From the IMG/VR virus record IMGVR_UViG_3300044796_000401: a stretch of 64,000 bases of DNA. One strand, written 5' to 3'. How positions within the stretch are numbered: the first letter of the stretch is position 1; each line of letters opens with the position of its first letter. Source of the stretch: a virus. Its lineage: Duplodnaviria; Caudoviricetes. The notes under the pieces are model-generated. The model was not told where the DNA came from and did no database searches. It saw only the letters and a program-made list of their open reading frames with translations. Made by a program: the position numbers and the translations under genes. Below are positions 1-64,000 of this stretch, piece after piece.

Positions 1-2
1 GT

Positions 3-170
3 CCTGTCAACACTGAAGAAATGAAAATTGTATGCCCCGAAGATTGGAAGCGGTTTTGCGAAATCAAACAACAAATTTTCTCGCTCATGCGGGAAGCGGA
101 CGAGATTGCCCCCCGTTTAAGGGAGGCCGCTTTACTCCAACGCTCACAAATTGTGGAGTTAAAGGGATAA
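3..170 (+). CDS. 3' end of a hypothetical protein (partial, runs off window start)
   Basis: Open frame PVNTEEMKIVCPEDWKRFCEIKQQ...ELKG ending TAA at 168-170. Confidence 0.5.
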   Translation, partial: PVNTEEMKIVCPEDWKRFCEIKQQIFSLMREADEIAPRLREAALLQRSQIVELKG

Positions 171-186
171 TTCCCAAAAACAGTTC

Positions 187-216
187 TTGACAGTTTTCCG
201 GCTACCGCGGTATTAT
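187..216 (+). promoter_or_regulatory. sigma70-type promoter of tRNA array 1
   Basis: TTGACA (187-192), 18 nt, TATTAT (211-216); ATG follows 6 nt later. Confidence 0.8.
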
Positions 217-222
217 ACAGAC

Positions 223-303
223 ATGGTTCGCATACCCATATCGTCGTCATCCAGTAGCCCCTCAGGGGCGGGCGGCGGTGTGCGCGATACCTTCGAAGAT
301 TAA
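223..303 (+). CDS. Putative attenuator leader peptide 1 (26 aa, MVRIPISSSSSSPSGAGGGVRDTFED)
   Basis: Leaderless ATG; codons ATA x2 and TCG TCG TCA TCC AGT AGC ... TCA match the downstream Ile(TAT) and four Ser tRNAs. Confidence 0.75.
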   Translation: MVRIPISSSSSSPSGAGGGVRDTFED

Positions 304-326
304 GAGAGCACACAGAAGCAGTAAGC

Positions 327-360
327 GCCGCCAGACAGTTTTGGCGGCTTTTTTGTTTTT
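327..360 (+). terminator. Intrinsic terminator/attenuator upstream of tRNA array 1
   Basis: GCCGCCAGA (327-335) / TTTGGCGGC (340-348) then TTTTTTGTTTTT; the 5' arm can instead pair with GGCGGCG (271-277). Confidence 0.8.
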
Positions 361-363
361 AGC

Positions 364-455
364 GGAGACGTGGGTGAATTGGCAAAACCACCACACTGCT
401 AATGTGGGGCTTCCAGAGATGGGGCATCCGGGGTCGAGACCCGGCGTCTCCGCCA
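364..455 (+). tRNA. tRNA-Ser(GCT)
   Basis: GGAGACG/CGTCTCC acceptor, CCACA-CTGCTAA-TGTGG anticodon arm, long variable arm, encoded CCA. Confidence 0.92.
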
Positions 456-464
456 AGTTTAAGC

Positions 465-556
465 AGTCCCGTAGTTTAACGGTAAAACAGCGGTCTTATA
501 AGCCGCAAGCTCTCGATTGGAGCGCGTTGAAGGTTCGAATCCTTCCGGGACTACCA
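465..556 (+). tRNA. tRNA with TAT anticodon (nominally Ile, reads ATA) and an atypical long variable arm
   Basis: AGTCCCG/CGGGACT acceptor, GCGGT-CTTATAA-GCCGC arm, ~22-nt variable arm, GAAGG-TTCGAAT-CCTTC, A73, CCA. Confidence 0.85.
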
Positions 557-560
557 GTTT

Positions 561-642
561 GGGGACGTGGCTGAGTGGCTTAAGGCGCACACTTGGAAAG
601 CGTGAAAGCGTGCCGTGGGTTCGACTCCCACCGTCCCCGCCA
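561..642 (+). tRNA. tRNA-Ser(GGA)
   Basis: GGGGACG/CGTCCCC acceptor, loop TTGGAAA, G73, CCA; variable arm short for Ser. Confidence 0.88.
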
Positions 643-653
643 AAGTTGAATAC

Positions 654-748
654 GGCGAGTTGGCTCAGTGGCTACAGCACCCGCCTCGAAAGCGGGCAAA
701 TGTCGGTGATCCCGGCATACGGGGGTTCGAGTCCCTCACTCGCCGCCA
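654..748 (+). tRNA. tRNA-Ser(CGA)
   Basis: GGCGAGT/ACTCGCC acceptor, CCCGC-CTCGAAA-GCGGG, long variable arm, CCA. Confidence 0.92.
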
Positions 749-799
749 AAATTGTGAATGTAAGGATTGAACTATCAACTCCTATGTATGGAGGCATTT

Positions 800-1498
800 A
801 TGGTAGTTCATACGGTGTATAAAACCACAAACTTGGTCAACACTTGTTTTTACATAGGCATGCATAAAACGGCAAATCCGAACGACTCGTATTTGGGGTC
901 GGGCACGGTGATAAAACGGGCGATCAAGAAACATGGTGCAGATAGGTTCAAAAAAGAAGTTCTGTTCGTCTTTCTAACCGCAAAAGAGGCCGCGGACAAA
1001 GAAGCTGAACTGTTGTTAGCTGAGAAAGTCAGCCCGCTTTGCTACAACTTGCACGAGGGCGGTAGCGGGGGTTTTGAATACATTAACAAGCACTATGCTC
1101 ATATGAAGCGTAAGTTGTTTAAGAAGGCTGAAATCGTTAGGCTAGAAAAGTTAAGGACCGATCCCGAGTTTCGCAAACGCGTTGGTGAACGAATCAGTAA
1201 GGCCCAACGCAAGAAATACAAAAGTGACCCAGAATTTCTGGAAGCCGCCAGAAGAAGAGTTTTGCTGCTTCAGCCGTCAGCCGTGGAGGTTTGGCGTGGA
1301 CAGAAGCACACTAAAGAGACCAGAAAAATTCTCAGCGACAACCACCGGGGGGAGCGGAATTCAATGTTTGGAATGCATTGGATGTATAATGATGACACCC
1401 AACAGTCGAAGCGGTTTCCTAAAAATGAAACAACAGCACAGCAACAGGTAGGATGGCAGTTGGGAAGAAAATTCTACGGAAGAGTGGCCGAACGGTAA
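800..1498 (+). CDS. GIY-YIG homing endonuclease (Seg-like, NUMOD3 motif)
   Basis: VYKTTNLVN..FYIGMHKT..NDSYLGSG, HEGGSGG, WRGQKHTKET; GGAGG RBS before ATG 800; lower GC than flanks. Confidence 0.88.
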   Translation: MVVHTVYKTTNLVNTCFYIGMHKTANPNDSYLGSGTVIKRAIKKHGADRFKKEVLFVFLTAKEAADKEAELLLAEKVSPLCYNLHEGGSGGFEYINKHYAHMKRKLFKKAEIVRLEKLRTDPEFRKRVGERISKAQRKKYKSDPEFLEAARRRVLLLQPSAVEVWRGQKHTKETRKILSDNHRGERNSMFGMHWMYNDDTQQSKRFPKNETTAQQQVGWQLGRKFYGRVAER

Positions 1499-1568
1499 GG
1501 CATCCGCCTTGAAAGCGGACGATGCCTTGAAAGGGTTATGGGGGTTCGAATCTCCCCCTCTTCCTCCA
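1478..1568 (+). tRNA. tRNA-Ser(TGA)
   Basis: GGAAGAG/CTCTTCC acceptor, TCCGC-CTTGAAA-GCGGA, long variable arm, CCA. Confidence 0.88.
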
Positions 1569-1585
1569 TTTCCAGTATTAGTCCT

Positions 1586-1712
1586 TGCGTGGTGCCGCGA
1601 GCGGCAACGCCGCGGGGTGAAATAAAACTGTCAGGGACAAAGACCCCTAAGGGTGAATGGCGTTAACTGGCAGTAAAAGTAGCCGAGTGCCAACATTAAC
1701 CTTCACCACGCA
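1586..1712 (+). ncRNA. Unidentified structured RNA candidate
   Basis: TGCGTGGTG/CACCACGCA closing stem, GCG-GCAA-CGC hairpin, nested GTTAA/TTAAC and TGGCA/TGCCA stems. Confidence 0.4.
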
Positions 1713-1718
1713 CATCCT

Positions 1719-2015
1719 ATGGAAGAACACTATTGCGATGTCCAGATTTTCAAGGGTCCGTGCGACTGCAAGATAAGCTGCGAGAAGTGCCGGATCGGCT
1801 GCTTCAAGCCCGCCAAGTTCCGGAACCCCTCGTACGATCCGGACGGGTTGGTGAAGGGCACGATCTACAATTACGCCGAATGGTTATGCGCTTCTCACTG
1901 GGATGAAGCGGTGGCATACAAGGAAGAGTATGACGACAGGGTGGAACAGGGGATGTCCGACGATTTTGACTGTAGGACAGGAACGAGATTTTTTGGCGGA
2001 GGACTAGCATGGTAA
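1719..2015 (+). CDS. Hypothetical Cys-rich protein
   Basis: 98-aa ORF with CxxC pairs, overlapping the next start. Confidence 0.6.
   Translation: MEEHYCDVQIFKGPCDCKISCEKCRIGCFKPAKFRNPSYDPDGLVKGTIYNYAEWLCASHWDEAVAYKEEYDDRVEQGMSDDFDCRTGTRFFGGGLAW
1972..2007 (+). repeat. 36-bp dispersed direct repeat, copy 1
   Basis: GTAGGACAGGAACGAGATTTTTTGGCGGAGGACTAG; 1 mismatch to 18691-18726. Confidence 0.85.
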
Positions 2016-2317
2016 AGTACACGATCACGGCGAGCAAGGACTCGAAGACGGTCGCCGTCCGCTATCATCTGGAGGTCCCGGCCGGGGGGCCCGAGCTTAT
2101 CGCCCGCTTCTCCTTCTACGTGGACGGCAGCGACGCCATCAAGGAAAGCGCCTCGGGGAACACCGTGTTCAGCGGCACCGCGTTCGCCAAGCTCGCCGAT
2201 GGGGCCAAGGACGTGGCTGTGAGCTTCGCCATCTCGTCCAGCACCGGGTGGACGGCGGACGGCTCGGACACGCTGCGCGGCGGGCACCCGTATGACGACT
2301 CGGAGTTCTCGAACTGA
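2009..2317 (+). CDS. Hypothetical protein
   Basis: GGAGG RBS, phage-like codon usage. Confidence 0.7.
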   Translation: MVKYTITASKDSKTVAVRYHLEVPAGGPELIARFSFYVDGSDAIKESASGNTVFSGTAFAKLADGAKDVAVSFAISSSTGWTADGSDTLRGGHPYDDSEFSN

Positions 2318-2475
2318 TGCACACGTGCAACAAGATGTTGCCGGACTCGGCGGGAGGATATTCGCAATGCCAAAAGCCTGCCGTTCGGTCTGCACTGCTT
2401 GGCTGGTGCGGCGATGTTTTCCAGCACCGCATAAAACCCAGCAGCATACGGTTGGTCTCGCCACATCAACTGAGG

Positions 2476-2504
2476 TAGCCAAAATCCCCGGTTCCCTGTA
2501 TACT
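2476..2504 (+). promoter_or_regulatory. TAGCCA-N17-TATACT promoter (member of a dispersed family)
   Basis: Motif recurs about 12 times in the window; ATG 6 nt after the -10. Confidence 0.75.
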
Positions 2505-2510
2505 ACGGGT

Positions 2511-2822
2511 ATGGAAACCGTATCAGTTTACGTGCTCATCGAGTCGACCGTGCTCCCGAAGGGCAGGATCAACCGCAACGTGGGCGTCACCACGGACCTC
2601 GACGAGGCCAAGGACCACAAGGCCCGGAACCCCGTGCCGGGCACCGGCACCTCCTACATCGAATTTGACTACCAGGAATTCACCACCGCCACCGACCTCT
2701 TCGTGGCTGGCGCTGAATCCGCGCTTTTTATGAAAGAAATGGAGCAGTTCAAGGAAACCGTCCAAGGCGTCCGCGACAGGCTCGTGGACACCATGATGGG
2801 AAGGCAACCGCATGCTCGATAA
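2511..2822 (+). CDS. Hypothetical protein (probably leaderless)
   Basis: ATG 2511 in frame with track ORF 2292-2822, directly after promoter. Confidence 0.7.
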   Translation: METVSVYVLIESTVLPKGRINRNVGVTTDLDEAKDHKARNPVPGTGTSYIEFDYQEFTTATDLFVAGAESALFMKEMEQFKETVQGVRDRLVDTMMGRQPHAR

Positions 2823-3065
2823 CCAGCAATGGGATACGTTGCAGGACCGGATCGCCAGCGCCATATGCGCCAGCACGGGCGGAACAACCCAAGGCGGCGG
2901 CCGAACAGTATGACAAGATGTTCAAGTATCGCCGCGGCTGCAGCATGATCTTGCTGGACAAGTGGAGCGAGGCCTCGTGGATGCGCAAGCGCCCGACGTG
3001 GCACACCGCGGGCTATTCGCCATCGCTCGAAGAGGCGTTGGCCGTCTTCGAAAAGGACTGGAAAA

Positions 3066-3242
3066 ATGGCGGTTGACCAAAAGGCGACATTCAAGAGCGA
3101 GCGTTCGGCGTTCCTCGTGAAGCCGCCCGCCTGCTACTGGTGCCTCGACGCCAAGCGGGTCGCCGTCACGCCCTTCACCACGGAGCAGCATGACAACGGC
3201 ACCGTCCCGGTGAAGGAATGCCCATACTGCAAGGGGAAATAA
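3066..3242 (+). CDS. Small Zn-ribbon protein (58 aa)
   Basis: CYWC...CPYC; stop overlaps next ATG. Confidence 0.55.
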   Translation: MAVDQKATFKSERSAFLVKPPACYWCLDAKRVAVTPFTTEQHDNGTVPVKECPYCKGK

Positions 3243-3559
3243 TGGAGTCCCTCGGACCCAAGCCGACCGCGAAACAGATGGAGACGCTCAAGAAGCTGTG
3301 CGAAGAGGGCGTGGAAATCCATTGGTGGTCCGGTCTTCGCAGCCCCGACCATGCTTCGATTGTGTGGAAGGATGCCGCCGGGGCCAGCTTCGGATCGGAA
3401 CGATTTCGTACCGACACGCTTTACAAGTTCCGCACGTGGGGCTGGATCGAGGCGATCGGCGACCCGGCTTGGGCGTGGCGGAACAACGAGTACCGCATCA
3501 CCGAAAATGGACGCAAGGTAGCGGAGATGGGAGCGATACGAAAGTCAAGGACCCCATAG
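3242..3559 (+). CDS. Hypothetical protein (possible winged helix)
   Basis: Start coupled to upstream stop; ends YRITENGRKVAE. Confidence 0.65.
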   Translation: MESLGPKPTAKQMETLKKLCEEGVEIHWWSGLRSPDHASIVWKDAAGASFGSERFRTDTLYKFRTWGWIEAIGDPAWAWRNNEYRITENGRKVAEMGAIRKSRTP

Positions 3560-3592
3560 CTAAAGCTGGGGGTATCCGCAGCGGCATAAGAG

Positions 3593-3799
3593 ATGAGCAA
3601 AGCCGTCACGATCAAGTACCGCGGCGGGAGGCAGGAGATCAAGAGCCTCAAGGCCGACTACTGCTCCGGCGTGGTTCCAACGGGAAGCTCCACGTCCTAC
3701 CGGTGTTTCCGTCTCAACAATAAAGACGTGGGACGCGTGGCCGAGGGGAAATGCGACCCCGAGAAATGCGTGTTCTGCAAGCCAAGGAAAGAGGAATAA
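3593..3799 (+). CDS. Hypothetical Cys-containing protein
   Basis: 68-aa ORF abutting next gene. Confidence 0.55.
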   Translation: MSKAVTIKYRGGRQEIKSLKADYCSGVVPTGSSTSYRCFRLNNKDVGRVAEGKCDPEKCVFCKPRKEE

Positions 3800-4261
3800 G
3801 TGGTTCCCTTAATCGCAGGCTTCCATCCCGGCTACGAGCGCAACGGCATCTACACGATAGAGGCCGTGCTGTCGCGGCTTGGCAACTCGTGGGCCGTGTT
3901 CGGCAACGACATAATCCCGGTCGTCTCCTTGCGGTACCAGGTTTTCGCCCGGTCGCTGGTTTGCGTAAGCTGCGGGCTCGAAGGAAAATATTTCGCCAAG
4001 GAGCGCAGCGCGAAGAAGCTCAGGGACGGCTCGGGCTTCAAGGCCACCGCCAAGGCTTGGCATTTCAATCTCTATGCGATGCGGGCGGATGGCCGGGAAG
4101 TCCTCATGACGAAAGACCATGTTCTCCCGAGATCAAAGGGCGGGCCGGACGTTCTTGAGAACCTACAGACCATGTGCGCCCCGTGCAATTGCCGGAAACG
4201 GGACAACCATCGCTATCAGGCGAGGCTTCCGTTCGAGGCCCGCGGGGAAAATTCCCGGTAG
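3800..4261 (+). CDS. HNH endonuclease
   Basis: CVSCG ... TKDHVLPRSKGGPDVLENLQTMCAPCNCRK. Confidence 0.85.
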   Translation: MVPLIAGFHPGYERNGIYTIEAVLSRLGNSWAVFGNDIIPVVSLRYQVFARSLVCVSCGLEGKYFAKERSAKKLRDGSGFKATAKAWHFNLYAMRADGREVLMTKDHVLPRSKGGPDVLENLQTMCAPCNCRKRDNHRYQARLPFEARGENSR

Positions 4262-4286
4262 AATTGGCAATTCCGTATTAGGCCTC

Positions 4287-4511
4287 ATGATCATTCGGTT
4301 CGCCAATTTCGTGCTCATCCTGTGCTACATTCTTCTTGGGCACAATCGCTTTAGGGCTGGATGGGCCGCAAGCGTCACGGGAAATTTGATTTATGTGGCC
4401 ATGATGCTGCGCATGCACCGCTTTGACCTTGCATTTTTGCCAGCAACCTTCACAATACTAGCAGGGTGGAATCTATGGGTCCTCGTCAAGCGCCAGAAAT
4501 CTACGAACTGA
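4287..4511 (+). CDS. Small membrane protein
   Basis: Three hydrophobic segments. Confidence 0.55.
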   Translation: MIIRFANFVLILCYILLGHNRFRAGWAASVTGNLIYVAMMLRMHRFDLAFLPATFTILAGWNLWVLVKRQKSTN

Positions 4512-6601
4512 TCGTCGGGAAAACGGATTACCCGTACCTCGACGGGACCGTCCATCTCTTCGTCGGCGGCTCCGCGGCGCACGGCGCGAAGCTCGAAGGC
4601 AAAAGCGACTTCGACCTGCTCGGCGTGTACGTCCCACCGATAGAGGAGGTCGTCGGCGTCCGCGGCGTGGACGAGCATTGGGTCTGGAGCACGGCGGGGG
4701 ACAAGGTGCGCAACGGCGCGAACGACATCGACATGAACATGTACTCCCTTCGCAAATGGGCAAGGATGGCAACATCCGGCAACCCGAGCGCCATCGAGTT
4801 CATGTTCGTGGACAACCTCGCTCCCAAGAGCGACATCTGGGAGCGCTTCGTCACGCCGAACATCCCCGTGTTCCTGAGTTCCCACGCCGGGCTGCACTTC
4901 CAGAAATTCTGCGAGCACATGCTCCGCACGCTCAAGGGCGAGGGGCAGGGCAAGCGTGGAAAGCGGCTGGACTTGATCGCCGAGTTCGGCTACGATTGCT
5001 ACGACGACAGTCAAACCGAGTTTCTTACCGACCGTGGTTGGAAGAAATTCGATGGTGTGTTAAATTCAGACAAGGTAGCTGCTTTCGACCCGCTCACAGG
5101 CGAGATCAAGTTTGAAACTCCGCTATCTAAAATAGACAAACATTACTCTGGGTTGTTGTATGAAGTAGAGCCCCAGCTTACACGATGCGTAGTAACTCCC
5201 AACCACAACATGGCAGTTTCTCCAGCTTCCCGCAACCCAAAAACAAACTTCAGCACTAAATTTGATCCCGGCAAGGCAGACTGGGGTCTTGTTCCTATTT
5301 CAAGTTTAATGTCCGGGGTCAAAAAGCGTGTAGCGCGTTCTATGTACCACATTCGCCGCGCAGGATCGAGACGGGATCAAAGATTTGATGTTCAATCCGA
5401 ATACCTGCTCTTGGCTGGGATGTACTTGTCCGAAGGTTCAATCGCCTTTTACAAAAGTAAAACGGGGAAAAAAGTGAAAGCCGCCCGTCTCACCCGGACT
5501 AAAGAAGGCAAAGACGAATACTATAAGTATGCCGATAGGCTGATTCGTTTATTCCAAGGGCACCGCCATGACTATCCCCGTAAGCATGTTGAGTGTGAAA
5601 CCACTTGGGTTTTTCCTCGTAAAATTGCTAGACAGATATACGCAGATTTTGGACATCATAAGGAAAAGCACCTTCCCGATTGGTGTTTTCGGTTATCATA
5701 CGATCAGGCATGGGAGATGTGGAACGGCTTGTGCTTGGGGGATGGAACTCGCATTAAAACAAAGCGGAGCGTAGGGCAGGGCGTTGTATTTTACACATCT
5801 GTCAAGAATCTGGCGGATGACATACATGCAATGATGGTTTCATCCGGGCACATATGCGTGGTAAACGGACCATATGGCCCCTATGGATACGAACCGAAAA
5901 GCGCGTTCGGTGATTGTGCGATGTACCAAGTATATCGTCCAGACGATCAAAATCCGTATCGATGTGTGAATTTTAGAAGCGGTATCTTGAAAACCGGAGA
6001 GGAACCGGACCTCGAAAAGGGATACTCTATCAAAGAATCCCTCGTAGAAAACCGTCGAATCGTTTGCTTTGAAATGCCATCTGGCACGCTTATAACTCGC
6101 AGTAATGGACGACCCGCATTCCAAGGCAATAGCAAGGCAGCTATGCACCTGATCCGCGTGCTCAACGAGGGCATCGAGCTCATGGAGACGGGCAGGATCA
6201 CGCTGCCCCGCCCCGAGAAGGAGCACCTGATCGACATACGGAAGGGCAAAGCCGGAACCCTGAAGGACATCGAGGACATCGCGCAAGCGCTTTTCACCCG
6301 GCTCGAATCCGCACGGCTGGCCTCCGCCCTGCCACCGGCGGTCGATCTCGGCAAGGTCAGCGGCATCATTACCTCCGCGCAGGAGACGGTCTGGAACCAA
6401 AGCAACGAGGTCTTGCAGATCATAAGCAAGGCGTTCTCCGTATCAGCGTGGTGGATCGCCTCGCACAACAAAGCCAACCCGACGCCCTTGACAGGGAAAT
6501 GGGATGAGTGGCAAGATCAGAAGTGGGTCGAGAGGGAGATGGTCAAGGTGGCGATGGACCTCCACGAGAAGGAGAAGGCCGATGCCAAAAAAGGCGTCTA
6601 A
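4466..6601 (+). CDS. Pol-beta superfamily nucleotidyltransferase (Nuc-transf type) interrupted by an intein
   Basis: GGSAAHG..KSDFDLLGVY motif; exteins rejoin as FGYD/SKAAMHLIR, like the conserved YGYDxKxAMH motif. Confidence 0.85.
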   Translation: MESMGPRQAPEIYELIVGKTDYPYLDGTVHLFVGGSAAHGAKLEGKSDFDLLGVYVPPIEEVVGVRGVDEHWVWSTAGDKVRNGANDIDMNMYSLRKWARMATSGNPSAIEFMFVDNLAPKSDIWERFVTPNIPVFLSSHAGLHFQKFCEHMLRTLKGEGQGKRGKRLDLIAEFGYDCYDDSQTEFLTDRGWKKFDGVLNSDKVAAFDPLTGEIKFETPLSKIDKHYSGLLYEVEPQLTRCVVTPNHNMAVSPASRNPKTNFSTKFDPGKADWGLVPISSLMSGVKKRVARSMYHIRRAGSRRDQRFDVQSEYLLLAGMYLSEGSIAFYKSKTGKKVKAARLTRTKEGKDEYYKYADRLIRLFQGHRHDYPRKHVECETTWVFPRKIARQIYADFGHHKEKHLPDWCFRLSYDQAWEMWNGLCLGDGTRIKTKRSVGQGVVFYTSVKNLADDIHAMMVSSGHICVVNGPYGPYGYEPKSAFGDCAMYQVYRPDDQNPYRCVNFRSGILKTGEEPDLEKGYSIKESLVENRRIVCFEMPSGTLITRSNGRPAFQGNSKAAMHLIRVLNEGIELMETGRITLPRPEKEHLIDIRKGKAGTLKDIEDIAQALFTRLESARLASALPPAVDLGKVSGIITSAQETVWNQSNEVLQIISKAFSVSAWWIASHNKANPTPLTGKWDEWQDQKWVEREMVKVAMDLHEKEKADAKKGV
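4997..6130 (+). mobile_element. Intein with LAGLIDADG endonuclease (378 aa)
   Basis: N-terminal CYDDSQTEFLTDRGWKKF, blocks LAGMYLSEGS and WNGLCLGDGT, C-terminal VCFEMPSGTLITRSNGRPAFQGN then Ser+1; AT-richer than exteins. Confidence 0.9.
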
Positions 6602-6860
6602 ACCCAGCAGCAGCAGCGTCGAGAAGAGCATCATGGACTGGGCCAACGACCCCCTGTCCTCGGCGAATGTCGAGGACCCGGTGGATTCGCTGGAGGAGGA
6701 AATCCGCAAGCTTCCTTGCTACAGCACCAAAGTTCTCGCGTCAAGCGGTATTCATGCGACGGCTTGCGTGCAAGTGGAAGACGTGATGCTCGCCATCCGG
6801 CGCTACAGGGCAAGGATTTGGGAACTCAAGGAAAAGGGAACCCGAGGAGAAAAACGATGA
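6582..6860 (+). CDS. Hypothetical protein
   Basis: GGAG RBS, overlaps upstream stop. Confidence 0.6.
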   Translation: MPKKASKPSSSSVEKSIMDWANDPLSSANVEDPVDSLEEEIRKLPCYSTKVLASSGIHATACVQVEDVMLAIRRYRARIWELKEKGTRGEKR

Positions 6861-7141
6861 ATTTCAAGACATGGATACCGTATTGCGCAGTACCGCACAA
6901 ATGACAGGTGCGGCCACGTGTTCTTCACGCTTCATGCGGTGCCCGAACTGGGAGAAAAAGGAGTCATACTTGTTTAAGCATCTTCTTTTGCTGTTGTCAC
7001 GATTGTTCCCTCCGAAGATGGGGAAGTTCGGCGTCTACGTCGAATCGCCGGAACCGGATGAACGGGGATGGGCCGGAAATGTGCGCGAGAAGCGGTACCG
7101 TGACGGCATCGACCGCGTGATGCAGGAGGGGATGTAGAGCC

Positions 7142-7492
7142 ATGAAAAAGCATTTGTTGCCGTTGGCGGGCGTGCTGCTCGGCACAATGTTGTTCTTAAT
7201 GGCTTGTGGTAACCCGCCTGTTTCGTCTTTGTCTCTCGCGGTTACAACAGCGTCTTTGCCAGCAACGGTTGTGGGCCAGTCCTACTCGCAACAGTTGCTT
7301 GCTTCCGGTGGTGTCGGACCGTATCGTTGGTCTGTCATTTCCGGCAGCTTACCCGTGGGTCTCAGTCTCAGCACCACGGGATTGCTTTCGGGTAAGCCTA
7401 CCACGGTAGGACAATTCTCGTTTACGGTTCAGGTAACTGATTCCGCAACTACAGCGGGGGCTGTAGCCCAAATTCAAATGAGGGGGGTTTAA
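7142..7492 (+). CDS. Predicted lipoprotein with one putative Ig (He_PIG) domain
   Basis: Signal with LMAC lipobox; TTASLP.A.VGQSYSQQL.ASGG..PY.WS...GSLP.GLSLS..G..SG.PT. Confidence 0.8.
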   Translation: MKKHLLPLAGVLLGTMLFLMACGNPPVSSLSLAVTTASLPATVVGQSYSQQLLASGGVGPYRWSVISGSLPVGLSLSTTGLLSGKPTTVGQFSFTVQVTDSATTAGAVAQIQMRGV

Positions 7493-8169
7493 TGAAGAGG
7501 TTTTTCATCGCAGCTTTTCTATCTCTCGGTTTGTCGATGGCCGCATTCTCACAGGATAAGGCCACGGCAAATTTGAGCATCGTCGTCAACGCGGCTGTTG
7601 TTACAATCGCGCCCAGCACGCTTCCGCCGGGCATGGTTGGGACAGTCTACGGCGGCGTGGGCACCACGATTTCGGCGTCAGGGGGTTTGGCACCATACAC
7701 CTTTGCTATCTCGGCTGGCACGCTGCCCGCTGGAGTGGTGTTGGGTTCCTCTACGGGCGCTCTTACAGGGGCACCAACCGCATCCGGTCTGTTTACATTC
7801 ACGGTGAAGGCCACGGATTCCGAGGCTACACCCGCCACGGCAGCACAGGTTTATTCCATCAACGTGCTTGCTACTCTGGCAATTACAACGATCAGTCTGC
7901 CTTCTGCTAATCTCGGTGTGGCTTACTCTTCAAGCGTGGCCGCGTCGGGCGGTCAGTCTCCGTACACCTTCGCAGTAACGCTGGGGTCTTTGCCCACAGG
8001 CTTGACTTTGAATGGTTCGACTGGCGCTATCACAGGAACGCCAACAGCAGCCGGGACATTCACCTTCACGATTACCGTAACCGACTCTGCAACGAATGTG
8101 GCTATGACCCATGTTGAAGCCGTAATCGTAGCTGAAAACAAAGTTAAGACGAAGAAAGGTACTGTCTAA
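7492..8169 (+). CDS. Secreted protein with two putative Ig (He_PIG) domains
   Basis: Signal peptide; two copies of ASGG..PYTF....G.LP.G..L..STGA.TG.PT..G.FTFT. Confidence 0.82.
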   Translation: MKRFFIAAFLSLGLSMAAFSQDKATANLSIVVNAAVVTIAPSTLPPGMVGTVYGGVGTTISASGGLAPYTFAISAGTLPAGVVLGSSTGALTGAPTASGLFTFTVKATDSEATPATAAQVYSINVLATLAITTISLPSANLGVAYSSSVAASGGQSPYTFAVTLGSLPTGLTLNGSTGAITGTPTAAGTFTFTITVTDSATNVAMTHVEAVIVAENKVKTKKGTV

Positions 8170-8816
8170 TGCGCCGGGCACCTGAGGTTTCGTTGGAACT
8201 AACGAAAACCCATCTGGTTATTCGCATTCCGATCAAAGCTCAGCTTGTGCCTATTGCGGAGAAACTAAAAGATAGGGCGGGTTCGCCGCCCTATCTTCCT
8301 CCGCAAACTCTTAAAGTATTTGAAGGCGTGCGCAAAGGACTCCAAAACAAGGAAATCGCCTCAAATATGAACATCTCGGAACGAACTGTGAAATTTCATG
8401 TAACTGAGATTTTTCAGCGTCTTGGGATAACCGGACGAGCAGAAATTCTTAAACGATTCGGCTACTCACTGATGCTGTTGTTTGCTTTGTTTTTGATGCC
8501 GCTCCATGCTCAAGACAAAACGTCAAAGGTTTTTTCGATGTGGGTTGGGCACACGGTGATGCTTACTTGGACTGCCAGCACGAGTTCCGGTGTCACGAGC
8601 TACAACATCTACTCGTCGGCTTCGAGCGGCGGACCGTACACGATTCTGGGTTCAACGTCGGGCTGTTGCAGCTTTCAGGCTTTGAACTTGGTTGCTGGAA
8701 ACACCTATTACTTCGTGGCGACAGCCGTAGCACCGCCGTGCGTCGATGGACAGGACGTACCCTGCGGAGAGAGTATCTACTCTAACGAGGCGACGGCGAC
8801 GCTTCCGACGCCGTAG
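8169..8816 (+). CDS. LuxR-type HTH fused to a hydrophobic segment and an FN3-like domain
   Basis: GLQNKEIASNMNISERTVKFHVTEIFQRLG; LMLLFALFLMPLHA; VMLTWTAS...SYNIY...YYFVATAV. Confidence 0.75.
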   Translation: MRRAPEVSLELTKTHLVIRIPIKAQLVPIAEKLKDRAGSPPYLPPQTLKVFEGVRKGLQNKEIASNMNISERTVKFHVTEIFQRLGITGRAEILKRFGYSLMLLFALFLMPLHAQDKTSKVFSMWVGHTVMLTWTASTSSGVTSYNIYSSASSGGPYTILGSTSGCCSFQALNLVAGNTYYFVATAVAPPCVDGQDVPCGESIYSNEATATLPTP

Positions 8817-8847
8817 TTGAAAGGAGCGCGTGATGAAAAGGTATTTG

Positions 8848-9115
8848 CTGCCAGTTGCTGTTGACCGAAATCTTGCTTCGGGCAAAATTCTAGGGAATCA
8901 CTGTATAATTCCCACAAGATAAGAAAGGACTTACGATGAGAAGAGAAGGAAACAGCATTGTGTGGTCGCCAGAGATTGAAAGGCAAATGCTGAAAAACAT
9001 AGCGGATGAACGAAAATGCCCGTGCAATGGGAGTAAAAACTGCCCGGACTGCCAGTTGCTGTTGACCGAAATCTTGCTTCGGGCAAAATTCTAGGGAATC
9101 ACTATATAATTCCCA
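8848..9115 (+). repeat. 67-bp direct repeat pair (8848-8914, 9049-9115)
   Basis: One mismatch; each copy has a TTGACCGAA/TTCGGGCAA hairpin and GGGAAT...TATAATTCCC. Confidence 0.85.
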
Positions 9116-9138
9116 AAATTTATTAGTAAGGAAAAAAC

Positions 9139-9819
9139 ATGACTGAACGAACAGTTGAGCAAGCGAAGGCGGATTGCATCGCGGCATGGGCCGCGCACCC
9201 GGAGGCGACGCACGGCTGGTGTGTGCATCATGAGGTAGAGATGGAAGAACTAACCGAGCCGATTGAAAACCGAATCCGCTACATTGTAGAAAACAAAGCG
9301 GAAGAAGAAATCGTTACACGCTTGGATAATCTGCGCCCCGTGCTATCCAAAGTTCCCATATTGACACAGAAGGCCTATGATGAAGCCACCGCCCCGGCAT
9401 GGAAGGCCTACCGCGAAGCCACCGCCCCGGCATGGAAGGCCTACGACGAAGCCACCGCCACGGCACGGAAGGCCCACGACAAAACCATTGCCTCGGCATG
9501 GAAGGCCTATGACGAAGCCACCGCCCCGGCATGGAAGGCCTACGACGAAGCCACCGCCACGGCACGGAAGGCCCACGACAAAACCATTGCCTCGGCACAG
9601 AAGGCCTACGACGAAACCGCCGCCCCGGCATGGAAGGCCTACGACGAAGCCACCGCCCCGGCATGGAAGGCCTACCGCGAAGCCATCGCCCCGGCAGAGA
9701 AGGCCTATGGCAAAGCCATCGCCCCGGCACGGAAGGCCTACGGCGAAGCCATCGCCGCGGCGCACAAGCAGGATGTCCCGGACCACACGTGGGACGGAAA
9801 AACCATTTTCCCGAAATAA
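9139..9819 (+). CDS. Protein with twelve 11-aa tandem repeats (KAYDEATAPAW type)
   Basis: 33-nt periodicity about 9367-9765; AAGGA RBS. Confidence 0.85.
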   Translation: MTERTVEQAKADCIAAWAAHPEATHGWCVHHEVEMEELTEPIENRIRYIVENKAEEEIVTRLDNLRPVLSKVPILTQKAYDEATAPAWKAYREATAPAWKAYDEATATARKAHDKTIASAWKAYDEATAPAWKAYDEATATARKAHDKTIASAQKAYDETAAPAWKAYDEATAPAWKAYREAIAPAEKAYGKAIAPARKAYGEAIAAAHKQDVPDHTWDGKTIFPK

Positions 9820-9833
9820 AAGAGAGGCGTAGC

Positions 9834-10004
9834 ATGGACGAAAGCGAAAACGAACGCATAGACCTCGACGTGCAGGACGGGCAGCAGGTGCACCCGCTGG
9901 ACCGCTGCCATTGCGGCAAGGATTCCCACGAGGACGAATCCACCGCCTGGCTGGGGGTCAATAATCCCCAGCCCCAAAGGGCGGGGCTTGGTGAGTTCCA
10001 CTAA
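9834..10004 (+). CDS. Small hypothetical protein
   Basis: GAGG RBS, CHC motif. Confidence 0.5.
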   Translation: MDESENERIDLDVQDGQQVHPLDRCHCGKDSHEDESTAWLGVNNPQPQRAGLGEFH

Positions 10005-10669
10005 GCACATTGACATAAGTTAGCATATTTCGGCGACTTCTGCGAACGCAATGCGATTTACGTTAGCTGGGAACTTTTGGCCGATGCGAAACAGCTTGCT
10101 TCATTCGTGACCGCCGAACTCAACCGTGCGATCTTTACGTATGAGGAAAACGCGTTCATCAACGGCACCGAGCCCGACCGAGCCGATACCATCACCAATG
10201 AACGGATCGCATCGCTTCCCGCCGAAGTCCGGGAAGCCATCAGAGGAGGGAAGTAATGGCAAAAGAGACAGCGAAAAAGAACCACGGGGAGAGAAAAGAC
10301 CCCGGCATGGCGGACAAATTCCGGAACCTGCGCAGGGAGACGAACGCCCTCCGGCCGAAGCAGCGCTGGGTCGGCGAGCACGCCAACCTCGGCCAAGCCG
10401 CCGGGCACTGGGAGCGGTAGTTCGGGGGAACGGAATGATCGAACGATTTTTCAACTGGCTCAGAGCCGCGTTGACATCCGATATGCCACCGGAGCCGGGG
10501 GCCGATCCCAACCCGAATTGCATGGGGCACGGCGCGAACAACGTTCCCGGCTGCATCTGCCGCCTGCTTTACTACCGCCAGTGGTTGGGCCACGACTAGC
10601 GGAAACCCGTTGAAACCGCTGGTTTTAGCCCTGGCCTGATCTTTCTTGAAATATTTTCGACAATTCCCC

Positions 10670-10697
10670 TTGATTTTCCCGCTGTCCGGTGTATTAT
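10670..10697 (+). promoter_or_regulatory. sigma70-type promoter of tRNA array 2
   Basis: TTGATT (10670-10675), 16 nt, TATTAT (10692-10697). Confidence 0.65.
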
Positions 10698-10701
10698 GTA
10701 G

Positions 10702-10830
10702 GTGCACAGTATCGTGGTTAAGAACATGACCCTCAGGAAATCCAATTCGACGAGAGCCGCCCGAAAGCATCAGGGCGACGGCCAGCGGTGGAATACCGCG
10801 GCGGGTCTGTTCGATGGGTGGGACGAGTAA
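10702..10830 (+). CDS. Putative attenuator leader peptide 2 (42 aa from GTG 10702; 34 aa from ATG 10726)
   Basis: MTLRKSNSTRAARKHQGDGQRWNTAAGLFDGWDE; contains a codon for all ten anticodon types downstream. Confidence 0.72.
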   Translation: MHSIVVKNMTLRKSNSTRAARKHQGDGQRWNTAAGLFDGWDE

Positions 10831-10855
10831 GAAGAGTCCCAATCCAAAGAATTCC

Positions 10856-10895
10856 AAACCCGCCGACCGAGAAGGTTCGGCGGGTTTTTTGTTTT
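10856..10895 (+). terminator. Intrinsic terminator/attenuator upstream of tRNA array 2
   Basis: AAACCCGCCGACC / GGTTCGGCGGGTTT then TTTTTTGTTTT; 5' arm can instead pair with CGGCGGGT (10799-10806). Confidence 0.82.
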
Positions 10896-10969
10896 AGGGG
10901 AGTCGTCCAACGGTAGGACTCTGGTCTCCAAAACCAGGTATGGCGATTCAAATTCGTCCTCCCCTGCCA
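10896..10969 (+). tRNA. tRNA-Trp(CCA)
   Basis: AGGGGAG/CTCCCCT, CTGGT-CTCCAAA-ACCAG, CCA. Confidence 0.92.
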
Positions 10970-11010
10970 AAGTTTAAGCCGTGTCCGTGAGTTAGCCGGG
11001 CACGCAGGGT

Positions 11011-11086
11011 GTGGCCGTGGCAACTATTGGCATGTTGCACCTGTCTGTGGAACAGGGTCTTGTGGGTTCAATTCCCACCGGTCACC
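11011..11086 (+). tRNA. tRNA-His(GTG)
   Basis: GTGGCCG/CGGTCAC, CCTGT-CTGTGGA-ACAGG, C73; no encoded G-1 or CCA. Confidence 0.8.
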
Positions 11087-11131
11087 CTTTCGTGACTTCC
11101 TGAGTATTAAGTAGGGTGCTCAGGAGGGTTC

Positions 11132-11974
11132 ATGATGTTTTACACGGTGTACAAGACGGTTAATTTGCTGAACGGTGAGTACTACTTCGGGGTTCACAAG
11201 ACTGAGAATCCCAAGGATGTTTATCTCGGTTCCGGGACATACATCAAGCGAGCCGTTGCCAAGTGCGGGGAACAGAACTTCCGCAAGGAAGTGCTGTTCA
11301 CCTATCTCGATGCGAAGTCGGCGTTCGGTAAGGAGGACGAACTGATTCAAAGTTATCGCGGACGTGATTCGCTGTGTAAGAATCTGAGAAAGGGCGGTAG
11401 CGGTGGGTTTGATTGGATCAATGAGAAGGGATTAAACGGCACCAAAGTAGCTAGGGCGGCTGGGGTAGAAAAAAGACGGAGAGATACTTTTCGTAAACGA
11501 TGGGAGAATGATCCAGCGTTCAGGAAAAAGCTTTCGAAAAACGGACGAAGAGCCCTAAAATGTGTTTCCGATGAAACCAGAAAAAGGAATCTTCTTTTAG
11601 GCGCGAAAGCTTGGAAAGGACAACACCACACTAAAGAGTTTCGAGAACGAAAAAGCCAAGAACAACGCGGAATTAACAATTCCCAATTTGGCTGCCGATG
11701 GATGAGAAAGGAAGGGGTTGTACGGAAGGTTGCTCGAACTGAAGTTGAGAGGGCTTTAACTGAGGGATGGTTATTTGGAAAAGTCGCACCTAAAGTACGA
11801 CAAAAACAAACTAGAAAACCAACATTAAACGAGCAAGCCCCCAAAGGAACCCGTTGGTGTTCTAGTCACAAACAATTTTTGGATGTTCAATTGTTTCACG
11901 GGAAATATAAATATTGTAAGGCATGCCGAAGAACTCAAAGAATTATTCGGCGTCAGCGGTTAGGACATTGGTAA
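11132..11974 (+). CDS. GIY-YIG homing endonuclease
   Basis: YTVYKTVNLLNGEYYFGVHKT..YLGSG, NLRKGGSGG, NUMOD3-like WKGQHHTKE, C-terminal Zn ribbon. Confidence 0.88.
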   Translation: MMFYTVYKTVNLLNGEYYFGVHKTENPKDVYLGSGTYIKRAVAKCGEQNFRKEVLFTYLDAKSAFGKEDELIQSYRGRDSLCKNLRKGGSGGFDWINEKGLNGTKVARAAGVEKRRRDTFRKRWENDPAFRKKLSKNGRRALKCVSDETRKRNLLLGAKAWKGQHHTKEFRERKSQEQRGINNSQFGCRWMRKEGVVRKVARTEVERALTEGWLFGKVAPKVRQKQTRKPTLNEQAPKGTRWCSSHKQFLDVQLFHGKYKYCKACRRTQRIIRRQRLGHW

Positions 11975-11981
11975 AAGTTTT

Positions 11982-12058
11982 GCGCCCGTAGCTCAATGGA
12001 TCAGAGCGTTCGGCTACGAACCGAAAGGCTGCGAGTTCGAGTCCCGCCGGGCGCACCA
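11982..12058 (+). tRNA. tRNA-Arg(ACG)
   Basis: GCGCCCG/CGGGCGC, TTCGG-CTACGAA-CCGAA, CCA. Confidence 0.93.
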
Positions 12059-12079
12059 GATTTTTGAAGAATGGGTTTT

Positions 12080-12157
12080 GCGCCTGTAGCTCAGTTGGAG
12101 CAGAGCGTTCGCCTCCGAAGCGAAAGGTCGCGAGTTCGAGTCTCGCTAGGCGCACCA
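12080..12157 (+). tRNA. tRNA-Arg(CCG)
   Basis: GCGCCTG/TAGGCGC, TTCGC-CTCCGAA-GCGAA, CCA. Confidence 0.93.
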
Positions 12158-12167
12158 GATTTGAGTT

Positions 12168-12254
12168 CGGCCCTGTCGGCAACTGGACAGTCGGCTTCGC
12201 TACGAACGCCCAGCCCTTCGGGGAATGCAGGTTCGAGTCCTGTCACCCGTTCCA
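12168..12254 (+). pseudogene. tRNA-like element: class II-like 3' half, no matching 5' acceptor strand
   Basis: CCC-TTCG-GGG variable arm, GCAGG-TTCGAGT-CCTGT T arm, CACCCGT-T-CCA; no complementary 5' strand found upstream. Confidence 0.5.
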
Positions 12255-12258
12255 GTTT

Positions 12259-12334
12259 TGGGAAGTGGCGCAATTGGGAGCGCAGCGGGTTCTGAACCCG
12301 AAGGTTGTTGGTTCGAACCCAACCTTCCCAACCA
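12259..12334 (+). tRNA. tRNA-Gln(CTG)
   Basis: TGGGAAG/CTTCCCA, loop TTCTGAA, CCA. Confidence 0.88.
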
Positions 12335-12339
12335 AGTTT

Positions 12340-12414
12340 TGGGGTGTGGTCTAACGGTAAGGCACCGCACTGTTAATGCGGACGATGAAGGTTCGAGTCC
12401 TTCTGCCCCAGCCA
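12340..12414 (+). tRNA. tRNA-Asn(GTT)
   Basis: TGGGGTG/TGCCCCA, CCGCA-CTGTTAA-TGCGG, CCA. Confidence 0.9.
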
Positions 12415-12432
12415 AGTTTTGAAGGGAGACTG

Positions 12433-12579
12433 ATGGGAACAGCTATTGCGGTGATTGCGAGTTTTATCTTGGGCGCTGTCATGGACCACTTCTTGGAAGC
12501 GCGAAGCGCCAAGGCCGTAACGACGGCGATCAAGCATTTGGAAGATAGCGTTGTGGCGGAGATACGGAAGTTGCGGTAA
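12433..12579 (+). CDS. Small membrane protein inside tRNA array
   Basis: GGGAG RBS; MGTAIAVIASFILGAVMDHF... Confidence 0.55.
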   Translation: MGTAIAVIASFILGAVMDHFLEARSAKAVTTAIKHLEDSVVAEIRKLR

Positions 12580-12590
12580 AAAGTTTCAGT

Positions 12591-12665
12591 TCCCCGTTAG
12601 CTCAGTGGCAGAGCGTTCGGCTGTTAACCGAAGTGTCGGGAGTTCGAATCTCTCACGGGGAGCCA
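12591..12665 (+). tRNA. tRNA-Asn(GTT), second copy
   Basis: TCCCCGT/ACGGGGA, TTCGG-CTGTTAA-CCGAA, CCA. Confidence 0.93.
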
Positions 12666-12671
12666 AGATTT

Positions 12672-12746
12672 GGGTCTGTAATTCAGCGGCAGAAAACCTC
12701 GCCCTTAACGAGGGGGCCGAGAGTTCGAGTCTCTCCAGACCCACCA
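12672..12746 (+). tRNA. tRNA-Lys(CTT) with C33
   Basis: GGGTCTG/CAGACCC, CCTCG-CCCTTAA-CGAGG, CCA. Confidence 0.87.
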
Positions 12747-12747
12747 A

Positions 12748-13275
12748 ATGCAGACTCTTATTATGAATTCAGTATTAAGAGTCATGGAACAGGAAAAAGT
12801 ATGCTGCCGATGTAAGGCTCCTAAACCAGTTGACGCTTTTAACTGGAAAAATCGAGCTAAAGGAATTCGACAGAGTTTTTGTCGGACGTGTAAAAAGGAG
12901 TATCAAGGCACTTGGTATAAAAATCACAGAGACGAGCAACTAGCACGAATCCTAGCTAGAAAAACTCGTATTGTGAAAGAAAACCAAGATCGCATTTGGG
13001 TTTATTTGAAGGAACATCCATGCGTTGGCTGTCCTGAGAATGATCCGGTTGTTTTAGATTTTGACCATGTACGTGGGGCTAAAAGAGTGGAAATCTCTAC
13101 GATGTTAGCCCACGGATGTGCATGGAAAAGCATCTTGAAAGAGATAGCTAAATGCGAAGTTCGCTGTAGAAATTGCCATCATCGCCGACATGCGGTGGAA
13201 CTTGGCTCTTGGCGAGTAACGCAAGCTTCACAAGATTGCGCTCATAGCTCAACTGGGAGAGCAGGAGACTCTTAA
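12748..13275 (+). CDS. HNH homing endonuclease (start uncertain; ATG 12763 or 12784 also possible)
   Basis: CCRC..CRTC; HPCVGC...LDFDHVRG...CEVRCRNCH. Confidence 0.85.
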   Translation: MQTLIMNSVLRVMEQEKVCCRCKAPKPVDAFNWKNRAKGIRQSFCRTCKKEYQGTWYKNHRDEQLARILARKTRIVKENQDRIWVYLKEHPCVGCPENDPVVLDFDHVRGAKRVEISTMLAHGCAWKSILKEIAKCEVRCRNCHHRRHAVELGSWRVTQASQDCAHSSTGRAGDS

Positions 13276-13313
13276 TCTCAAGGTTGCAGGTTCGACCCCT
13301 GCTGGGCGCACCA
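13238..13313 (+). tRNA. tRNA-Lys(CTT), canonical
   Basis: GCGCTCA/TGGGCGC, loop CTCTTAA, CCA. Confidence 0.92.
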
Positions 13314-13362
13314 GATTAAACTGGAAGGACTTTTGAGTTCTTCTGGTAGAAGGGAAGTTGTT

Positions 13363-13941
13363 ATGGGAACTGACACACTAGTGCTTGACATGACGGGAAC
13401 CCCCATCGGGTTCGTCGGCTGGCAGAAAGCCGTGACCATGGTGTGGAAAGATCGTGCTATGGTCATGGATGAAGATTCGGAAAAAATTTTGAGGTCGCCT
13501 TCGTTCGAGATGGGCATGCCCACGGTCATCCGTGCGAGGAACTGGGTGCGCCGCCGTCGGAAGACCGCGGTCCCGTTCTCCCGCCGCAACGTTGCGGTCA
13601 GGGACAACAGCGAGTGCCAGTACTGCGGCAAGCTGCTTCACCTGCCGGAGTACACGCTGGATCACGTGGTCCCGAGGGTCCAGGGCGGATCGAGCAACTG
13701 GAAGAACCTCGTGCTGGCATGCATCAGGTGCAACAAGCACAAGTCCGGGAGCACCCCGGAACAGGCCGGAATGCGTTTGCGCAGGATGCCGTTTGAGCCG
13801 AAGCCGGACGACCCGAAGTACAACTTCAAGCTTCGGATCAAGAAGATGCATCCGAGTTGGCGGCCGTATGTGGACGGCGGCTGGCTGTATGCCGAGAAGG
13901 CCGCCTACGCGTATTGGAACGTGGAACTCTCGGAGAAATAG
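13363..13941 (+). CDS. HNH endonuclease (McrA/HNH_5-like)
   Basis: VLDM..P...WQKAV...PTVIR...PFSRRNVAVRDNSECQYCG...TLDHVVPRVQGG..WKNLVLAC..CN..K. Confidence 0.88.
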   Translation: MGTDTLVLDMTGTPIGFVGWQKAVTMVWKDRAMVMDEDSEKILRSPSFEMGMPTVIRARNWVRRRRKTAVPFSRRNVAVRDNSECQYCGKLLHLPEYTLDHVVPRVQGGSSNWKNLVLACIRCNKHKSGSTPEQAGMRLRRMPFEPKPDDPKYNFKLRIKKMHPSWRPYVDGGWLYAEKAAYAYWNVELSEK

Positions 13942-13944
13942 GTT

Positions 13945-14179
13945 CCACGGGAGATCGGCTCAACGGAAGGTCAGGATTGAGCCGGACCATCGTGGTCGCC
14001 GCCAGGCGATGCCGGTGGCAGGACGGGAGAGGGCGATGTGGAGGCCCTCTCCCGTACGGAATTCGGTCGGTAGCTACGGCTCCCGGCGATAGCCCGAGGC
14101 GCTTAGTACAGGCGTTCGGGCGGGGAAGCTCTCTTGTCCCCCATCCTGCGGTTGAGAGTCCGTGGCCACGGATCGCAGG
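13945..14179 (+). ncRNA. Unidentified highly structured RNA candidate inside tRNA array 2
   Basis: Perfect 12-bp stem 14023-14034/14044-14055, 7-bp stem 13957-13963/13977-13983, CCTGCG/CGCAGG 14145-14179. Confidence 0.45.
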
Positions 14180-14185
14180 AAGCAC

Positions 14186-14261
14186 GGCCCCATAGTTCAA
14201 ACGGACAGAACGCTAGTTTCCTAAACTTGAAATCCCGGTTCGAGTCCGGGTGGGGCCGCCA
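14186..14261 (+). tRNA. tRNA-Arg(CCT)
   Basis: GGCCCCA/TGGGGCC, loop TTCCTAA, CCA. Confidence 0.9.
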
Positions 14262-14280
14262 GATTTTGATTGAAGGATGT

Positions 14281-14355
14281 TGCTTTGTCGTCTAATCGGC
14301 AGGACACAGGTCTCTGGAACCTGTTATAATGGTTCGAGTCCATTCAAAGCAGCCA
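14281..14355 (+). tRNA. tRNA-Gln(CTG), second copy
   Basis: TGCTTTG/CAAAGCA, CAGGT-CTCTGGA-ACCTG, CCA. Confidence 0.9.
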
Positions 14356-14621
14356 ATTTTATGACGAAGGCGAAGTCGCTCAAACAAGTCGTTGCAACCG
14401 CCCGCAAGAACGGGAAGATGAGGATGTCGCAGGCGTATTTCGACCTGATGCTTGAGGGGATGCAGATGCCCGAAGAGCTCGGTAAAGCAGCGGTAGAGGC
14501 GGCAAAAAGGAAGAAGTGATGCAGGCTCTCGCACAACTCGGTGTCGCAACGGGATTCGTCGTGATCCTTGTCGGGTTGCTCTTTCTTCCCAACCTCAGAC
14601 GAAAACGTTGATCCCACCTCC

Positions 14622-14698
14622 GCTCCCGTCGTCCAATGGAATAAGGACGCTAGTCTTCTAAACTAGGAATATGGGTTCAAGTCCCATCGGGAGCCCCA
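14622..14698 (+). tRNA. tRNA-Arg(TCT)
   Basis: GCTCCCG/CGGGAGC, CTAGT-CTTCTAA-ACTAG, CCA. Confidence 0.92.
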
Positions 14699-14708
14699 AT
14701 CTTTCCGT

Positions 14709-14784
14709 GGGCTGCTAATTCAATTGGCTAGAAGCGCAGACCTTTAATCTGTTAATTTCGGTTCGAGTCCGGAGCGGCCCACCA
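14709..14784 (+). tRNA. tRNA-Lys(TTT) with C33
   Basis: GGGCTGC/GCGGCCC, GCAGA-CCTTTAA-TCTGT, CCA. Confidence 0.87.
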
Positions 14785-14884
14785 ATTCTTTATATTTAGA
14801 CTATCAACCATTCCATTGGGGCGTATAATGGTTACAACCGGGGTCTGAAACCCGACTTCCGCCGCCGTAAGTGGAGGCACTTCC

Positions 14885-15082
14885 ATGACTCAATTTATCG
14901 TTTGCACGATTTGCTTTGTGGCTGGCGGGATCGTCGGCGCGGGCGGCTGGGCGGCTTTCCAAGCGAAGGTCAAGTCCGACGCATCGGCCCTTTTGGCTTC
15001 CGCGAAGGCGGAAGTAACCAAGACCGCTCCGAGCCTCGCAGCCGTCGGCGCTTGGATCGACGCGGCCATCGCGAAATTGTAA
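14885..15082 (+). CDS. Small membrane protein
   Basis: GGAGG RBS, N-terminal hydrophobic helix. Confidence 0.65.
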   Translation: MTQFIVCTICFVAGGIVGAGGWAAFQAKVKSDASALLASAKAEVTKTAPSLAAVGAWIDAAIAKL

Positions 15083-15447
15083 ATCGGGGCTTGTTTGCCG
15101 GGGGCTGGCCGGAGCCAGCCCCCGATTTTATCCCCCGCCGGAAGTCCGTCTTTTTTCCTCCTCCGAGTATTATCCGGTATGTTCCAGCTTCCCGAATTGC
15201 CGCCCTGCCCCTACCACGCCGCCGAGCCCCCCGAGGAGCTTGCCGCCCACAAATGCTATGATTACCAGCCCAAGCGGTTCCACGAACTGATGGACGAGAC
15301 TCGGGAAGAGACGTTTTCGCAAGTGCCCGAGATCGTGCCCAAGATCATCGAGACGCCGGAGGGGGAAGAATGAAACCGTTTCCGCCCTCCCCCACGTCTA
15401 ACAACAAGATTGGTGAATACGGGTTTACTAGATAGCGAGGAACACAT

Positions 15448-16020
15448 ATGAAATACTTTATCGGTCTATTGGTTCTTTTCTTCAGTTTTGTTGGTCTTTC
15501 CGCGGCCCAGCATCCGGGCGGAGGGTCCCACGGCGGCGGTGGCGGCGGCTCCCACGGGGGCGTTAGCGGAAGCCATGGCGGCGGAAGCAGCCACGGGAGC
15601 GCCAACAAAGGCTCCTCCCACAAGGGCGGCAGTCGCGGAGCGGTCTCGCATGGCAATCAGGGACGCAATCAAGGACATCAATCGCGAGTAACCGACCGAG
15701 GACATTTCAACGGCGACCAAGGGCGTCACACAAGCGCCAACGACCGCAGCCACTTCGACGGGCGTCATTTCGACGCTGGGTATCGCGGTCGCTATTTCGG
15801 ACGCAGCAACCGTTTCCGCTTCGGGCCTCGCGTGCGGTATGGCACCGGCGGTTGGCGTTTCTGGTATGGAAATTTTTGGTTCAACATGTATGACCCGTGG
15901 TATAGTGACTGGGGATGGGGCGATGACATGTACATCGACTACTCTGAGGGTGATGATTGCTACTTCCTGTACAACTACCGCCATCCCGGATTCAGAATCC
16001 GCCTCGGCGTAGTTTTTTAG
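15448..16020 (+). CDS. Secreted Gly/His-rich protein with aromatic C-terminal domain
   Basis: Signal peptide, GGGSHG repeats, RFWYGNFWF...YIDY...YFLYNYRHPG; GAGG RBS. Confidence 0.75.
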   Translation: MKYFIGLLVLFFSFVGLSAAQHPGGGSHGGGGGGSHGGVSGSHGGGSSHGSANKGSSHKGGSRGAVSHGNQGRNQGHQSRVTDRGHFNGDQGRHTSANDRSHFDGRHFDAGYRGRYFGRSNRFRFGPRVRYGTGGWRFWYGNFWFNMYDPWYSDWGWGDDMYIDYSEGDDCYFLYNYRHPGFRIRLGVVF

Positions 16021-16233
16021 GGTTTTATCGATAGGAACATTATACCGCTACCCACATCCCAACGAACCTGCCCGTTTCATTTATGTTGGGCAGGGAGCGA
16101 ACCGGGATAAAAGACACCGTTTGGGACGTTCATCTTGTTCATCTTTTGGTCGGCGCTTCAAAAACACTTTCCCAACGTTGAACCGCTTAGCGAGCGCAAT
16201 CCCAGACTTTAGTCTGGGTAAGCGAGTGACTTT

Positions 16234-16371
16234 ATGATACAAGCACAACTCAAGCTTCGTCTCAACAAGAAGCAAGAAAACACTCTGACGGGATGGTTGT
16301 GGAACCTAACTGGTGTCTGGAACTGGGCTATCCGCAAGATAGAATTAGACGCAAAGGCGGGTGCGTCGTGA
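16234..16371 (+). pseudogene. tnpB: TnpB N-terminal remnant (45 aa)
   Basis: MIQAQLKLRLNKKQENTLTGWLWNLTGVWNWAIRKIE, typical of the OrfB_IS605 N-terminus. Confidence 0.7.
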
Positions 16372-16868
16372 TTATTTGTAAAGCGTGTTTAGTCCCTAAA
16401 GACTCTCGTGAGTTCAGCAAAGACTCTCGCAAACGTAATGGATGCCAGAGTTATTGCAAGCCTTGTGCCGCCTCTAAAATTGCTCGGGCGAGGGCGGCAA
16501 ACCCCGAGAAAGATAAAGCCACACGCAAACGGTGGGAAGCGACACACCCCCAGCGCCACTTGAAACATTCGGTAGGAATCACTCTGTCCGAGAAGCGGAG
16601 TCAATTTAAGAAGCAAGGCAGTAAGTGTGGTGCATGCGGCAGCCTTGAACATAATCACCCGTATCTGCAAGGCGAGAATGGGTGGTGCGCCGACCACGAC
16701 CACGAGACCAGACAGTTCCGTGGCGTGATTTGCTGGCCTTGCAATATGACGCTCGGATTTGCTCACGATTCCGTAGAGCGATTACTGGGCTTGCTGGATT
16801 ATCTGGCGGCTCGTAACACGCTATTTGCCGGGGCAGGATATGCCCACGAGGAGGCTTGCTATGCGTGA
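16368..16868 (+). CDS. Endonuclease VII-family homing endonuclease with TnpB-like C-terminal tail
   Basis: CKAC..CKPC; QGSKCGAC...ADHDHET..RGVICWPCNMTLGFAHDSVERL; ends AARNTLFAGAGYAHE. Confidence 0.82.
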   Translation: MIICKACLVPKDSREFSKDSRKRNGCQSYCKPCAASKIARARAANPEKDKATRKRWEATHPQRHLKHSVGITLSEKRSQFKKQGSKCGACGSLEHNHPYLQGENGWCADHDHETRQFRGVICWPCNMTLGFAHDSVERLLGLLDYLAARNTLFAGAGYAHEEACYA

Positions 16869-17209
16869 GCCTGTCAGGAATCCCAGAGTTTACTCTGGGA
16901 GTATCAAGCAAAAGCGCGTGCTTGTTACAATGGAGGCCGCACTCAGGGGCGTAAAAACGCTGAAAGCGGATTCCTCAAGATTATTCTTGCAAAGGGCCGA
17001 CACAGCCGTTGGCACATTGCCCGAAATAAGCCGAATCTCCGTTGCTCTCTTTGTGTTGACGAGGAATTAACTAAAGCGGCGGCTCATAACTGAACTCAAT
17101 TTTGCCTGCCGCGCTGAAAAGGCCGAACCTTTGCGCGAAATCTAGCGGTTGTCTCGCGTCGCAGGCATAATTTCCTCGACGTTCAATCCCCATCTGGTAT
17201 TATCTGGAT

Positions 17210-17557
17210 ATGGACGAAATCAAGCAAATCAGCATCGTCAACTCCGAGTATGGCAAGCCCTTCAATCTCTACGTTCGTTCAGACCGCCTCAAGGCGTTCT
17301 ACCAGTTCATGATCGATGAGCGCCATCCCGAGCGCAAATCCGACCCCATGCCCGGTGCGAGTTGGGCCGTGGTGCTGGGGCTTGATGCGATCTTTGCCCG
17401 CCGCCCCAAGAAATTTCCCGTCGATGACATCCTGCTTTGGCTGGCCAGCGGCATCATTCCACACCCGGATTTCCCGCGCGTGACCAAGACCGAGGTCGAG
17501 TACGCCCTTGAGCGTTTCTCCGCGATGTACCCTCCGGACGCCTCGGAGGACGCATGA
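17210..17557 (+). CDS. Hypothetical protein (probably leaderless)
   Basis: TATTAT 17198-17203, 6 nt, ATG. Confidence 0.7.
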   Translation: MDEIKQISIVNSEYGKPFNLYVRSDRLKAFYQFMIDERHPERKSDPMPGASWAVVLGLDAIFARRPKKFPVDDILLWLASGIIPHPDFPRVTKTEVEYALERFSAMYPPDASEDA

Positions 17558-18090
17558 ACTTCCACGACGAGATAAGCGCGATCCGCAGCAATTGGACCGG
17601 CGGGCGGATCACGAAACGCACCGCCATCATCGAGTTCGAGGCGCTGCTGCGGGAGCATCGCATGCTCCCGAAGGACCACCTGCTCAATCCGGACCTTTCC
17701 GACGAAAGCTTCCTGTCTTTGCTCAACCATTCGTTCGCCCTGACGGAGGGGTCCCTCGCGTGGCTGGAGCAGCAGACCGAGACGTTCTTCGCCGAGCATC
17801 CCATCACGGAGTCCCGGTGCCCCGCATGCAACCGGTGGGTCGCCGGAGGGCTGTACAAGCAGGTCGGCATAGAGGAAGAGGACGACGGGGACCAGATTGC
17901 TCCGCGGGAAATCTTCGACCTGCCCTCGCTCCGGTGCGCGGCCTGCGCCCAGGCCTACTTGGACGAGCGCGTGTTCAAGACCAAGAGTCCGGGCATCCCC
18001 GACACGGGCGAGGCTCCGATGAGTAAAGAAGAGGCCTCGTGGTTTGCTTCGCTGGAAAAACAGATGAATGAGCCCAACGGCAAGAAGTGA
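17554..18090 (+). CDS. Hypothetical Zn-ribbon protein
   Basis: CPAC...CAAC; ATGA overlap. Confidence 0.7.
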   Translation: MNFHDEISAIRSNWTGGRITKRTAIIEFEALLREHRMLPKDHLLNPDLSDESFLSLLNHSFALTEGSLAWLEQQTETFFAEHPITESRCPACNRWVAGGLYKQVGIEEEDDGDQIAPREIFDLPSLRCAACAQAYLDERVFKTKSPGIPDTGEAPMSKEEASWFASLEKQMNEPNGKK

Positions 18091-18320
18091 GGAAAACCTC
18101 AGTATTGACCAGTATGAAGCGAGCCACCGCGACGGCGAAAGTCTGGTTGGACGGAAAGCCCGTGGTCTTGAGCGGCACGTTGCAGCCGCTCCAAGACGGC
18201 ATCCAGCTATTCTGCTGCAAGGGCAGGTGGTGGCTCTACTACGATTTCGACGACAACACGGGCTCCTTCGAGTCCAAGAAGGAAGCCAAGGAATGGCTGC
18301 TGAATAATGGCGGACGGTAA
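18087..18320 (+). CDS. Hypothetical protein
   Basis: Overlapping start/stop coupling. Confidence 0.55.
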   Translation: MRKTSVLTSMKRATATAKVWLDGKPVVLSGTLQPLQDGIQLFCCKGRWWLYYDFDDNTGSFESKKEAKEWLLNNGGR

Positions 18321-18726
18321 GTTACAGGCCAAAATGGGGCTTAATCCTAAGAACGCGTTACGAAAGGAACTTCGACCGTATGGCGGCTGCAAACGGTGGA
18401 TGTACCTATTTCTTTGTGCAGAATGCAAAAAAGAACTTTGGTATGAACGACGTATTGTCTTCAAGCAACAAGGGAAATGCCCAAGATGCGCCGCGAAAAT
18501 TAACGCCGTTCAAGCCCACGAATCTGTCACAAAGCGCCCCTTTGAGGCCATCTATAACAGATTAGTCAAATCCGCTTCGGACCGTAATTTGTCGTGCGCA
18601 CTGACTTACGAATCCTTTTTACGGTTTACAAACACCCATAAGTGCCACTACCGCGGGTCATCCATTGTTTGGTCAAAACACACAGGTTCAGTAGGACAGG
18701 AACGAGATTTTTTGGTGGAGGACTAG
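18307..18726 (+). pseudogene. Truncated HNH-type homing endonuclease
   Basis: CAEC..CPRC; YNRLVKSASDRNL...LTYESF....CHY then ends in the 36-bp repeat before the catalytic motif; AT-rich. Confidence 0.55.
18691..18726 (+). repeat. 36-bp dispersed direct repeat, copy 2
   Basis: GTAGGACAGGAACGAGATTTTTTGGTGGAGGACTAG. Confidence 0.85.
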
Positions 18727-19185
18727 ATGGACAATAAACTCAGCAAGCCGAAGAAGCTCACCGAGCGATGGCTGGACGCGGCGTTCGAGGAGTTGCGGAA
18801 ATACAAAGCCACCCTCCAGGAATGGGACGACCTCCTGACGGACAAGGAAGCCATGCTGGAATCTTGGGAGGCGAGGCTCCTCGCCTTCACGGAGGAGCAC
18901 AGCGAGGAGTTCGAGGACGAAGGATGCCCGTGCGACATGTGCCGGTACGAGCGCATCGGAGAGGACGACGAGGACTGCGGGATGCGCGAGTGGGATGAAG
19001 AGGAAAAAGAAGCCATCCGTAAAGACCCTGATCTTGAACAGCATATGCGCCAACTCAAGCTCGTGCGCCATTGGGGTCCGCCTCCCGAGCCGGTAGTCGC
19101 CGCCCCGGACGCCGGAGCCCGGAAAGACATCGTGGAGCTCGATAAATTGTACGCTTTGCCGGACAGGCGCAAGGGGAAGCGATGA
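18727..19185 (+). CDS. Hypothetical acidic coiled-coil protein
   Basis: GGAGG RBS inside repeat; CPCDMC. Confidence 0.7.
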   Translation: MDNKLSKPKKLTERWLDAAFEELRKYKATLQEWDDLLTDKEAMLESWEARLLAFTEEHSEEFEDEGCPCDMCRYERIGEDDEDCGMREWDEEEKEAIRKDPDLEQHMRQLKLVRHWGPPPEPVVAAPDAGARKDIVELDKLYALPDRRKGKR

Positions 19186-19412
19186 GCTTGGGCGGGAAAG
19201 TCTGCTGCGTGGTCGAATGGCTCGACGGGGGGGAGTCCGAACAGTGCGAGAATCCCCCGACGCATGCCGCCTACAGCCCCGAGGGCAGGCTGAAGCACTA
19301 CTGCACCCCGCATTTCGACGCCCTGGTCGAGACGCTGCGGGCTTGGGATCGCACGAACCGGTACCCCGAGTACATCACCAAGGTCAAGAAACTCAATCCG
19401 GGGCTCCTGTGA
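19182..19412 (+). CDS. Hypothetical protein
   Basis: ATGA overlap; Cys/His motif shared with next ORF. Confidence 0.6.
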   Translation: MSLGGKVCCVVEWLDGGESEQCENPPTHAAYSPEGRLKHYCTPHFDALVETLRAWDRTNRYPEYITKVKKLNPGLL

Positions 19413-19422
19413 GGCCGGTCTG

Positions 19423-19635
19423 ATGCCGCACGAATGCCAATGGCCGATATCGGAAACCGAAGCCTGCGGGCTGCCAGCCCACAATCGCATCGAATCCGAT
19501 AATGACGGAGAGCCCCTCATGTGGCTTTGCGCGAAGCACTTCGACTGGATGGCAAACCTGATCAAAAATGTGGCAGAATGGGACGATCCTGTTGGGGAAT
19601 TGATGGCCCGGATCGTCAGGAAGAACCGTCTATAG
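19423..19635 (+). CDS. Hypothetical protein
   Basis: CQW..C....LCAKHFD, similar to previous ORF. Confidence 0.6.
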   Translation: MPHECQWPISETEACGLPAHNRIESDNDGEPLMWLCAKHFDWMANLIKNVAEWDDPVGELMARIVRKNRL

Positions 19636-20032
19636 AGGGAAATTAAGCGGGGTAAAATCGTCCTTTGCGGCGTATTCCCTTTATATATCCTAGCACTTCA
19701 TACTGAGGCCACTCCTCAGAGCGGATGCGTTTTGCGGCAAGTGTCCGATGATGGATTGGAACTCTTCCTTTCATGGAAGCTGCAAGAAGTAAAAGTCGGG
19801 TTGAGTTTTCGCCCGGACTAAAACACCAAAGCCGCCGTTTCAGGCGGCTTCGGTATAGATTTTTTGGGATCACCACCTTTCTACGGAGTACTGGGCAACT
19901 TCAAGTTTTCCTGATATATGAGGCTGCACTGCTTTTGATTCATAGGCATCCTCCACCGAGAAAGGGATTAGATTGAGTATTAGGTTGTGTCAAGCGACCG
20001 TTGAATGAGGCCGCTTAAATAAGGAAACCGTA

Positions 20033-21580
20033 GTGGAAAATCTCAAACGCATTTTCGGAATACTGGATGACCCCGTGCGCATCTACTATTTTGATGAAAG
20101 CCGGGAAGTGGAAAAGGAAGAAGTAGCCTACGGTCGGATACTACATCAGATTGTCTTTGGCAACAACGGCCTAGTTGAGAGTCTTGGTCCAACGTGGTCC
20201 TTGGTGGCCGATCCCAGATTCTCAAAAATTGAAGCCATGATGATTGTGGATCGTAAGGCCGTATTCGGCGGGGATTCGCGGCTTGGGGTGCAATATATCA
20301 GCGAGAACGGACTCCTATCTTCTTCCATGGGGGATTTGGAAAAATATGCGGAGATTTTAGGAGAAGGGCGGAACTTCCACAATGTCCTTGTCCACCCCGA
20401 CGAAAATTGCCTCGTCCGCCGCTGGCTTGAGCGCATCTTCAAGGGCTACACTTTGGTAAGGCCCCACCTCTCCCTCAACTGCAAGTGCAAGCCGACCGCC
20501 GACCCCCGGACGTTCAAGGACGCTCCGGACGAGGTTGTATGGGATTTGATAGGGCGGGAGTGCCCCAACCGGGGTTTCGACCGCGCAGGGGCTCCCACGG
20601 CGTATGGCACCCTAATGCACAGCCTGATCCGGTCGGACCTCGTCGGCCTGATCCACGATTACGCCGAGACCCCGCTCATCGACAGCTACATCTACTTGCA
20701 GAACAACGGCGTCGTCGTGGCACCGGAGGATGTCCAGAAGCTCGATCCCCGCGGGGTGGACCACCAGCGAGTGCTTCAAGAGATCGACATACTGGAGCAG
20801 GCGCTCACCCACCGGGCGGTCCTGAGGGTCACGGCGGCAAAAATACTGCAACAAATGCAGGTCGAGAACGAGCTTAAGAATCTCAAGGATTCGGAGGGAA
20901 ACCCGCTCCAGCTTACCGACACCGAGCGTGACGAGCTTCTCCGCATCGTGTATTTATCCAAGTGGCCAGACGAGAAGCCCGAGCTTATGATGAACATATT
21001 CGGATTCATCGCTTCCTGCATGAAGCGCCCGTTTGCCGAGCGCCAAGCCAGGCAGCTTGCGGACGCCAGCAACCGCTCGCTGGAAACGATCGAGGACCTG
21101 AAGCGCGGCATCATCATGCCGATCAACCACTACACGGAGCCCGTGCTGGAGATTCCCGCCGACCTCGCGGAGAGCGAGGTCATGCGGTACGCCGCGGTGC
21201 TGGACGCCTTGACCAAGAACCCGCTGAAGGGCCTGCTGTTCCAGATTTACGTGGCGGCGGAGCAGGAGGGCGAGGTCGGCGTGCTGGACATCCTCGCGCC
21301 CATTTTCGATCCCAACTACCGGCTTGACGAGGAGACCTACAACAATTTCCTGCGCGCCATCACCCGCCGCGCCCGGAGCCTGCGGGTCATGGAAGCCGCG
21401 GAGGTCGTCCCCCGCGGCACGACGGACACGGGCGTCTCGGACATGGACACCCGGACCAAGGAAGGCAAGCTCGATATCTACGGGCAGCGCCCGAACCCCG
21501 ACGATCCCACGAAGATGCAGGTCAAGCTGGGGGACGGCACCTGGCACGACACGAAGTTCCCCGATCCGCCTAAGGAATAG
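20033..21580 (+). CDS. Hypothetical protein (515 aa), family not recognised
   Basis: Long ORF, AAGGA RBS, phage-like codon usage. Confidence 0.8.
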   Translation: MENLKRIFGILDDPVRIYYFDESREVEKEEVAYGRILHQIVFGNNGLVESLGPTWSLVADPRFSKIEAMMIVDRKAVFGGDSRLGVQYISENGLLSSSMGDLEKYAEILGEGRNFHNVLVHPDENCLVRRWLERIFKGYTLVRPHLSLNCKCKPTADPRTFKDAPDEVVWDLIGRECPNRGFDRAGAPTAYGTLMHSLIRSDLVGLIHDYAETPLIDSYIYLQNNGVVVAPEDVQKLDPRGVDHQRVLQEIDILEQALTHRAVLRVTAAKILQQMQVENELKNLKDSEGNPLQLTDTERDELLRIVYLSKWPDEKPELMMNIFGFIASCMKRPFAERQARQLADASNRSLETIEDLKRGIIMPINHYTEPVLEIPADLAESEVMRYAAVLDALTKNPLKGLLFQIYVAAEQEGEVGVLDILAPIFDPNYRLDEETYNNFLRAITRRARSLRVMEAAEVVPRGTTDTGVSDMDTRTKEGKLDIYGQRPNPDDPTKMQVKLGDGTWHDTKFPDPPKE

Positions 21581-21597
21581 TGTGCTATACTCAGCCC

Positions 21598-21978
21598 ATG
21601 TTCTCGCGAAATAAAATCCCGACTGTCTTCCCCTCCTGTAGGAGGGGTTTCGTGGCCGACAAACACATCGACATACCGGATGCTGAAGCGCCAAATTTGG
21701 GTGACATTTTGGGGATTTGCAAACTGATCGACTCGACGGCGAAGTCCTACGCCGAGCTTGCGGCGTCGAATGTCGATCCGAACGATCCCGAGCTTCCCCG
21801 GCTCCGCATGGTTGGCGGAGTGTTCATGCGGGTTCCCCACAAGGCCCTTTACCGCCAGCTTTTCGAGCCCTCGTACAGGCGGGCAAAAACCCTCGGGTAC
21901 AGGGGCACCCTCCAGCGCTGGGGAGAGCTTCTCCAGGAAGCCGCGGACCAGCCCCAATCCCCGCCCCCGGCCAAGTAG
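21598..21978 (+). CDS. Hypothetical protein (probably leaderless)
   Basis: Extended -10 TGcTATACT, 6 nt, ATG; TAG stop doubles as next promoter -35. Confidence 0.65.
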   Translation: MFSRNKIPTVFPSCRRGFVADKHIDIPDAEAPNLGDILGICKLIDSTAKSYAELAASNVDPNDPELPRLRMVGGVFMRVPHKALYRQLFEPSYRRAKTLGYRGTLQRWGELLQEAADQPQSPPPAK

Positions 21979-22045
21979 CCGAAATCCCCCGACCGCTGTA
22001 TACTATGGGTGAGGAGGCGGGAGCCAACGGTTCCCCCCAAACACC

Positions 22046-22279
22046 ATGAGCACAGAAGGATTCTACGCAGGCAACCCCCCGAGCGGATTCTATGCGGGCG
22101 ACAGCTTCGTCCACCAGCAGTACGAAAAGCGGGTCCGCCCTTGGGAGGAACTCAGCGCCGAGGTCAAGGAAGCCACGAAGCCCCCGTTCAAGGTGTTCCG
22201 TTCCTCGGCGAGGGAAGACGAGGCGCTCGCCCGGCTGGACGCGGAGATCGAGAAGCTCAGGATTCGGAATTCCCGATAG
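22046..22279 (+). CDS. Hypothetical protein
   Basis: Downstream of TAGCCG-N17-TATACT promoter (21976-22004). Confidence 0.6.
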   Translation: MSTEGFYAGNPPSGFYAGDSFVHQQYEKRVRPWEELSAEVKEATKPPFKVFRSSAREDEALARLDAEIEKLRIRNSR

Positions 22280-22794
22280 CGCGCCCCGACATCACGCCGG
22301 ATCGGAGCGGAGCGCGGATGACATCGATGAAACAGGCGGCCATCGGTGCTTATTTCGAGGTATCATAGGACATGGGCTGGAATCTTCTGATCGATTGCGC
22401 CGTATCGGCGGGGCTTCTGTTCTGCGCCGCCACTTTGGTCTATGCGCTGGCGCAAAGCCGAAAAGGAAAGCAGCCGTGGAACTAGACTTGGGGAACGGCA
22501 TCATACTGACGGGGGCGGATGAAAAAACCGCCAAGGGCCTTCTCGCGCGGAAGGCTTTCATCGCGCAGTATTGCAAGGGCAAGGGCTGGGATGCCGACGA
22601 TCTCACGATAACGCAGGTGCTTGAAATCCGTGCGCAGGAGGGCTGGAAAAATCCTCTGGCTACCGCACCATAAAGATAGGGGCTGGTGGAGTGGGTATCA
22701 GACATTCTACAGATAAGCTGGGCGCGAACCCAGTGCAAAACGAAATGCCTCATCCGGTGAAAGCCGGGTGAGGCATTTTTGTGTTTGGGGCCGG

Positions 22795-23748
22795 TTACTT
22801 TGCGAGCTTCGTGTCCAAGACCTGAAAGAGTTTGGCTTCCGCTCTTACCAAGCTGCCGTCGCAAGAAACTGCGTATTTCCCGTCGCTTGCGCAGCCGCCG
22901 TGGACTTCCTCGCTCCAAAGTACGTTCCCCGCTGCTATGCCGCTATCCAAAGCCTGAATCTTGATTCCCAAGCAGGCGTTAGCCCTGCTGAACCCCATAG
23001 GGCGGTCGATGATGAGAACGATTTGGATTCTGGAATCTTCCGCCGTCCCGATGGAAAGCCCCTTGCCTTTCAGGTAGGCGAGCGTATCGCTCTGGATTTT
23101 GTCCACCGTATCCCCTTCGTAAAGGCGGTTGGAGCCGTGCTTGATGCCGGGGGTGCGGGTCAGCCACTTGTCCGCGCTCTTGGTCGTATGAATAACGAGG
23201 GCAACATCTTTCATTTGCGGTGTTGTTGCCACGGGTGCTGGCGTTGCCGCTGGCGTTGCGGGCACGGGCACGACAGGTTCGGCCTGCACGGGTGCTGGTG
23301 TCACAGGTTGGGGTACGGCTTCGGGAACCGGTGCGGGCAGCTTGCCGTGTATCCTCCAATCAAGGGCGATGGCGAGGCAGGCGTCCTTGACGGCCTTGCC
23401 GACCGATACTCTTCCCCCCGCATAGATGATGCCTTTGGCGGCATTCAAAACCATGATTTGCGATGCGCCCATCTCGCCGAAGACCGTTCGGTAACCTTCG
23501 CGGTTCAAGCTGATGAAATAGTCCGGGGCAAGCTGGTCGCTGAGGGTGATTGTGACGGCGGGGCACGACTTCAGCAAATCCTGCGCCATCTCGATCGTCT
23601 GGTCGTGCTTGTTGGTGATGCCGTTCTGCGTGCTGGTGTTGCCTTCGCCCGATATAAAGACGACGGGTTTGGTCTGCGCGAATGCGGACGCGGCGAACAT
23701 CAGGACTGCGACCGAGAGAACAGCTAGAATCTTTGAAGCTGGTTTCAT
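22795..23748 (-). CDS. Secreted protein with Pro-rich linker
   Basis: Signal peptide ending AFA, PAPVPEAVPQPVTPAP linker; GGAG RBS. Confidence 0.75.
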   Translation of the reverse strand: MKPASKILAVLSVAVLMFAASAFAQTKPVVFISGEGNTSTQNGITNKHDQTIEMAQDLLKSCPAVTITLSDQLAPDYFISLNREGYRTVFGEMGASQIMVLNAAKGIIYAGGRVSVGKAVKDACLAIALDWRIHGKLPAPVPEAVPQPVTPAPVQAEPVVPVPATPAATPAPVATTPQMKDVALVIHTTKSADKWLTRTPGIKHGSNRLYEGDTVDKIQSDTLAYLKGKGLSIGTAEDSRIQIVLIIDRPMGFSRANACLGIKIQALDSGIAAGNVLWSEEVHGGCASDGKYAVSCDGSLVRAEAKLFQVLDTKLAK

Positions 23749-23808
23749 AAGTCTCCTTTGTGAACCGGTCAGGGGCGGGCTGGCGCGTGAACGCTGTCCG
23801 CTCCGTCT

Positions 23809-23949
23809 TTACTGCTTGGCCTGCCTTCTTTCCAAGAACTCCTCGACGGCTTTCCGAACCAGCCAGCCGACCGAGCGTTCGTCCTGCTTTCCTATCTTCT
23901 TGAGGGCCGCGACAGCGGGGCTGTCCAGCCATAGTGTGAGTCTCTGCAT
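23809..23949 (-). CDS. Ribbon-helix-helix (CopG/Arc-like) regulator, 46 aa
   Basis: MQRLTLWLDSPAVAALKKIGKQDERSVGWLVRKAVEEFL; GGAGG RBS; TTGACA-N18-TATTAT promoter at 23965-23994. Confidence 0.75.
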   Translation of the reverse strand: MQRLTLWLDSPAVAALKKIGKQDERSVGWLVRKAVEEFLERRQAKQ

Positions 23950-24317
23950 AGGGCCTCCAGCTGCATAATACTACATCTTACGTTATCTTGTCAATTCCTG
24001 TTTTGGGCTGTCCGGGCGGAACTGATGGGCTGCCAGCCGCCGGTCCGCCGCGGCGATGCTGCATGGTGAAGGGCTTCCGCGCATAGAATAGAGGCTGGCG
24101 TGCCTCGTGCCGGGGAGCCACGACCGTAAAGTCTCTCATACTATGCATCGGCTCCCCGATTCAATTTTCTCCTAAACCGTTGAAAACCAAGGGCTTAAAA
24201 ATAGACGAAATCCCTTTCAGGCCGACAACCCGAAGTACCGAGGACGACCCCCAAAAGTACCAGTCCTCGGGTAGTCAAAGTCCCCCGTCCGCTGTATACT
24301 GTGGGCAGGAGAAACAA

Positions 24318-25271
24318 ATGACAAGCTTGAAGAAATCAAAGAACGCAAACCAAAACTTGGCAAAAGCAGCCAAGAAGGACGAGTTCTATACCCAGCTTGA
24401 CGACATCGCGAGGGAATTGAAGCACTACAAAAAGCATCTCAAAGGGAAGGTCGTGTTCTGCAACTGCGACGATCCGGAAGAGAGCAATTTCTGGAAGTAC
24501 TTTGAGAAGAATTTTGAATTTCTCGGACTGAAACGCCTCATCTCAACGCATTATGTGCCGAAGGGTCCGTCCTTCAAGCTGGAAATCATCGAAACCCGTA
24601 AATCGCCGCGTGTCGTTCGCACCCCACTGGAGGGCAACGGCGACTTCCGCAGCGAGGAATGCGTGGACCTGCTGGAACAGGCGGACATCATAGTTACAAA
24701 TCCGCCGTTTTCCCTGTTCCGCGAGTATGTCGCCCAGCTTGCCGAGCACGGCAAGAAGTTCATCATCATCGGACACCAGAACGCTATTGCCTACAAAGAC
24801 ATATTCCCACTCATAAAGGACAACAAACTTTGGTTAGGCTTCGGTTTCCAAGGTGGGGCGGCTCACTTTATCAATAAACATTACAAAGACTATGCTTCGG
24901 CAACTGACCACAAAGACGGCATGATTCGAGTCTCAGGCGTTCAATGGTTCACCAACCTCGACACCGCCAAGCGCCACGAAGACCTGATTCTTTACAAGAC
25001 CTACACGCCCAAGGAATACCCGACCTACGACAATTACGACGCCATCGAAGTCAGCAAGACAGGGAACATCCCCATGGACTACAGCAAAGTGATGGGCGTA
25101 CCCGTGACTTTTTTGGAAAAATACAATCCCGATCAATTTGAATTGCTTGGTTCAAATCGTGGTATTGACCAAGACCCAAATGGTGTTTATGGTCGAGGCT
25201 CAATGCTGAATGGCAAAGAAACCTACAAAAGATTATTCATCAAACGAAAAGTCAAGAAAGCGGGGGCTTAA
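24318..25271 (+). CDS. Adenine-specific DNA methyltransferase, EcoRI family
   Basis: KDEFYTQL..I..EL..Y...GKVVFCNCDDP..SNFWKYF, DIIVTNPPFSLFREY; AGGAG RBS after promoter 24272-24300. Confidence 0.9.
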   Translation: MTSLKKSKNANQNLAKAAKKDEFYTQLDDIARELKHYKKHLKGKVVFCNCDDPEESNFWKYFEKNFEFLGLKRLISTHYVPKGPSFKLEIIETRKSPRVVRTPLEGNGDFRSEECVDLLEQADIIVTNPPFSLFREYVAQLAEHGKKFIIIGHQNAIAYKDIFPLIKDNKLWLGFGFQGGAAHFINKHYKDYASATDHKDGMIRVSGVQWFTNLDTAKRHEDLILYKTYTPKEYPTYDNYDAIEVSKTGNIPMDYSKVMGVPVTFLEKYNPDQFELLGSNRGIDQDPNGVYGRGSMLNGKETYKRLFIKRKVKKAGA

Positions 25272-25274
25272 ATC

Positions 25275-26384
25275 ATGGACATCAAACTCAAGGAAATCAC
25301 CGTCCGCGAACTGACGGACGGCTATAAGGACAACGAGGAAGCCGGGGTCATCGGCTACAAAGGTCGGCTGGATATCCGCCCGCCGTACCAGAGGGAGTTC
25401 ATCTACAAGGACAAACAGCGAAACGCGGTCATCGATACCATCGCCAACGACTTCCCGCTGAACGTCATGTACTGGGCCGTTCGGAAAAACGGCGATTTCG
25501 AGATCATTGACGGCCAGCAGCGCACCGTTTCGATCTGCCAGTTTGTCACTGGGGATTTTGCCCTTGCCGTTTTCGGCAGCAAAGAGCAGCGGTTCTTCCA
25601 CAATTTGCAGGAAGACGAGAAAGAGAAAATCCTGAACTACAAGTTGATGGTGTACTGGTGCAGCGGCACGGATAGCGAGAGGCTGGGGTGGTTCAGGACC
25701 ATCAACATCGCCGGAGAGAAACTGATGGAGCAGGAACTCCGCAACGCCGTGTATGCCGGTCCTTGGGTCTCGGACGCCAAGCACTATTTCAGCAAGACCG
25801 GGTGCCCCGCATGGGGATTAGGCAGCGACTACCTTACGGGCTCGCCTATCCGGCAAGACTTCCTTGAAACAGCCATCGACTGGTTCGGCGAAAGCAAAGG
25901 CGATAGCATCGAAGATTACATGGCCAAGCAGCAGCACGAGCCAAACGCCCACGAGTTGTGGCTGTATTTCCAAGCCGCCATCAACTGGGTCACGGTCACT
26001 TTCCCCAAGCATCGCAAGGAAATGAAGGGCGTCGCTTGGGGAAAGTTGTACAACACGCACAAAGACGACAAGATCGATGCTGCCAAGCTTGAGGAAAAAA
26101 TCGCCCGTCTCATGGGCGATGACGATGTCACAAACAAAAAGGGCATCTATTCCTACGTTTTGGATGGAGAAGAACGAAGCCTGAATATCCGAGCCTTCAC
26201 CGACAACCAGAAACGAGAAGCCTACGAACGGCAGAAAGGCATCTGCCCCCGGTGCGAAAAGCAGTTTGAGCTTGAAGACATGCAAGGGGACCATATCACC
26301 CCGTGGCACCAAGGCGGAAAGACAACGGCTGACAACTGTCAGATGCTCTGCGCGGATGATAACCGGCGCAAATCTGGGAAATAG
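25275..26384 (+). CDS. DUF262 (GmrS-like) plus C-terminal HNH nuclease, probable restriction partner
   Basis: PPYQREFIY, IIDGQQRT, NIAGEKL..QELRNA; CPRC...GDHITPWHQGGKT..NCQMLC..DN..K. Confidence 0.88.
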   Translation: MDIKLKEITVRELTDGYKDNEEAGVIGYKGRLDIRPPYQREFIYKDKQRNAVIDTIANDFPLNVMYWAVRKNGDFEIIDGQQRTVSICQFVTGDFALAVFGSKEQRFFHNLQEDEKEKILNYKLMVYWCSGTDSERLGWFRTINIAGEKLMEQELRNAVYAGPWVSDAKHYFSKTGCPAWGLGSDYLTGSPIRQDFLETAIDWFGESKGDSIEDYMAKQQHEPNAHELWLYFQAAINWVTVTFPKHRKEMKGVAWGKLYNTHKDDKIDAAKLEEKIARLMGDDDVTNKKGIYSYVLDGEERSLNIRAFTDNQKREAYERQKGICPRCEKQFELEDMQGDHITPWHQGGKTTADNCQMLCADDNRRKSGK

Positions 26385-26508
26385 CCAGACGGGGTTTTAA
26401 TCGTAAAGGTGGGGGAACCGCCCCGCTCCCGCAAAAAATCTTATAAATATAGTGGAATCAACTACTTACAAATAGCCAAAACCCCTCCGATAGCGGTATA
26501 CTATGGAC

Positions 26509-28230
26509 ATGGAAGAAACGCCTAACATAGCAGCAGAGCCGATCTGCTTCATCTCTAAATCCAAATTCATCGCAGGGCTTCAATGCCCCAAGCGTGAATG
26601 GCTTCAGGTCTACCGCCCAGAACTTGCCGTCGAAACCGCCACAGACATTAAGGAACAGGGTTCATTGGTTGGCAAGGCAGCACGGGATGCGTTTCGCGGC
26701 GGTGTCCTCGTTGACATCCCCAGCTACAATAGCACGTTTGACAAAGCCGCAGCAGAAACCAAGCGTCTCATGGAAGACCCAAACGTGCAAATCGTCTTCG
26801 AGGGGGCGTTTTCGGCGTCCGGCGTCCGGGTGCGCGTGGATGTTCTTATCCGCAGGGGCGACGGGTGGTCCTTGGGCTACGCCCCGGTCAATGGCGAAGA
26901 TTACTCCGTGGGTGAAATCATAGGCGAGGTCAAAGCATCTACGAAAGTTAAAGAGTCCCACATTTGGGACGCTAGCCTTCAGGCATATATCTTGCGCAAG
27001 TGCGGCGTGAACGTGCCTGACGTTGCCGTCATCCATCTCAACCGCAAGGGCTCAAGCACAGAGATTACAGGCAACGTGGCGGCACACGTTCCAGCCGATA
27101 CATACGCCCAGATGGGCGGCGGCTACATATGGGATGGCGCGATGAACGATGACGGCACCCGCAAGTATAACTTCGCCGAGCTTTTTGTCACCGTGCCGAT
27201 CACGCCGGTTCCCGATAGCGAGATCGTCACAGAACTCAATAAACAGTTTCGTATCCTCGGCCAGCCAACCGAGCCCAGCGCCACGTGCGGCAGCCAATGC
27301 ACAAAACCCTACGCGTGCGAATTCGCCAAGCGTTGCCATGAGGGTCTGCCTATCGATGATCTTGTCTATATGCCCAACGTGTTCGGCTCAACAAAATGGA
27401 GCCAGATCGACAAGCTGCGTAATTTGGGTGTTGTCTCGATCTGTAGCATCGACAGCAACAAGTTTCCCAAGACTAAGAGCAAGATCGAGCGCGTGCAGGA
27501 CGCTTTTAAGAGTGGCAGCGTCACGGCTGACTCGCAGAAGCTCGTCGAATGGCAGCGCAAGCTGAAGTTCCCCATTAATTTCCTCGACTATGAAACCGTG
27601 GCTTACGCCCTTCCCAATATCAAAGGCACCAAGCCGTGGGACGCCGTACCGATGCAGTTGTCCAATCATCGCTTGGATGCGGATGGCACACTCACGCATC
27701 AGGAATTCCTCGGCGAGGCGGACGGGACCGATCCCCGCGTGCCGTTCATCGAGGTACTGTTGGCGGCGGTCGGTACTGAAGGCACTATTGTTACTTACTC
27801 AATGTTCGAGTTTAATAACGTGAACGAGCCCTTGGCGAAGCGGTATCCGCAGTACGCCGAGCGCCTACGGGCGCTCAAGGAGCGTGCGTGGGACATGTGC
27901 GCGGTCGTCAAGGACTGCGTGTACCACCCGAAGTTCCGGGGCTCATTCAGCATCAAGACTGTGCTGCCCGTGCTCGTGCCCGGCATGAGCTATGAGAACT
28001 TAGCTATTGGCAGCGGCATAGATGTGTCGCCCGCATGGGACCGCCTGCTCAACAAGTGCACGCCCGCCGCTGAGCACCAGCAGCTTCGCGTTGACCTGCT
28101 TGCGTACTGTGGGCAGGACACGATGGCTATGGTTCAGGTGCTAGAAGTGCTAGTCGGACTGTCGGGGCAAAATGTGGCATCTGTCAACTTCCTCAAGCCT
28201 CTTTCCAAGGCGCAGAAGGCGGGGGCGTAA
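26509..28230 (+). CDS. DUF2779 protein (PD-(D/E)XK-like N-terminus, RNase H-like C-terminus)
   Basis: ISKSKFIAGLQCPKREWL, RVDVL..EVKAST, FLDYET, GSFSIKTVLP, LLAYCGQDT. Confidence 0.82.
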   Translation: MEETPNIAAEPICFISKSKFIAGLQCPKREWLQVYRPELAVETATDIKEQGSLVGKAARDAFRGGVLVDIPSYNSTFDKAAAETKRLMEDPNVQIVFEGAFSASGVRVRVDVLIRRGDGWSLGYAPVNGEDYSVGEIIGEVKASTKVKESHIWDASLQAYILRKCGVNVPDVAVIHLNRKGSSTEITGNVAAHVPADTYAQMGGGYIWDGAMNDDGTRKYNFAELFVTVPITPVPDSEIVTELNKQFRILGQPTEPSATCGSQCTKPYACEFAKRCHEGLPIDDLVYMPNVFGSTKWSQIDKLRNLGVVSICSIDSNKFPKTKSKIERVQDAFKSGSVTADSQKLVEWQRKLKFPINFLDYETVAYALPNIKGTKPWDAVPMQLSNHRLDADGTLTHQEFLGEADGTDPRVPFIEVLLAAVGTEGTIVTYSMFEFNNVNEPLAKRYPQYAERLRALKERAWDMCAVVKDCVYHPKFRGSFSIKTVLPVLVPGMSYENLAIGSGIDVSPAWDRLLNKCTPAAEHQQLRVDLLAYCGQDTMAMVQVLEVLVGLSGQNVASVNFLKPLSKAQKAGA

Positions 28231-28717
28231 TGTTTCCGTTTTCTAAATATGACAGGAAATCGTGCATTTACTATCGATTTATTCTTTAATGCAGCTAACT
28301 CCGTAACAATCAACTGAGGTAGCCATTTTACCCGGAGCGCTGTATACTAGGGGCGTGGACGGTGGACGGAGTTCAACCAGCGGGGCGCTGATCGCAAAGA
28401 GGAAAAGGAGAAACACCATGAACATCGGAACGAAGGTCACTCACAAATTCAACGGCGAGATGGTTGGCGAAGTCGTCGCCATCGGGACCGGGCCGTTCGC
28501 AGGCAAGGCGAAGGTCCAGATCGAGGTATACTTAGGATCAGGAGACAACGATGAAAGCCAAAGATAAGACAAAAGAGTTGGACGCATTTGTCGAGCGACT
28601 GCGAGCCGCGTTTGACAAACTTGACGGTCGTGAAGCCGAGAAACTGTTGAAGTCACTTGACCGCACAATCATCCGGACAATCGAAATTAAAGAGGGCAAG
28701 ATGACCGATTTCCCATA

Positions 28718-28746
28718 TTGACTGGCTGACAGTTTGTTAGTATTAT
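28718..28746 (+). promoter_or_regulatory. cas3 promoter
   Basis: TTGACT-N17-TATTAT. Confidence 0.65.
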
Positions 28747-28759
28747 AGTGATCCTAACT

Positions 28760-30967
28760 ATGAACACTTCGACAAATCCAGCAATCGCCCACAGTGCCCA
28801 ACCAAAGGAGGGCATTCCAGAGCAGTCGTATGCGAACCACATCTCCAACGTGGTGTCCAACACGACTAGCAAGTGCGAGGACATGCTGAAGTACCATATC
28901 GCTGGTGCAAGGTTTTTGTCTTCTGCGAAGGCTGCCAGCGAATTTCACGACCTCGGCAAGCTCGAACCGGAAAACCAAGAAATCCTCCAAGGCCGCAAGA
29001 AGGGGAAGCTGATCAATCACGTAGACGCAGGTGTGGCACACCTTGTTGCGAACGGGCTTTGGGAGGCGGCCATAGCGGTAAATGCCCATCATTGGGGCTT
29101 GCCAGATTTGGTTGAGGAAGAAGAGAAGGGGCGTCGAAACGCCTGCCTGCGGGACGAAACAATTTTTGAACATACGAATCGCAGCATGGAGGACTTGATT
29201 AAGCGCCACGGCGAGAACGGGTTTTCTGTGTCTCTCCAGCCGGGTAACAACCCCCACTTGTCCGGCTTGGAGCGTCGGCTGCTGCTCTCTTGCCTCGTAG
29301 ACGCCGACCACTCCGACACCGGGCACAATTACCCCCAATACTTTCCTCCGCAAGTACCCGAATGCGGGTGGGAAGAGCGGCTCGCGGCGCTGAATGCCTA
29401 CGTCAATGGCTTGCCGAAAGGCTCCAAGAGCGACAAATTGCGCAGGGAGATCGCCGATGCTTGCCGCAGGGCCGAACTGGTGCCGCTCAGCACGCTGGAC
29501 AGCGCGGTAGGCACGGGCAAGACGTTATCGGCGATGGCGTACCTTCTGCGGCTGGCCATCCGGTTCAACCTCCGGCACATCTTCGTCGTGCTGCCGTACT
29601 GCAACATCATCCGCCAATCGGTAAAGGAGTATCGAAAGGCGCTGACCTTGCCCGGCGAAGACCCGAAATCGGTGGTGGCGGAGCACCACCACCTGATCGA
29701 ATTCGAACCCGTGCAGCAGCGGCATTTGACCACGCTTTGGAACGCCCCCATCATCGTCACCACGGCGGTGCAATTCTTCGAGACCCTGACCGCCGCCAAG
29801 ACCAGCCGCCTGCGCAAGCTGCACGAATTGCCGGGTTCGGCAGTATTTATTGATGAGGCCCACGCCGCCATGCCTGTCAAACTCTGGCCGTTCATGTTCG
29901 ATCAGATGAGGGAACTTGCCGAAGCATGGTCGTGCAAGTTCGTGCTGGGCTCCGGATCGTTGACCAAGTTTTGGGAGAGCCAGCGCATCATGGGCGAAGG
30001 AGTCGCCTTGCCGGACATTCCTGACCTAGTGCCTAACGAAATCAGGCGCGAGAGCGCGGAAGCGGAAAAAGAACGAACCGTCCTCAGGACGAAAAAGCAA
30101 GCCATGAGCTTGGATGATTTGACGCAATGGCTTATGGGCTTCAACGGCGCACGGCTCGTAGTCATGAACACCCTCAAGAACGCCGCCAAGCTCGCCCAAG
30201 CGCTCAGGGCTCAGGGGGTACAGGCATTGCACGTCTCCACCGCCCTCGCCCCGGCAGACCGCGAAAAAGTGCTGGAACAGGTCGAGAAGCGGCTCAACAA
30301 TGACCGAAACTTTGTCTTGGTCGGCACAAGCTGCATCGAAGCCGGATGGAACGTTTCGTTCGATGTCGGCTTTCGGGAGCGCAGCAGCCTCGTGAGCCTT
30401 GAGCAGATTCGCGGGCGAGTCAAGCGGCACGGAGGCGACGGCCCCCCGGCCGAGGTTTGGGATTTCAAGGCTGACGAGGACGACGATTCCTTTAGCCTCA
30501 ACCCCGAGTTTGCGAATAGCTCAGTCGTGCTAGGAAGCATGTTTGAAGATGGAAGCTTCGAGCAGGGGATGCACGCCGCAGACTTGGTGTTCCGAGCCTT
30601 GGAGGAAGAATGGAAATTGCAGCCCAAAGACGCGTGGGTGGCAACTATCCGTGAGGTGGAGAAAAGTGGGTGTTATAACAGCAGGAACCCCGAGAAAATA
30701 TTCACTGTAAGCCGAATGGCTCGGCTGATCACGCAGGAAACCCTGACCGTTGTGACCGATCCCGTCCTCGCCAAAAAGATGAAGGATGGGAAGCAGGTCA
30801 CTCCGCAGGAAGTGCAGCGGCACAGCGTCCAGATTTGGGAGCAGAAATTCGAGAAGCTGCATTTGGAGAAAAAGCTGGCTCTGATTGCCGACGACGTTTA
30901 CGAGTGGACGCTGGGTTATGACCCGGATTTTCTGGGCGTGATGGAGGGATTGCTGCCTCTCATTTAG
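28760..30967 (+). CDS. cas3: Cas3 HD nuclease-helicase (compact)
   Basis: AHS..Y..H, FHDLGK, H.DAG, AHH, SCLVDADHSD; AVGTGKT, IDEAH, GSGS, VMNT, GTSCIEAG, GRVKRHG. Confidence 0.92.
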   Translation: MNTSTNPAIAHSAQPKEGIPEQSYANHISNVVSNTTSKCEDMLKYHIAGARFLSSAKAASEFHDLGKLEPENQEILQGRKKGKLINHVDAGVAHLVANGLWEAAIAVNAHHWGLPDLVEEEEKGRRNACLRDETIFEHTNRSMEDLIKRHGENGFSVSLQPGNNPHLSGLERRLLLSCLVDADHSDTGHNYPQYFPPQVPECGWEERLAALNAYVNGLPKGSKSDKLRREIADACRRAELVPLSTLDSAVGTGKTLSAMAYLLRLAIRFNLRHIFVVLPYCNIIRQSVKEYRKALTLPGEDPKSVVAEHHHLIEFEPVQQRHLTTLWNAPIIVTTAVQFFETLTAAKTSRLRKLHELPGSAVFIDEAHAAMPVKLWPFMFDQMRELAEAWSCKFVLGSGSLTKFWESQRIMGEGVALPDIPDLVPNEIRRESAEAEKERTVLRTKKQAMSLDDLTQWLMGFNGARLVVMNTLKNAAKLAQALRAQGVQALHVSTALAPADREKVLEQVEKRLNNDRNFVLVGTSCIEAGWNVSFDVGFRERSSLVSLEQIRGRVKRHGGDGPPAEVWDFKADEDDDSFSLNPEFANSSVVLGSMFEDGSFEQGMHAADLVFRALEEEWKLQPKDAWVATIREVEKSGCYNSRNPEKIFTVSRMARLITQETLTVVTDPVLAKKMKDGKQVTPQEVQRHSVQIWEQKFEKLHLEKKLALIADDVYEWTLGYDPDFLGVMEGLLPLI

Positions 30968-30970
30968 GAC

Positions 30971-30999
30971 TTGACAGGGGTTTTTATTCATGTTATGCT
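30971..30999 (+). promoter_or_regulatory. cas5-cas8-cas7 promoter
   Basis: TTGACA-N17-TATGCT; GGAGG RBS before ATG 31022. Confidence 0.7.
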
Positions 31000-31021
31000 G
31001 TCTTAACGGATGGAGGATCGC

Positions 31022-31624
31022 ATGAAGGATGAAAAGATTTACGAGGTTGCACTGGAGATCGCAGGACCGATGGCGCAATTCACGCGCCCCGACTCCGGCA
31101 ACTCATTTGTGTCCTATCCAGTCCCGACTTTCGCTGCGGCAGCGGGCATTTTCAGGAACGTCGCATGGTGGAAGGACGTTTACATCGAGCCGATACGGGT
31201 GGAAATTTGCACGCCTGTCAAATTCATGCGGCTGACGCAGAATTATCATGGGCCGTTCAAGAAGCCCGGCAATAACAATTTCCAGCTTAGCATGCTGGCG
31301 CTTGTGGATGTCTGCTACAAACTTTACGGACGCACCCGCAGGCTCGGCGACGGATTCACGCCGGGATACAACCCCCTGCATGCCTTGCAAGAGCAGTTCA
31401 GCCGCCGCCTGAAGCAGGGCAAGCTGTTCCGCACCCCGTGCCTCGGCCTCTCGGAATGCACGCCGAGCTACTTCGGTCCGCTGCGGGATTCAACCTTTGC
31501 CCAGAAAGACATCAACTTGACGATTTCCAGCATGCTTTTCCGCACATTCAACGACGCCGGGGAATACGCGCCGGAATTCCGGCAGAACGTGAAGATCAAG
31601 GACGGAGTGCTGATTTATGCTTAA
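31022..31624 (+). CDS. cas5: Cas5 (type I-C-like)
   Basis: EIAGPMAQFTRP...SYPVPT.AAA.GIF, L.DV.Y, F.RRL.QG..FRTPCLG. Confidence 0.88.
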   Translation: MKDEKIYEVALEIAGPMAQFTRPDSGNSFVSYPVPTFAAAAGIFRNVAWWKDVYIEPIRVEICTPVKFMRLTQNYHGPFKKPGNNNFQLSMLALVDVCYKLYGRTRRLGDGFTPGYNPLHALQEQFSRRLKQGKLFRTPCLGLSECTPSYFGPLRDSTFAQKDINLTISSMLFRTFNDAGEYAPEFRQNVKIKDGVLIYA

Positions 31625-33503
31625 CGAAATCCATGCCCTCGCTGAAGCGCTGAAAGCCCGCAACGTGCTTGTTCCGGAGCGCCACCCTTGGATACAAAGC
31701 GTGGGCAAGAGCAAACCTATGTTCCGAGTCTTTCTCTCCCCCGCAGGCATCGTCAAATCCGTTGAGGAAATATCCCCAGAAGCTCGCAGCGGCATGTGCT
31801 TGATCCGCAGGGGCAACCACTTTTCGTTTCCCGTAACGAACCTGACGCTCAGTGACGACCCCAAGACGATCAAGAAGAACGCCGCGCAGCTTGGGCGGCT
31901 GCTGGAATTCGCCGCCGAACTCGGCAAGGTGTTCGACAAGGACAACGCAAAGCTCCTCGCCACGACGTTGCTGATCGAACGATTGAAAAAGGTCGAGCCG
32001 TCTGACCTTCTCAACCAGATCATGGTTAAAATCAAGTCTGACAAGGAAGAGGACATCACCGTGGTGCTGGACATCGTTCACACCGAGAAAGCGGCCTACT
32101 TGGTCAACGACCCCAAGGCAGCGGAGGAATGGAACGCCGCTCTTCTCGCTTGCGCCAAGCCCGAAGGGGCGGAAAAAGTATGCTCCCTGAGCGGGGTTTC
32201 GGCGGCAACGAGTTCCGACCCCATCGGTCCGGTCAACCTCCCGGCGCTCGGCAAGACATCCCTTTATTCGCGGTTCGGCGAGGTCCCCTGCCTTGAGCGC
32301 TACGGTCGATCCGACCGGGATGGGTTCTTGGTTTCCGACGCTAGCATCGCGGAAGCTCGGGACGCCATCCAGTTTCTTGCTACGGGGGACGAACGCAAGA
32401 ATCGGACGTATGCCGCGATCGGCAAAGATTCGCTGCTGATCGCCTATCTCGACGAGCGCCCCGAACTGGTTGCGGATTATGTTTCCCCGTTCCGGGACAT
32501 CGACGAAGCCGACATCAGCCAGTACGAAGAGCGCTGCTCCAAACTGTTCCAGATGCTCCACGCAAAGAAGGTCAGCGGCCTCGACCATTTGAGCGTCTTG
32601 GTGATCGAGAAGGTGAACAAAGGAACCAAGCGGGTCGTTTTGGACGAGCACCTCACGGTCGATGCCATCCGCAAGGCAGTTCAAGACTGGCGCGACGGCT
32701 TGACCAATTGCCCGACCGTCGAAACTTTTATTCCGCAGAAAAAGGGAGAGCCCGCCAAGTGTGTCAAGAACGAGCCGTTTTCCCCGACCTGGTTCAGCCG
32801 CAGCTTCGGCAAGCCGTGGATTCGGGGCGGGGACGAGAACACCAAGATTCGCGGGCTGTCGATCCCCGAAGCCTATTCGCTTTTCCTGCATGGCGGAACG
32901 CGGGCGGCGGAGCAAGCGCACACCCTGCTCCAGCGGTATGTCGGCTTGGTCAAGTCCCTCCTGTACGGTTTCGGGAAGGGTGAACAGGGCTTCAAGGTAA
33001 TGGCTCGGCAGGAAGCGCTTCGGCAGGAAGCGCTTCGGCAAGAGGCGCTTGTTGCGGTGTCGATTTTGGGGTTGTTGCTCTACAAACAGGGACGGTTGAA
33101 GGAGGAATACATGCGGGACATTTATTTTGCGATTGGGCAGGGCTGCAAGGCAGCCGACGGCTTGCACAAGCGGTATTGCGCAGGAGTTCGGGACGGCGAC
33201 GTGCCGTCGCAACTGCTGGGCAACTCCTCGCTGACGGCCATCATCAGGAACCCGGCCAAGGGCCTGAAGATGCTGCTCGGCGACAGCCGCCTGCGGGTCT
33301 ATATGGGCTGGGTGGAGCAGAACGGCGACGGCCTCGGCATCGGGTTCAAGCGCCAGCTTGAAGCCGTAGCCGAAGCGATTTCCGGGCAGGACCTGCCGAA
33401 GCGCTTGACCCCCGAGCAGGAAGCGGAATTGATGCTGGGCTGGCTTGCCCCCCTTCCGAAGCTGGCGAACAGCGGCTCGGACAAGACAGTTGCACAGCAG
33501 TAG
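31617..33503 (+). CDS. cas8c: Cas8c-like large subunit, probably with internal Cas11 start at 33111
   Basis: Position between cas5 and cas7; CSLSG, LYSRF..VPCL.RYG; AAGGAGG RBS before in-frame ATG 33111. Confidence 0.75.
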   Translation: MLNEIHALAEALKARNVLVPERHPWIQSVGKSKPMFRVFLSPAGIVKSVEEISPEARSGMCLIRRGNHFSFPVTNLTLSDDPKTIKKNAAQLGRLLEFAAELGKVFDKDNAKLLATTLLIERLKKVEPSDLLNQIMVKIKSDKEEDITVVLDIVHTEKAAYLVNDPKAAEEWNAALLACAKPEGAEKVCSLSGVSAATSSDPIGPVNLPALGKTSLYSRFGEVPCLERYGRSDRDGFLVSDASIAEARDAIQFLATGDERKNRTYAAIGKDSLLIAYLDERPELVADYVSPFRDIDEADISQYEERCSKLFQMLHAKKVSGLDHLSVLVIEKVNKGTKRVVLDEHLTVDAIRKAVQDWRDGLTNCPTVETFIPQKKGEPAKCVKNEPFSPTWFSRSFGKPWIRGGDENTKIRGLSIPEAYSLFLHGGTRAAEQAHTLLQRYVGLVKSLLYGFGKGEQGFKVMARQEALRQEALRQEALVAVSILGLLLYKQGRLKEEYMRDIYFAIGQGCKAADGLHKRYCAGVRDGDVPSQLLGNSSLTAIIRNPAKGLKMLLGDSRLRVYMGWVEQNGDGLGIGFKRQLEAVAEAISGQDLPKRLTPEQEAELMLGWLAPLPKLANSGSDKTVAQQ

Positions 33504-33614
33504 CGGTGTCGCCCGGTGCAATATGGCAAGTGGAAACACTTCCGGCTTCGGGCGTGAATTGAAGAAGGAAGCAAATTTGGGTGGCGACCTACCGCCGATA
33601 CATGAAAGGCTTTT

Positions 33615-34520
33615 GTGAAGAACGCGAAGGAACTGAAAGAACTGAACCGCGCAACCCTGCTGCTCGTGGTTGAGGCGGTGAACTCCGGGATCAACCAAGA
33701 CCCGGACAACGAGAGCGACCCGCGCACCCAGCCGGATGGGCGCGGGCTGTGCACTCCCGTGTCATTCAAGGCGAAGCTCCGCACGCTGGTGGCCGACAAG
33801 GAATTCAACCTCTGGAAGGAACTGTCCAAGAACCTTTCGTTGGCGGACAAGGAATTCGACGTGCTTGAGCGCCGGGACACGGTGCTGAAAGAAATCTTCG
33901 ATATGACGCCGGAAGCGTTCAAGAGCAAGTATTGGGATGCCCGGTTGTTCGGCAACACCGCGCTTGAAGGCAAGGACTCGGGCGGTGAGAAGGCGGAAAA
34001 GGACCGCTTCGTCCGCACCGGGGTCGTGCAGTTCGGGCTGGGCGTCAGCGTTTGCCCGGTGGACATCATCCGCCTGACGACCACTGGCCAGCGCGCCGTG
34101 CAGGCGGGCAAGAGCCGCGCCATGGCTGCGCTGGGATACAGGGTCGTCAAGCACGGGCTGTACGTGATGCCGGGGTATGTCAACCCCGCCGTAGCCTCGA
34201 AGAGCGGCTGCACCGCGACCGACGTGGAACTCATGAAGCGCGTCATTCCCTACGCCTATTCGCACACTACCTCCTATGTCCGCAGCGAAATCAACATCCT
34301 GCACGCATGGTACGTGGAGCACAAGTCGCCCCTCGGGTCGTGCCCCGACTGGAAGATCATCGAGGCCCTCACCCCGAAGCGGATCGGCGACCCGGAGACG
34401 CCGAGCCAGTCCCGCAAGGACTACGAAATCCCTTCCGCGCTGCCGGAAGAACTCCGCAAGCAGGTCAAGTCGGCCGTGGACCTGATGGAGTACATGGCAC
34501 AAGCGACCGACGCGAAGTAA
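33615..34520 (+). CDS. cas7: Cas7 (Csd2-like)
   Basis: VVEAVNSGINQDPDNESDPR....G..TPVSFKAKLR, WDARLFG, TGVVQFG...S, YRVVKHGLY. Confidence 0.9.
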   Translation: MKNAKELKELNRATLLLVVEAVNSGINQDPDNESDPRTQPDGRGLCTPVSFKAKLRTLVADKEFNLWKELSKNLSLADKEFDVLERRDTVLKEIFDMTPEAFKSKYWDARLFGNTALEGKDSGGEKAEKDRFVRTGVVQFGLGVSVCPVDIIRLTTTGQRAVQAGKSRAMAALGYRVVKHGLYVMPGYVNPAVASKSGCTATDVELMKRVIPYAYSHTTSYVRSEINILHAWYVEHKSPLGSCPDWKIIEALTPKRIGDPETPSQSRKDYEIPSALPEELRKQVKSAVDLMEYMAQATDAK

Positions 34521-34576
34521 GGATGCTCGCAAACGGCGGGGCAGCACGTTTATTTGCATAGACTTGCTGCCCTGGA

Positions 34577-35303
34577 CTTGTCAGGTACTTGAAACTATCT
34601 GTGAATTGAAACATGCAGACAAGGGGCTTGGAAGCCGCGTGGAATATCTTGTCAGGTACTTGAAACTATCTGTGAATTGAAACCAAGTCACTTGCACGGG
34701 CTGCACAAACGGTTCCACCTTGTCAGGTACTTGAAACTATCTGTGAATTGAAACGTGAAAAACCTGCGCTCCCAGCTTCCGATTCCCGCTTGTCAGGTAC
34801 TTGAAACTATCTGTGAATTGAAACCAAGACACAAGGCACAGTGACCGTTCAGTCTTGCTCTTGTCAGGTACTTGAAACTATCTGTGAATTGAAACTGAGC
34901 CCCCATCGGGCGGCGTACCACGGGAAGGCCTTGTCAGGTACTTGAAACTATCTGTGAATTGAAACACGTTCTGCGCCACGTAGGATGCGGCCTTGTCGGC
35001 CTTGTCAGGTACTTGAAACTATCTGTGAATTGAAACATTTCCGTTCCGGGAATTTGCGACATCATGCCTGGCCTTGTCAGGTACTTGAAACTATCTGTGA
35101 ATTGAAACATTACCCGCAATGGGGCGGTGACCCCCGCATCGACTTGTCAGGTGCTTAAGACACCTGTGAATTGAAACATGTTATGCTGGTCTTACAACAG
35201 TTAGCCGCACTGCAAGGTGCGTGAATTGAAACAATCCCGAGGCGAATGGCAGGAAGCGGATCAAAGCGTAATGTTTGTCAGGTGCTTAAAACACCTGTGA
35301 ATT
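34577..35303 (+). CRISPR. CRISPR array: 8 identical 36-nt repeats, 3 divergent distal repeats, 10 spacers
   Basis: CTTGTCAGGTACTTGAAACTATCTGTGAATTGAAAC at 34577, 34648, 34719, 34789, 34860, 34930, 35001, 35073; variants at 35143, ~35213, ~35274; spacers 34-36 nt in the conserved part. Confidence 0.97.
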
Positions 35304-35392
35304 TTAGGAGTAGAAATCCTCTGGAAGTTGCAGAGGAACGATTTTATATTTGAATATTCGTAGAAAATTCTAAAGCTTGAGAGTGGGGTTTT

Positions 35393-35878
35393 ATGCCTTT
35401 TACTTCTCGTCATCTTGGCGAATTTTCTTATTGCCCCCGGCTCTTTTTTCTCGAAGAAATCGAAGGCTTCGATGCGGAGTCCTCCGACACCGAAACAGGG
35501 CATTATGTCCACCAACCCCATGAAGCCAAGGTTCGCGCTCGCCACAACGGTGGCTGTAATCAACCCCATGAAGTAAGAGTTAGATGCGGTCTTCAAAAGG
35601 CCGCAAACGGGCTTCTCGATAGAATACGTGCCTTGCCGCAAACCAAAGAGGCACAACGAAGGATGGGTCTCATCTATGGTCGCAAAAACGTCGAGAGCGG
35701 ACAGATCGCAAGTTTGAGAACACCCGAGCACCAAGCAAAAGCTGGTCGCATCGGCGGTTTTATCAGCCGCCACAACTGCTGGCATGTCAGGGGATTTTCT
35801 CGAATCGGCAAGTGGTATCCACCAAAGCCAAACCCCAAATGCCGCCTCTGTGCAGAATCCGCCAGTAAAAGTCTGTAA
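35393..35878 (+). pseudogene. cas4: Cas4 N-terminal remnant fused to a homing-endonuclease C-terminal module
   Basis: RHLGEFSYCPRLFFLEEIEG...DTETGHYVH then GRKNVESGQ...RHNCWH...PNPKCRLC; nuclease motifs absent. Confidence 0.65.
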
Positions 35879-35929
35879 ATCAACAGTTTGGGAGTAGCCA
35901 AAACCCCTCGACCCCTGTATACTGTAGGC

Positions 35930-36754
35930 ATGGGACGAAAACCATACATTCCGAAATCCGATCAGGACATCCGCGTCGTCAGGCTGTACAACGACGAGGT
36001 CACGATCACGTACAAAAACGGCCGTCACACCTACTCCGTTGAGGACCCGGCGAACGGCGTCAACGGTCTCGTCCTCAGCGTGACCCAAGTCCTGAACGTG
36101 CTAGACAAACCGGCCCTGGTATCGTGGGCTGTTAATTGCGGGGCGGACTATATCCGCTCCCGCTTCAAGGCGGGCGAGGAACTGTGGCTCACGCAGGAAG
36201 AGATCGACAGGATCGCCGATGGTGTCAAGTCGGCGCACCGCAAGGTCAGCAAGGCGGCTCGCGACATCGGCTCCGAGGCCCACGACTGGATCGCTTCCTG
36301 CATAGCCGCGCAGGCGGAGGGCGGGGATGCCCCCGTGCTTCCCGAGAATCCCGCCGTAAAAAATTGCTGCGTCGCCGCCAAGAACTGGCTCGCCGAAGTC
36401 GGGCTGCGCCCCATCGCAATAGAGGAAATCGTCTACAGCCGCAAGCACAAGTACCTCGGCTGCATGGACGCGGCGGGCGGGCTGGTGGAAATCCGCGGGC
36501 GGAAAGCCGTGATCGATTGGAAATCCTCCAAGGGGTTGTACAATGAGTACCGTTTCCAGCTAGCCGCCTATCGCAACGCGTACGAGGAAATGACCGGGCT
36601 GAGCGGATTCGACCGTTATGTCGTCAGGCTGGGCAAGAACGACGGGTCGTTCGAGCCGTTCTTGCTGCCGGACGAAGATTACGAAGGCGACTTGGCTGCG
36701 TTCCTCGGCTTGATCCCCGTGGCGCGGCGATTGAAGGAGTTGGGGTCGCGATGA
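35930..36754 (+). CDS. PD-(D/E)XK exonuclease (phage recombination type), probably leaderless
   Basis: SVTQVL..LDKPAL..W, G.EAH, E..VYS...Y.G.MD, VIDWKSS, QLAAY. Confidence 0.85.
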   Translation: MGRKPYIPKSDQDIRVVRLYNDEVTITYKNGRHTYSVEDPANGVNGLVLSVTQVLNVLDKPALVSWAVNCGADYIRSRFKAGEELWLTQEEIDRIADGVKSAHRKVSKAARDIGSEAHDWIASCIAAQAEGGDAPVLPENPAVKNCCVAAKNWLAEVGLRPIAIEEIVYSRKHKYLGCMDAAGGLVEIRGRKAVIDWKSSKGLYNEYRFQLAAYRNAYEEMTGLSGFDRYVVRLGKNDGSFEPFLLPDEDYEGDLAAFLGLIPVARRLKELGSR

Positions 36755-37617
36755 ACAAGGACAAGCAGAAGCGAAATCAGAATCGCCCGCAAAAACCGGG
36801 AGCACCATTCCAACCAATACTCGGGGGGGAAACATTCGGCGCTCTAACAGCCACAGGTCACAGCAAGCCCGGCGACAGGTCGGCAATTCCCCGCATTTAT
36901 CCCCAAGATGAAGTTGAGTGCGAGTGCGGCTGGGTAGGATGGATACACCACTCCCGTTTAATGGGCAAGAAGCCCCAGCAATCTTGCAGCAACACTTGCC
37001 TATTTAATTCACGCAAGAAGCCGCCCGTGAAAGGCGAGAAGTTTCATCATTTGACGGCGACGGGCAAGTGGAAAATGGAGACTACACCTAGTGGCTTCCG
37101 CTATATCGCTGCGGAGTTTGTCTGTGACTGCGGCAGACCCCCCTGCTGGAAGTCCTTCAACAATGTAAAGTTTGGTCAAGCCACGTCTTGCGACAAACGG
37201 TGCTCCTGCAACGGACTTCGCATTGGTGACCTTGCAGAGCAAAGAGACGCCTATCGTAACTACAAACGTGCCTGCCTTGTTCGAAACTTTGTCCCCCTTA
37301 CTTTTGAGGATTGGCTGTCTGTAGCAAAGCTGTCCTGCATTTACTGTGGCGCATTGCCAACACTCTACAAGGTAAACATGGGATTCAAAGGATTCGACCG
37401 GAAGCCATTTTTTCGTAATGGCATCGACCACTTTGACCCAAAGATAAAAGCCCCTGTGGGAAACTCCCTCCCGTGCTGCCTCCCCTGTAACCACGAAAAG
37501 AATGTGATGACCCCGCAAGAGTGGAAAGATCGCCTCATCCAGACCCGCGGGAAGACGAAGGCGACTAAGATTTGGCGGCGGGTGAAGGCTTTCCTGCGGA
37601 AGCAGAAGGAACAGTAG
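36751..37617 (+). CDS. HNH homing endonuclease with repeated N-terminal Cys modules
   Basis: CECG/CDCG modules; CIYCG...NGIDH...NSLPCCLPCNHEK. Confidence 0.82.
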   Translation: MNKDKQKRNQNRPQKPGAPFQPILGGETFGALTATGHSKPGDRSAIPRIYPQDEVECECGWVGWIHHSRLMGKKPQQSCSNTCLFNSRKKPPVKGEKFHHLTATGKWKMETTPSGFRYIAAEFVCDCGRPPCWKSFNNVKFGQATSCDKRCSCNGLRIGDLAEQRDAYRNYKRACLVRNFVPLTFEDWLSVAKLSCIYCGALPTLYKVNMGFKGFDRKPFFRNGIDHFDPKIKAPVGNSLPCCLPCNHEKNVMTPQEWKDRLIQTRGKTKATKIWRRVKAFLRKQKEQ

Positions 37618-37659
37618 CTATTTCGCTTCTGGATGTGGTACACTAGGAGTGGAGGAGTT

Positions 37660-37854
37660 ATGAGCATCAAAAGAGTTGTAGCCGTTCTGATTTTCATTCT
37701 TGTTTTAGCGGCGGGGGCTTGGGCTGGTTGGCCGTGTCCGATGCACCCGGCCTCACAGTGCAATACAGATGGTCAAGTTAAGTATCTCAACGGGCAACGG
37801 TGGGAACACTATCGCTGTGCCCCTTGTGGCGATTCTGGATGGAAACAAAACTGA
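37660..37854 (+). CDS. Small secreted Cys/His-rich protein
   Basis: Signal peptide, CPMH...C...HY.C..CG; GGAGG RBS. Confidence 0.65.
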   Translation: MSIKRVVAVLIFILVLAAGAWAGWPCPMHPASQCNTDGQVKYLNGQRWEHYRCAPCGDSGWKQN

Positions 37855-37879
37855 AGAGGATCGACCTTTGGGGGGCTCT

Positions 37880-38599
37880 ATGAAACTCGCAATCGCAATG
37901 ATCCTTGGATTGATACTTTGTGCATCGGCTGCGGGACAAACAACCCCGTCGTTGGCGGATACGGCGGCATTTCTCAACACTATGGGTGTCCCCGATGGAC
38001 ATTTTGTAACCGTTGACGCCTGTACTATGAGAGTTGGACAAGTTGATGCTGACGGGTTTCCCCTTGATGGCGGTGGAATGCTGCATTTGTCAGGCAACCG
38101 TGCCCAGCTTGCTGAGTTTGATCCGGTAAAAGGCTACTTGTGGTATGCTTGGAATCCAGAACCTCTTGCGGCAGAATTCAAACTGTCAGATATTGACACC
38201 ACCCACATCGGTTCTTTCGGGGTGGTTACGGTGGACATTTTTTTGGACAAGAAACTCCCTGAACTCCCTAAAGAACCTTCGCTTGATGAAGACCCCAACT
38301 TATTCGCTACACACATCAAGGAGTACCGCGCTGCACTCAAGGTATACCATGAAGCGCACCACCAATTTAACTCTTGGGCCGTAGTAATTGACACTAAGGA
38401 TCGCGTGAAAGCCATAAAAGAAACATACGTTGACGATCACAACCCCAACCCCCAAACTCCTCAGTATTGTAACTCCAGCGGAACGCATTTCTTCTTTTCC
38501 TCCAAAGACAGGGCGGAGAGATTTGTCACAGGATTGAAGCACGCCGCCGAACTTTGCGGGGGAGGACCGAGCCTTTTCCCGCCTACCCCTGCGAAATAG
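37880..38599 (+). CDS. Secreted hypothetical protein
   Basis: Signal peptide MKLAIAMILGLILCASAAG. Confidence 0.7.
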   Translation: MKLAIAMILGLILCASAAGQTTPSLADTAAFLNTMGVPDGHFVTVDACTMRVGQVDADGFPLDGGGMLHLSGNRAQLAEFDPVKGYLWYAWNPEPLAAEFKLSDIDTTHIGSFGVVTVDIFLDKKLPELPKEPSLDEDPNLFATHIKEYRAALKVYHEAHHQFNSWAVVIDTKDRVKAIKETYVDDHNPNPQTPQYCNSSGTHFFFSSKDRAERFVTGLKHAAELCGGGPSLFPPTPAK

Positions 38600-38645
38600 T
38601 TGCCGACGCCCCCGGCGTATGCTATACTGCTCTGGGAGAAGCAAA

Positions 38646-39299
38646 ATGGAAAAATCGGAGAAAAAAGCCCTTAGATACCTCAGGTTGATGTATCCGCAGT
38701 ATGAGTGGGCCAAGACCGCGGGGGGCGGATTTTTGGATTTTATGGGTTCACCTCCATCCGGCTCCACGTCTCCGACACAGCACGTTGAAAGCAAGTGCGG
38801 CTTGGACAAACTCCGCGATACTCAGATAAAGTGGGCTGCGGGCGACTTTGCTATGCGGGGACGCAGGTGCGTGGCTTACAGTCCCGACGAGAATTCCGGT
38901 CCGGTTTTTCTGTACCCATGGGATGACTATGTTCAAATGGAAAAAGACGGCACCCTTCCCCGTCCCCCAAAGAAAGCCAAGACTGAGCGGACTGTCCCCG
39001 AAAATAAAGAACAACCCGAACCCGCTAGCGAACCCCCCGCATCGGGCAACTACACCGCGGTGTGGACGGCCGAACTGGAGAAGATCGCCAAGGACAATCC
39101 GGGAAGTCTGAAGCGTCTGGTGGGAAAGCCGGGCTTCGGCTTTTTGCATCCAACGCTTGAAGACCTGAAAGAAAAACGGACAACGACATGGAAAAGGCAC
39201 GTTGTCGTGGATGGCGTTTATATCACTACAAACTTGAGCACCGCCGACAAGAAGAGGTACCTCAAGAAGATCGAGGAAGAGATAGCCCGCCCGCGCTGA
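38646..39299 (+). CDS. Hypothetical protein, possible PD-(D/E)XK nuclease domain
   Basis: GFLDF...HVESK...L..TQ.KW. Confidence 0.55.
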   Translation: MEKSEKKALRYLRLMYPQYEWAKTAGGGFLDFMGSPPSGSTSPTQHVESKCGLDKLRDTQIKWAAGDFAMRGRRCVAYSPDENSGPVFLYPWDDYVQMEKDGTLPRPPKKAKTERTVPENKEQPEPASEPPASGNYTAVWTAELEKIAKDNPGSLKRLVGKPGFGFLHPTLEDLKEKRTTTWKRHVVVDGVYITTNLSTADKKRYLKKIEEEIARPR

Positions 39300-39332
39300 T
39301 TTGTGTTATACTTCTTCCAGAGGAGCCCCACA

Positions 39333-39653
39333 ATGTCTTCTTTCTCTAAGCGGTTTCCCGACCTCCGACCCGGCGAGTACGAAGAGATCGGCGTCCCCGT
39401 TGGCATCCTGAGTCAATTGCCCAAGGGGATTTCCGTCCGCGTGTTCGCGACGCCCTCGCGCACCCACGCCAGCGAGGGATATTTTATCCAAGCCACAAAA
39501 AACGCCAAGGCGGGCTGGTCGAACAGGACGGCCACGATCCAATGCTCCTGTCCCGGCTCCATGCTGAGGTGCGCCCTTGTCCTTCTGGGGCTCGTCAAGA
39601 CCCCGTGCAGTCATGCGCGGGCATTGCGCATGGCGCTCAAGCGGGGATTGTAG
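39333..39653 (+). CDS. SWIM-like Zn-finger protein
   Basis: QCSCP...PCSH; AGGAG RBS. Confidence 0.6.
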   Translation: MSSFSKRFPDLRPGEYEEIGVPVGILSQLPKGISVRVFATPSRTHASEGYFIQATKNAKAGWSNRTATIQCSCPGSMLRCALVLLGLVKTPCSHARALRMALKRGL

Positions 39654-39741
39654 TAGCCGAAATCCCCCGGCCCCTGTATACTAGGGCAGTTAGTGCGACT
39701 GGCAACCCCACCGCACCGCAGAAGATTGGCAGGGGTAAATT

Positions 39742-40587
39742 ATGAAAAATACTTTGGTTCTGAACGATTGGCATGTGGGTAGCCCATTTGGGTTGCAACA
39801 CCCGAACTATGTGAACGTGGACGGCCAGCACATCGACCTGAGCCACGATTCTAAACAAGACTATCTCTATGACAACTTTGAAGACAAGCTGGAAAGCATC
39901 CGGCGCGACCACGAAATCCACTACATCCAATACATGGGCGATATTATCGACGGTCTTCCGGCGAAAGGCGATTTCACGGAATCCGCACTTCCGCGGATAG
40001 AAGATCAAATTCGCTGTGCACGGATGCTGCTTGAAGAGGTCCGCACCCGGTTCCCGAAAGCGATCTGGAATCCGTTTGTTTTTGGCACGAAGAACCACGA
40101 GAAACCCGAGGATACTCGCCGCCTCGCCATGGATTTCATCCGCACCAAATGCCGCATGACTTACAACATGCGGGTAGTTGAAGACGGGGCTGACGATGTT
40201 TTGGTCCGGTTCCACCACGAGGTCGGTTTCAGCGGCGCTGTGGCCGGACGTTCGGGTTCCATGGAACGGGAGATCGTCCAAGGCATGCTCGCCTACGCAG
40301 AAGGCTCCACGGAACGCTTCGATGCCGAGGTGCGGGGCCACGTCCACTACCACGCCCGCGTCTTGCAGCGGAACATTTGGCTGGTGACCGCTCCGAGTTT
40401 TCAAATCCAAAATCTCTACGGCACGAAACCCACGCCCAACCGTTTCCCGTCTCTGGGTTTCTTGGTTGTACATACGGACGGGCGGATGCGGCGGCACGGT
40501 CAAAATCCGGTGGATTTCACCGCCTACACCTTTAATCACCCCAAGACCAAGGCGACCACGCCGGAGGAAGAGAATGGCATTTCCTAA
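39742..40587 (+). CDS. Calcineurin-like metallophosphoesterase
   Basis: NDWHVG, MGDIIDG, GTKNHE, FHH, GHVH. Confidence 0.85.
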   Translation: MKNTLVLNDWHVGSPFGLQHPNYVNVDGQHIDLSHDSKQDYLYDNFEDKLESIRRDHEIHYIQYMGDIIDGLPAKGDFTESALPRIEDQIRCARMLLEEVRTRFPKAIWNPFVFGTKNHEKPEDTRRLAMDFIRTKCRMTYNMRVVEDGADDVLVRFHHEVGFSGAVAGRSGSMEREIVQGMLAYAEGSTERFDAEVRGHVHYHARVLQRNIWLVTAPSFQIQNLYGTKPTPNRFPSLGFLVVHTDGRMRRHGQNPVDFTAYTFNHPKTKATTPEEENGIS

Positions 40588-40825
40588 AACGCCCGGCAAG
40601 GTCATCCTGATCCCCAAGAACATTTGGGACACAACATTGGCGGAGAAACGCAAGCAGCAGCGCAAGGCGTTTGACAACAACAAGCCGCAAGAGCCGCTCA
40701 AGGTCCCGCCGAGGGCGGAGCCTGAGCAAAAAAAGTTTAGCAAGCCCGTGCCTTACGCAGCGCCGGATGGTCCGCAGTTTAGACAGCCGCCGCCGCGAAA
40801 ACGGTTCGGGCTGCTGAAGAAGTAA
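40574..40825 (+). CDS. Hypothetical basic protein
   Basis: GGAGG RBS, overlaps upstream stop. Confidence 0.55.
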   Translation: MAFPKTPGKVILIPKNIWDTTLAEKRKQQRKAFDNNKPQEPLKVPPRAEPEQKKFSKPVPYAAPDGPQFRQPPPRKRFGLLKK

Positions 40826-40847
40826 ATCTGACACGAAAAGAGGATGT

Positions 40848-41423
40848 ATGAAATACATAGTTGAAGTAAAGGGGATGGAAGGCTCCAGCCTTCTGTTCGG
40901 CAAGCACATCGAGTCCCCGAAACGAGATGGAGAAAACGAAGGAGCCTATGAAGACCGCGTATGGCGGGAACGCCTACACGTCGATTCCGAGGGCTTCGTT
41001 GTTTTCCCGGTCGAGGGTTTCAAGCGCTCGCTTGAAACCGGAGCCAAGGGAAAGAAAACCGGAAACGGCAGGCAGACTCTCACCGACTCGTTCCTCAAGG
41101 CGGTCGTGAGCAACAATGCCTTTGCCCAGATTCTCACCCCTAAGGGCAAGCCGATCAAGGCGGATAGCGTGGAACACCTCTGCTTGTTCGTTCCCAGCAA
41201 GGGCGAACGGAACGGCCCCAAGCGGGTCGCCAAGAACTTCCCGTGCATCCCTGAGTGGAAGGCGGCATTTCCCTTGACCGTGCTTCTCGACGACCTCATC
41301 ACCATGGACGCCATCAAGCGGGTTGTTCCCGATGCTGGGCTGCTTGAGGGCATCGGCTCCATGCGTGCCGGGAACGGCAACAATAACGGACGATACGAAC
41401 TCGTTTCCATCCGCAAGGCGTAA
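40848..41423 (+). CDS. Stand-alone Cas7/RAMP-like protein (191 aa)
   Basis: beta1 with G.SLLFG; GFVVFPVEGFKRSL resembles the RAMP P.IPGSSLKG helix; C-terminal Gly-rich loop AGLLEGIGSMRAGNGNNNGRY. Confidence 0.7.
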   Translation: MKYIVEVKGMEGSSLLFGKHIESPKRDGENEGAYEDRVWRERLHVDSEGFVVFPVEGFKRSLETGAKGKKTGNGRQTLTDSFLKAVVSNNAFAQILTPKGKPIKADSVEHLCLFVPSKGERNGPKRVAKNFPCIPEWKAAFPLTVLLDDLITMDAIKRVVPDAGLLEGIGSMRAGNGNNNGRYELVSIRKA

Positions 41424-42236
41424 ATCTGACGAGACCAGAAGCAGGGACTTTCGAGCCTCTGCTCCTGCTCTCAAGGCAGGAATCCGATCCGATCTGATGG
41501 GATACGACATGACAAGATGCGACTGGAACCGATATGATGCGACATGCTGAGATTAGAGGCAAGGGGCTTCGGCCCTTTGCTCCTGCTCTCAAAGGCAGGA
41601 CTTAGACCTGACCCGATAAAATACGATGTGATATGACCCGGTGGGACGTGACAAGACCCGACACGTTGAGATTCGAGGCAAGGGGCTTCGGCCTTTTGCT
41701 CCTGCTCTCAAGGCAGGCTGTGATTAGATAAGATATGATGGGACGTGACGGGACGTAACTTGACGCGCCAAGCTGAGATTCGAAGCAAGGGGCTTCGGCC
41801 CTTTGCTCCTGCTCTCAAGGCAGGCTGAGATAAGATGCGACGTAACAGGGTGTGATGTGACGTGATTTGTTAAGACGTGGCGGGACATGGCGAGACCAGA
41901 GGCAAGGGGCTTCGGCCCTTTGCTCCTGCTCTCAAAGCAGGAATCGTTAAGATAAGAATAGATGCGGCGCGATGCGATTCGATTGGATTGGAAGGGATTG
42001 GTTCTGATAGGTTGAGTTCAGAAGCAAGGGGCTTCGGCTCTTTGCTCCTGCTCTCAAAGGCAGGATGCGATTTGATTTGATTCGATTGGATTGGACAGGA
42101 TTGGACACGATGGGACCAGACATGTTGAGACCTGAAGCAAGGGCTTTCGAGCCTTTGCTCCTGCTCTCACGGATGGGATGCGATGTGATGGGACATGACG
42201 TGATGGGACTGGATAAGACGCGCTGAGACGAGACAC
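41424..42236 (+). repeat. 7-unit array: conserved ~45-50 nt double-hairpin block alternating with 13-16 in-phase GAY-NN pentamers
   Basis: Block GARGCAAGGGGC-TTCG-GCCYTTTGCTCCTGCTCTCAA(A)GGCAGG with GARGC at 41438, 41556, 41675, 41782, 41899, 42021, 42134; tracts unique in NN. Confidence 0.95.
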
Positions 42237-42237
42237 G

Positions 42238-42272
42238 AAAAAGGAGCCCAGAAATGGGCTCTTTTTTGTTTT
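42238..42272 (+). terminator. Intrinsic terminator closing the pentamer array
   Basis: GAGCCCA (42244-42250) / TGGGCTC (42255-42261) then TTTTTTGTTTT. Confidence 0.85.
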
Positions 42273-42517
42273 CCCAGTATTGTATCCCGAAGCGGAGACG
42301 CACAACGACGGATGCAGTGCGTGTCGATCCTCCATCGCCGGGAAGGAAAGATGATAAGCCTGAGATTCAAGTACTTGTTCCTCATCTGCCCCAACGGGTG
42401 CTACGCACGGGAGTTGCGCGCCATCGGCGGTAGGGCGGCATGCGCCAAATGCGGTTATTGGCTGCTCGTGCTCACGATTGACGACCTGCGGAAGAACGGT
42501 CCCCGGAAGGGGAAGAT

Positions 42518-42868
42518 ATGGACGAAGGTGAATCCGCTGTGGACCGGGGGAAAGTGCGAATAGCGTTTGCGGGGGACAGGCGCATGTCGCGCCAAAAACG
42601 GTCCATCAAAAACCGCAGAGTAAGCTGGCACGCCATCACCGTGCCGATGGGCGGGCGGACCTCAAAGGTTATCTACGTTACTGACAAGCAGCTTGCCCGG
42701 CTCAACGCCGTCCCGGTCGGCAAGGAAGTGTTCCTGAGCAACGCCTACTGCATGATCGGCAGCGGCTGGGTGATCCGCACCGTGGACGGGTTGCAACACA
42801 TGCCGTTCCCGAGCGGCGCGAGCAGGGACGAGGACGTTTGCCTGCTGGAAAATATGATGAAGGATTAG
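42518..42868 (+). CDS. Hypothetical protein (start uncertain)
   Basis: Phage-like codon usage in 3' part. Confidence 0.5.
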   Translation: MDEGESAVDRGKVRIAFAGDRRMSRQKRSIKNRRVSWHAITVPMGGRTSKVIYVTDKQLARLNAVPVGKEVFLSNAYCMIGSGWVIRTVDGLQHMPFPSGASRDEDVCLLENMMKD

Positions 42869-43000
42869 CCGTATCCTTTTGACTGCGTTGCAAGCCCTTT
42901 GCTTTTAATACAATACAGTAGAGGTAGTTAGAATCGCCCGGCCCCTGTATACTATTGTGGAAGTCAACCCACTTTCCCTTCACGGGTACGGAGGCCGTAA

Positions 43001-43552
43001 ATGAAAGACATAGTAGCAGTTCATGAAGCGGGTCATGCGGTCGTTGCCGCTTTATTGCATTTGCCGTTCGAATACGTTGAAATCTATGACGAAGCCGTTC
43101 CCCTTGAAGATGGATATGTAGGCGGACAAGTTTGCTTGAAATTTTCCCATCCGAAGACCGTCAGATGTTTTGTTAGGAGAGGAGAGGAGTATATTCCCAG
43201 AACAGAAGATGATCTTCGCAAGGCATACGCCAAAAAAGCCAAAAAATACATCGTTATGTATTTTGCCGGAATGGCAGCGGTTCGTCACTTCCCGGCGGTA
43301 TCGGAGGCGGAAATTTTGGAGGGGGGAACCAAGGATTTGGAGCAGATCAGGGATTGGAAAGCCGATGCGGGGCTTACGGACTTGGACGTGGAGCAATGCA
43401 AGCGGAAAGCGGAATCCTTGGTCCACAAACACTTTTTGGGCATTGGATGGGTTGCAAAGCTTCTGGCGGAGAAAAAACGGCTTACAAGCCGGGAAGTTCG
43501 GAAGAACATTTTGATGTGTTGGAACACGAGGAATTCGGCACGCTGGAGTTGA
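43001..43552 (+). CDS. Peptidase M41 (FtsH protease domain)-like protein
   Basis: VAVHEAGHAVVA, YFAGMAA, G..DL..I. Confidence 0.78.
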   Translation: MKDIVAVHEAGHAVVAALLHLPFEYVEIYDEAVPLEDGYVGGQVCLKFSHPKTVRCFVRRGEEYIPRTEDDLRKAYAKKAKKYIVMYFAGMAAVRHFPAVSEAEILEGGTKDLEQIRDWKADAGLTDLDVEQCKRKAESLVHKHFLGIGWVAKLLAEKKRLTSREVRKNILMCWNTRNSARWS

Positions 43553-43715
43553 TCAGCAAGCTTTCCGACGCCGTGCGGAACACCGTTCGCTGCGGCCTCA
43601 CGGCGGGCACGTCGGTGGCCGTGATCGGCAAGCAGGGCGCGGCCCTCGACGACGTTTACACGAAGGATTACCCCGCTGTTTTGTTTGTCAACGTGTATCC
43701 CGAGGAAAAGAAGAA

Positions 43716-44159
43716 ATGACAGAGAAGCGCATCTACGTGGTGATCGCCGAGACGGTGGATACGCCGTTGGGCGTCGTGCATCAAGTCCCCGGTCGCATGG
43801 CGGCGCAGGGCGGGCACGCCCTCAGCCGCATGAAGATGCGCCGCCTGATCGAGGATATGCGCAGCAAGAGGCATCCCCGCACTTTCGAGCGCCTGGAAGC
43901 ATTGGCGGACGAGAAGATCACCACGATCTGGAAGTCCTGCCGGGACAGCCGGGAACTTGAGCACATCCACCGCCTGCTCGCCAAGGCGAGGATCAAGCAC
44001 TGCGATTTCGAGGACGAGAACGACGAGGTTTACGGCACTTACGACGACGGTGCGGGCTGCCATCCGCGCACGGCGCTGGCGACGGTGCCTGTTTATCCCG
44101 AGCAGGTGATCGACATCGCTGATTACTTGCCGCTTTGGAAACCAAAAGGAGACGATTGA
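43716..44159 (+). CDS. Peptidyl-tRNA hydrolase, Pth2 family
   Basis: YVVI...GRMAAQGGHA, ...FED, TALATVP...I.DYLPL. Confidence 0.75.
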   Translation: MTEKRIYVVIAETVDTPLGVVHQVPGRMAAQGGHALSRMKMRRLIEDMRSKRHPRTFERLEALADEKITTIWKSCRDSRELEHIHRLLAKARIKHCDFEDENDEVYGTYDDGAGCHPRTALATVPVYPEQVIDIADYLPLWKPKGDD

Positions 44160-44217
44160 CAATGAAATTCCTGTTTGCAGGTAGCTAAAATCCCCCGGCC
44201 CGATGTATACTAGGGGC

Positions 44218-44478
44218 ATGAACACGAACTCCGCTTTGGTTGTTCGAATCCCGGCAGGGACCATAACCCTGCCCGACAACGACCAGTGGACCAACCGCTT
44301 CGAAATCCACTCCTCGTCCTCAAACCGTGTTTATATCATCGCACAGAATAAGTCTGGTCGGTTCTGGGGGTGTTCATGTTTTGGGTGGGTACGCCACGAG
44401 CATTGCCGCCATCTGGACTCTCTCGGACTCCCCGGCGATCACCAGCCGCGTGAAGCCCGTTTGACGGGGGGCAAGTAA
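44218..44478 (+). CDS. SWIM Zn-finger protein (probably leaderless)
   Basis: S.S..VY.I....WGCSCFGW....CRH. Confidence 0.72.
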   Translation: MNTNSALVVRIPAGTITLPDNDQWTNRFEIHSSSSNRVYIIAQNKSGRFWGCSCFGWVRHEHCRHLDSLGLPGDHQPREARLTGGK

Positions 44479-44879
44479 TGGCTCGCCGCTCCGCCAATCC
44501 GAAGCCGAAGCGCACATTCGCCGACATTGATGCGGCTCGGAAACGTTACAATCCCGAAGCCGAAGGCTACGGCAACCCGTCCGAGTGGCGCGGGGCTTTC
44601 TACCAGCGCATGGGATTCGAGGAAGCGCAGCGGGTAAAGGAAGAAGCACAAGCCGCTGGCAAATGGCGCTCGGAATATCGTATAATCGGTGATATGGCTG
44701 GCGTCGTCCTCGGCGAGAACAGCACATGGGGCGAGATCAAGGCGGCTTTCCGCAAGGCGGCGCTGAACTGCCATCCCGACCGAGCGAAGGGCAACGGGAT
44801 GTCCGAGGAGACCGCCAAAGTGAAATTCCAAGAAGTGCAGGCCGCTTACACCATCCTGGCGGAAAGGTACGGAGAATAA
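44478..44879 (+). CDS. J-domain (DnaJ-like) protein
   Basis: EIKAAFRKAALNCHPDR...KFQEVQAAYTIL. Confidence 0.85.
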   Translation: MARRSANPKPKRTFADIDAARKRYNPEAEGYGNPSEWRGAFYQRMGFEEAQRVKEEAQAAGKWRSEYRIIGDMAGVVLGENSTWGEIKAAFRKAALNCHPDRAKGNGMSEETAKVKFQEVQAAYTILAERYGE

Positions 44880-45147
44880 AGCCATGAGCAAAATTCCCTC
44901 GACGCCATGCTTGCTCTGCAACCAGCCTGTGACGCTGGCGATGCGGCAAAAGTTTACGCCGTGCCCCAAAAGCAAGGATGGCAAAAGCGGACACGCTTTG
45001 GTTCGCTCCCCGGATTCGCTCGGGAAGATCATGCCGAAGAGGGGGCGCTAACATGCACGTTTTACTTTTCTTGGCGCTGCTTTGGATTGCATACAAGATC
45101 GGTCAGAGTAACAGCCAGCACAGATAAATCGCATCGAGGAGAGTGTC

Positions 45148-45669
45148 ATGAGAAAGAGAAACAGGGCAATGTTCGAGGAGCCGACGGTCGAAGTCGTGGA
45201 CACGCGCGTGGTTGCGAATGGGGTGATCGTGCCCAAGAATAGATGCGCCGAGCACGCTTATACGCCGGTGCTGAATGATGCGCCGTGGTTCACGGTGCTG
45301 CTGGTCCACCCGGACCCGGCAAAGCCGACCGACATAAAGGCGACCAGACTCTTCCATACTTCGGATTACAAGCAGGCTTGCAGGGAGGCCACCAAATTCG
45401 CGAGCCAGCATCCGTGCGACAAGTTTGTTCCCGTCTCCCGCATGGGCTGGCCGCCCAGCGCAGCGTGGAGTTCAGAGCACAAGCACATGGCCGTGTATGT
45501 GACCGTGGACGAGGAACGCAGCACGGAGCCATACGTCAAGGCCACGCAAGCCACGCTGCTGCGCAGGTGCCGCGGACTGCACCAGATCGTGTTCCGGCTA
45601 GGCTCAAACGGCCACATGGTTGGCGAACCCAGCGCCGTCTCGGACGAACACAAGTTCAGGCTTATTTGA
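45148..45669 (+). CDS. Hypothetical protein
   Basis: AGGAG RBS. Confidence 0.65.
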   Translation: MRKRNRAMFEEPTVEVVDTRVVANGVIVPKNRCAEHAYTPVLNDAPWFTVLLVHPDPAKPTDIKATRLFHTSDYKQACREATKFASQHPCDKFVPVSRMGWPPSAAWSSEHKHMAVYVTVDEERSTEPYVKATQATLLRRCRGLHQIVFRLGSNGHMVGEPSAVSDEHKFRLI

Positions 45670-45702
45670 AATCCCCCAGTTCGGGGGCACAAGGAGAAGC
45701 AA

Positions 45703-45936
45703 ATGATCCATCTCGGAACCGACAACGAATCGCAGGACGCCAAGAACTACCCGGTGCTCCATCGCCGGACGGACCACATCGTCACGCTCTCGAACATCGA
45801 GGCGGACGTGAGGAAGAACAGGAACAGCTACGGCGCGGCCGTGGTGCAGACGGTAAGCAGGCGGATGGCGCGGACCGTCTCCGTCATCCGGCGCGACCTG
45901 AATTCCACCAAACGCCAAGAACGCCGCCGCAACTGA
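45703..45936 (+). CDS. Hypothetical protein
   Basis: AGGAG RBS. Confidence 0.6.
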   Translation: MIHLGTDNESQDAKNYPVLHRRTDHIVTLSNIEADVRKNRNSYGAAVVQTVSRRMARTVSVIRRDLNSTKRQERRRN

Positions 45937-45942
45937 GGACCC

Positions 45943-46140
45943 ATGAAAACCGCGCCGGAAAAAGCCATGCTGCGAATCATCTGGCTCATGCTGTGTTCCT
46001 TGGCGCTGGTCTGGGCGTGCGACCGCGCTGCCTGGTTCATCTTCTGGGAACCAGCCCTCCCAGTCTTGCTCATGGCGTATCTCCTGCTGCTCTACGCCGG
46101 GTTCAAGCTGATAAACAAACTCCATTACGGTGGGTGCTAA
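45943..46140 (+). CDS. Small membrane protein
   Basis: Two hydrophobic helices. Confidence 0.6.
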   Translation: MKTAPEKAMLRIIWLMLCSLALVWACDRAAWFIFWEPALPVLLMAYLLLLYAGFKLINKLHYGGC

Positions 46141-47019
46141 ATGCCGATCAAGGGGGAAAATGCGTGGAAATTCGCCGCGTCGATCCTGCTGTTCCTGTCG
46201 GGTGTCGGCCCCGCTTTCGGGCAAGCGGAAATGAAGAGCTTTCTGTTCCTGCAGAACGATTATCCCGTGTTCATCTCGACCGACGGAAAAAAGCTCAACG
46301 AGCAGATCATGTATCTGTCCGCCGACGACGAGTATGTCCGCTTGCACTACACGTTCTGCGAGACCGCCAAGGAAGCGCCCGCCCTCAACGCATCGAGGGA
46401 ATTGAACAAGGCCGCCGTGTACGGCGGGCATTGCGACTACCAGATTCTTTCGGCTCCCGTAGGCGACCTGACCAATGTGTCGCTGCTATGTTCGGTCAGG
46501 ACCGGGGAGATCATCGCCGCCAGCAGCCCCGAGGGCGTCTCCGGCTTGTCGCAAGCGGTCGATTGGTCCCCGATGAAGAAGACTCCCGCCGAATGCCCCG
46601 TTGTCGGAACCGGCTGGAACGGCTTCTTTGCCATCCGTGCGCCGGAGCCGATCGCCAGGATGCCTTTGGCATTCAACGGTTCCGACCTGATAACCGCCGG
46701 ATGGGTGAACGGCAAGCTGGCATTCCTGAGCTTGGACACCGGCGCTAGCTCCATCGCCCTCAACTTTTCCTCTTTCTCCATCCCCGTTTCCGGCACCAAG
46801 GAAGTGACCCTCGGCGACGGGAGCGCCACGACGCTCTCCACCGGGAGCGCTTCCTTCTGCTATGTCGGCACGCTGTGCTCCACCGTGGCTGTCGATGACA
46901 TACCCGCCAAGGCGGAACCGCTGCTCGGGCTGTCCTTCCTCGGGCTTTTCGACAAGGTGACGATCAACATGACGGACCATACTCTCGACTTGATTGTCAA
47001 GAAAAAAGCGGCAGAGTAG
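46141..47019 (+). CDS. Secreted protein with C-terminal retropepsin-like aspartic protease
   Basis: Signal peptide; LDTGASS, LGDG, LLGLSFL. Confidence 0.8.
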   Translation: MPIKGENAWKFAASILLFLSGVGPAFGQAEMKSFLFLQNDYPVFISTDGKKLNEQIMYLSADDEYVRLHYTFCETAKEAPALNASRELNKAAVYGGHCDYQILSAPVGDLTNVSLLCSVRTGEIIAASSPEGVSGLSQAVDWSPMKKTPAECPVVGTGWNGFFAIRAPEPIARMPLAFNGSDLITAGWVNGKLAFLSLDTGASSIALNFSSFSIPVSGTKEVTLGDGSATTLSTGSASFCYVGTLCSTVAVDDIPAKAEPLLGLSFLGLFDKVTINMTDHTLDLIVKKKAAE

Positions 47020-47374
47020 GGTATAATGTATGGAGAGGCTGCGAACGCCACAAACCATGAAAGGCTCCCGAGGCAATGAGGCGGTAAAGGTTGTCGTGAT
47101 CGAGGCGGTCATTTTCGTCGTCTCGGCATTCGGCATCATCATGTGGTGCCGCCACCTGCTGCGCACGGCGATACGACCGTGACCCCGGTTAAATGCAAGA
47201 GCCGTGGTAAGAACCACGGTCCTACAGCTACAGGCAAAGTAAAAGACTGCCCCTATCGGACAAAGAAACTTCGGCGCAGGCGAAACCGCAATGCTTAAAC
47301 GAGTTCTAGTCACATCCGAGCCCCTGCCCCAAAGATGGCTGCACACCGTCGTCAGCGGTCTGTGCGGGAGAGAC

Positions 47375-47548
47375 TTAGGGGTTAATCGGAAATTTCAACG
47401 TAATTAAACGCCACGGGCCTTTTCGGATGAGGTTGCCTTCAAGATCGAATTGTCCGCTTGATTTGCCGCACTTGCAGCTTCTTACCCCCCGGCGTCTTAA
47501 CTTCACAACATCATGGCATTTTAGGCAATTCAACAACTTTATCGGCAT
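47375..47548 (-). CDS. Small Zn-ribbon protein (57 aa)
   Basis: MPIKLLNCLKCHDVVKL...RSCKCGKSSG. Confidence 0.55.
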   Translation of the reverse strand: MPIKLLNCLKCHDVVKLRRRGVRSCKCGKSSGQFDLEGNLIRKGPWRLITLKFPINP

Positions 47549-47557
47549 AGTTGTATC

Positions 47558-48049
47558 TTAACGCGTGCACCGCGATTGTGGAAGATCGCGAACAATTAGA
47601 TGTTTCTTTTTAAGATACGCGATAGCCTTGTATAAAAGCTCCACGTTATCTTGAAACAAGCCAAGGGCTCGATTATGCGCGTCACATAACAAGCCGCGTA
47701 TCTCGTCCGTCTCATGGTCGTGATCTACGGACAGTCTACGATTCTTTTTGGGAGGACGACCGCAAAGGGCGCAACCTCCTCCTTGCTCTTCGGAAAGTCG
47801 TTGATATAGCGTCTCTGAAATTCCGTGTCTCAAGCGAAGATCGGTTTTTCTTTGTGCCTGTTTTACGGCTTCTGGATGTGTTTTACACCATTGTCTATAG
47901 CGATCATTATCGCACGACTTACAATAAGCACGTAAGTATCCGTTTTTTCTGACGCCGAATTCGGCTATAAGTTTTGGGAGTGTACAAATGGGGCACCGTT
48001 TCGTTTCTATCGGTCGTTTATGACATCGTTTTGTTGGTTGTGCAGTCAT
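47558..48049 (-). CDS. Endonuclease VII-family homing endonuclease
   Basis: CPIC..CKSC; QGGGCALCG...SVDHDHET..RGLLC..HN.ALG.FQDN..LL.KAI.YL; AT-rich. Confidence 0.87.
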   Translation of the reverse strand: MTAQPTKRCHKRPIETKRCPICTLPKLIAEFGVRKNGYLRAYCKSCDNDRYRQWCKTHPEAVKQAQRKTDLRLRHGISETLYQRLSEEQGGGCALCGRPPKKNRRLSVDHDHETDEIRGLLCDAHNRALGLFQDNVELLYKAIAYLKKKHLIVRDLPQSRCTR

Positions 48050-48128
48050 ACTAGATAGAGCAAAAGTCGAAACATTGTAACTGACAAACGGGCTTGCTAA
48101 GTTCCTGCCAGTTTGCTATTCTAGTCCC

Positions 48129-48392
48129 ATGAAAAAGCCCCGGATAGAATTGGCACCGACGCAACAACTGGACGCCCGCCAGCCGACGCTGGACCGCTTC
48201 CTTGAGCAGTTCAAGAAGGCGACGAGGATCAAGCCCCTGCTGGTGACCGACGAGAGCCGCCTCAGCGACTTCGGGCTGGACGAGAAGGACTTGGAGAAGC
48301 TGCAAAAGCGCCTCGGATTCCCCGTTGAGCGCACGGCGCTGATCGTGGACATTGTGATGTTGATGGAAGCGAAGGAAGGAAGGGTCCAATGA
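48129..48392 (+). CDS. Hypothetical protein
   Basis: 87-aa ORF, phage-like codon usage. Confidence 0.65.
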   Translation: MKKPRIELAPTQQLDARQPTLDRFLEQFKKATRIKPLLVTDESRLSDFGLDEKDLEKLQKRLGFPVERTALIVDIVMLMEAKEGRVQ

Positions 48393-48543
48393 GACGGGGG
48401 CAAAGCCCGAAGCTGGTGGCGCTGGATACTGCCATCAATGGAAGCTTCGACTGGTCGAATTTCGGTGTGGTGGCGCTGGTCGCAAAAGTCGAGGAGCGCC
48501 TCCCGAATTTCCAGCGCGAGATTCCCCTAACGGAGGGCGAATA

Positions 48544-48888
48544 ATGACACAGGCCGTGGTCAGCGTCCGGCGGGACGGCAAGGTGGTGATGAAGCTGGTT
48601 TGCGGCTGCTGCGGCACAGAGGCGCGAACTCTGGCGGCGGCACTCAGGGCACTGGGGCGGGTGCCGACCCTCCCAGAAGCGCTGCAAATGGCGGCAAATG
48701 CCCGTTACGGGTGCCCGGCGTGCATCGCCGCAGTCACGCCGGAGTTGACCTGCCTCCCGGACGGGGAGTACCGGGACGAAACCGAGTACCCGTGGCTTAT
48801 GTTCTACCGGACGACATTCGACGATCCGAATTTCAATCCCCGCTGGGCTCTGGGCACAGCCGACTACGTGGAAATCGTTGACTTCTGA
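48544..48888 (+). CDS. Hypothetical protein
   Basis: GGAGG RBS, CGCC and CPAC. Confidence 0.65.
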   Translation: MTQAVVSVRRDGKVVMKLVCGCCGTEARTLAAALRALGRVPTLPEALQMAANARYGCPACIAAVTPELTCLPDGEYRDETEYPWLMFYRTTFDDPNFNPRWALGTADYVEIVDF

Positions 48889-48976
48889 CCTCAAGTTATT
48901 TTTAAGTCGTTGAAAATCAACAGGTTATAGGAACGGAAAACTAGCGAAAACCCGCTTTCCGATGTATACTATAGAC

Positions 48977-49228
48977 ATGAAAACCACAAAGACAGCCAAG
49001 ACCATCACCGCCGCCGAACTCAAGTCCCGCGGTTATGTCAAGACCGCCAGCGGTACGTGGGAAAACCCCACTGCCGAAAAGAAGATGCTTGCCGACCTGA
49101 ATTTCAAGCGCCAGTTCGCAGCCGACACCAAAAAGCTTGCTGCCATCGAAACTCGCATGCGCAAGTTTCCCAAGACCAGCGCCGAATACAAAGCCGCCGA
49201 GAAAGAATTCTTCGCTTTCTTCAACTAG
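48977..49228 (+). CDS. Hypothetical basic protein (probably leaderless)
   Basis: TAGCGA-N17-TATACT, 6 nt, ATG. Confidence 0.7.
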   Translation: MKTTKTAKTITAAELKSRGYVKTASGTWENPTAEKKMLADLNFKRQFAADTKKLAAIETRMRKFPKTSAEYKAAEKEFFAFFN

Positions 49229-49230
49229 CC

Positions 49231-49584
49231 ATGCCCCGTTCCCGCACCGATCTCATACCAATCATCATCAACCCCGAACGGTGGCCGACCCACACCCTAG
49301 AACGTGCGAGAAGTCGCAAAGCCCCTCCCGAATTTTGGGCAGCCCTGAAGTCGTGGGGCAGCGGTGTACCACACGTCGGTTACGGCGAGGAGTGGTACAA
49401 AGAATTTGACCTGTACCATCTGGCGCTTCGCGGCTGGCGGCTAGTGGGGCGAGGGGAAATGCCCACATCCGTCCTCGGTCCCGATGAGAACAAGTACACC
49501 CGAGGCCGCCGATTGGCAACGAACATTGAGCTTGTGGACACCGCGGCGGACTGGCTTGCCGGGCACCCCGAATGGAAAAAGTAG
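49231..49584 (+). CDS. Hypothetical protein
   Basis: Starts 3 nt after upstream stop. Confidence 0.6.
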   Translation: MPRSRTDLIPIIINPERWPTHTLERARSRKAPPEFWAALKSWGSGVPHVGYGEEWYKEFDLYHLALRGWRLVGRGEMPTSVLGPDENKYTRGRRLATNIELVDTAADWLAGHPEWKK

Positions 49585-49697
49585 AACCCGTAGCTAACTG
49601 CTTACTTAAAGCGAAACCTCGGTAGCCAAAACCCCCGGACTCCTGTATACTTGGGGTATGACCGGAGCGGTTCCAGTTTTGCCCGAGGAGATGACGG

Positions 49698-49937
49698 ATG
49701 ACCAAGCGCGTCGAAGAGAACCTTGAGGAATACGGCGAACGGCTGGGCAGGATGCCCGACACCGGACTTGTGAAGGAAATCCGCAGCTACAAGTTCGTCC
49801 CCCGCCCGCCGATAGTGGACATGGTGGTGCTGGAGTTCTGCATGAAGCATCTCGCGCTGCCCAAGGAACAGCGCCAAGCGGCTCCGCGCACCGTACAAAT
49901 TCTGGAGCCCAAGAAGATGAGCTACGAGGAGGAGTAG
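49698..49937 (+). CDS. Hypothetical protein
   Basis: GAGGAG RBS. Confidence 0.6.
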   Translation: MTKRVEENLEEYGERLGRMPDTGLVKEIRSYKFVPRPPIVDMVVLEFCMKHLALPKEQRQAAPRTVQILEPKKMSYEEE

Positions 49938-50487
49938 TGCGCGGCTGCAAGCCATCGCTGAAGCGGACCATCTGGCGCTGGCTGGACGAAATCCACCAGC
50001 GCAACATGGCGCCGCGGGAGCACACCGACTGGCGGAAGGCTGGCAAGCTGGTTCCTTACGTGAATGCTTTCGTCAAGGAATGCGGCGGCGAGATTCCAGA
50101 GCACCTGTTGCCGAAGAGAAAGGAAAAGACTGATGAAGGAAACGAGACAACTCAAACCGGGGAATAGGTTCAGCTTTCTTCCCCCAGCATGGCACGGTCC
50201 CAGCATCGTCAGGGAATCCCATGCCTCCGGGAACCTGTGGACGCTGAAGTTCGACAACCCGAAGATCGTCAATCCTCCGGGCGTTTGGTACGGGGAGCCG
50301 GGAACAAAAGTCCGGCTGTTGAAGAAAGGAAAGGCATGAAGAAAGAGACGAAAAAGGCCGAGCGTACGCGGCGGCTGCGGCACATGGCGGGGCTGTTCGA
50401 CGACCTGTCGTTCTTCTACAAGGCCACGGGCGACGACGACCGCTCCAAGGGATTGAAGAAAGCGGCACGCAAGCTGCGGAGGAAAAA

Positions 50488-50940
50488 GTGAATATCGAGG
50501 GCCTATTCGTCGGGCAGAGGGCCTGGAGCGTCACCAAGGGGAAGATGGGGAACACGACCATCGTCACGACCCGCGTGCATCCGGTGGACATCGTCGGGAT
50601 CGACCCCGAGAAGCGTTGGGTCCTCGCATCGTGGAACGGCAACCGGCCAGAGAAATGCTACAGGCTTCGCGTCTCTGGATGGCGCAAGAGCGAACCGATC
50701 TTGATCGAATCGATGACCGGGCGGAGCCGCTTGGCGACGCGGGAGGAACTCAAGGCCATCGCGGACGGGACTTTCACCGGAAGGCACAGCCGGGACACCG
50801 TCCGCTGGCGGGAGGAAGGGCTTTCGCAACTGGCGAAGATCGATCCCGTCAACGAAGTCCTGTGCCCTTACCAGCTTCCCATCGACATCGGGAAGTCGGT
50901 CAACGAAATCCAGAAGGAATGGAACCGTGGAAACTGCTGA
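50488..50940 (+). CDS. Hypothetical protein
   Basis: GTGA overlap, GGAGG RBS. Confidence 0.65.
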   Translation: MNIEGLFVGQRAWSVTKGKMGNTTIVTTRVHPVDIVGIDPEKRWVLASWNGNRPEKCYRLRVSGWRKSEPILIESMTGRSRLATREELKAIADGTFTGRHSRDTVRWREEGLSQLAKIDPVNEVLCPYQLPIDIGKSVNEIQKEWNRGNC

Positions 50941-51244
50941 CCTGACAACGGCGACCGACATGGAACTGACCTACCATGGGTATGAACGTGCGCGATTACT
51001 GCGGATGCTCCATACCGGGCTGGAAACAGTGAAGCGCCAAGCCGAAGTCAAGGAAAGCATCATTTGCGATCTCGAACGGGACTTGGACCTGATCAACGCG
51101 GAGTTGAACAACCGGAATTACCACGACATCGGGCATGCCCGAGAACAGTTCGAATGCAAGGCCGTGGACGGCCACAAGGTCTTGCTGGCGGACGACGAAC
51201 TCGACCCTCGGGTGAGGGCGTTCCGGGACGAGGGGGTACTGTGA
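50927..51244 (+). CDS. Hypothetical coiled-coil protein
   Basis: Overlaps neighbours in operon fashion. Confidence 0.6.
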   Translation: METADLTTATDMELTYHGYERARLLRMLHTGLETVKRQAEVKESIICDLERDLDLINAELNNRNYHDIGHAREQFECKAVDGHKVLLADDELDPRVRAFRDEGVL

Positions 51245-51328
51245 AGCCGAAACTTTTCGTGGGGCTGGTCGAGTTCTGGCTGGCGAACTTCGTCAACGAC
51301 GGGCCCATCACGTTCAGGATTCCATTGG

Positions 51329-52078
51329 ATGGATTGGAGAAAAAAGATGTTTGACGACAAGATCACGAAGCACGAGAGCTTCGGCGCGATCACGGTGAAC
51401 CGCGTGAGCGGCCAGTCGTATTTGTTCGGCTCCGAGGCGCTGCACCACGGCTTCATCCGCGTGGAGATCAGCGATGCGGACATGCGCCGGAGCCTGAGCG
51501 ACGACCACGTCTACGCCGACCGCAGGCTGGTCACCGTCGACATGACGTACGAGCAGTGGGCCCGGTTCGTGTCGAGCTTCGGGCTCGGCATGGGCACGCC
51601 CTGCACCCTGCGGCAGGTCGGCACCAAGCGGTACGAGGAGCCGCCCGAGCCCGAGAGCTTCACCAGCAAGTTCCAAGACGACCTGAAAGAGACCGTGAAC
51701 GAAGCCATGGAGAAGCTGGAGGGGCTGATCACGAAGCTCACCGAATCGAACCTGCCAGGCAACAAGCCCCTCGGCAAGAAGGAACAAGCCGTGGTGCTCG
51801 GCGATATCAAGCAAGCCGTCATGCGGATCAAGAGCAACGTCCCCTTCATCGAGCGCCAGTTCGACGAAGCGATGGAGACCAAGGTCGCCGCCGCCATCAT
51901 CGAGGTCGAGGGCACCATCGCCCACGGGCTCCGCGAGGCGGGGCTCGCCTCCCTGCGGCAGAACATGCCGGAGTACGATAGGATGTTCGCGGTGGGCAAG
52001 CCGCAGGAGCAACTGCCGGAAATCGTCGATGCCGAGATCATCATCGAAAATGACGACCGCGGCATCGGAAAGCCGTAA
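51329..52078 (+). CDS. Hypothetical phage protein (start probably ATG 51347)
   Basis: HESFGAI...SG...LFGS...H..FI; strong codon bias. Confidence 0.75.
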   Translation: MDWRKKMFDDKITKHESFGAITVNRVSGQSYLFGSEALHHGFIRVEISDADMRRSLSDDHVYADRRLVTVDMTYEQWARFVSSFGLGMGTPCTLRQVGTKRYEEPPEPESFTSKFQDDLKETVNEAMEKLEGLITKLTESNLPGNKPLGKKEQAVVLGDIKQAVMRIKSNVPFIERQFDEAMETKVAAAIIEVEGTIAHGLREAGLASLRQNMPEYDRMFAVGKPQEQLPEIVDAEIIIENDDRGIGKP

Positions 52079-52080
52079 GC

Positions 52081-52446
52081 ATGGTCTACGTCACGAAGGA
52101 AGGCCACGAGGTCGAATACAAGCATCCCCAGCGGCCGTTGATGAAGTCCATCAGCGTCACGCTGCTGGACAAGGCGACGTTTAGCTCGGACCAGCTTCTC
52201 GACGTGATCTGGAAGCACGCCAGGTTCCTGTGCCGCCGTGTCGTGTTCAACCATTCCTACAGGCATGAGAACGGCTCCCTTTCCCACACTTACGACTTGT
52301 ACTTCGATTGGGGGCCGTTCGGCTCCCAGCGCCTTGGCGGCAAGGAGATCAACACGATCGTCGCCGCCATCGAGGAAGACCTGCCGAGCCACATCCCGGT
52401 CAGCCTGCGCGGACGGTCGCATCGGGCCGGACAGGAAGCTAAATGA
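52081..52446 (+). CDS. Hypothetical protein
   Basis: Operon-coupled. Confidence 0.65.
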   Translation: MVYVTKEGHEVEYKHPQRPLMKSISVTLLDKATFSSDQLLDVIWKHARFLCRRVVFNHSYRHENGSLSHTYDLYFDWGPFGSQRLGGKEINTIVAAIEEDLPSHIPVSLRGRSHRAGQEAK

Positions 52447-52976
52447 AGCACATGCTCCTTTCGATTTTGCTTGTTTTGCTTGCTATCCCGGCGAGGGCTG
52501 ACTGCGGCCGCAAGGAGTGGCACACCCGCGTCCGTTCCATCTTGGTCCGGCTTTTTCCGAACGATGAGATGGCCAGCAATGTCCGCCTCGTCTTCATTTG
52601 TGATCCCCGCCCGGACGCCACCTACTCGAACGGCAACATGGTCATCGACTCCGGATTGATGAAGTTCAAAAGGGCCGAGATCGCCGCCGTCCTCGCCCAC
52701 GAGATGGGACACGCGAAACTGGAACAGGACATAGCCTTCGGGCTGTTCGGCGAAAGCCTCGCCGCGCTGGAAAAGGACGAAATAGATGCCGACGACTTCA
52801 GCCTCGTCACCCTGCGCCGGGCGGGATACGGCCCTTGCGATGCCTATCATGCCATGGCGAAGGCGTTGCCGTACTTTCCCAGCATTCTCAAGAATCCTAC
52901 CGGCCCGCACAACCGGATAGTCGTCCATCGCTTCGGCAGGCTCCAAGAGGCATGCAAACAGGGGGGCGTGACATGA
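52443..52976 (+). CDS. Secreted M48-family metallopeptidase
   Basis: Signal peptide; PDATYSNG, EIAAVLAHEMGH, E.DAD...L..AGY. Confidence 0.82.
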   Translation: MKHMLLSILLVLLAIPARADCGRKEWHTRVRSILVRLFPNDEMASNVRLVFICDPRPDATYSNGNMVIDSGLMKFKRAEIAAVLAHEMGHAKLEQDIAFGLFGESLAALEKDEIDADDFSLVTLRRAGYGPCDAYHAMAKALPYFPSILKNPTGPHNRIVVHRFGRLQEACKQGGVT

Positions 52977-53313
52977 CATGGATTTTCGAATGCCCGGACT
53001 GCGATGCGAGGGTTACTCTCGACCCCCACGCCCTAGAGTCGCCGCAGACCCGGTGCCAGAGTTGCGGCCGCGCATTCAAGACATCCGGGTTGCGGGCGCA
53101 CGGGTTCATCTATTCGATAGGAACCGAGGAAGAAGAGGAATAAAACATGGCGCACGCGCACAAAGTCACGAAAGCCGACCGCCGCAATAAGGGCCGCCGC
53201 AAGGACCAGGGCGCGGCGACGATGGCCGCCCTCAAGCGGCTCGACGCCCGGAACGCCCTTGAAAAAGCCGTTATCGCCGAGGACAAGCCGCCGCTCGGGC
53301 CGAGGAGTAGCGG

Positions 53314-53565
53314 ATGATTAGCATCAACGTCAACGGTAACGTCCGGGTGAAACTGACGCCGTCAGGCGAGGCGCTGTGGGCCGAGCACTGGAAGAGGACG
53401 AACCCCAAAGGCGTGCCGGACGCCATCCGCAGATCGCAAGTCGAAGCGTGCGGGTGGACGCGGTTCCAGTTGCACGAACTCATGCTCGTTTTCGGCAAGG
53501 CGATGTGGAACGGCAACATGGAGTTGCCGTTTGAAATGAACGAAACCAGGCTGACTCGCAACTGA
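53314..53565 (+). CDS. Hypothetical protein
   Basis: AGGAG RBS. Confidence 0.65.
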   Translation: MISINVNGNVRVKLTPSGEALWAEHWKRTNPKGVPDAIRRSQVEACGWTRFQLHELMLVFGKAMWNGNMELPFEMNETRLTRN

Positions 53566-53744
53566 GGAAACATGCCAAGGTCAATAACAGCAATCTGCGG
53601 CGTGCCGTTTCGCAAGATCGTGAAGCACGCGCGGAAAAACCTCCGGACCTCCACCGAAACCCTGTCATGCGGGCACACGATGCTGCGCCGGGAGGATGCC
53701 AACGGTTTGGGAACTATACGCTTTACACCACAAGGAGATAAACC

Positions 53745-53945
53745 ATGAGAAAGAAAGAAGCTAGACCTAATGAATCGGACAACAGAATCTTCAAAGTCGA
53801 GGCACAAGGAGACACACTCTATATCCAAGCGCCTACGCAGGAAGATGCTCATTTACAACTAACTGAAAAGATTGGCCCTATTCCTGATCGGCTGCTCACA
53901 TGGGGCGAAGTCAAAAAATTACCAAAAGGCGAAGAGTTTTTGTAG
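53745..53945 (+). CDS. Hypothetical protein
   Basis: AGGAG RBS. Confidence 0.55.
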   Translation: MRKKEARPNESDNRIFKVEAQGDTLYIQAPTQEDAHLQLTEKIGPIPDRLLTWGEVKKLPKGEEFL

Positions 53946-54051
53946 GGTATCAAGCGTATAATTCCCAACGGTTTCTGTTGCGCATCCCAGCGGAGGTGCT
54001 ATACTTGCAAGAGGGAAGGCTACGAGAGCCTGAAGAGCCGCAAAATCCGCC

Positions 54052-54381
54052 TTGCGAACGAACGCTGGGACAAAGAAATGGAGCCGTTCCTTGAGGAAAA
54101 CCAGTCGAAAGCCAAGAAGTAAGTATCCGACCGTCCGCGCTGGCTGCCGCCACTGGTTCGGAATCGTGCCCACCGACAAGCGGATCGATAAATATGCGCA
54201 AGCGCATTGCATCCTCAAGGAGGATATTCCCGAGGACATCTTCGACACCATGGACCGGGACTTGTTCATCAATATCATCGTGGAGGATGCGCTTGGCAAG
54301 GGGTATAATCGGCCCATGAATTGCGACTCCGACGAGTACAAGAACAAGTTCTATCCGCTGTTCTACCAAGTCGCGCCGTAG
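54052..54381 (+). CDS. Hypothetical protein, probably truncated by the IS-derived element
   Basis: Stop at element left junction; a frame RKAIKKGIKVTAAARR resumes after the right end. Confidence 0.5.
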   Translation: MRTNAGTKKWSRSLRKTSRKPRSKYPTVRAGCRHWFGIVPTDKRIDKYAQAHCILKEDIPEDIFDTMDRDLFINIIVEDALGKGYNRPMNCDSDEYKNKFYPLFYQVAP

Positions 54382-54648
54382 AGCCCCTGCCTTCAGGCAT
54401 GGGGATATAAGGCGCGTTATACAGCTTAAAGATATTTATTGACAAACAGAAAGCGAAGGCGTACACTTTCATTGAAGGTTTGAGAATCCTAGCCGAGGGA
54501 CGCTCGGTATCAGCCTGTGGAGGCACAGTAAGTCTTGAGCGCGAGCCCAAGCATGTGCCTGTGAAGCAGGAAACATCGTTGGAGACGTGCGGCAATGCCG
54601 CATAGTAACTCCAAAGAATCCCCCGCCTTTAGGCGTGGGGAGTCTCAA
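54381..54648 (+). mobile_element. Miniature IS200/IS605 derivative retaining tnpB 3' end (omegaRNA scaffold) and a promoter
   Basis: Left hairpin CCCCTGCC-TTCA-GGCATGGGG; TTGACA-N17-TACACT (54439-54467); ILAEGRSVSACGG..VKQE tail; right hairpin CCCCGCC-TTTA-GGCGTGGGG then AGTCTCAA. Confidence 0.8.
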
Positions 54649-54701
54649 AGGAAGGCAATCAAGAAGGGCATCAAGGTCACGGCTGCCGCCCGGAGGATCG
54701 C

Positions 54702-54917
54702 ATGTACGACGAACTGATAGCCACAGCCCCGAGCGGGGAAATCGCCATGAGGCTGGTCAAGGCGCTCAGGGAGGTGTTCGGCATCAAGGTCACCGCGAGC
54801 GGCACGCTTGTCACCTCGGCGGGCACGAGCGTGAAAATTTTCGGGGATGTCACTCCCATCTTCCTTCCCATCGTGAAAGCCTACACCAAGGGATTCCTCG
54901 AAGGAGCCAGCAAATAA
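54702..54917 (+). CDS. Hypothetical protein
   Basis: GGAGG RBS. Confidence 0.65.
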   Translation: MYDELIATAPSGEIAMRLVKALREVFGIKVTASGTLVTSAGTSVKIFGDVTPIFLPIVKAYTKGFLEGASK

Positions 54918-54920
54918 GCC

Positions 54921-55412
54921 ATGGCTGAAACGCAGAAATCCGTCCATGAATGGTGCAAGACGACCTTTTCCCGGTTTGCGGGATTGCAGGGGCGGGCGAC
55001 CGCCTTGTTGGAAGAAGCTGTTGAATTGGCGTTGACTGCTGGACTGAGCAGTGAAACCATTTACGCCACTGCGAGGGTGCCGATCCTCAAGGAAGCCGCC
55101 AGAGCCAAGAGTGGTTGGCCCACGATTCAATGCCGCAAATGCGCCGCCTTTTTCTGGGTTCCGGACGGATGCGCCTGCGGCGAGCACAAGCCGTTCAATT
55201 CGATGACTGGAAAAAACGGGGACGCGGAGGAGATCGCGGATGTCATGATCTGCGTCTACGCCTGCGCCGAGGAGGCGGGGTACGATGCCCGCAAGGAACT
55301 GGACGAAAAAATGGCATTGAACCGCAGCCGCCCGGCGGAGTATTATGCCGAGAAGACGGCACGCAAGGAAGAGTTGGGCTACGTCCTTCCGGAGAGCGGG
55401 GTGCCGCGATGA
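54921..55412 (+). CDS. MazG-like nucleotide pyrophosphohydrolase with Zn-ribbon insert
   Basis: EW...TF, LLEEAVEL, EEIADV.I, KM..NRSR; CRKC...CACG insert. Confidence 0.7.
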   Translation: MAETQKSVHEWCKTTFSRFAGLQGRATALLEEAVELALTAGLSSETIYATARVPILKEAARAKSGWPTIQCRKCAAFFWVPDGCACGEHKPFNSMTGKNGDAEEIADVMICVYACAEEAGYDARKELDEKMALNRSRPAEYYAEKTARKEELGYVLPESGVPR

Positions 55413-55804
55413 GCAAAACGGTTCCGCCGCTGCGGACGCGGCTGTGGGAATTGGCGCGGTACATGCGAATGGAATTGCACACGGCGAGTCTCATCACGGA
55501 CGAGGAATACGCCGAACTGGCCCAGGACCACGACGCCGTGCGCCGACTGGAGGAATGGGATGCCATCCGGGCGGCGGAAAAATCCCCGGAAGACGGGAAT
55601 AGCGCGGCAACCGCGATCCCGCAGCAGGTCATCGCCGACGAGATTCTGCGAAGGATCGCAATGCGCTACAAGCATTGCGATGCGAACATCTATCCTGCGT
55701 TTCCGGGATTGACGGCGGTCGAAGCGGAATTGACGGTGGTCGAAGCGGTTTTGCGCTGCGCAGCCAAGGAAGGATTCTGGCTGACAAACATGCCGAGGTG
55801 ACCG

Positions 55805-56014
55805 ATGGCGAAAAACATGGACCTTGAAAAGCTGCGGGAATCCGCCCGCAAGCTTATCATGCTGATCGACACGAAGAACGACTGGGTGGGCCTGATGCCG
55901 GGGCAAATGGCATTCCACGACCTCCTGAACGGCATACGCTGGGAGATCGACGGCGAGGAGAGCGAAGTTCTTCGCACGACGGGGTGCTTGGAAAAGTACC
56001 TGAGGAGAGGATAA
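55805..56014 (+). CDS. Hypothetical protein
   Basis: GAGG RBS. Confidence 0.6.
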   Translation: MAKNMDLEKLRESARKLIMLIDTKNDWVGLMPGQMAFHDLLNGIRWEIDGEESEVLRTTGCLEKYLRRG

Positions 56015-56287
56015 ATGCGGCCGATCAAGAAGACCTTGCCTTGCGGGGTGGTGCTGCGGCAGATGCCCTCCCCCGAAGACGAGAATTTCGACAGGGATTA
56101 CGTCCAGTTCCACATCGAACCCACGGGGCCGGAGATCAGCAACAATTTCGTCCGCGCCTACAACGGGGACGAAAAACCCAATAAGGACTTCGCCCCCTAC
56201 AAAAGGCAGGCGGATATCATCGTCGCCCGCAGGAACCTGCGGGCGTTGCGGGCCTTGATCGACCGATTGATCAGGCAAAAAGTCTAA
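56015..56287 (+). CDS. Hypothetical protein
   Basis: GAGG RBS, abuts upstream stop. Confidence 0.6.
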   Translation: MRPIKKTLPCGVVLRQMPSPEDENFDRDYVQFHIEPTGPEISNNFVRAYNGDEKPNKDFAPYKRQADIIVARRNLRALRALIDRLIRQKV

Positions 56288-56296
56288 GGGGGCAAA

Positions 56297-56890
56297 GTGG
56301 GCATATTGGTTCCGATGGTGGTCGAGCAGACCAGCCGCGGCGAACGCGCCTACGACATCTATTCCCGCCTGCTGAAGGACCACATCATCTTCCTCGCGGC
56401 GGAAATCGACGACGACGTTGCCAACCTCGTGATCGCGCAGATGCTCTTCCTCGAAGCGGAAGACCCGAACCGCAGCATATCCCTCTACATCAACTCGCCG
56501 GGCGGCAGCGTCACGTCGGGGCTGGCGATCTACGACACCATGCAGTTCGTCAAGCCGAGCATCGAGACGATATGCATCGGGCAGGCGGCGAGCATGGCGG
56601 CGGTGCTGCTGGCGGGCGGCGCTCCGGGGAAGCGGCTCACCCTGCCGCACGTCCGGATCATGATCCACCAGCCGATGCTGTTCGGGCTGAGCGGACAGGC
56701 GACGGACATCGAAATCCACGCCAAGGACATCCTGCGCATAAAGAGGCGCTTGAACGAGATCATGTCGAAGCACACCGGGCAGCCGCTCGAAAAGCTGGAG
56801 AAGGACGCCGACCGGGACTTCATCATGGGCGCGGAGGAAGCGAAGGAATACGGGATCGTGGACACCATCGTCGGGAAGAAGGGCAGCTAG
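56297..56890 (+). CDS. clpP: ATP-dependent Clp protease proteolytic subunit
   Basis: [66 protein letters not shown]. Confidence 0.96.
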
Positions 56891-56927
56891 CCGATTCCTC
56901 CCCGGTCGCTGTATACTAGGAGTGCGT

Positions 56928-57125
56928 ATGATTCTCAAGTGCCAATGCTGCGGGTTCGAGCGGGAGTTCGCCGACGCCGAGGAGGCGTTCGAGGCGGGCT
57001 GGGACGCCCCGCCGCATTTTTTCTATGTTTGCTGCGATTGCTGCCCCGCTTCTTATCTGATACTGGGCACGGATCACAGCGAGGTTCACGAACGGTGGAA
57101 GAGGGATGGGAGACCAACGCCATAA
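56928..57125 (+). CDS. Small Cys-rich protein
   Basis: AGGAG RBS after TAGCCG-N18-TATACT promoter; CQCC, CCDCC. Confidence 0.6.
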   Translation: MILKCQCCGFEREFADAEEAFEAGWDAPPHFFYVCCDCCPASYLILGTDHSEVHERWKRDGRPTP

Positions 57126-57173
57126 ATACCACTAACAAATGAATTAGGATACTTTCAACTCCCTAAATGGGGG

Positions 57174-57791
57174 TTGAAAATGACTTTAGAACAGAGAAGG
57201 ATTAACGCGGAAAAAGCTCTAAAGCTGTACCATGATAGGCGCTTGTCGGGAATTTGTGTGGCGTGCGGGAAGCGACCACCAATCCAAGGGGTGCTAAGAT
57301 GTGCTAGCTGCCGTAAGATACGAAAAGCCATCTCGCAAAAACAAAAGGAAAACAGACCGGAGGGGAGTTGTAGGCAATGTTTAACTCGCCCGGCAGTACC
57401 CGGATTGACTAGTTGCCAAAAATGCCGTGAACGTGGCTGTAAGAAAATGAACAATCTAACCCGTGAAACTAGACTCAAAGTTCTTGTTTTATATGGGGGA
57501 AAATGCCAGTGTCCCGGCTGTACGGTTTCAAACTTCAAATACCTGCAATTGGATCACAAAAACAACGATGGCGGTATAGAACGAAAAGCGTTGCCGCCAT
57601 CGATTCGGGGAACCAAGTTTTTTAAGCTAGTGTTGAGCCAAGAAAAGCGAAATGATTTGCAATTACTGTGTGCAAACTGCCATAATACTAAGAGGTATGG
57701 TGGTTGCACCGAGGAAGATCATGCCGGGACAAGAACGAATCCGCTACCCGAGAACCCCGCATCTGATGTGGAGCCCCGGAGCCACGTCTGA
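57174..57791 (+). CDS. HNH homing endonuclease
   Basis: Repeated C..CG..P modules; YGGKCQCPGC...LQLDHKNNDGG...LQLLCANCH..K; AT-rich. Confidence 0.85.
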   Translation: MKMTLEQRRINAEKALKLYHDRRLSGICVACGKRPPIQGVLRCASCRKIRKAISQKQKENRPEGSCRQCLTRPAVPGLTSCQKCRERGCKKMNNLTRETRLKVLVLYGGKCQCPGCTVSNFKYLQLDHKNNDGGIERKALPPSIRGTKFFKLVLSQEKRNDLQLLCANCHNTKRYGGCTEEDHAGTRTNPLPENPASDVEPRSHV

Positions 57792-58383
57792 TGACCGCGT
57801 GCTGAAAACGACCGCTTCGTGGGAGGGAACGGAGGTCGTCATCACGGAAAAAATGGATGGCAGTCAGTGCACGTTATACTGTGACGGCCTGCATGGACGG
57901 TCGTTGGAGTTGGATTCGCATTGGCAATGGGACAAGCTCAAGGCGATGCATGCCGCTATGTCCCACGAAATACCCGTGGGCTGGCGCATATGCTTGGAGA
58001 ATATGACAGCCGTCCATTCCATTGAATATGACAACCTGCCTTCGCTATTTTTAGTTTTTTCCACTTGGGACCGAGACAATATTTGCCTTGGCTGGGTAGA
58101 AACAACCGAATGGTGCGCGTTACTGGACTTAACGCCTGTTCCGGTGCTTTACCAAGGACTGTATACCGATGATGCTTGCAAAGCGCTCTGTGATTCGCTG
58201 GACACAAATCACCAAGAGGGGTTGGTTGTACGCCCTGCAAACCGTTTTCACTTTGACCGATTCAGCGTTCTGACTGGAAAGTGGGTCAGAAAAAACCATG
58301 TGCGGACTTCTGACCATTGGAAAGAACAGCCACCACGGTACAACCGGACCCGGCATATCGAATTCAACGAGGTGCAAGAATGA
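57721..58383 (+). CDS. RNA ligase (Rnl2-like adenylyltransferase domain)
   Basis: RYPRTPHL.WSPG..SDD, ITEKMDG, FSTWD, EGLVVR, GKWVR..HV. Confidence 0.87.
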   Translation: MPGQERIRYPRTPHLMWSPGATSDDRVLKTTASWEGTEVVITEKMDGSQCTLYCDGLHGRSLELDSHWQWDKLKAMHAAMSHEIPVGWRICLENMTAVHSIEYDNLPSLFLVFSTWDRDNICLGWVETTEWCALLDLTPVPVLYQGLYTDDACKALCDSLDTNHQEGLVVRPANRFHFDRFSVLTGKWVRKNHVRTSDHWKEQPPRYNRTRHIEFNEVQE

Positions 58384-58640
58384 TCCGTATCATTGTCATA
58401 TCCGTCGGTATCCTCAGCCTAGCCTATGTTTTCGGCAGCGCTGTTTTCGTCTACCGCTGGTTCCGCCTGTACGGGAAACTGGTGGACAAGCCGTGGGGAG
58501 AAGCCATAGCTCGGGAAGACTGGGACGAAAGCTACTACTGGCATGAAGTGGCCGCGTCCCACCTCAAGGTAAACCCCCTCAACCCGGTGAACTGGGTGCG
58601 CCGCTGGAACTGGGCCCCTAAGCCAAGGAGCGACCGATGA
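58380..58640 (+). CDS. Membrane protein
   Basis: ATGA overlap; N-terminal hydrophobic helix. Confidence 0.6.
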   Translation: MIRIIVISVGILSLAYVFGSAVFVYRWFRLYGKLVDKPWGEAIAREDWDESYYWHEVAASHLKVNPLNPVNWVRRWNWAPKPRSDR

Positions 58641-58891
58641 CCAACTGGGAAAAAGCGAAGTGGGCGTGGAACAACTTCTGCGCGCTGATAGTCTGCGCCG
58701 CCTACGCCTCCGTGGCGGCCGTGGCCCTCGGGGACGCCTGCTGGCGGACCTATCACCATGAATGGCTCCAGTGCGGCAAGGATTTGCTGGTCGTCGTCAT
58801 ATGCCTCGGGGGAGGGGCGCTGACCTGGAAGTTCTACCAATGGACGAACGGGCTGTTCAAGAGATGGATTGACAAGGCCCCCAAGACCTGA
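58637..58891 (+). CDS. Membrane protein
   Basis: Two hydrophobic helices. Confidence 0.6.
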   Translation: MTNWEKAKWAWNNFCALIVCAAYASVAAVALGDACWRTYHHEWLQCGKDLLVVVICLGGGALTWKFYQWTNGLFKRWIDKAPKT

Positions 58892-58903
58892 TACCATGCG
58901 TCC

Positions 58904-59164
58904 ATGAACTACCAGTACGAGCAGCTTGCAAGCCGACTCTCCGTGGTGGGGGACTGCTTCCCGATGGGGGAGCCCGTCCGGTGCAAGTTCTGCCGCAAGG
59001 TCTACGACCTGACCATCGTCCGGATCGTTGGCGACTACGGCGTCCACGGCGTCACCACCCGCAACATCGCCTTCGAGACCCCGTGCTGCCGCCAGATAGC
59101 GAGCAGCGGGGCGCACTGCGACTTCACGCGTCTGACCAAGGGCAACTCGATCTTCGCACGCTAA
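58904..59164 (+). CDS. Zn-ribbon protein
   Basis: CKFC...TPCC. Confidence 0.6.
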   Translation: MNYQYEQLASRLSVVGDCFPMGEPVRCKFCRKVYDLTIVRIVGDYGVHGVTTRNIAFETPCCRQIASSGAHCDFTRLTKGNSIFAR

Positions 59165-59756
59165 TCTGTCGGAGGACTGCCCCCGCCTGCTATGTATTGC
59201 ATGCCGTACCGGTCAATCAAATCCGCCAGAACGCAATTCAGGGATGCCCGCCTGCCCACCGTTTCGTCGATCAAAAACGATTTCATGGCATCTTTTCCCC
59301 GTTGGCTGGAAATCACCGAGATACACATAAACGAGCAGTTGTAGGTAAGGCGGGTTTCGGTCGGGGGGCTGTCCGAAGGCACGGTGATCAAGCAAGAGAT
59401 CGCAGCCGCACGGTCCTTAATCCTGACGAACGAGGGCGAATTCCTTGTAGGGTATCCGGCCGAGGCGTATGGGTTTTTTGTCGGGACCGTTGGACACGTA
59501 GAGTTCGCCCGTGTCCGTGCAAAGCATGAGTTGGGAGGGAACCGAATTCACGATTCCTTTTTTCAAGTTCTTTTTCAGTCCCCGGTACGGTTTCAAGTAG
59601 CCGATAAGATGTGCCATAGATTCACCTCTGATTCCTCCTAATATTCGCAGCCGAAGCCGTTCCGTCCCCGCTCGGCGGGAACGCCGAGGCACCAGCCAAC
59701 GCTAGCCGGATATCGGCGGCGATTGGTCTGCGGCGATTTCCGCTTGGCAGTAGGCG

Positions 59757-60266
59757 ATGGCGCAGGTTAGCTGGCAGAACTGCGACGGAATTCCCACCAG
59801 ATTCAACTGGGTGTTGTCCCCGGAGCGCGTCGTATTGTACCCGATTACCCACTTGATGTCCGGGCGGTCGGTGACGCCGTTTGTCACCGTTTCCACCGTG
59901 GGACTCGATGGGTACGGAGAACCCGTCCCGGTGCAGGACAATGCCTTGCTCGGCTTCGGGGCTGCGGACCTGAACAGGGCCATCGACCTCATCCTCAGCA
60001 CCAAGCACGACAGGGAAAAGAACATCGTCACGGATGTCGATCTTGCGGGCCTCGGGTTCAAGCCCGAGATTTACGACGAATGCAGCATCCGCATACGGCT
60101 GGAGTACTCCGACTTTTCCGATGATGAATGGAAAGCCGGAAGATCGGCCTCCCTTGCCCGGCTCCTGGCTTCCGAACGCATCTTCGTCACCCCGGATTTC
60201 CTCCAGTTCGAGGCCCCGGCGAGGGAGAACATGCGCCGGGAACTCAACGATTTGACCCTGAAATAA
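59757..60266 (+). CDS. Hypothetical protein
   Basis: 169-aa ORF, phage-like codon usage. Confidence 0.65.
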   Translation: MAQVSWQNCDGIPTRFNWVLSPERVVLYPITHLMSGRSVTPFVTVSTVGLDGYGEPVPVQDNALLGFGAADLNRAIDLILSTKHDREKNIVTDVDLAGLGFKPEIYDECSIRIRLEYSDFSDDEWKAGRSASLARLLASERIFVTPDFLQFEAPARENMRRELNDLTLK

Positions 60267-60370
60267 GCCATTTCCACCCCCCGATCCCGACAGTGCGGAG
60301 CGAATCGCCTTTGCGATCCCTTAGGAAGAGGCGTCAGTGCCGCTCCATGCCGACCACAGGGACCAAAAGA

Positions 60371-61519
60371 ATGAAGACCGGGACGAAGCAGCAGCTTGAT
60401 CCGAGCCGCCGCAGCACAGAAGCGAAGGACTTCGAAGCCAATCTCCGCAGCAGGATCGTGGGGCAGGATGCCGCGATCGAAAAAATGGTCGAGGTGTACC
60501 AGGTTTTCCTGGCCGGGTTGAATCCCGTGGGACGCCCTGTCGGCAATCTTCTCTTCCTTGGACCCACCGGCTCCGGCAAAACGCGCATCGTCGAATCCAC
60601 CGCGGAAATCCTGTTCGGCGATTCCCACGCCATGATCAAGATCGACTGCGCGGAATTCCAGCACTCCCACGAGATCGCGAAACTCATCGGCTCGCCCCCC
60701 GGCTACCTCGGGCACCGGGAAACCCACCCGCTCATCACGCAGGAGGAACTGAGCAAATACCACACCGACAAGCTGAAGCTCTCCGTCCTGCTTTTCGACG
60801 AGATCGAAAAAGCGTCCGATGCGCTGTGGCAACTGCTCCTCGGCATCTTGGACAAGGCCACGCTCACCCTCGGCGACAACCGCCGCGTCGATCTCAGCCA
60901 ATGCATCATCGTCATGACATCCAACCTCGGCAGCGGCAGCATGATCCAGATTCAGGAGGGCGGCGGGATGGGCTTCACGATTGGCAAGCCCGTCGTGGAC
61001 GAAAAATTCGATACCCGGATCAACGACTCGGCGATCAACGCCGCCCGCAGGAAGTTCACGCCGGAGTTCATGAACCGGATCGACAAGGTTGTCGTCTTCA
61101 ACACGCTCCGCGACGAGCACCTGCGGCAGATTCTCGACATCGAGCTTGGCATATTGCAGCAGCGGGTGCTCGCCGCGCAGGGGAACAACCACTTCGTCTT
61201 CTCCTGCACGCGGGCGGTCAAGGACAAGATTCTGGCCGAGGGCACGGACGTGAAGTACGGTGCCCGCCACCTGAAGCGGGTGATCGAGCGCAGCCTCACC
61301 TTCCCGCTGGCGAACCTCGTGGCGACCGGGCAGATCAAGCTCGGGGACATAGTCAGGATCGACCTGAACGACCAAATGGAGCTTGTGTTCACTAGGGAGG
61401 CCGAGGGGGCGCTGATCCCGATCCTCCTCGAAAAATGCGGATCGCCGACGGGTTCGCAGAATCCGGCCCCGGTAGCGCCGTCGCCCGTCGCGGCGGTAGC
61501 GCCGAGGCGCAAGAAATAG
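60371..61519 (+). CDS. Single-domain ClpA/ClpB-type AAA+ ATPase (AAA_2 plus D2-small)
   Basis: IVGQD.A, LGPTGSGKT, IDCAEFQHSHEIAKLIGSPPGYLG, LFDEIEKA, PEFMNRID, YGARHLKR. Confidence 0.92.
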   Translation: MKTGTKQQLDPSRRSTEAKDFEANLRSRIVGQDAAIEKMVEVYQVFLAGLNPVGRPVGNLLFLGPTGSGKTRIVESTAEILFGDSHAMIKIDCAEFQHSHEIAKLIGSPPGYLGHRETHPLITQEELSKYHTDKLKLSVLLFDEIEKASDALWQLLLGILDKATLTLGDNRRVDLSQCIIVMTSNLGSGSMIQIQEGGGMGFTIGKPVVDEKFDTRINDSAINAARRKFTPEFMNRIDKVVVFNTLRDEHLRQILDIELGILQQRVLAAQGNNHFVFSCTRAVKDKILAEGTDVKYGARHLKRVIERSLTFPLANLVATGQIKLGDIVRIDLNDQMELVFTREAEGALIPILLEKCGSPTGSQNPAPVAPSPVAAVAPRRKK

Positions 61520-61577
61520 AATCCTGAATAGCGGCCCCGTTTTATAGCGTCTACAGGCTCCCTAAGCGGAGGCGGAT

Positions 61578-61913
61578 ATGCGATTCCCATGGTTCGAGAA
61601 AATGCGGCGAATGCCGTTCCGGTTCTACAACGGCGCAAAAACGAGGGCGATTGCAGCTTGGGGCAGCGCCAGCATGATGCCCATCTACGACAAGCTGGGC
61701 GGAAGAAGCTGGATTCTTGTCGGCTTTTTCGCCTTGGCGGCGACGGTATTGGCGTGGTACGGCAAGCTGACGGACTCCTACGCGGCGGTCATCACCGCGC
61801 TTTCCGGCTTCCATATCGGGCGGGCCATAGCCCAAGACTACCACGACCGGAAAATGTCCGAAAACGGGAACGGAAACGGAAACCACTCGGTTTCGCCGCC
61901 AGCCGCAAGCTAA
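61578..61913 (+). CDS. Membrane protein
   Basis: GGAGG RBS, two hydrophobic helices. Confidence 0.6.
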   Translation: MRFPWFEKMRRMPFRFYNGAKTRAIAAWGSASMMPIYDKLGGRSWILVGFFALAATVLAWYGKLTDSYAAVITALSGFHIGRAIAQDYHDRKMSENGNGNGNHSVSPPAAS

Positions 61914-61919
61914 CCGGAC

Positions 61920-62651
61920 ATGGATTCCATAACCTTTTTGACCCCGAATGACCTTTGTTGGCCCCTCGGCGTGCAAGACACGACGCCGCAGTACACCTTC
62001 GGCTCGGGCACCCACCAGCGCAGCCTCAAGGTCGATCCGTATCCCGCCTACCCGCATGATCTGGAGCTTGTGGAAAGAACCCTCGGCCATTGCATGGATG
62101 TCTTCCCCCTCAAGGCTGCCAAGTTCGGGCTGTGGGTGCTGAGCCACGACCTGATCGACAGGATAAACGGGCTCACCTACGAGGATTACGAGTATTACCG
62201 GGAGGACGGCTCCGACTGGGAGGACATGATCCCCCGCTACGACGGCTCCGGCGAGATGCGCAAGTTCTACGGGCAGGCGATCAGCATCGCGCTGGCGGCC
62301 AAGCGCGTTCCTATTCATCCGGCGATGACCCGCTACCTCGTGTCCCACGAATACGGGCACGCCGCCTTCTATGCCGTCGCACGAGCCATGGGCTACAAGG
62401 ACAGCGAGAGGGACAAGCTGGAAGCGAAGTACATGGAGCTTCGGGGAATCGAGGATTACGCCAAGAAATACCGGGGCGGCGACTGGCACCGCAACCCCGG
62501 AGAGATCATCGCCAACGATTTCCGCATATTATTCACAAAGCAAGAAATGGAGTTCTGGCCCCACGACTGTTGTCCGCTTCCGGCATGGTCCCAGCCCGAG
62601 GGGAAGTGGTGGCGGGAAGCGGCTGAGTTGTGCGGGGTGGCACTTAGATGA
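61920..62651 (+). CDS. Zincin-like HExxH protein
   Basis: VSHEYGH, E.IANDF. Confidence 0.7.
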   Translation: MDSITFLTPNDLCWPLGVQDTTPQYTFGSGTHQRSLKVDPYPAYPHDLELVERTLGHCMDVFPLKAAKFGLWVLSHDLIDRINGLTYEDYEYYREDGSDWEDMIPRYDGSGEMRKFYGQAISIALAAKRVPIHPAMTRYLVSHEYGHAAFYAVARAMGYKDSERDKLEAKYMELRGIEDYAKKYRGGDWHRNPGEIIANDFRILFTKQEMEFWPHDCCPLPAWSQPEGKWWREAAELCGVALR

Positions 62652-63337
62652 CATCGGGACGAACATACGAGGTTTTCGTGGACGGCAAGCCTGCGGGGCT
62701 TGTGGGGAGCACCGTGAAGACCTTGGAACAGCGCCGGAAAAACAAGTACCCCAAACGATTCGGTTCCACGGTAGAGCTTCGCCTTATCCGGGAAATCCCT
62801 CGTCCGGAAGGCTATTTGGACTTTGACTACAACTTTTACCTCAAGGCCTGCGAGGCGATGGACATCGCGAGGAAAAAGACCTATGTAGAAGACGGGGGAC
62901 TCAACAGGATATCCCCGTTGATTCAAGCACTAGGACACCCGATGCTTGAAAGAGAAATGGGGCGGATAGGCGGACGTACGGCTGCACGTAAGAATATAGA
63001 AAGCGGACAGGTTGCTAAGATTGCTACCTATGAATCCCGCGCTAAAGGTGGACGTACAGGCAGTCGCAAGCACAACGAGCTTTATGGCAACCCAGCCACT
63101 TCTGAGGGGCGTGCTAAAGCCGGGCGCACAAACATAGAGAGCGGGCAAGTTCTAAAACTTGGATACAAGCAAGGACGCAAAAACGCTGAGAGCGGATATA
63201 TTCAAGCCCTCGGGCACAAGCAGGGATGTAAGAACGCCAAGAATGGGCATCTTGCTCGCATTCGTCATATCCGTTGGCATGTCAACCGGAATCTCAATAA
63301 TCCGAATTGCGAACTGTGCAGAAAACACGAGGGATAA
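62648..63337 (+). CDS. GIY-YIG-like homing endonuclease with repeated GRKNxESG motifs and terminal Zn motif
   Basis: YEVF...LVGST..L.QR, E..DI...T, GGLN; GRKNAESG repeats; RHIRWH...NPNCELC. Confidence 0.7.
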   Translation: MTSGRTYEVFVDGKPAGLVGSTVKTLEQRRKNKYPKRFGSTVELRLIREIPRPEGYLDFDYNFYLKACEAMDIARKKTYVEDGGLNRISPLIQALGHPMLEREMGRIGGRTAARKNIESGQVAKIATYESRAKGGRTGSRKHNELYGNPATSEGRAKAGRTNIESGQVLKLGYKQGRKNAESGYIQALGHKQGCKNAKNGHLARIRHIRWHVNRNLNNPNCELCRKHEG

Positions 63338-63354
63338 AATTTCAAAAACTGCTT

Positions 63355-63600
63355 TTAGTGCGTCGGCACTCCGTGTTGTTCCATGCACCGGACGCAGATC
63401 GCCGCGATCTTGCGCACGACGGCGAGCTTTGCCCTCGGATCATTGGGCGAGGTGGCCGTCTCATCCAGAACCATGCTGTACTGGCGGATGTGGGTGGCGA
63501 ACGCATCAATCTCGTGCGGGTTGCCCCCGAACTTGAGGTCCTGATAGTCCCGTTCGCTGTCAATGGCGGCGTATACAGCGTCTCTAGTGACTTTGTCCAT
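63355..63600 (-). CDS. Hypothetical phage protein
   Basis: R..VYAAIDSERDYQD.K...LAVVRKIAA.CVRCMEQHG; AAGGAG RBS. Confidence 0.75.
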   Translation of the reverse strand: MDKVTRDAVYAAIDSERDYQDLKFGGNPHEIDAFATHIRQYSMVLDETATSPNDPRAKLAVVRKIAAICVRCMEQHGVPTH

Positions 63601-63610
63601 TTGCGGCTCC

Positions 63611-64000
63611 TTATTCTTCGAGGAAAATCGGTGTGGACATCGTTTTCGCGTTCCAACGTTTGTTCACGAGAAAAAACGCTTGGGTGGGTGGCTCAAAGCT
63701 GGCTTTGATGCTCACGGCGAAATCATTGTAGCCGATAAGCGATCCGTTGCATATGAAGTTTCCGGTGTTGATGTACTGGTGGTAGTGCCCGAATACGTCG
63801 AGGTTCACGTCGCGGACGGCTTGGTTCCAGTTGGCGATTGCCCTGTTCGCCGGGATCGTGATGCCGCCTATGCCCCCGCTGTACCTAATGGCGTGCCCGT
63901 GGTGCCAGCGGATGACGTAGCTGTCGTCAAACAAGCGGGTGAATGTGTGGTAGCCTTCGCCGATCTGCCACTGGATGCGCTTCTCGCCGTCGAAGTAGCG
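63611..64000 (-). CDS. Metallophosphoesterase, 3' part (partial, runs off window end)
   Basis: RWHHGH, FGHYHQ, NGSLIGY.DFA. Confidence 0.8.
   Translation of the reverse strand, partial: RYFDGEKRIQWQIGEGYHTFTRLFDDSYVIRWHHGHAIRYSGGIGGITIPANRAIANWNQAVRDVNLDVFGHYHQYINTGNFICNGSLIGYNDFAVSIKASFEPPTQAFFLVNKRWNAKTMSTPIFLEE

Follow-up and report, generated by a model that had tools for sequence, protein, structure and literature searches.

Introduction

The tRNA genes of phages are usually viewed either as constitutively expressed aids to codon usage or as decoys that counter tRNA-targeting defenses. The locus described here raises the question of whether a phage could gate a tRNA array by the speed at which ribosomes decode the very codons that these tRNAs read. 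It lies at positions 187–360 of a 64,000-nucleotide stretch of DNA (the window; IMG/VR record IMGVR_UViG_3300044796_000401) from a large uncultured phage. Among the genes of the window are 18 for tRNAs and several for homing endonucleases, as well as genes for a helicase and a protease of phage type. According to public-run metadata, the phage occurs in pond and peat metagenomes from several studies, and a blastn search of positions 1–3000 against 50,697 phage records gave no match.

We consider it probable that a predicted ribosome-mediated leader-peptide transcription attenuator gates the phage tRNA operon at this locus. The mechanism class is textbook. To our knowledge, all described leader-peptide attenuators regulate amino-acid biosynthesis enzymes or aminoacyl-tRNA synthetases, unlike the present case, in which the genes under putative regulation are tRNAs. 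A full-text literature search for attenuators or leader peptides acting on tRNA genes, of incomplete coverage, yielded no description of tRNA genes as the target, of multi-tRNA input with diversified synonymous codons, or of such an attenuator in a viral setting.

Organization of leader 1 and array 1

The elements of leader 1, all on the + strand, follow one another in the order promoter, ORF, terminator, tRNAs, with no space for a further promoter. A sigma-70-type promoter (187–216), consisting of the -35 hexamer TTGACA (187–192), an 18-nt spacer and the -10 hexamer TATTAT (211–216), matches the consensus at 11/12 positions and is followed by leader ORF 1 (223–303), with 26 codons and a TAA stop codon (301–303). 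The intrinsic terminator (327–360) comprises a stem at 327–348 (9 pairs, 6 of them G-C) and a T run at 349–360. An earlier note on this DNA had described the promoter, the ORF, its codon string and the terminator, and all four were recovered at the same positions. The terminator had also been placed just before the first tRNA gene, and its T run indeed ends at 360, 3 nt from tRNA-Ser(GCU).

The ATG at 223 starts with the seventh base after the -10 hexamer (a 6-nt gap), which is the usual sigma-70 +1 position, so that the leader 1 mRNA would be leaderless, and inspection of the sequence before leader ORF 1 revealed no Shine-Dalgarno sequence. The description of the ORF as leaderless in the earlier note thus fits the locus, with the transcription start being a predicted one. 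Placement of the ATG at the predicted +1 both here and in a diverged relative (see below) is consistent with leaderless initiation.

Array 1 consists of five tRNA genes on the + strand. Four were identified by tRNA detection and by Rfam: tRNA-Ser(GCU) (364–455), reading AGU/AGC; a tRNA with anticodon UAU (465–556), reading AUA and carrying a class II long variable arm; tRNA-Ser(GGA) (561–642), reading UCC/UCU; and tRNA-Ser(CGA) (654–748), reading UCG. The fifth, tRNA-Ser(UGA) (1478–1568), reading UCA, was identified by tRNA detection and lies behind a GIY-YIG/NUMOD3 homing-endonuclease gene (800–1498) inserted between the Ser-CGA and Ser-UGA genes. All of the five tRNAs said in the earlier note to follow the leader are therefore present, with the qualification that the last is set apart by this gene. 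In the variable arm of the tRNA(UAU), a compensatory change in the relative preserves the stem.

Among contigs from RNA libraries, one spans positions 5–355, with its end in the U tract, and none covers 356–550; depth is ~5–12, and DNA carry-over is possible. This contig crosses the promoter, and the stretch from the stop codon of the upstream gene at 170 to position 327 has no terminator, both in keeping with a terminator that merely ends the upstream gene and with a promoter-like site and an ORF that are chance intergenic features. We regard this as very improbable, given a promoter that agrees with the consensus at 11/12 positions, the fact that the relative, with a different gene upstream, still has the promoter ahead of the terminator, the same spacing of the ATG and the ORF, and the repetition of the same order at a second array. 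Runs X21 and X22 were rejected as transcript evidence; they gave DNA-like long contigs of a variant strain.

Codon content of leader ORF 1

The regulatory codon run of leader 1 (232–264, + strand) reads ATA, CCC, ATA, TCG, TCG, TCA, TCC, AGT, AGC, CCC and TCA and holds at least one codon for each of the five downstream tRNAs. As background we took the codon usage of 45 long ORFs of the window, in which the seven codons read by the five array 1 tRNAs account for 6.2%. Under this codon-usage null, the presence of 9/25 leader codons in the tRNA set has P ~1e-5, and coverage of all five anticodons, assessed with random ORFs, has P ~4e-4. The claim that the leader codons are those of the five following tRNAs (9/25 in the set, 5/5 anticodons) is thereby borne out. 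The match is concentrated in a 9-codon stretch of the ORF that has 8 codons in the set and covers 5/5 anticodons, and that was the most extreme among 473 small ORFs of the window (runner-up, 6 codons in the set). Full five-anticodon coverage also occurred in 12/473 real small ORFs, because off-frame ORFs are Ser-rich in this DNA, and none of them came near the density of leader 1. Part of the Ser run, namely the UCG repeats, could exist just for pairing with the G-rich region 2 described below.

ATA had been singled out as rare in GC-rich DNA. The codon is indeed rare in the window (6.4 per 1000, compared with 29.2 per 1000 for ATC), whereas the DNA, with a G+C content of only ~51–60%, does not merit the description GC-rich.

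A leader that displays the codons of the tRNAs under its control could also, in principle, sense these tRNAs directly, with an untranslated RNA binding uncharged tRNAs through codon-like triplets in the manner of a T-box. T-box riboswitches likewise tie a terminator/antiterminator switch to tRNA status and control translation-related genes; they are untranslated, and each binds one uncharged tRNA directly. Here, positions 1–2000 gave no match to any T-box model in Rfam at E up to 1. An architecture of stem I, specifier and T-box would need a much longer leader, and one RNA would have to read five to ten different tRNAs. As the reading frame is, in addition, conserved in the relative, we find direct tRNA sensing extremely improbable.

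Predicted alternative RNA structures of leader 1

In the free fold of the leader (z = -3.5), positions 237–248, comprising ATA and the first Ser codons, pair with 271–282, and the terminator follows. We refer to the first of these segments as region 1 (237–248, + strand); while free of ribosomes, it is base-paired to region 2. Region 2 (271–283, + strand), made up of Gly/Val codons 17–20 and the first base of codon 21, is the partner common to regions 1 and 3. The helix of regions 1 and 2 (1:2) is capped by an inner hairpin (257–269, + strand; 5 pairs, UCA loop), a possible pause hairpin, one pair of which becomes G-U in the relative through a C-to-U change. Region 3 (308–332, + strand) pairs with region 2 through 308–313 and 326–332, and positions 327–333 double as the 5' arm of the terminator, whose hairpin (3:4) alone is worth -14.7 kcal/mol.

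Folds truncated at region 3 were used to mimic the moment before region 4 is synthesized. With no ribosome, the truncated leader adopts the 1:2 hairpin (-23.4 kcal/mol) and region 3 is free. With region 1 removed, the minimum-energy fold of 270–334 is the antiterminator, in which 271–277 pairs with 326–332 and 278–283 with 308–313 (-21.7 kcal/mol). This structure encloses the leader 1 stop codon in its loop and shares 327–332 with the terminator stem. The antiterminator envisaged in the earlier note, with the stop codon in its loop and formation exclusive with the terminator, is thus identical to the in silico minimum-energy fold with region 1 masked.

At equilibrium, the terminator together with a partial 2:3 helix (-26.7 kcal/mol) is more stable than the full antiterminator (-21.7 kcal/mol), and therefore the switch must be kinetic. 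The trp attenuator, too, is usually described as a kinetic switch. Equilibrium folds of the full leader with ribosome masks had been tried and were replaced by the truncated folds; in them, the terminator always persists, because an A-rich segment pairs with the U tail.

The quality of the pairings was compared with that in dinucleotide shuffles. A partner for the terminator 5' arm as good as region 2 was present in 87/2000 shuffles, and a 1:2 duplex as good as the real one in 716/2000. The 1:2 pairing overlaps the regulatory codons, belongs to the minimum-energy fold and is conserved, yet as a duplex it is no better than in the shuffles. The trp/his-type reading put forward in the earlier note gains support from the relative, from a second leader in the window and from Caulobacter phage phiCbK.

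Conservation in a diverged relative

The one diverged relative that we found is the IMG/VR contig UViG_3300010339_000002, in which leader 1 is 76% identical and precedes the same five tRNA species in slightly changed order. An exact-pattern scan of IMG/VR with the leader 1 terminator returned no further homologues, a region 2/3 pattern returned this relative alone from IMG/VR, and searching with the protein encoded behind the array recovered nothing beyond this phage and this relative. The region 2/3 pattern was also run on metagenomes, where 44 of its 45 matches were unrelated G+C-rich coding DNA and were rejected.

In the comparison that the earlier note called for, the ORF, the Ser/ATA codons, the pairing segments and the terminator are all kept in the relative. 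Its promoter has the same -10 hexamer and a conserved spacer, and the ATG again follows after 6 nt. The relative has a 9-nt insertion after the ATG and lacks 6 nt of the window sequence, and the frame is preserved. Its codon run consists of ATA and then eight consecutive Ser codons, with all six Ser codons used. The conserved core differs from the window by four substitutions, three of them synonymous at the third position and the fourth changing Pro to Ser. The two phages have the same sequence throughout regions 1–4. The 17-nt spacer before the stop codon, by contrast with these constrained segments, is ~70% substituted at the same length and without creation of a stop, and the TAA aligns with that of the window. 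In the terminator, the loop is replaced and the stem persists. The loop is the sole variable part of this terminator also in a third strain (~99% identical, from two runs), whose leader 1 carries a change there and nowhere else. In the relative, the 1:2, 2:3 and 3:4 structures have energies of -25.5, -24.9 and -18.7 kcal/mol, respectively. With two diverged sequences only, no base-pair covariation could be counted in regions 1–4.

Constrained pairing segments, regulatory codons and reading frame, together with a free spacer and free loops, form the pattern that an attenuator predicts, judged from these aligned sequences. We also weighed whether the ~130-nt transcript itself may be the product, either as a small regulatory RNA or as the gene of a Ser-rich micropeptide, with the tRNAs arising from leak-through or from upstream transcription. 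A strong promoter and a strong terminator do delimit a discrete small transcript, its fold is stable (z = -3.5), and the RNA-library contig ends at 355. The C-terminal third of the leader 1 peptide is unconserved in the relative, however, the RNA matches no Rfam family, no other promoter was detected for either tRNA array, and chance would have to account twice for the agreement between leader codons and downstream tRNAs. We therefore hold a stand-alone product to be quite improbable.

A second leader ahead of array 2

The attenuator reading gains from a second instance in the window, at 10670–10895, where the promoter, ORF, region 2 and terminator are again all on the + strand. The leader 2 promoter (10670–10697), with TTGATT, a 16-nt spacer and TATTAT, resembles that of leader 1 and is conserved in the relative. 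Leader ORF 2 (10726–10830) has 34 codons plus TAA, and thirteen of these codons cover the ten anticodon species of array 2 (10896–14784: Trp CCA, His GUG, Arg ACG/CCG/CCU/UCU, Gln CUG, Asn GUU and Lys CUU/UUU). Each of its four Arg residues is encoded by a different codon with its own tRNA, and Lys is represented by both of its codons. Full coverage of the ten species has P ~3e-4 under the codon-usage null, and leader ORF 2 is the sole one of the 473 small ORFs with even 9/10 anticodon species.

Each leader is specific to its own array: leader 1 fits array 1 and leader 2 fits array 2 (9 and 2 versus 2 and 13; Fisher P = 9e-4). None of the rival explanations considered here accounts for this doubled, array-specific codon match.

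The structural arrangement recurs as well. Region 2 of leader 2 (10799–10806) is an exact 8-nt complement of the terminator 5' arm, with a partner of this quality in 13/2000 shuffles, and stands directly after the regulatory codons; in both leaders these codons are placed just upstream of region 2. The intrinsic terminator of leader 2 (10858–10895) ends directly before tRNA-Trp (10896). Across the window and the relative, terminators directly before a tRNA gene were found at the two array starts only and at none of the internal gaps. In truncated folds, the antiterminator of leader 2 persists with a ribosome on codons 2–21 and is lost with the ribosome further on. The leader 2 of the relative is 92% identical and keeps its frame through a 3' indel, and its hairpin with the stop codon is rebuilt from a different sequence.

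Leader ORF 2 lacks a Shine-Dalgarno sequence and would need initiation on an SD-less 5' UTR of ~22 nt, because the upstream in-frame start, GTG at 10702 (ATG in the relative), lies too near the -10 hexamer; at 5 nt after it, this start is probably untranscribed and was rejected. GGAG sites apparently precede other genes near similar promoters in these metagenomes.

A comparison of the window with the relative revealed no co-variation between leader and array, with little power at the 92–97% identity of the leaders in both pairs of phages compared. The leader 2 of the relative keeps AGA, and no tRNA-Arg(UCU) was found on its 69-kb fragment.

The absence of Shine-Dalgarno sequences before the leader ORFs is one of several features that could also be reconciled with attenuation in which the ORF codons are irrelevant. 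The terminator would then act as a fixed dimmer, or would be overcome by a phage antiterminator protein or RNA, as by lambda Q at PR'-tR' or by HK022 put. It is established that the lambda late operon has the same layout of promoter, short transcript, terminator and genes, and at lambda PR'-tR' (6S RNA) a phage promoter is likewise followed within ~130–200 nt by a strong terminator that has to be overcome for the downstream genes. Our two leader promoters are, moreover, alike and could share a regulator, and the leader 1 terminator is thermodynamically favored. Such a factor-dependent or constitutive scheme nonetheless leaves unexplained the array-specific codon match in two leaders, the in-frame indels and third-position substitutions, and the fact that the regulatory codons immediately precede region 2 in both. 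Lambda Q exerts its effect at the promoter, with no ORF required, whereas here a conserved, codon-matched ORF is combined with an RNA antiterminator, and no Q- or N-like gene was recognized among the scanned subset of window proteins. On balance we deem a scheme of this kind unlikely.

Proposed mechanism and comparison with known attenuators

From these elements we infer a transcription start, translation of the leader and regulated read-through, which together would work as follows. Transcription would start at or beside the A of ATG 223, and a ribosome would load on the leaderless 5' AUG and trail the RNA polymerase. With fast decoding of 232–264, the ribosome would move over region 2 (271–283) to the stop codon at 301; with region 2 covered or the ribosome at the stop codon, region 3 would be left to pair with region 4, the terminator would form and transcription would end at ~355. 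With slow decoding of any ATA or Ser codon, the ribosome would be parked on region 1 (237–248) and leave region 2 free to capture the emerging region 3, so that no terminator would form and the polymerase would enter the genes for Ser(GCU), (UAU), Ser(GGA), Ser(CGA) and Ser(UGA). If no ribosome loads, 1:2 and 3:4 would form and transcription would terminate, which would also stop read-through from the upstream gene.

One stalled codon of the sampled set, whichever it is, would suffice to open the circuit, and the tRNAs produced would relieve the stall, giving a supply-on-demand circuit with negative feedback. Judging by the sequence features, the phage probably makes the array 1 tRNAs only when ribosomes decode these codons slowly. 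What might slow them is a matter of speculation, with anticodon nucleases and starvation as conceivable triggers.

The closest counterparts are trpL, hisL, leuL and pheL of E. coli and Salmonella. They share with leader 1 a promoter-proximal mini-ORF with a run of regulatory codons, four segments with 1:2, 2:3 and 3:4 alternatives (predicted here), an intrinsic terminator before the first regulated gene, and a stall on the regulatory codons that favors, or here would favor, the antiterminator. They differ in that biosynthetic enzymes are regulated there and tRNA genes would be regulated here. The signal here would be decoding capacity at the level of individual codons and tRNA species, with synonymous codons diversified. 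The present ORF, in addition, lacks a Shine-Dalgarno sequence and is apparently leaderless, its stop codon lies between regions 2 and 3, and the system is viral.

The leaders of ilvGMEDA (Ile/Val/Leu) and thr (Thr/Ile) provide a precedent for one peptide with several inputs, any stall leading to read-through. They take 2–3 amino acids as input, compared with 5 tRNA species in leader 1 and 10 in leader 2, and the set sampled here is the gene content of the operon itself. At pheST, and at hisS/hisZ in bacilli (PMC2965389), leader-peptide attenuation acts on a component of the machinery that decodes the codons being sampled. In both pheST and hisS/hisZ, synthetases are regulated via a single amino acid, whereas here it would be the tRNAs themselves.

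If the model is correct, phages gauge the speed of decoding for individual codons and produce tRNAs as they are needed, and the trp/his attenuation logic extends from amino-acid supply to tRNA supply. The leaders would then allow the tRNAs that a phage handles as a single functional group to be predicted from sequence alone, and they could find use as small natural sensors of how much tRNA is available.

Related cassettes in other phages

The tRNA region of the cultured Caulobacter phage phiCbK (JX100813) contains three cassettes (at 48.1, 49.5 and 51.3 kb), each with a promoter-like site, a mini-ORF and an annotated terminator, which precede Glu/Asp; Pro/Pro/Lys/Lys/Leu x3/(Ala)/Ser x2; and Phe/Val/Ile/Ile/Val/Gln/Gln, respectively. 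Their mini-ORFs cover 2/2, 9/10 and 7/7 of the anticodons that follow, and in each case the coverage of a mini-ORF's own array is at least as high as its coverage of the anticodons of any other array. Neither leaders nor attenuation is mentioned in the paper on the phiCbK genome (PMC3556154). Recurrence of the arrangement in phiCbK is a further observation left unexplained by factor-dependent or constitutive attenuation.

Since the arrangement is also present in phiCbK, we propose, tentatively and as a possibility rather than an expectation, a general control principle of phage tRNA genes. The two leaders of the window would be multi-input sensors of host decoding capacity. Their arrays would stay silent until any cognate codon becomes slow, would then be induced to counter a loss of host tRNAs (caused, for instance, by anticodon nucleases that target Lys, Asn, His, Arg, Gln or Ser tRNAs), and would fall silent again when supply recovers. 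With phiCbK on Caulobacter, the attenuator model could be put directly to the test in a tractable system.

In 17 unrelated IMG/VR contigs with a long-arm tRNA(UAU), no perfect-stem terminator was detected within ≤45 nt of the array start; the scan is crude, having also missed the bulged terminator of the relative, and gives a lower bound only. Between phiCbK and CcrRogue, no co-variation of leader and array was seen, again with little power in leaders that are 92–97% identical. The CcrRogue leader retains its Ser codons although the Ser tRNAs have been lost.

Leader codons and tRNA content

The second leader cassette, which comprises a promoter, a 34-codon ORF and a terminator, occupies positions 10670-10895 of the window, before tRNA-Trp, and its ORF contains codons for every one of the ten anticodon species encoded by the 13 genes of the array that follows (10896-14784). 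Where the window carries tRNA-Arg(UCU) in this array (14622-14698), its relative (IMG/VR contig UViG_3300010339_000002) instead has an unrelated second tRNA-Lys(UUU) (locus L001, 19995-20070). A search for tRNA-Arg(UCU) on the 69-kb fragment of the relative found none, and the AGA codon is nevertheless kept in its leader 2. In CcrRogue (L081, 49745-49882), the two Ser tRNAs have been lost from behind the Pro/Lys/Leu array; the CcrRogue mini-ORF, 97% identical to that of Caulobacter phage phiCbK, retains its Ser codons despite this loss.

Promoter similarities and a possible further mini-ORF

The promoters of leader 1 (176-222) and leader 2 (10655-10705) share a T-rich spacer of the form CC..GCT..CCGG together with the -10 hexamer TATTAT. 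This likeness, which extends outside the hexamers, suggests that the two promoters share either an origin or a regulator. The leader 1 promoter itself lies within a segment of approximately 65 nt (151-216) that recurs, with 6-8 differences, on several further contigs from the same metagenomes, where it is followed by unrelated sequence, in some cases with GGAG and an ATG; two places on the contig of the relative also match it. The segment may represent a repeated promoter cassette or, alternatively, the end of a mobile element. Elsewhere in the window, the stretch 41509-41590 contains a good promoter-like site (ATGACA, an 18-nt spacer and TATGAT), followed 5 nt on by an ATG and by a G+C-rich hairpin, and may constitute another leaderless mini-ORF.

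tRNAs of the first array

The variable arm of the tRNA with anticodon UAU (465-556) is of the long, class II type, and this tRNA also carries A73, C4-G69 and U12-A23; in its counterpart in the relative (L002, 1598-1690, minus strand) a compensatory change from U-A to C-G preserves pairing in the variable-arm stem. Recognition by an identical D-arm sequence yielded tRNA(UAU) genes of 92-96 nt on 17 other viral contigs in IMG/VR (L058-L074), in which the surrounding tRNA arrays differ widely; similar genes in Lactobacillus phages have been annotated as tRNA-Ile. Phage tRNAs that combine this anticodon with a long variable arm form a widespread family. The adjacent tRNA-Ser(GGA) (561-642) has a variable arm 8 nt shorter than that of the copy in the relative (82 versus 90 nt for the whole gene), a difference that may impair recognition by SerRS.

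Genes within and between the arrays

Three homing endonuclease genes are inserted within the tRNA arrays, encoding GIY-YIG/NUMOD3 (800-1498), phrog_314 (11132-11974) and HNH (13333-13941) proteins. The first of these genes ends within the beginning of tRNA-Ser(UGA). In the relative this insertion is absent, and the Ser tRNAs are contiguous. Between both arrays, the window encodes a 711-aa protein (4466-6601) with an RlaP domain, a nucleotidyltransferase of RNA-repair pathways, which possibly provides a context for tRNA repair or supply.

Follow-up and report, generated by a model that had tools for sequence, protein, structure and literature searches.

In the genome of an uncultured large ("giant") peat phage, a short open reading frame (ORF) and a terminator lie directly before a block of 13 tRNA genes, which raises the question of whether this phage adjusts its own tRNA supply to the speed at which a ribosome decodes the codons that these tRNAs read. 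Control of tRNA genes is commonly placed at their promoters, through growth rate and the stringent response. For phages, the reasons for carrying tRNAs and the timing of their expression remain debated, the competing explanations being codon usage, escape from anticodon nucleases and host shut-off. The stretch of DNA analysed here (the window; 64,000 nt, IMG/VR record IMGVR_UViG_3300044796_000401) carries two tRNA arrays, each preceded by a leader ORF. A preliminary description, made from the letters alone, had interpreted the ORF before the second array (leader 2) as part of a sensor of tRNA depletion. We place the probability that leader 2 is a multivalent leader-peptide attenuator exerting feedback on tRNA supply at about 0.7. 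The parts of the switch, the mutual exclusivity of its folds in silico, the codon match and the conservation were observed directly; translation of the leader, its coupling and its response to tRNA shortage are inferred.

Two relatives were available for comparison with the window (A). The leader region of IMG/VR contig G001 (L001) is 92% identical to that of the window, and a distant relative, B (L022-L027, L033 and L116), was reached via homologues of an RlaP-family protein encoded in the window. The RlaP proteins of B and the window are 52% identical, no other protein is clearly shared in the 20-kb neighbourhood, and B carries both arrays, as the window does. A search of deposited phages for a close relative of the window found none. 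The leader 2 unit and its array consist of the following parts, all on the plus strand.

10670..10697, plus strand: sigma-70-type promoter (TTGATT, 16-nt spacer, TATTAT), located by motif scan and kept in L001.
10702..10725, plus strand: in-frame upstream extension with alternative starts GTG 10702 and GTG 10714, the frame being bounded by the stop codon TAG at 10699-10701.
10722..10732, plus strand: region 1, spanning the start codon, a possible anti-antiterminator; pairs with 10803-10812 in the full-length minimum-energy fold.
10726..10830, plus strand: leader 2 ORF, 34 sense codons and TAA (ATG 10726, TAA 10828-10830).
10735..10794, plus strand: sensor cassette, codons 4-23; 12 of its 20 codons are read by array 2 tRNAs and all ten anticodon classes are present.
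10799..10812, plus strand: region 2, the antiterminator 5' arm; 10799-10806 (CGGCGGGT) pairs with 10858-10865, with a further short helix at 10809-10812.
10815..10846, plus strand: antiterminator inner hairpin; its loop holds the stop codon 10828-10830, and TGGGAC 10819-10824 pairs with 10836-10841.
10856..10895, plus strand: intrinsic terminator; stem 10856-10868 with 10874-10887, GC core 10859-10868 with 10874-10884.
10858-10865 and 10877-10885, plus strand: regions 3 and 4, within the terminator.
10896..14784, plus strand: array 2, 13 tRNA genes on which ARAGORN and Rfam agree.
15099..15134, plus strand: strong hairpin (11-bp stem, 10 GC pairs) and T-rich tail after the last tRNA.

The promoter pattern TTGAYW-N15-19-TATTAT occurs four times in the window against an expectation of 0.01, and one other match heads leader 1; transcription is expected to start near 10704. 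The Shine-Dalgarno-like element before ATG 10726 is weak (AAGAA), and this, together with the three possible in-frame starts (10702, 10714 and 10726), is evidence against an attenuator. GTG 10702 is replaced in L001 by an ATG at the same place, positioned as for a leaderless message, and a start there would add His CAC, Lys AAG and Asn AAC codons to the leader. The T-tract of the terminator (10885-10895, T6GT4) ends where tRNA-Trp begins, at 10896; there is no room for a promoter between them, and every transcript of array 2 must therefore pass through the terminator.

The tRNAs of array 2 are, in order, Trp CCA, His GTG, Arg ACG, Arg CCG, Gln CTG, two Asn GTT, two Lys CTT, Arg CCT, Gln CTG, Arg TCT and Lys TTT, and both programs return exactly the ten anticodon types named in the preliminary description. 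A scan of the array for internal promoters or terminators yielded nothing convincing, and the hairpin at 15099..15134 is likely to be the end of the operon. Three homing-endonuclease genes, one of the phrog_314 type and two HNH, are inserted in the array (11132-11974, 12748-13275 and 13333-13941); the first is absent from L001, which marks array 2 as a hot spot for mobile endonucleases. The spacers between the tRNAs also hold small ORFs of 48, 52 and 30 codons (12434-12579, 14362-14520 and 14520-14612), of which the 48-codon ORF has a GGGAGA ribosome-binding site and is hydrophobic, as is the 30-codon one; all three are apparently transcribed together with the tRNAs. L001 seemed to have lost the tRNA-Arg(TCT) of the window, but this was rejected as probably an ARAGORN miss, since Infernal finds an atypical tRNA at the corresponding position (L001 19909-19986; 36.8 bits, CUUCUAA loop).

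The complementarity claimed for 10799-10806 with 10858-10865 and for 10819-10824 with 10836-10841 was correct on rechecking, and the stop codon does lie within the loop of the inner hairpin. The full-length leader 2 RNA folds well (z = -4.0): a 5' domain (10722-10732 with 10803-10812) is followed by the inner hairpin and then by the terminator. In transcripts that are cut before the 3' arm of the terminator, the minimum-energy fold is instead the antiterminator in A, L001 and B, with region 2 paired to the 5' arm of the terminator around the inner hairpin. Local energies of antiterminator and terminator are -34.1 and -22.4 kcal/mol in A, -38.9 and -14.5 in B, and -34.5 and -19.7 in L001; for the full-length RNA, the fold with the terminator, which is the minimum-energy fold, reaches -78.1, versus -68.3 with the antiterminator forced. 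As far as predicted folds can tell, then, the antiterminator excludes the terminator that abuts tRNA-Trp, as the preliminary description had held, and the preference of the full-length RNA for the terminator and of the nascent RNA for the antiterminator is, by these calculations, the usual kinetic arrangement of an attenuator.

The antiterminator is also kept where its sequence has changed. Region 2 occupies equal positions of the ORF in A and B, where the codons read A-A-G-L and A-M-G-L, and three of its bases differ between the two; the terminator arm of B is altered to match, and pairing is kept. With only three versions of leader 2, this covariation rests on few positions and is supportive, short of statistical proof. 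The inner hairpins of L001 and B differ in sequence, and the stop codon is again in or at the edge of the loop. The pairing of region 1 with region 2 is present in the full-length minimum-energy fold of the window and not evident in B, and the role of region 1 is uncertain for that reason. Its lack of conservation, and the preference of the nascent RNA for the antiterminator even in the absence of a ribosome, count against the attenuator reading.

The second line of evidence is the codon content of the leader. On rechecking, the coordinates of the ORF and the 13 codons listed for it were exact at every position: AGG, AAA, AAT, AGA, CGA, AAG, CAT, CAG, CAG, CGG, TGG, AAT and TGG stand at positions 4, 5, 7, 10, 13, 14, 15, 16, 20, 21, 22, 23 and 32. 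Every anticodon type of array 2 has a cognate codon among them (ten of ten classes), and codon choice is as had been described, with Arg encoded by AGG, AGA, CGA and CGG, Gln by CAG twice and Lys by AAA and AAG. The preliminary description had proposed that this coverage be compared with chance; when 33 codons are drawn at random according to the codon usage of the phage, full coverage of ten classes arises with P=3.4e-4, and it arises in none of 9,370 sliding windows over plus-strand genes. Among stop-free windows in all six frames it arises in 34 of 61,492 (5 loci, leader 2 among them). The number of cognate codons alone, at least 13 of 33, is modestly enriched (P=0.044). Since the raw count is only weakly enriched, the codon match is fragile if taken alone, and the case rests on its context.

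These figures leave room for the possibility, which we judge improbable, that the ORF is fortuitous and untranslated and that the hairpins act as a partial terminator that is always on, or as the site of an antitermination factor of phage or host, and so determine when or how strongly the tRNAs are expressed. The weak Shine-Dalgarno element of the window copy, the modest count enrichment and the three other loci of the window that reach ten-class coverage by chance would all be explained in this way. The evidence against it comes from the position of the cognate codons, from the kept frame and stop, and from other leaders.

When the peptide was held fixed and synonymous codons were resampled, full coverage remained unusual (P=0.013). 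This signal is driven mainly by the four Arg residues, which fall in four anticodon classes (P about 0.01-0.02), and it argues against a purely peptide-level explanation of the match. Furthermore, the two leaders of the window are not interchangeable: of 33 codons in leader 2, 13 are read by array 2 and only 2 by array 1, and of 25 codons in leader 1, 9 are read by array 1 and 2 by array 2. Each leader is clearly specific for its own array. Leader 2 samples its ten classes mostly with one codon each, and is the most multiplexed and the least repetitive of the leaders compared. A strain variant, A>C at window position 10772, was seen in two DNA runs and changes codon 16 of the leader from CAG to CCG (Gln to Pro); all ten classes are still covered, because the second CAG remains.

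The position of the cognate codons was examined with a stall model, in which a ribosome footprint of 28 nt, reaching 15 nt behind and 12 nt ahead of the A-site codon, was masked, pairs across the footprint were forbidden, and the RNA was then refolded. With the A site at codons 1-21 of leader 2, 7-8 of the 8 antiterminator pairs remain; at codon 22, 5 of 8 remain, and from codon 23 on there are none. The corresponding limit falls at codon 17-18 in B and at codon 13-14 in leader 1. Cognate codons are concentrated inside the zone in which a modelled stall permits the antiterminator (11/21 inside versus 2/12 outside in leader 2; 13/17 versus 4/15 in B; 9/13 versus 0/12 in leader 1; P=1.5e-5 for the three leaders combined). 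In leader 2, each of the ten classes has a codon within the zone, with Trp at its edge. That the cognate codons of three leaders are confined to the stretch before region 2 speaks against a fortuitous ORF.

The homologous leaders bear on the same point. In L001 the cassette is unchanged, the C-terminus is different, and the inner hairpin, though of other sequence, still folds. B has a homologous leader of 33 codons directly before its tRNA-Trp, which the source annotation had called as a gene and which has a clear AAGGA ribosome-binding site 6 nt before its ATG. Compared with the leader of the window, its N- and C-terminal residues align and its middle is rewritten: 17 of the 20 codons from 3 to 22 encode amino acids from the set of the B array (K, Q, N, M, R, H and W). 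Three internal Met codons in the B leader accompany a tRNA with a CAT anticodon (Met or Ile2) in the B array, and the window has neither. All indels that separate the leaders of A, L001 and B (12, 9 and 3 nt) are in frame, so that the frame and the position of the stop are kept, and the ORF terminates inside the inner hairpin in all three versions. The survival of frame and stop through three in-frame indels, and the much stronger enrichment and good Shine-Dalgarno element of the B leader, speak against an ORF that is not translated.

The match in B is not complete. One CAA codon of its leader is unreadable by the B array, and the leader lacks AGA and AGG despite the presence of Arg TCT and Arg CCT tRNAs 8.6-9.8 kb downstream. 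The idea that the absence of AGA and AGG tracked the absence of these two tRNAs was dropped when they were found downstream in the extended locus. A check for a leader of their own before them found none.

The leader 1 unit spans window positions 187-363 and its ORF 223-303, and its cognate codons are six consecutive Ser codons, a seventh Ser codon two codons on, and two ATA codons (four Ser classes). The leader 1 ATG lies exactly 7 nt past the -10 box, from which a leaderless mRNA is probable. Masked folding finds in leader 1 an anti-antiterminator that it does not show for leader 2. The two leaders have in common the promoter type, GGCGG-based arms and an identical TTTTTGTTTT tail, of which the window holds only three copies. 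To judge from the sequences, leaders 1 and 2 are one switch with two codon cassettes, each fitting its own array, and are not independent inventions, a relation that is informative in its own right. The statement in the preliminary description that leader 2 is unrelated to leader 1 is thus not borne out, as only the cassettes differ and the promoter and terminator modules are paralogous. Its argument that a shared architecture speaks against chance is weaker than had been stated, since the two switches are paralogous.

Two further observations concern these modules and array 1. The third TTTTTGTTTT copy (42263-42272) closes a non-coding repeat region after a 191-aa ORF (40848-41423), which suggests that the same terminator module serves another RNA unit there. 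A 92-nt tRNA at 465-556 (1598-1690 of L003), which ARAGORN calls Ile(TAT), has a long variable arm and a UAU anticodon; its class II body resembles the surrounding Ser tRNAs, it is conserved in G001, and it could be a Ser-type tRNA that reads ATA.

The recurrence of leaders matched to tRNA arrays was surveyed in 160 loci around RlaP homologues. Two complete leader units, each with a consensus promoter and a terminator, are present in an unrelated 467-kb phage (L080).

C1: ORF of 19 codons, among them Glu, Gly, AGA/AGG and three ATA codons, before tRNAs Glu (two), CAT, Arg TCT, Gly (three) and Arg CCT.
C2: 21-codon ORF with Lys and Val codons, before tRNAs Lys TTT, Val TAC, Lys CTT and Val GAC.

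The core of the C1 unit is conserved in a further locus (L141). The matching of leader to array, for which a survey of phage arrays had been proposed, holds for leader 1, B, C1 and C2, and these four other matched leaders again speak against a fortuitous ORF. Most of the other, distant RlaP-phage arrays examined sit behind ordinary genes and have no such leader, which counts against the attenuator reading; in the distant RlaP phages L028-L032, either a tRNA array or a homologous leader is absent. A search of viral contigs with the exact terminator pattern retrieved nothing, and a search with the anticodon arm of tRNA-Trp retrieved eight contigs in which, the known relative excepted, the Trp tRNA lies within unrelated arrays. 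At about 540-690 of L088, an ORF of 32 codons that includes the run L-E-L-L-Q-L precedes Leu tRNAs CAG, GAG and CAA and may be another leader, although no clear T-tract terminator was found behind this ORF.

A promoter, an ORF and a terminator could also make up a self-contained gene, for a basic, Arg/Lys/Gln/Trp-rich peptide of RNA-binding type or for a small RNA of roughly 190 nt, with the tRNAs expressed by leak-through. Arginine-rich RNA-binding motifs, as in peptides of the lambda N type, would resemble the leader 2 peptide in composition (R, K, H, Q, N and W), and a peat metatranscriptome, in which part of the window sequence is also present, includes a contig (10563-10872) that stops inside the terminator. 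It should be noted that the metatranscriptome contigs, which extend over the leader as far as 10872 and omit the tRNAs, are of low depth and begin upstream of the promoter; they show neither ends nor levels of transcripts, and DNA carry-over is not excluded. Leader 1, with its Ser run, C1 (Glu/Gly/Arg/Ile) and C2 (Lys/Val) are not arginine-rich and match their arrays equally well. In addition, A and B share only the composition of the central part of the peptide and not its sequence (homologues beyond these loci were not sought), and an RNA-binding peptide gives no account of four Arg residues that use four anticodon classes. We consider a self-contained small gene very unlikely.

For the preferred reading, an attenuator that responds to the tRNAs of array 2, the following course of events is proposed. 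Host RNA polymerase would start at the promoter (10670-10697) and a ribosome would load on the short leader ORF. If array 2 codons were decoded fast, the ribosome would reach the stop codon, which the antiterminator holds in its apical loop, and, owing to that location, may melt or block this structure; the terminator (10856-10895) would then form, and transcription would end one base before tRNA-Trp. A pause at any cognate codon from position 4 to about 22 (Arg of four classes, Lys of two, Asn, His, Gln or Trp) would leave region 2 and the inner hairpin free to capture the emerging 5' arm of the terminator, and the polymerase would read into the 13 tRNA genes. The new tRNAs would relieve the pause, which would constitute negative feedback on tRNA supply. 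A ribosome at the stop codon would lie within the enclosed loop and leave region 2 uncovered; the proposed OFF state thus depends on a steric or kinetic argument that folding cannot judge, and it is inferred. Apart from this OFF state and the pairing of regions 1 and 2, every prediction of the attenuator reading that can be tested at the level of sequence, namely parts, folds, codon match, conservation and recurrence, was met.

The same switch could, however, answer a different signal. It may report the general status of translation and coupling (host shut-off, ribosome shortage or amino-acid starvation), with the codon match as no more than a loose bias. Nascent RNA without a ribosome folds into the antiterminator, and since this is its preferred state, any failure of translation would give read-through; single codons per class would also be only weakly sensitive to a mild shortage, and a ribosome cannot distinguish a missing tRNA from an uncharged one. 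A general sensor does not account for the fit of each leader to its own array and not to others, nor for a codon-level coverage that exceeds what the peptide sequence entails. Moreover, tRNA synthesis is no relief for amino-acid starvation, so that specific matching would be purposeless under such a signal. We regard this alternative as unlikely, without dismissing it.

Attenuation by a leader peptide is well known from enterobacteria, and leader 2 has the layout of those systems (thrL for Thr and Ile, ilvL of ilvGMEDA for Leu, Val and Ile, and trpL, hisL, leuL and pheL): a promoter, a short codon-rich ORF, alternative hairpins, and a terminator before the regulated genes. As in thrL and ilvL, one leader would sense several amino acids. 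In contrast, the enterobacterial attenuators control biosynthetic enzymes, and leader 2 would control tRNAs and is carried by a phage; they use tandem runs of one to three amino acids, where leader 2 uses ten anticodon classes mostly once each; and their stop codon is next to region 2, where that of leader 2 is in the apical loop of the antiterminator. Unlike in the enterobacterial systems, the 1:2 element is not conserved. As the regulated genes are 13 tRNAs, homing endonucleases and small ORFs, and not biosynthesis or synthetase genes, leader 2 is a variant and not a classical member. None of the Rfam leader families matches at its gathering score (the best are Trp_leader, 15.8 bits with a cut-off of 41, and Leu_leader, 14.0 with a cut-off of 50), and these subthreshold matches align to the terminator only.

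Two other systems come closer in what they regulate or sense. The pheM leader of E. coli pheST attenuates an aminoacyl-tRNA synthetase by means of a leader peptide that senses one amino acid. As proposed for leader 2, a component of the translation apparatus is under attenuation and slow decoding raises decoding capacity; the product under pheM is a synthetase, however, whereas the product under leader 2 would be the very tRNA whose decoding is sensed, so that feedback would be direct. The switch proposed for leader 2 is resembled by T-box riboswitches in that the choice between terminator and antiterminator answers the state of a specific tRNA through a codon-like specifier, but the T-box RNA binds uncharged tRNA directly, without a ribosome or an ORF, where leader 2 is ORF-based. 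T-boxes control synthetase, biosynthesis and transporter genes with one tRNA per element, and Rfam returned no T-box match in the leader 2 region. A search of the literature found no publication on leader-peptide attenuation of tRNA genes. The class of mechanism is classical; the target, tRNA genes, and the multiplexing are new.

If the attenuator reading is true, leader 2 would provide the first example of feedback on tRNA supply that is both sensed by the ribosome and specific to tRNA species. It would also be a small sensor of natural origin that monitors decoding capacity for as many as ten tRNA species, and the debate on phage tRNAs would become directly testable. The homologous but rewritten cassettes of leader 1, leader 2 and relative B show a route by which such a sensor can be retargeted. 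A broader interpretation can be offered only tentatively, and we would not yet rely on it: large phages may run codon-resolved feedback on their own tRNA supply by means of a duplicated switch module (a common promoter, an antiterminator with the stop codon in its loop, and a terminator with a fixed T-tail) whose exchangeable cassette is rewritten for each tRNA block and, in leader 2, acts as an OR-gate over ten tRNA species. The replacement set would then be switched on when any one species is depleted, including by host anticodon nucleases, whose targets would be Lys, Arg, His and Asn tRNAs.

The surroundings of the arrays are compatible with such a role. Besides homing endonucleases and a helicase, the window encodes a 711-aa RlaP-family (PF10127) RNA-repair nucleotidyltransferase at 4466-6601, between both tRNA arrays, and in relative B a Tpt1-like RNA 2'-phosphotransferase (PF01885) and a class Ib aminoacyl-tRNA-synthetase-like protein (PF00579) are encoded directly after the tRNA region (L033 18015-19341). 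Given the RlaP neighbour in A and, in B, the genes of Tpt1-like and class-I synthetase-like type, the arrays stand in a context of tRNA maintenance, which fits a response to tRNA damage without proving one. Searches with the ORF immediately 5' of the leader 2 unit (10126-10599) found no homologues. Identical copies of the RlaP protein occur on contigs of up to 270 kb, and RlaP homologues also have LAGLIDADG hits, for which the alignment indicates an intein-like insert with a Cys...TEFLT block and a GN-C end.

Follow-up and report, generated by a model that had tools for sequence, protein, structure and literature searches.

In an IS200/IS605-family element of a giant peat phage, sequence analysis shows a His-Me finger nuclease gene in place of the tnpB core (about codons 42-329). 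The element lies in the window, i.e., the whole stretch of 64,000 nucleotides analysed here (IMG/VR record IMGVR_UViG_3300044796_000401; Caudoviricetes). The same kind of chimera recurs in other lineages, and contigs from two public runs carry, at the very site occupied in the window, a stretch that would restore the length of an intact tnpB. The best explanation, to which we assign about even probability, is a homing-type cassette: a nuclease gene at home in tnpB itself that would replace tnpB cores by recombination. No account of an Endonuclease VII-type gene residing in an IS605 shell was found in a search of the literature.

The element, its remnants of tnpB and the nuclease

The features discussed below are the following:

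16013-16182, + strand: left host fragment, an open frame with the GIY-YIG-like motif LYRY...FIYVGQG...R and no start codon, with TGAA (16179-16182) at its end
16183-16907, + strand: whole non-autonomous IS605-family element, 725 nt, first base C after TGAA, last word TCAA
16198-16218, + strand: left-end subterminal hairpin (stem 16201-16207 / 16212-16218), with guide-like GCAA 5' of the hairpin
16234-16371, + strand: remnant of the tnpB start, a 45-codon ORF, tnpB-like up to 16356
16368-16805, + strand: His-Me finger nuclease proper (Endonuclease_7 family), with an N-terminal CxxC...CxxC zinc ribbon and a beta-beta-alpha-Me domain
16806-16868, + strand: last 20 tnpB codons and stop, fused in frame to the nuclease and aligned to the TnpB C-terminus after DRDV(N)
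16831-16845, + strand: hairpin H1, GGGCA-GGATA-TGCCC, in tail codons G-A-G-x-A; presumed omegaRNA stem or single-strand DNA structure
16879-16907, + strand: right end, with guide-like GGAA, hairpin (16881-16888 / 16893-16900), then GTATCAA, cleavage site TCAA
16908-16964, + strand: 57-nt segment absent from the sister allele, starting after TCAA and ending in TGAA
16908-17093, + strand: right host fragment, an endonuclease tail module with a GRKNAESG repeat and H-x3-H...C-x2-C

Read from left to right, the TGAA target is followed by the left hairpin, the 5' codons of tnpB, the nuclease, the 3' codons of tnpB, the right hairpin and TCAA. As is characteristic of IS200/IS605 elements, the subterminal hairpins are unaccompanied by terminal inverted repeats, in a layout that recurs in more than 40 related copies. 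Together, the two hairpins form a 21-nt direct repeat (16198-16218 and 16879-16899) that has 90% identity between its copies and a compensatory exchange of C and G in the stem; the 21-nt hairpin pattern has two matches in the 64 kb, both at the ends of the element, against a chance expectation of 0.01. The layout of the left-end hairpin matches that of the left ends of full-length elements, and the right end is identical over 34 nt to that of another chimera, L002. The right-end word TCAA occupies positions 16904-16907, and in 16 related IMG/VR loci the flanks start to diverge right after it. On the other side, 11 copies from phages and 20 from bacteria have a left conserved block that starts at TGAA/C, and copies within the same genome share their left sequence from TGAAC onward. 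An empty site, ...TTTTGAA/GAAGATA..., is present in a relative (G005) of a Waddliaceae genome (G003) whose occupied site reads ...TTTTGAA/CGAAAT...GGTTCAA/GAAGATA..., a comparison that fixes TGAA as the target, C as the first base of the element and TCAA as its end. Joining the two host-gene parts in frame at TGAAC had been entertained as well, but was rejected because the empty site shows TGAA. Every copy has TGAA on its left and closes with TCAA, i.e., the target is fixed and not duplicated, as in the IS200/IS605 family. The position at which the four bases 5' of the hairpins differ (GCAA on the left, GGAA on the right) is also the one that distinguishes TGAA from TCAA, and the changes are compatible with Watson-Crick pairing. 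Co-variation of guide and target of this kind is predicted by the rule for cleavage-site recognition in IS608, which Barabas et al. are said to have described in 2008.

No Y1 (HUH) transposase TnpA is encoded in the element, which is therefore non-autonomous, and none was found anywhere within the window; nor does the 64-kb window contain a full-length tnpB. It is plausible that the element could be mobilized in trans by TnpA, its ends having all the features common to autonomous members that encode a Y1 TnpA. A scan of IMG/VR with the right-end pattern returned 16 loci, most of which encode a TnpB of 347-351 aa with PF07282 and PF01385, and two of which are true miniatures (L007, 255 nt; L017, 206 nt). 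A scan with a TnpB profile returned 51 loci in phage contigs and 30 loci in bacterial metagenome-assembled genomes of Acidobacteriota (Terriglobales, Acidoferrales), Waddliaceae and others, where they are often multicopy. Autonomous relatives, which combine tnpA with a tnpB of 347-353 aa, occur in several copies per genome in Acidobacteriota and Waddliaceae and are frequent in phage contigs. In the bacterial and some of the phage copies, the left hairpin is followed by the gene for a Y1 transposase (131-132 aa; PF01797, E 4e-42) and then by tnpB, and four host genomes have 6-13 matches each; transposase and multicopy state together identify the family as a genuine IS605/IS608-type insertion sequence. 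A 268-bp relative of the element is also present within the window at 54381-54670. A blastn search of GenBank phages with the region gave no match.

The best reading of the site is that the element is inserted 3' of TGAA, inside a decayed endonuclease-like gene. A preliminary description of the sequence had proposed an interrupted GIY-YIG gene that resumes at 16908. Its C-terminal part is a real module: the right host fragment, with GRKNxESG repeats, shares 42% identity (E 5e-9) with the tail of a window ORF at 62648-63337. It gave no Pfam match, and no longer relatives were found when these were sought. The N-terminal part, in contrast, lacks a start codon and has no Pfam match even at E 1; its nearest ESM Atlas clusters are all GIY-YIG (0.87-0.88), at the level of a lead. 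When both host fragments were searched against GenBank phages with tblastn, no match was obtained. An in-frame resumption at 16908 proved to be off by one base, the empty site in the relative placing the start of the element after TGAA. Indeed, precise excision at TGAA joins the left frame to ...KQKRVLV..., in a different frame from the conserved tail, and the tail frame has a stop at 16108-16110, upstream of the element. Given this boundary and the frame mismatch, the ‘GIY-YIG gene’, which has neither a profile match nor one frame with the rest of the gene, is at best decayed or composite.

Other parts of the preliminary description were borne out, namely a hairpin at each end, the right one ending in TCAA, a 45-aa TnpB start whose TGA overlaps the GTG of the nuclease, and the in-frame fusion of the nuclease to a TnpB tail. 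The start remnant is 93% identical to residues 1-41 of a full-length TnpB (tblastn against the TnpB of L116, E 5e-19) and weakly matches PF12323 (E 0.022); the TGA of its 45-codon ORF overlaps the GTG at 16368 (GTGA). At the other end, the ORF 16368-16868 continues in frame into AARNTLFAGAGYAHE..., which aligns to the C-terminus of full-length TnpB just past the DRDV RuvC motif. The two remnants match the N-terminus (MIQxQLKLR...) and C-terminus (...DRDVNAA[IR]NTLxxGAGxAHE) of the full-length proteins of the family. What is left of TnpB, far from an intact protein, comprises residues 1-41 and the last 20, with no catalytic RuvC residue because the junction falls just past the DRDV motif.

The nuclease ORF comprises 166 codons from the GTG at 16368, including the tnpB tail, and matches PF02945 (Endonuclease_7) with an E-value of 1.6e-14 and 54 bits, above the curated cut-off of 23.6. 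Residues C4, C7, C30, C33, C87, C90, D109, H110, C122, C125 and N126 are invariant in 29 sequences; the catalytic D-H...N and the two Cys4 sites that they form are those of a His-Me finger nuclease on a beta-beta-alpha-Me fold. An AF2 model of the protein has a pLDDT of 91, the lowest confidence falling in the TnpB tail (63-78). Foldseek ranked Hpy99I best across both domains (E 1e-4) and T4 endonuclease VII next (E 0.015-0.03), and a profile search of the PDB agrees with this ranking; a single-sequence search of the PDB with the nuclease returned no match. Hpy99I is a sequence-specific beta-beta-alpha-Me restriction enzyme, and T4 gp49 resolves Holliday junctions and branched DNA. Judging from conserved residues and predicted fold, the nuclease looks active and is possibly sequence-specific. 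The window also encodes a free-standing Endonuclease VII paralogue at 47558-48049.

Across 35 sequences, 93% of the cells of hairpin H1 are paired and all five pairs have changed on both sides, a score that none of 500 shuffles reached and that far exceeds those of slid controls. H1 is kept in all nine chimeras described below, including those without a right-end hairpin, and amino-acid changes in the tail track its stem, e.g., from A..A to V..T. The retained tail is shown by this covariation to be constrained by a nucleic-acid structure. Covarying hairpins within tnpB codons mean that RNA structure dictates amino-acid changes in the TnpB tail. Full-length elements have a second covarying hairpin, in CxxCG codons about 120-135 nt from the end, which is missing from the chimeras, so that the 3' part alone of the presumed omegaRNA is kept, i.e., its last ~100 nt with H1 and the right-end hairpin. 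An omegaRNA, which the preliminary description suggested may still be made, would have these two hairpins and lack the upstream one. The first ~16-20 nt from 16908 on would serve as the guide of any omegaRNA. Rfam matched no family in 15900-17300. In an RNA-library run considered at the level of contigs, 15900-16203 and 16757-17300 are covered, with an adapter at 16757; such coverage is no sign of transcription or of RNA ends, and the gap between the two stretches carries no meaning.

Recurrence, mosaic shells and a second allele

A nuclease fused to a tnpB tail was found in eight further lineages (P0002-P0004, P0006-P0008, P0028 and P0039), which makes nine with the window. The search for other copies recommended in the preliminary description was thus fruitful, and its own refuting possibility, a one-off dead recombinant, is contradicted by these lineages and by the tnpB-sized allele found at the same site. 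P0002, P0003 and P0004 are 62, 63 and 58% identical to the window nuclease, and all carry the TnpB tail; the other five are 50%-identity clusters from a profile search of 1.84 billion representatives. Identity to the window protein ranges from 46 to 63%, and the chimera lineages reach less than 50%. All chimeric proteins read into NAA[IRV]NTL..G.G..HE. The state of their shells is uneven: L002 has both hairpins and a frameshifted tnpB start, L004 has both hairpins and hardly any tnpB start, and L003 combines a tnpB start with a degenerate right end. At the loci of P0006-P0008, P0028 and P0039, the hairpins are mostly absent and the tnpB starts, some of them decayed, span the 22-74 codons observed for N-fragments upstream of the nuclease. 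The N-fragment of L111 matched nothing in Pfam; its arms may come from another tnpB lineage, as a reading of the tail motif NAARNIL would have it. Scans of IMG/VR and JGI metagenome contigs with protein patterns detected no chimera or relative, even though a JGI sample is the source of one homologue.

A maximum-likelihood tree restricted to the nuclease part places eight chimeras and four proteins that lack the tail in a single clade, starred on the tree (support 96/84). The presence of the tail requires four changes on this tree, through repeated loss or repeated gain. Of the tail-less relatives, P0009 is the nearest; its gene stands free in a phage-like contig, and the protein ends in ...YLKKNA.

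The shells are mosaic, the arms of each chimera being closer to some full-length element than to other chimeras. L002, for instance, shares 99% identity in its tail and right end with the full-length L031, and 77% or less with other chimeras. The window tail is 88% identical to L053, compared with 77% to the best chimera, and its 5' arm is 78% identical to L043, while L037 is the closest element to L022 for both arms. The right junction is constant, just past the DRDV(N) codons, whereas the left junction varies from 2 to 74 codons. A doubled NAA (NAA-NAA) marks the junction of L002, and both L002 and L004 retain an ATTCAG remnant before the nuclease start. The NAA-NAA of L002 and the ...YLKKNA end of P0009 suggest that recombination took place in the NAA codons. 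Taken with the allelic pair described next, the mosaic shells point to repeated recombination through the tnpB remnants.

Two public runs of one study, X2 and X3, for which no library type is recorded, contain contigs of 7.8 and 31 kb that span the site of the window element. These contigs are identical to the window, with 0 differences, over 15900-16344 and 16963-17300, and differ from it at three positions in 16806-16905; between 16344 and 16806, they carry 876 other bases compared with the 461 of the window. From tnpB start to stop, this amounts to 111 + 876 + 63 = 1050 nt, the length of a 349-aa tnpB, and the closest full-length relative found (P0181/L116) is also 349 aa long. To judge from length and position, the 876 bases would be tnpB, and the chimera and full tnpB look allelic at one site. 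With X2/X3 and the window, alleles with and without a nuclease gene exist at one locus, as is the case for homing genes. P0181, the closest TnpB in the protein search, was itself considered as the sister allele and rejected, as it sits at another site. To the right, the X2/X3 sequence passes directly from 16905 to 16963, with 2 nt that fit either side. The chimera allele is carried by at least 5 of 24 contigs that contain the neighbouring gene (ENA, JGI, Logan), and the four chimera-allele contigs that were compared match the window at 100% identity. A scan of JGI and IMG/VR for the exact pattern of the sister-allele junction gave 0 matches, and a look-up of the neighbouring gene gave, among the matches listed, chimera contigs only.

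Explanations for the chimera

If the nuclease gene is a homing-type cassette, the two tnpB remnants would act as homology arms, and a full-length tnpB copy would be converted to the cassette form, and back, through recombination. The initiating cut in the full-length allele would be made by the nuclease, most plausibly in a part that the cassette lacks or splits, e.g., the conserved motif encoding RuvC-III, where the constant right junction lies. Indirect signs of such a cut are the mosaic arms and the position of this junction in a conserved motif. With its two ends intact, the shell would still be movable by TnpA from host or phage copies. The more elaborate proposal that a homing endonuclease parasitizes the transposon, i.e., that it targets tnpB, overwrites TnpB cores where IS605 copies meet, rides the ends and keeps the guide-RNA part, is tentative and given somewhat less than an even chance. 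Meetings of IS605 copies are envisaged as phage-phage or phage-host. Several points weigh against a homing cassette: recombination between IS copies without any nuclease could equally give mosaic shells, the tail changes four times on the tree, the cassette often lies in dead shells, the window has neither a full-length tnpB nor a tnpA, and the sample consists of nine lineages.

Rather unlikely, in our estimation, is that the nuclease is passive cargo, derived from one old illegitimate fusion of a phage Endonuclease VII-type gene into a tnpB-only element and spread by TnpA transposition, with recombination between IS copies shuffling the ends and the nuclease serving the phage (branch resolution, attack on host or competitor DNA) rather than the element. 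Such an origin would agree with the grouping of the chimeras in one clade, the nearest member of which is free-standing, with the free-standing paralogue in the window and with the presence of T4 endonuclease VII among the fold matches. However, the left hairpin is missing in six of the nine chimeras, in four of which the right one is missing too, and these retain tnpB remnants and an in-frame tail, which argues that transposition is not what maintains the association. The occurrence of both alleles at one site with identical flanks, and the arms of another tnpB lineage that L111 may have, also speak against passive cargo.

The preliminary description had proposed that a protein-guided homing nuclease replaced the RNA-guided one. 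The replacement stands, in that a His-Me gene fills the tnpB core between intact ends; homing to the insertion site is not supported. It would require that, after excision by TnpA, the nuclease cut the emptied donor site so that the element is copied back, a form of restorative homing that we regard as improbable. It has in its favour that the nuclease occupies the exact position of TnpB between two intact ends and that restorative homing by TnpB itself is established (bioRxiv 10.1101/2023.03.14.532601). Yet the chimeras with intact ends (window, L002 and L004) lie at unrelated sites with TGAA alone in common, so that a nuclease guided by protein is unable to reinstate the element wherever it newly inserts: a protein cannot re-learn each flank, an argument also made in section 6.3 of a review (PMC13565253), and cutting at every TGAA would shred the nuclease's own genome. 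A target inside tnpB escapes this limit of changing sites, which favours the homing cassette.

Less credible again is that cassette and shell are an inactive, decaying relic whose conserved features are left from recent ancestry. The window element does lack the Shine-Dalgarno block present in full-length left ends, and a scan of the element for promoters and terminators found nothing above chance level and no promoter-like site, with a single terminator-like hairpin at the left junction (16348-16367); the surrounding host gene is broken as well. Against decay, the nuclease ORF is intact and all catalytic and zinc residues are kept across lineages of 46-63% identity, H1 covaries and is perfect in all chimeras, and the allele is identical in the four contigs compared. 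Finally, the fact that chimeras devoid of the right-end hairpin still have H1 and the in-frame tail might evoke an RNA-guided His-Me nuclease, steered by an omegaRNA 3' module (H1, right-end hairpin and flank guide) bound via the TnpB tail, a notion that is very unlikely given a tail of 20 residues in the least confident part of the model, the missing upstream omegaRNA hairpin and tail changes that fit the needs of the stem and not those of a protein interface.

Significance and comparison with known systems

TnpB with its omegaRNA is the ancestor of Cas12 and is among the most abundant gene families known, and its sole role, to our knowledge, is to keep its transposon in place. The recurrent replacement of TnpB and the tnpB-sized allele in a phage population suggest that tnpB can be a niche for another selfish gene, and the cassette and full-length alleles constitute a concrete, testable pair.

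As a transposon, the window element resembles IS200/IS605 elements of the IS608 and ISDra2 type in its subterminal hairpins without inverted repeats, its insertion 3' of a fixed word (here TGAA), the guide-like bases 5' of each hairpin and the presumed structured RNA encoded in the 3' end of tnpB. It ends at TCAA, as does IS608, and its autonomous relatives have a Y1 tnpA that overlaps tnpB. It differs from them in that tnpA is absent, the RuvC residues are gone and a His-Me nuclease gene occupies the gap. PATEs and miniature IS200/IS605 derivatives are likewise non-autonomous, with both ends retained and tnpB internally deleted; the window element, however, contains a complete, conserved foreign nuclease gene, and this state recurs across lineages. 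As for the nuclease, Hpy99I and T4 endonuclease VII are its best fold and profile matches and have the D-H...N core and Cys4 zinc site in common with it, and Hpy99I also has the N-terminal zinc-ribbon domain. Identity to them is nevertheless about 20%, and the window protein has no methylase partner and bears a TnpB-derived C-terminal extension.

Free-standing phage homing genes (T4 Seg/Mob, intronless homing) offer a parallel for the arrangement as a whole: a phage nuclease gene between conserved arms, alleles with and without the nuclease at one locus, and mosaic flanks. In the window, on the other hand, the two ends of a transposon gene serve as arms, and the allele without the nuclease would be a full-length gene for an RNA-guided nuclease; the change is a swap of ~880 nt for ~460 nt instead of a plain insertion. 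In IStrons (bioRxiv 10.1101/2023.11.20.567912), a second selfish element has also merged with an IS605 shell and competes for, or overlaps, the omegaRNA region, but tnpB is kept and the partner is a ribozyme (group I intron), whereas the window element has a protein nuclease as its partner and a destroyed tnpB.

Protein-guided homing nucleases are held to be almost impossible partners for such transposons in section 6.3 of the review cited above (PMC13565253, 2026), and KolobokP is named there as the sole transposon known to carry one. Like the window element, KolobokP is, according to the same section, a transposon with a beta-beta-alpha-Me nuclease related to homing endonucleases; it differs in being eukaryotic, in its DDD/E transposase and in that no RNA-guided nuclease was replaced. 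If the proposal of a parasitic homing endonuclease is true, homing into tnpB would get round the rule against protein-guided nucleases serving transposons, because the target travels with the transposon. The chimera family would then be a counter-example to the position of section 6.3 or, with greater likelihood, another kind of solution, the target of the nuclease being the transposon rather than its insertion site.

The segment adjoining the right end

Directly after the TCAA that closes the element, the window carries 57 nt (16908-16964) that are absent from the sister allele, the contigs with the same flanks, and the 3′ end of this segment is TGAA (16961-16964), the target word of the IS605 family. 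This absence looks like a TnpA-type cut-and-join from the right end to the next target word, which, if real, would mean that TnpA has acted on the window's copy of the element. Alternatively, the tail module, i.e., the right host fragment, may have gained or lost one repeat unit of 19 codons. In a related locus, L006 (one contig with L065), identical right ends at 955-986 and 1301-1332, 346 nt apart, both lie behind a single tnpB; one of them is thus a solo or duplicated right end.

Hairpins and a contig end in an RNA library

In the full-length elements, the stretch encoding the second zinc-finger CxxCG of TnpB forms a hairpin, NNNN-UGUGG-NNNN, and changes across its stem are compensatory among these elements.

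Hairpin in alignment A4 (full-length elements)
Columns 101-117, ~120-135 nt before the right end: CxxCG-codon hairpin, L027-L104

Here, RNA structure is encoded within those residues of the finger that vary. In the window, a 6-bp hairpin (GACGCA...TGCGTC, 16348-16367) sits exactly on the junction between tnpB remnant and nuclease, its loop, AAGGCGGG, lying just 5′ of the nuclease GTG start. In a peat metatranscriptome run (X1), one contig spans 16757-17300 and runs straight into Illumina adapter sequence at 16757, ~150 nt before the element's right end; this position may be an RNA fragment end or mere chance.

Other Endonuclease VII-type genes and a miniature relative

The window encodes a second, free-standing Endonuclease VII-type ORF of 163 aa (47558-48049, minus strand), which shares 29% identity with the cassette nuclease (E 3e-14) and at which tblastn revealed no tnpB remnants. 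The contig that carries chimera P0002, a cassette nuclease homologue with a TnpB tail, likewise has a second Endonuclease_7 gene (224 aa; L002, 2332-3006), located ~600 nt downstream of the chimera and adjoining a RuvB/AAA-like gene. The window also holds a protein-less miniature of ~268 bp (54381-54670), whose right end reads ...AGAATCCCCCGCCTTTAGGCGTGGGGAGTCTCAA; it belongs to the same IS605 family as the element, in a CCCC-stem branch found in copies from Acidobacteriota and Waddliaceae.

Follow-up and report, generated by a model that had tools for sequence, protein, structure and literature searches.

A probable phage VIPR locus of the non-canonical GAC/GAY-NN class with seven guide tracts and a structured tail

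Downstream of a gene for a small RAMP protein in the genome of a very large phage lies an array of tandem pentamers that we read, with a probability of roughly 0.8, as part of a phage VIPR (Viral Interference Programmable Repeat) of the non-canonical GAC/GAY-NN class, acting through a four-step mechanism that is set out below. The stretch of DNA that was analysed as a whole (64,000 nt of IMG/VR record IMGVR_UViG_3300044796_000401) is referred to as the window. An earlier sequence-only reading of this DNA had likened it to phage VIPR systems; these systems are real (bioRxiv 10.64898/2026.04.26.720920, 10.64898/2026.04.26.720927), and their defining features are present at the locus. These are a RAMP fold of a single RRM that bears a thumb and a glycine-rich loop and is kin to the founding Vipr entries, runs of 9-16 tandem pentamers that join a fixed trinucleotide to a hypervariable dinucleotide (seen in all seven tracts), a conserved structured 3′ tail for each tract (for the last unit, the terminator hairpin), and a minimal, mostly viral locus that lacks adaptation genes and a CRISPR array. 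The scaffold is GAY and not the canonical GGY, and an adjacent vap gene, a typical but not universal feature of VIPRs, is absent. Because related consensus sequences are allowed and GAC/NN is listed as non-canonical in the preprints, the GAY scaffold places the locus in a variant class that still belongs to the VIPR family.

VIPRs were described only in 2026, and all experiments so far have been on GGY/NN systems. The locus in the window is a clean natural example of a GAY scaffold; it has seven guides, and its structured tail is distinct. Its value comes from the GAY scaffold with replaced G2 contacts, the structured tail, the missing vap gene, and the canonical VIPR and CRISPR-Cas system that share its phage genome.

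A stand-alone RAMP protein

The vipr gene, with a Shine-Dalgarno-like GAGGA 7 nt 5′ of its reading frame, encodes a protein that the sequence-only reading had called RAMP-like or Cas7-like and had proposed for structural comparison. The AlphaFold2 model has a pLDDT of 94.8 and was built on an alignment of 121 of the 669 cluster representatives that were recovered (E <= 1e-3) in an exhaustive HMMER search. The best 50 PDB matches listed for the model are all Cas7-type (Csm3, type VII Cas7, Cmr and type I-A Cascade), in agreement with the earlier description. Among the AlphaFold DB clusters the top match is X1U2U4 (E 4.7e-12, TM 0.73/0.78), and ranks 1-4 and 6 are taken by X1U2U4, A0A0F9A1L0, A0A661D0E2, A0A2D6XG06 and A0A1F4YLN4, which are the five founding Vipr entries in the methods of the VIPR preprint (bioRxiv 10.64898/2026.04.26.720920, 10.64898/2026.04.26.720927). 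The thumb motif RVAKNFP corresponds to residues 126-132 and the glycine loop GIGSMRAGNGNNNG to residues 168-181. No Pfam family matches the 191-aa ORF at E <= 10; in PHROGs, the protein matches phrog_4652 (E 2.2e-5), the family that is also matched by the Vipr of Escherichia phage SUSP1 (E 8e-96), whose VIPR locus was found in KT454805 through its GGY/NN repeats. BLASTP aligns the two proteins directly (E 2e-5; ~30% identity over 60 residues), and the alignment spans the thumb and the glycine loop. The 191-aa protein is a Vipr, that is, a stand-alone ancestral RAMP.

In its organization the locus resembles the SUSP1 VIPR, which is of type II: both are phage-borne minimal loci with a stand-alone RAMP of ~190 aa bearing a thumb and a glycine loop, and with a downstream array of ~100-nt vrRNAs made of 9-16 pentamers and a structured 3′ tail. 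The Cas7-type proteins Csm3, Cmr4 and type VII Cas7 share the RRM core, thumb and glycine loop with Vipr, and Cas7 backbone subunits polymerize along a guide RNA at a fixed period, flipping bases out at set steps. The similarity to Cas7 subunits is nevertheless distant (TM ~0.5, identity 10-17%), and Vipr has a period of 5 nt and sequesters three bases, as against 6 nt and one base in Cas7. Unlike class 1 CRISPR effectors, the locus has neither other cas genes in its operon nor repeat-spacer units. Membership in the class 1 CRISPR-Cas effectors (Cas7/Csm3) was considered and rejected, given the lack of a cas gene in the operon, the pentamer-periodic array, and the homologous loci without cas genes.

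Table 1. Features of the vipr locus, in window coordinates; the fourth column gives the position of the conserved block core.
Feature	Coordinates	Strand	Core at	Remarks
vipr gene	40848..41423	+		191-aa Vipr (ancestral RAMP); AlphaFold2, AFDB, PDB, PHROGs, BLASTP
Block 1	41424..41480	+	41462	conserved hairpin block right after the stop codon; no tract 5′ of it
Tract 1	41481..41555	+		15 pentamers; last two, GCTGA GATTA, are the start of the conserved tail
Block 2	41556..41599	+	41580	UUCG-capped hairpin and CCTGC...GCAGG
Tract 2	41600..41674	+		15 pentamers; strain differences at 41623, 41624, 41633
Block 3	41675..41716	+	41699	
Tract 3	41717..41781	+		13 pentamers
Block 4	41782..41823	+	41806	
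Tract 4	41824..41898	+		15 pentamers
Block 5	41899..41940	+	41923	
Tract 5	41941..42020	+		16 pentamers; run TC-TG-TG-xG-TG common to tract 6
Block 6	42021..42063	+	42045	
Tract 6	42064..42133	+		14 pentamers; most regular of the seven
Block 7	42134..42171	+	42158	first hairpin intact, second (CCTGC...GATGG) degenerate
Tract 7	42172..42236	+		13 pentamers; ends in GCTGA GACGA GACAC
Terminator	42237..42268	+		hairpin and T-run; -21.5 kcal/mol, z = -4.7

Seven tracts of pentamers

The non-coding stretch 3′ of the vipr ORF is 845 nt long and carries seven conserved blocks alternating with seven in-phase tracts (Table 1). The blocks share the core CTCCTGCTCTCA, which recurs at spacings of 107-122 nt. 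The seven blocks, tract starts and pentamer counts of the sequence-only reading agree exactly with those obtained by script, as do its hand counts of pentamers that begin with G (96/101) or with GAY (74/101). Position 1 is thus strongly fixed (1.72 bits), and position 2 is A in 82 pentamers and G in 5 (1.01 bits). Position 3 is a pyrimidine in 97 of the 101 (T in 60, C in 37; 0.84 bits), and positions 4 and 5 are near-random (0.12 and 0.01 bits). Within the array a base recurs five positions on with a frequency of 0.45, compared with 0.25 for the remainder of the window, and a scan of both strands over the whole 64 kb found no second region with the 5-nt periodicity of the array.

The core of each tract holds 10-14 guide pentamers, which is within the 9-16 published for vrRNAs. 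In every tract the penultimate unit closes with TGA, and GA comes next; the sequence-only reading had noted this as a near-terminal pentamer that always ends in GA. After tract 7, the place of the tail hairpin of the other units is occupied by a terminator, which had likewise been recognized as strong and whose hairpin, T-run and folding energy bear this out (Table 1).

Strains differ almost only in the variable part of the pentamers. One related locus (L145) is identical to the window, and three others (L144, L146 and L147) show 3-4 differences in 4.4-6.6 kb, of which three fall at positions 4/5 of two pentamers of tract 2 and change AC to GT and AT to GT. The NN positions account for ~3% of the sequence in the 6.6-kb comparison and for ~11% in a shorter one of 1.8 kb, and the near confinement of strain differences to them is the pattern of guide-like evolution. 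A hint in the window (N4 38% G) that NN composition is related to codon position did not extend to the clade at large, and the idea was dropped.

Structured tails and unit boundaries

The blocks between the tracts fold into stable and conserved structures. Folds of single units have z-scores of -3.1 to -4.7, and the consensus fold (RNAalifold, on six blocks of the window and three of the homologous locus L004) is a long hairpin of 19 pairs, 8 of which, in the inner helix, stay paired through compensatory double changes between the window and L004. In the outer helix of the tail, UGAGA pairs with UCUCA. Since UGAGA is composed of the TGA end of the conserved unit and the GA that opens the next, the conservation of the TGA-GA unit would be explained by its pairing in the structured tail. 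The UCUCA sequence doubles as the loop of the CCUGC/GCAGG hairpin, and the two helices may either compete or be combined as a pseudoknot; because UGAGA, UCUCA and the bases of the hairpin are invariant, covariation cannot separate the two foldings. The SUSP1 tail includes a pseudoknot (bioRxiv 10.64898/2026.04.26.720920, 10.64898/2026.04.26.720927); the tail in the window differs from it in its long UUCG-capped hairpin and in the sequence of the possible pseudoknot. Other GAC/NN loci have short AU-rich spacers in place of the tail hairpin, which implies that the hairpin tail is specific to a subclade. No credible Rfam match was found at E <= 1 in 40000-43000, so that none of the known ribozymes, among them the hammerheads present in some VIPR arrays, is represented in the blocks.

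The boundaries of the units pose a puzzle in that block 1 has no tract 5′ of it and the last tract is followed by a terminator instead of a block. If a unit consists of a tract plus, as 3′ tail, the hairpin that comes after it, block 1 is left without explanation; alternatively, the blocks are cut internally, like CRISPR repeats. Block 1 could be a leader or the 5′ handle of guide 1.

Relatives and the code of the clade

Only two close homologues were found, both at 44-45% identity. One (L001) has two GAY/NN tracts directly 3′ of its vipr homologue, and the other (L004) has four GAC/NN tracts 5′ of the gene, separated by blocks that share the CTCCTGCTCTCAAGGCAGG element with the window. A metagenome scan for the hairpin-tail subclade returned distant relatives only, and the one examined (L137) is of the GxGRFR type. 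The sequence-only reading had suggested that homologues be searched for periodic arrays, and such arrays are the rule: with a neutral period-5 detector, which recovered the GGT/NN of SUSP1 as published, same-strand GAC/NN or GAY/NN tracts were found in 22/22 IMG/VR loci with the glycine-loop pattern GxG[SAT]MR, and relatives with a GxG[S/A]MR loop have such same-strand arrays in 25/25. As the arrays accompany all 25 same-loop relatives, the GAY/NN (GAC/NN) code is, on these sequence comparisons, a property of the whole Vipr clade.

According to an October 2026 preprint (bioRxiv 10.64898/2026.10.21.760802), non-canonical VIPR arrays with GAC/NN, CAC/NN, WGT/NN and TGH/NN occur beside Vipr-like folds. 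The window clade is evidently the GAC/NN class of that report, and the window locus therefore adds a member to an existing class rather than founding a new one. The earlier suggestion that GAY/NN with a double-hairpin repeat would be a distinct variant needs correction in so far as the code is clade-wide and GAC/NN had already been reported. Position 3 is Y in the window (T 60, C 37) and C in the non-canonical GAC/NN arrays of the preprint. That report is computational, is based on entropy periodicity, and covers motifs and folds only; measured against it, the present analysis adds the correlation of residues with bases, the structure of the tail, strain variation and the co-resident systems.

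An accessory (vap-like) gene of 161-209 aa is found in 20/22 loci of the clade. A profile built from it has no match at E <= 10 in the window, L001 or L004, and the neighbours of vipr in the window have no informative family match. The window also differs from SUSP1 in the absence of a vap1 homologue.

Residues that may set the scaffold

Cryo-EM structures of the SUSP1 Vipr show that G1 is read by H17 and D177, that G2 lies between R138 of the thumb and W178 of the G-loop, and that the pocket of Y3 includes R179; mutation of GGY to GAY abolished silencing (fig. S12; bioRxiv 10.64898/2026.04.26.720920, 10.64898/2026.04.26.720927). The substitution that abolished SUSP1 function is the one that distinguishes the GAY scaffold of the window from GGY. 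In the alignment with SUSP1, the window residues are F131 (for R138), S171 (D177), M172 (W178) and R173 (R179), so that the contacts R138, W178 and D177 are replaced, and the change of scaffold from G to A coincides with the loss of the G2-contacting Arg and of the aromatic residue.

For a wider comparison 80 loci of a second clade (loop GxGRFR) were fetched, and 88 non-redundant loci were tabulated. Three of these (L016, L021 and L037) were mis-parsed in the residue table; on re-parsing L016 and L021 are SM, and L037 has the loop GFGAMR. Wherever loop residue x1 is S, A or F, the scaffold has A2 in every correctly parsed locus, among them four loci of the RF clade with an FF or FS loop. Loci with x1 = R mostly have G as the second base (47), and otherwise T (5) or A (3); of the last three, two are mixed A/G and one is the mis-parsed L037. 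Immediately before the thumb proline, 9/9 CGC/NN loci have Y and 66/68 G1 loci have F. On the tree these contrasts reduce to two independent changes of x1, each accompanied by the base change that was expected, and to two well-supported events for the thumb residue; with only two independent changes of x1, a tree-aware test cannot reach significance. The link between Vipr residues and scaffold bases is therefore suggestive, as seen in sequence comparisons, and not proven. The available text of bioRxiv 10.64898/2026.10.21.760802 makes no mention of the G-loop or thumb. In the window Vipr, the correlation singles out F131, S171 and M172.

Proposed mechanism and alternative explanations

In the first step of the mechanism that we favour, vipr and the array would be transcribed rightwards, probably together, as far as the terminator. 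The transcript would then be processed to seven vrRNAs of ~110 nt, each made of 10-14 guide pentamers, the TGA-GA units and a GC-rich hairpin tail. By homology to the SUSP1 structures, Vipr protomers would polymerize on this RNA, one per pentamer, with the thumb and glycine loop holding G-A-Y and the two variable bases exposed. The exposed dinucleotides would finally read a gapped double-stranded DNA target (NN-x-NN-x in published systems), and the transcription of a competing phage, satellite or prophage would be blocked. That GAY is gripped and NN read transfers a published mechanism to a different scaffold; both the gapped code and a target in DNA are taken from work on GGY systems, and skip length, DNA target and silencing outcome are all extrapolated from the SUSP1 work. 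Because the residues that contact G2 are replaced, the window Vipr is expected to load its own GAY RNAs only, and not those of the GGY/NN VIPR in the same phage.

Target searches bear chiefly on the last step. With skips of 0-3, no self-targets above the level of shuffled guides were found in the window or in 76 kb of phage sequence that takes in the second VIPR, and no targets above shuffled guides in 757 kb of collected loci, where the value of a lone 20/24 match came from loci chosen by the seed itself. In IMG/VR, the exact 9-unit seed of tract 1, a scan that would detect near-perfect targets only, gave 0 matches, and the 8-unit seed of tract 6 gave 19 whose flanks match at chance level (1-6 of 12). 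Such searches with exact seeds are weak negative evidence. The lack of a target under the 1-nt skip rule is what would be expected if the locus were a VIPR relative with a different output, be it RNA recognition, another gap rule or a nuclease encoded elsewhere, and not transcriptional silencing. The absence of the clade's accessory gene from the window, the replacement of the SUSP1 G2-contact residues, by which the geometry could differ, and the existence of published VIPR types III-V with nucleases (bioRxiv 10.64898/2026.04.26.720920, 10.64898/2026.04.26.720927) point the same way. The fold and the pentamer architecture are, however, the same as in characterized systems, and the target search was shallow, with exact seeds only. 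A different output is an unlikely alternative, to which we give perhaps an eighth of the weight.

Far less probable is that the periodic region acts as DNA, as an array of protein sites (iterons, or a packaging or replication element) that lies beside a RAMP-like gene by chance. In its favour, 5 bp correspond to one half of a turn of the helix. The gene and the first three units are covered, over 41202-41811, by contigs of one metatranscriptome, but the same library also covers the surrounding 20 kb patchily, and DNA carry-over fits this coverage equally well. Against a DNA element, the tracts lie on the strand of the gene in 25/25 loci of the clade, compensatory changes keep the tail hairpins paired, a terminator closes the array, strains vary at the variable positions and not at the fixed ones, and in SUSP1 the homologous RNAs are expressed and are purified together with Vipr (bioRxiv 10.64898/2026.04.26.720920, 10.64898/2026.04.26.720927). 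Least credible of all is an unusual CRISPR array, with the 50-nt blocks as repeats and the tracts as spacers, that would serve the type I-C module of the phage. Genes for a Cas3-like protein, Cas5, a Cas8c-like protein and Cas7 (5e-42) do lie at 28748-34520, but this module has a CRISPR array of its own (36-nt repeats, 34577-35109), captured foreign spacers would not carry G-A-Y every 5 nt, and relatives that lack cas genes altogether carry the same arrays; the idea is refuted by the periodicity inside the would-be spacers.

The partners that the sequence-only reading had suggested for the locus find no support. The supposed metallophosphoesterase 5′ of vipr matches Metallophos at E 0.02, below the Pfam cut-off, and the Cas3-like gene lies 10 kb away in the complete type I-C module, which itself is ~6 kb 5′ of the vipr locus and is served by its own array.

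Two VIPRs and a CRISPR-Cas module in one phage

The window derives from a very large phage and carries 18 tRNA genes together with phage DNA-metabolism, exonuclease and HNH genes. It shares 99.99% identity with a 208-kb ENA scaffold, so that the phage scaffold is at least 208 kb long. On the same scaffold, 10.3 kb before the start of the window and 51 kb from the GAY locus, there is a second VIPR, composed of ~ten GGY/NN units and a hairpin (L142:1158-1230) and a second Vipr of 219 aa (L142:1278-1937; phrog_4652, E 4.5e-15). This paralogue resembles the SUSP1 Vipr in its GVGDYR loop and in the Arg that precedes the thumb proline; it is 26% identical to the window Vipr. The type I-C module lies between the two VIPRs, and one virus thus holds both the proposed ancestor (Vipr) and the descendant (Cas7). 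The presence of a GAY and a GGY/NN VIPR in one phage provides a ready test of the choice of RNA by Vipr and of non-cross-loading.

A tentative proposal, which we hold to be somewhat more likely wrong than right, is that a tiny protein code may set the scaffold. The residue after GxG would specify base 2 (Arg for G; Ser, Ala or Phe for A) and the aromatic residue before the thumb proline would specify base 1 (Phe for G; Tyr for C). The phage would then deliberately carry two orthogonal VIPRs, GGY/NN and GAY/NN, beside its type I-C CRISPR system, and divergence of the scaffold would have been a way of avoiding hijack by the decoy or solo vrRNAs of competitors, as described for SUSP1 satellites. 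If this were true, the sequence would suffice to predict natural orthogonal pairs of Vipr and vrRNA, which could then be employed in parallel. Peat, pond and viral metagenomes contain many contigs that encode the exact window Vipr protein.

Additional VIPR systems and codes

The phage has a second VIPR, of canonical code, 10.3 kb upstream of the window start (L142:1158-1937, on an upstream piece of the same phage), where about ten GGY/NN units and a hairpin are followed by the gene for a 219-aa Vipr that matches phrog_4652 (E 4.5e-15) and has the loop GVGDYR. A gene for an NAD-dependent DNA ligase flanks the system, one half on each side (L142:1-1156 and L142:1930-2820), and the VIPR of Escherichia phage SUSP1 likewise adjoins a DNA ligase gene. 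Within the main array, the dinucleotide run TC-TG-TG-(G/A)G-TG is common to tracts 5 and 6 (window 41941-42133) at differing positions, which suggests either duplication and divergence of a guide or two guides against variants of one target.

Additional scaffold codes are found in the GxGRFR-loop clade of IMG/VR loci (L057-L136), namely CGC/NN, GTC/NN, mixed GRC/NN, and GAC/NN. In this clade CGC/NN is always accompanied by a tyrosine before the thumb proline, and GAC/NN occurs at loci with the loop GxGFFR or GxGFSR. Many of the tracts have fixed terminal units, such as GACAA-GACAA or CGCAA-CGCAA-CGTAT.

Candidate accessory gene

The GAC/NN relatives with a GxG[SAT]MR loop (L016-L036) share a conserved gene of 161-209 aa, located ~200-700 nt downstream of vipr in 20 of 22 loci and flanked on either side by vrRNA tracts. 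This gene, which has no match in Pfam and is absent from the window, is probably the accessory gene (vap) of the GAC/NN clade.

Other features of the window

The phage encodes a type I-C CRISPR-Cas module (window 28748-35109), near which neither cas1 nor cas2 was seen. The He_PIG genes are a short distance upstream of the repeat-containing ORF (9139-9819), in which the repeat maintains the reading frame at 11 codons per unit, and the HNH gene is the next after that of the methyltransferase.

Features of the window other than the main VIPR locus
Feature	Position	Remarks
tRNA genes	364-14784	18, in three clusters
Genes with He_PIG Ig-like domains	7142-8169	
Tandem repeat	9369-9761	33 nt x 11.9 copies
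EcoRI-type adenine methyltransferase	24180-25271	PF13651, E 1e-121
HNH gene	25275-26384	terminal HNH domain
Cas3-like helicase	28748-30967	Cas3-like_C_2, E 2.4e-15
Cas5	31010-31624	
Cas8c/Csd1-like gene	31617-33503	weak match
Cas7	33615-34520	PF05107, E 5e-42
CRISPR array	34577-35109	~7 repeats, 36 nt each
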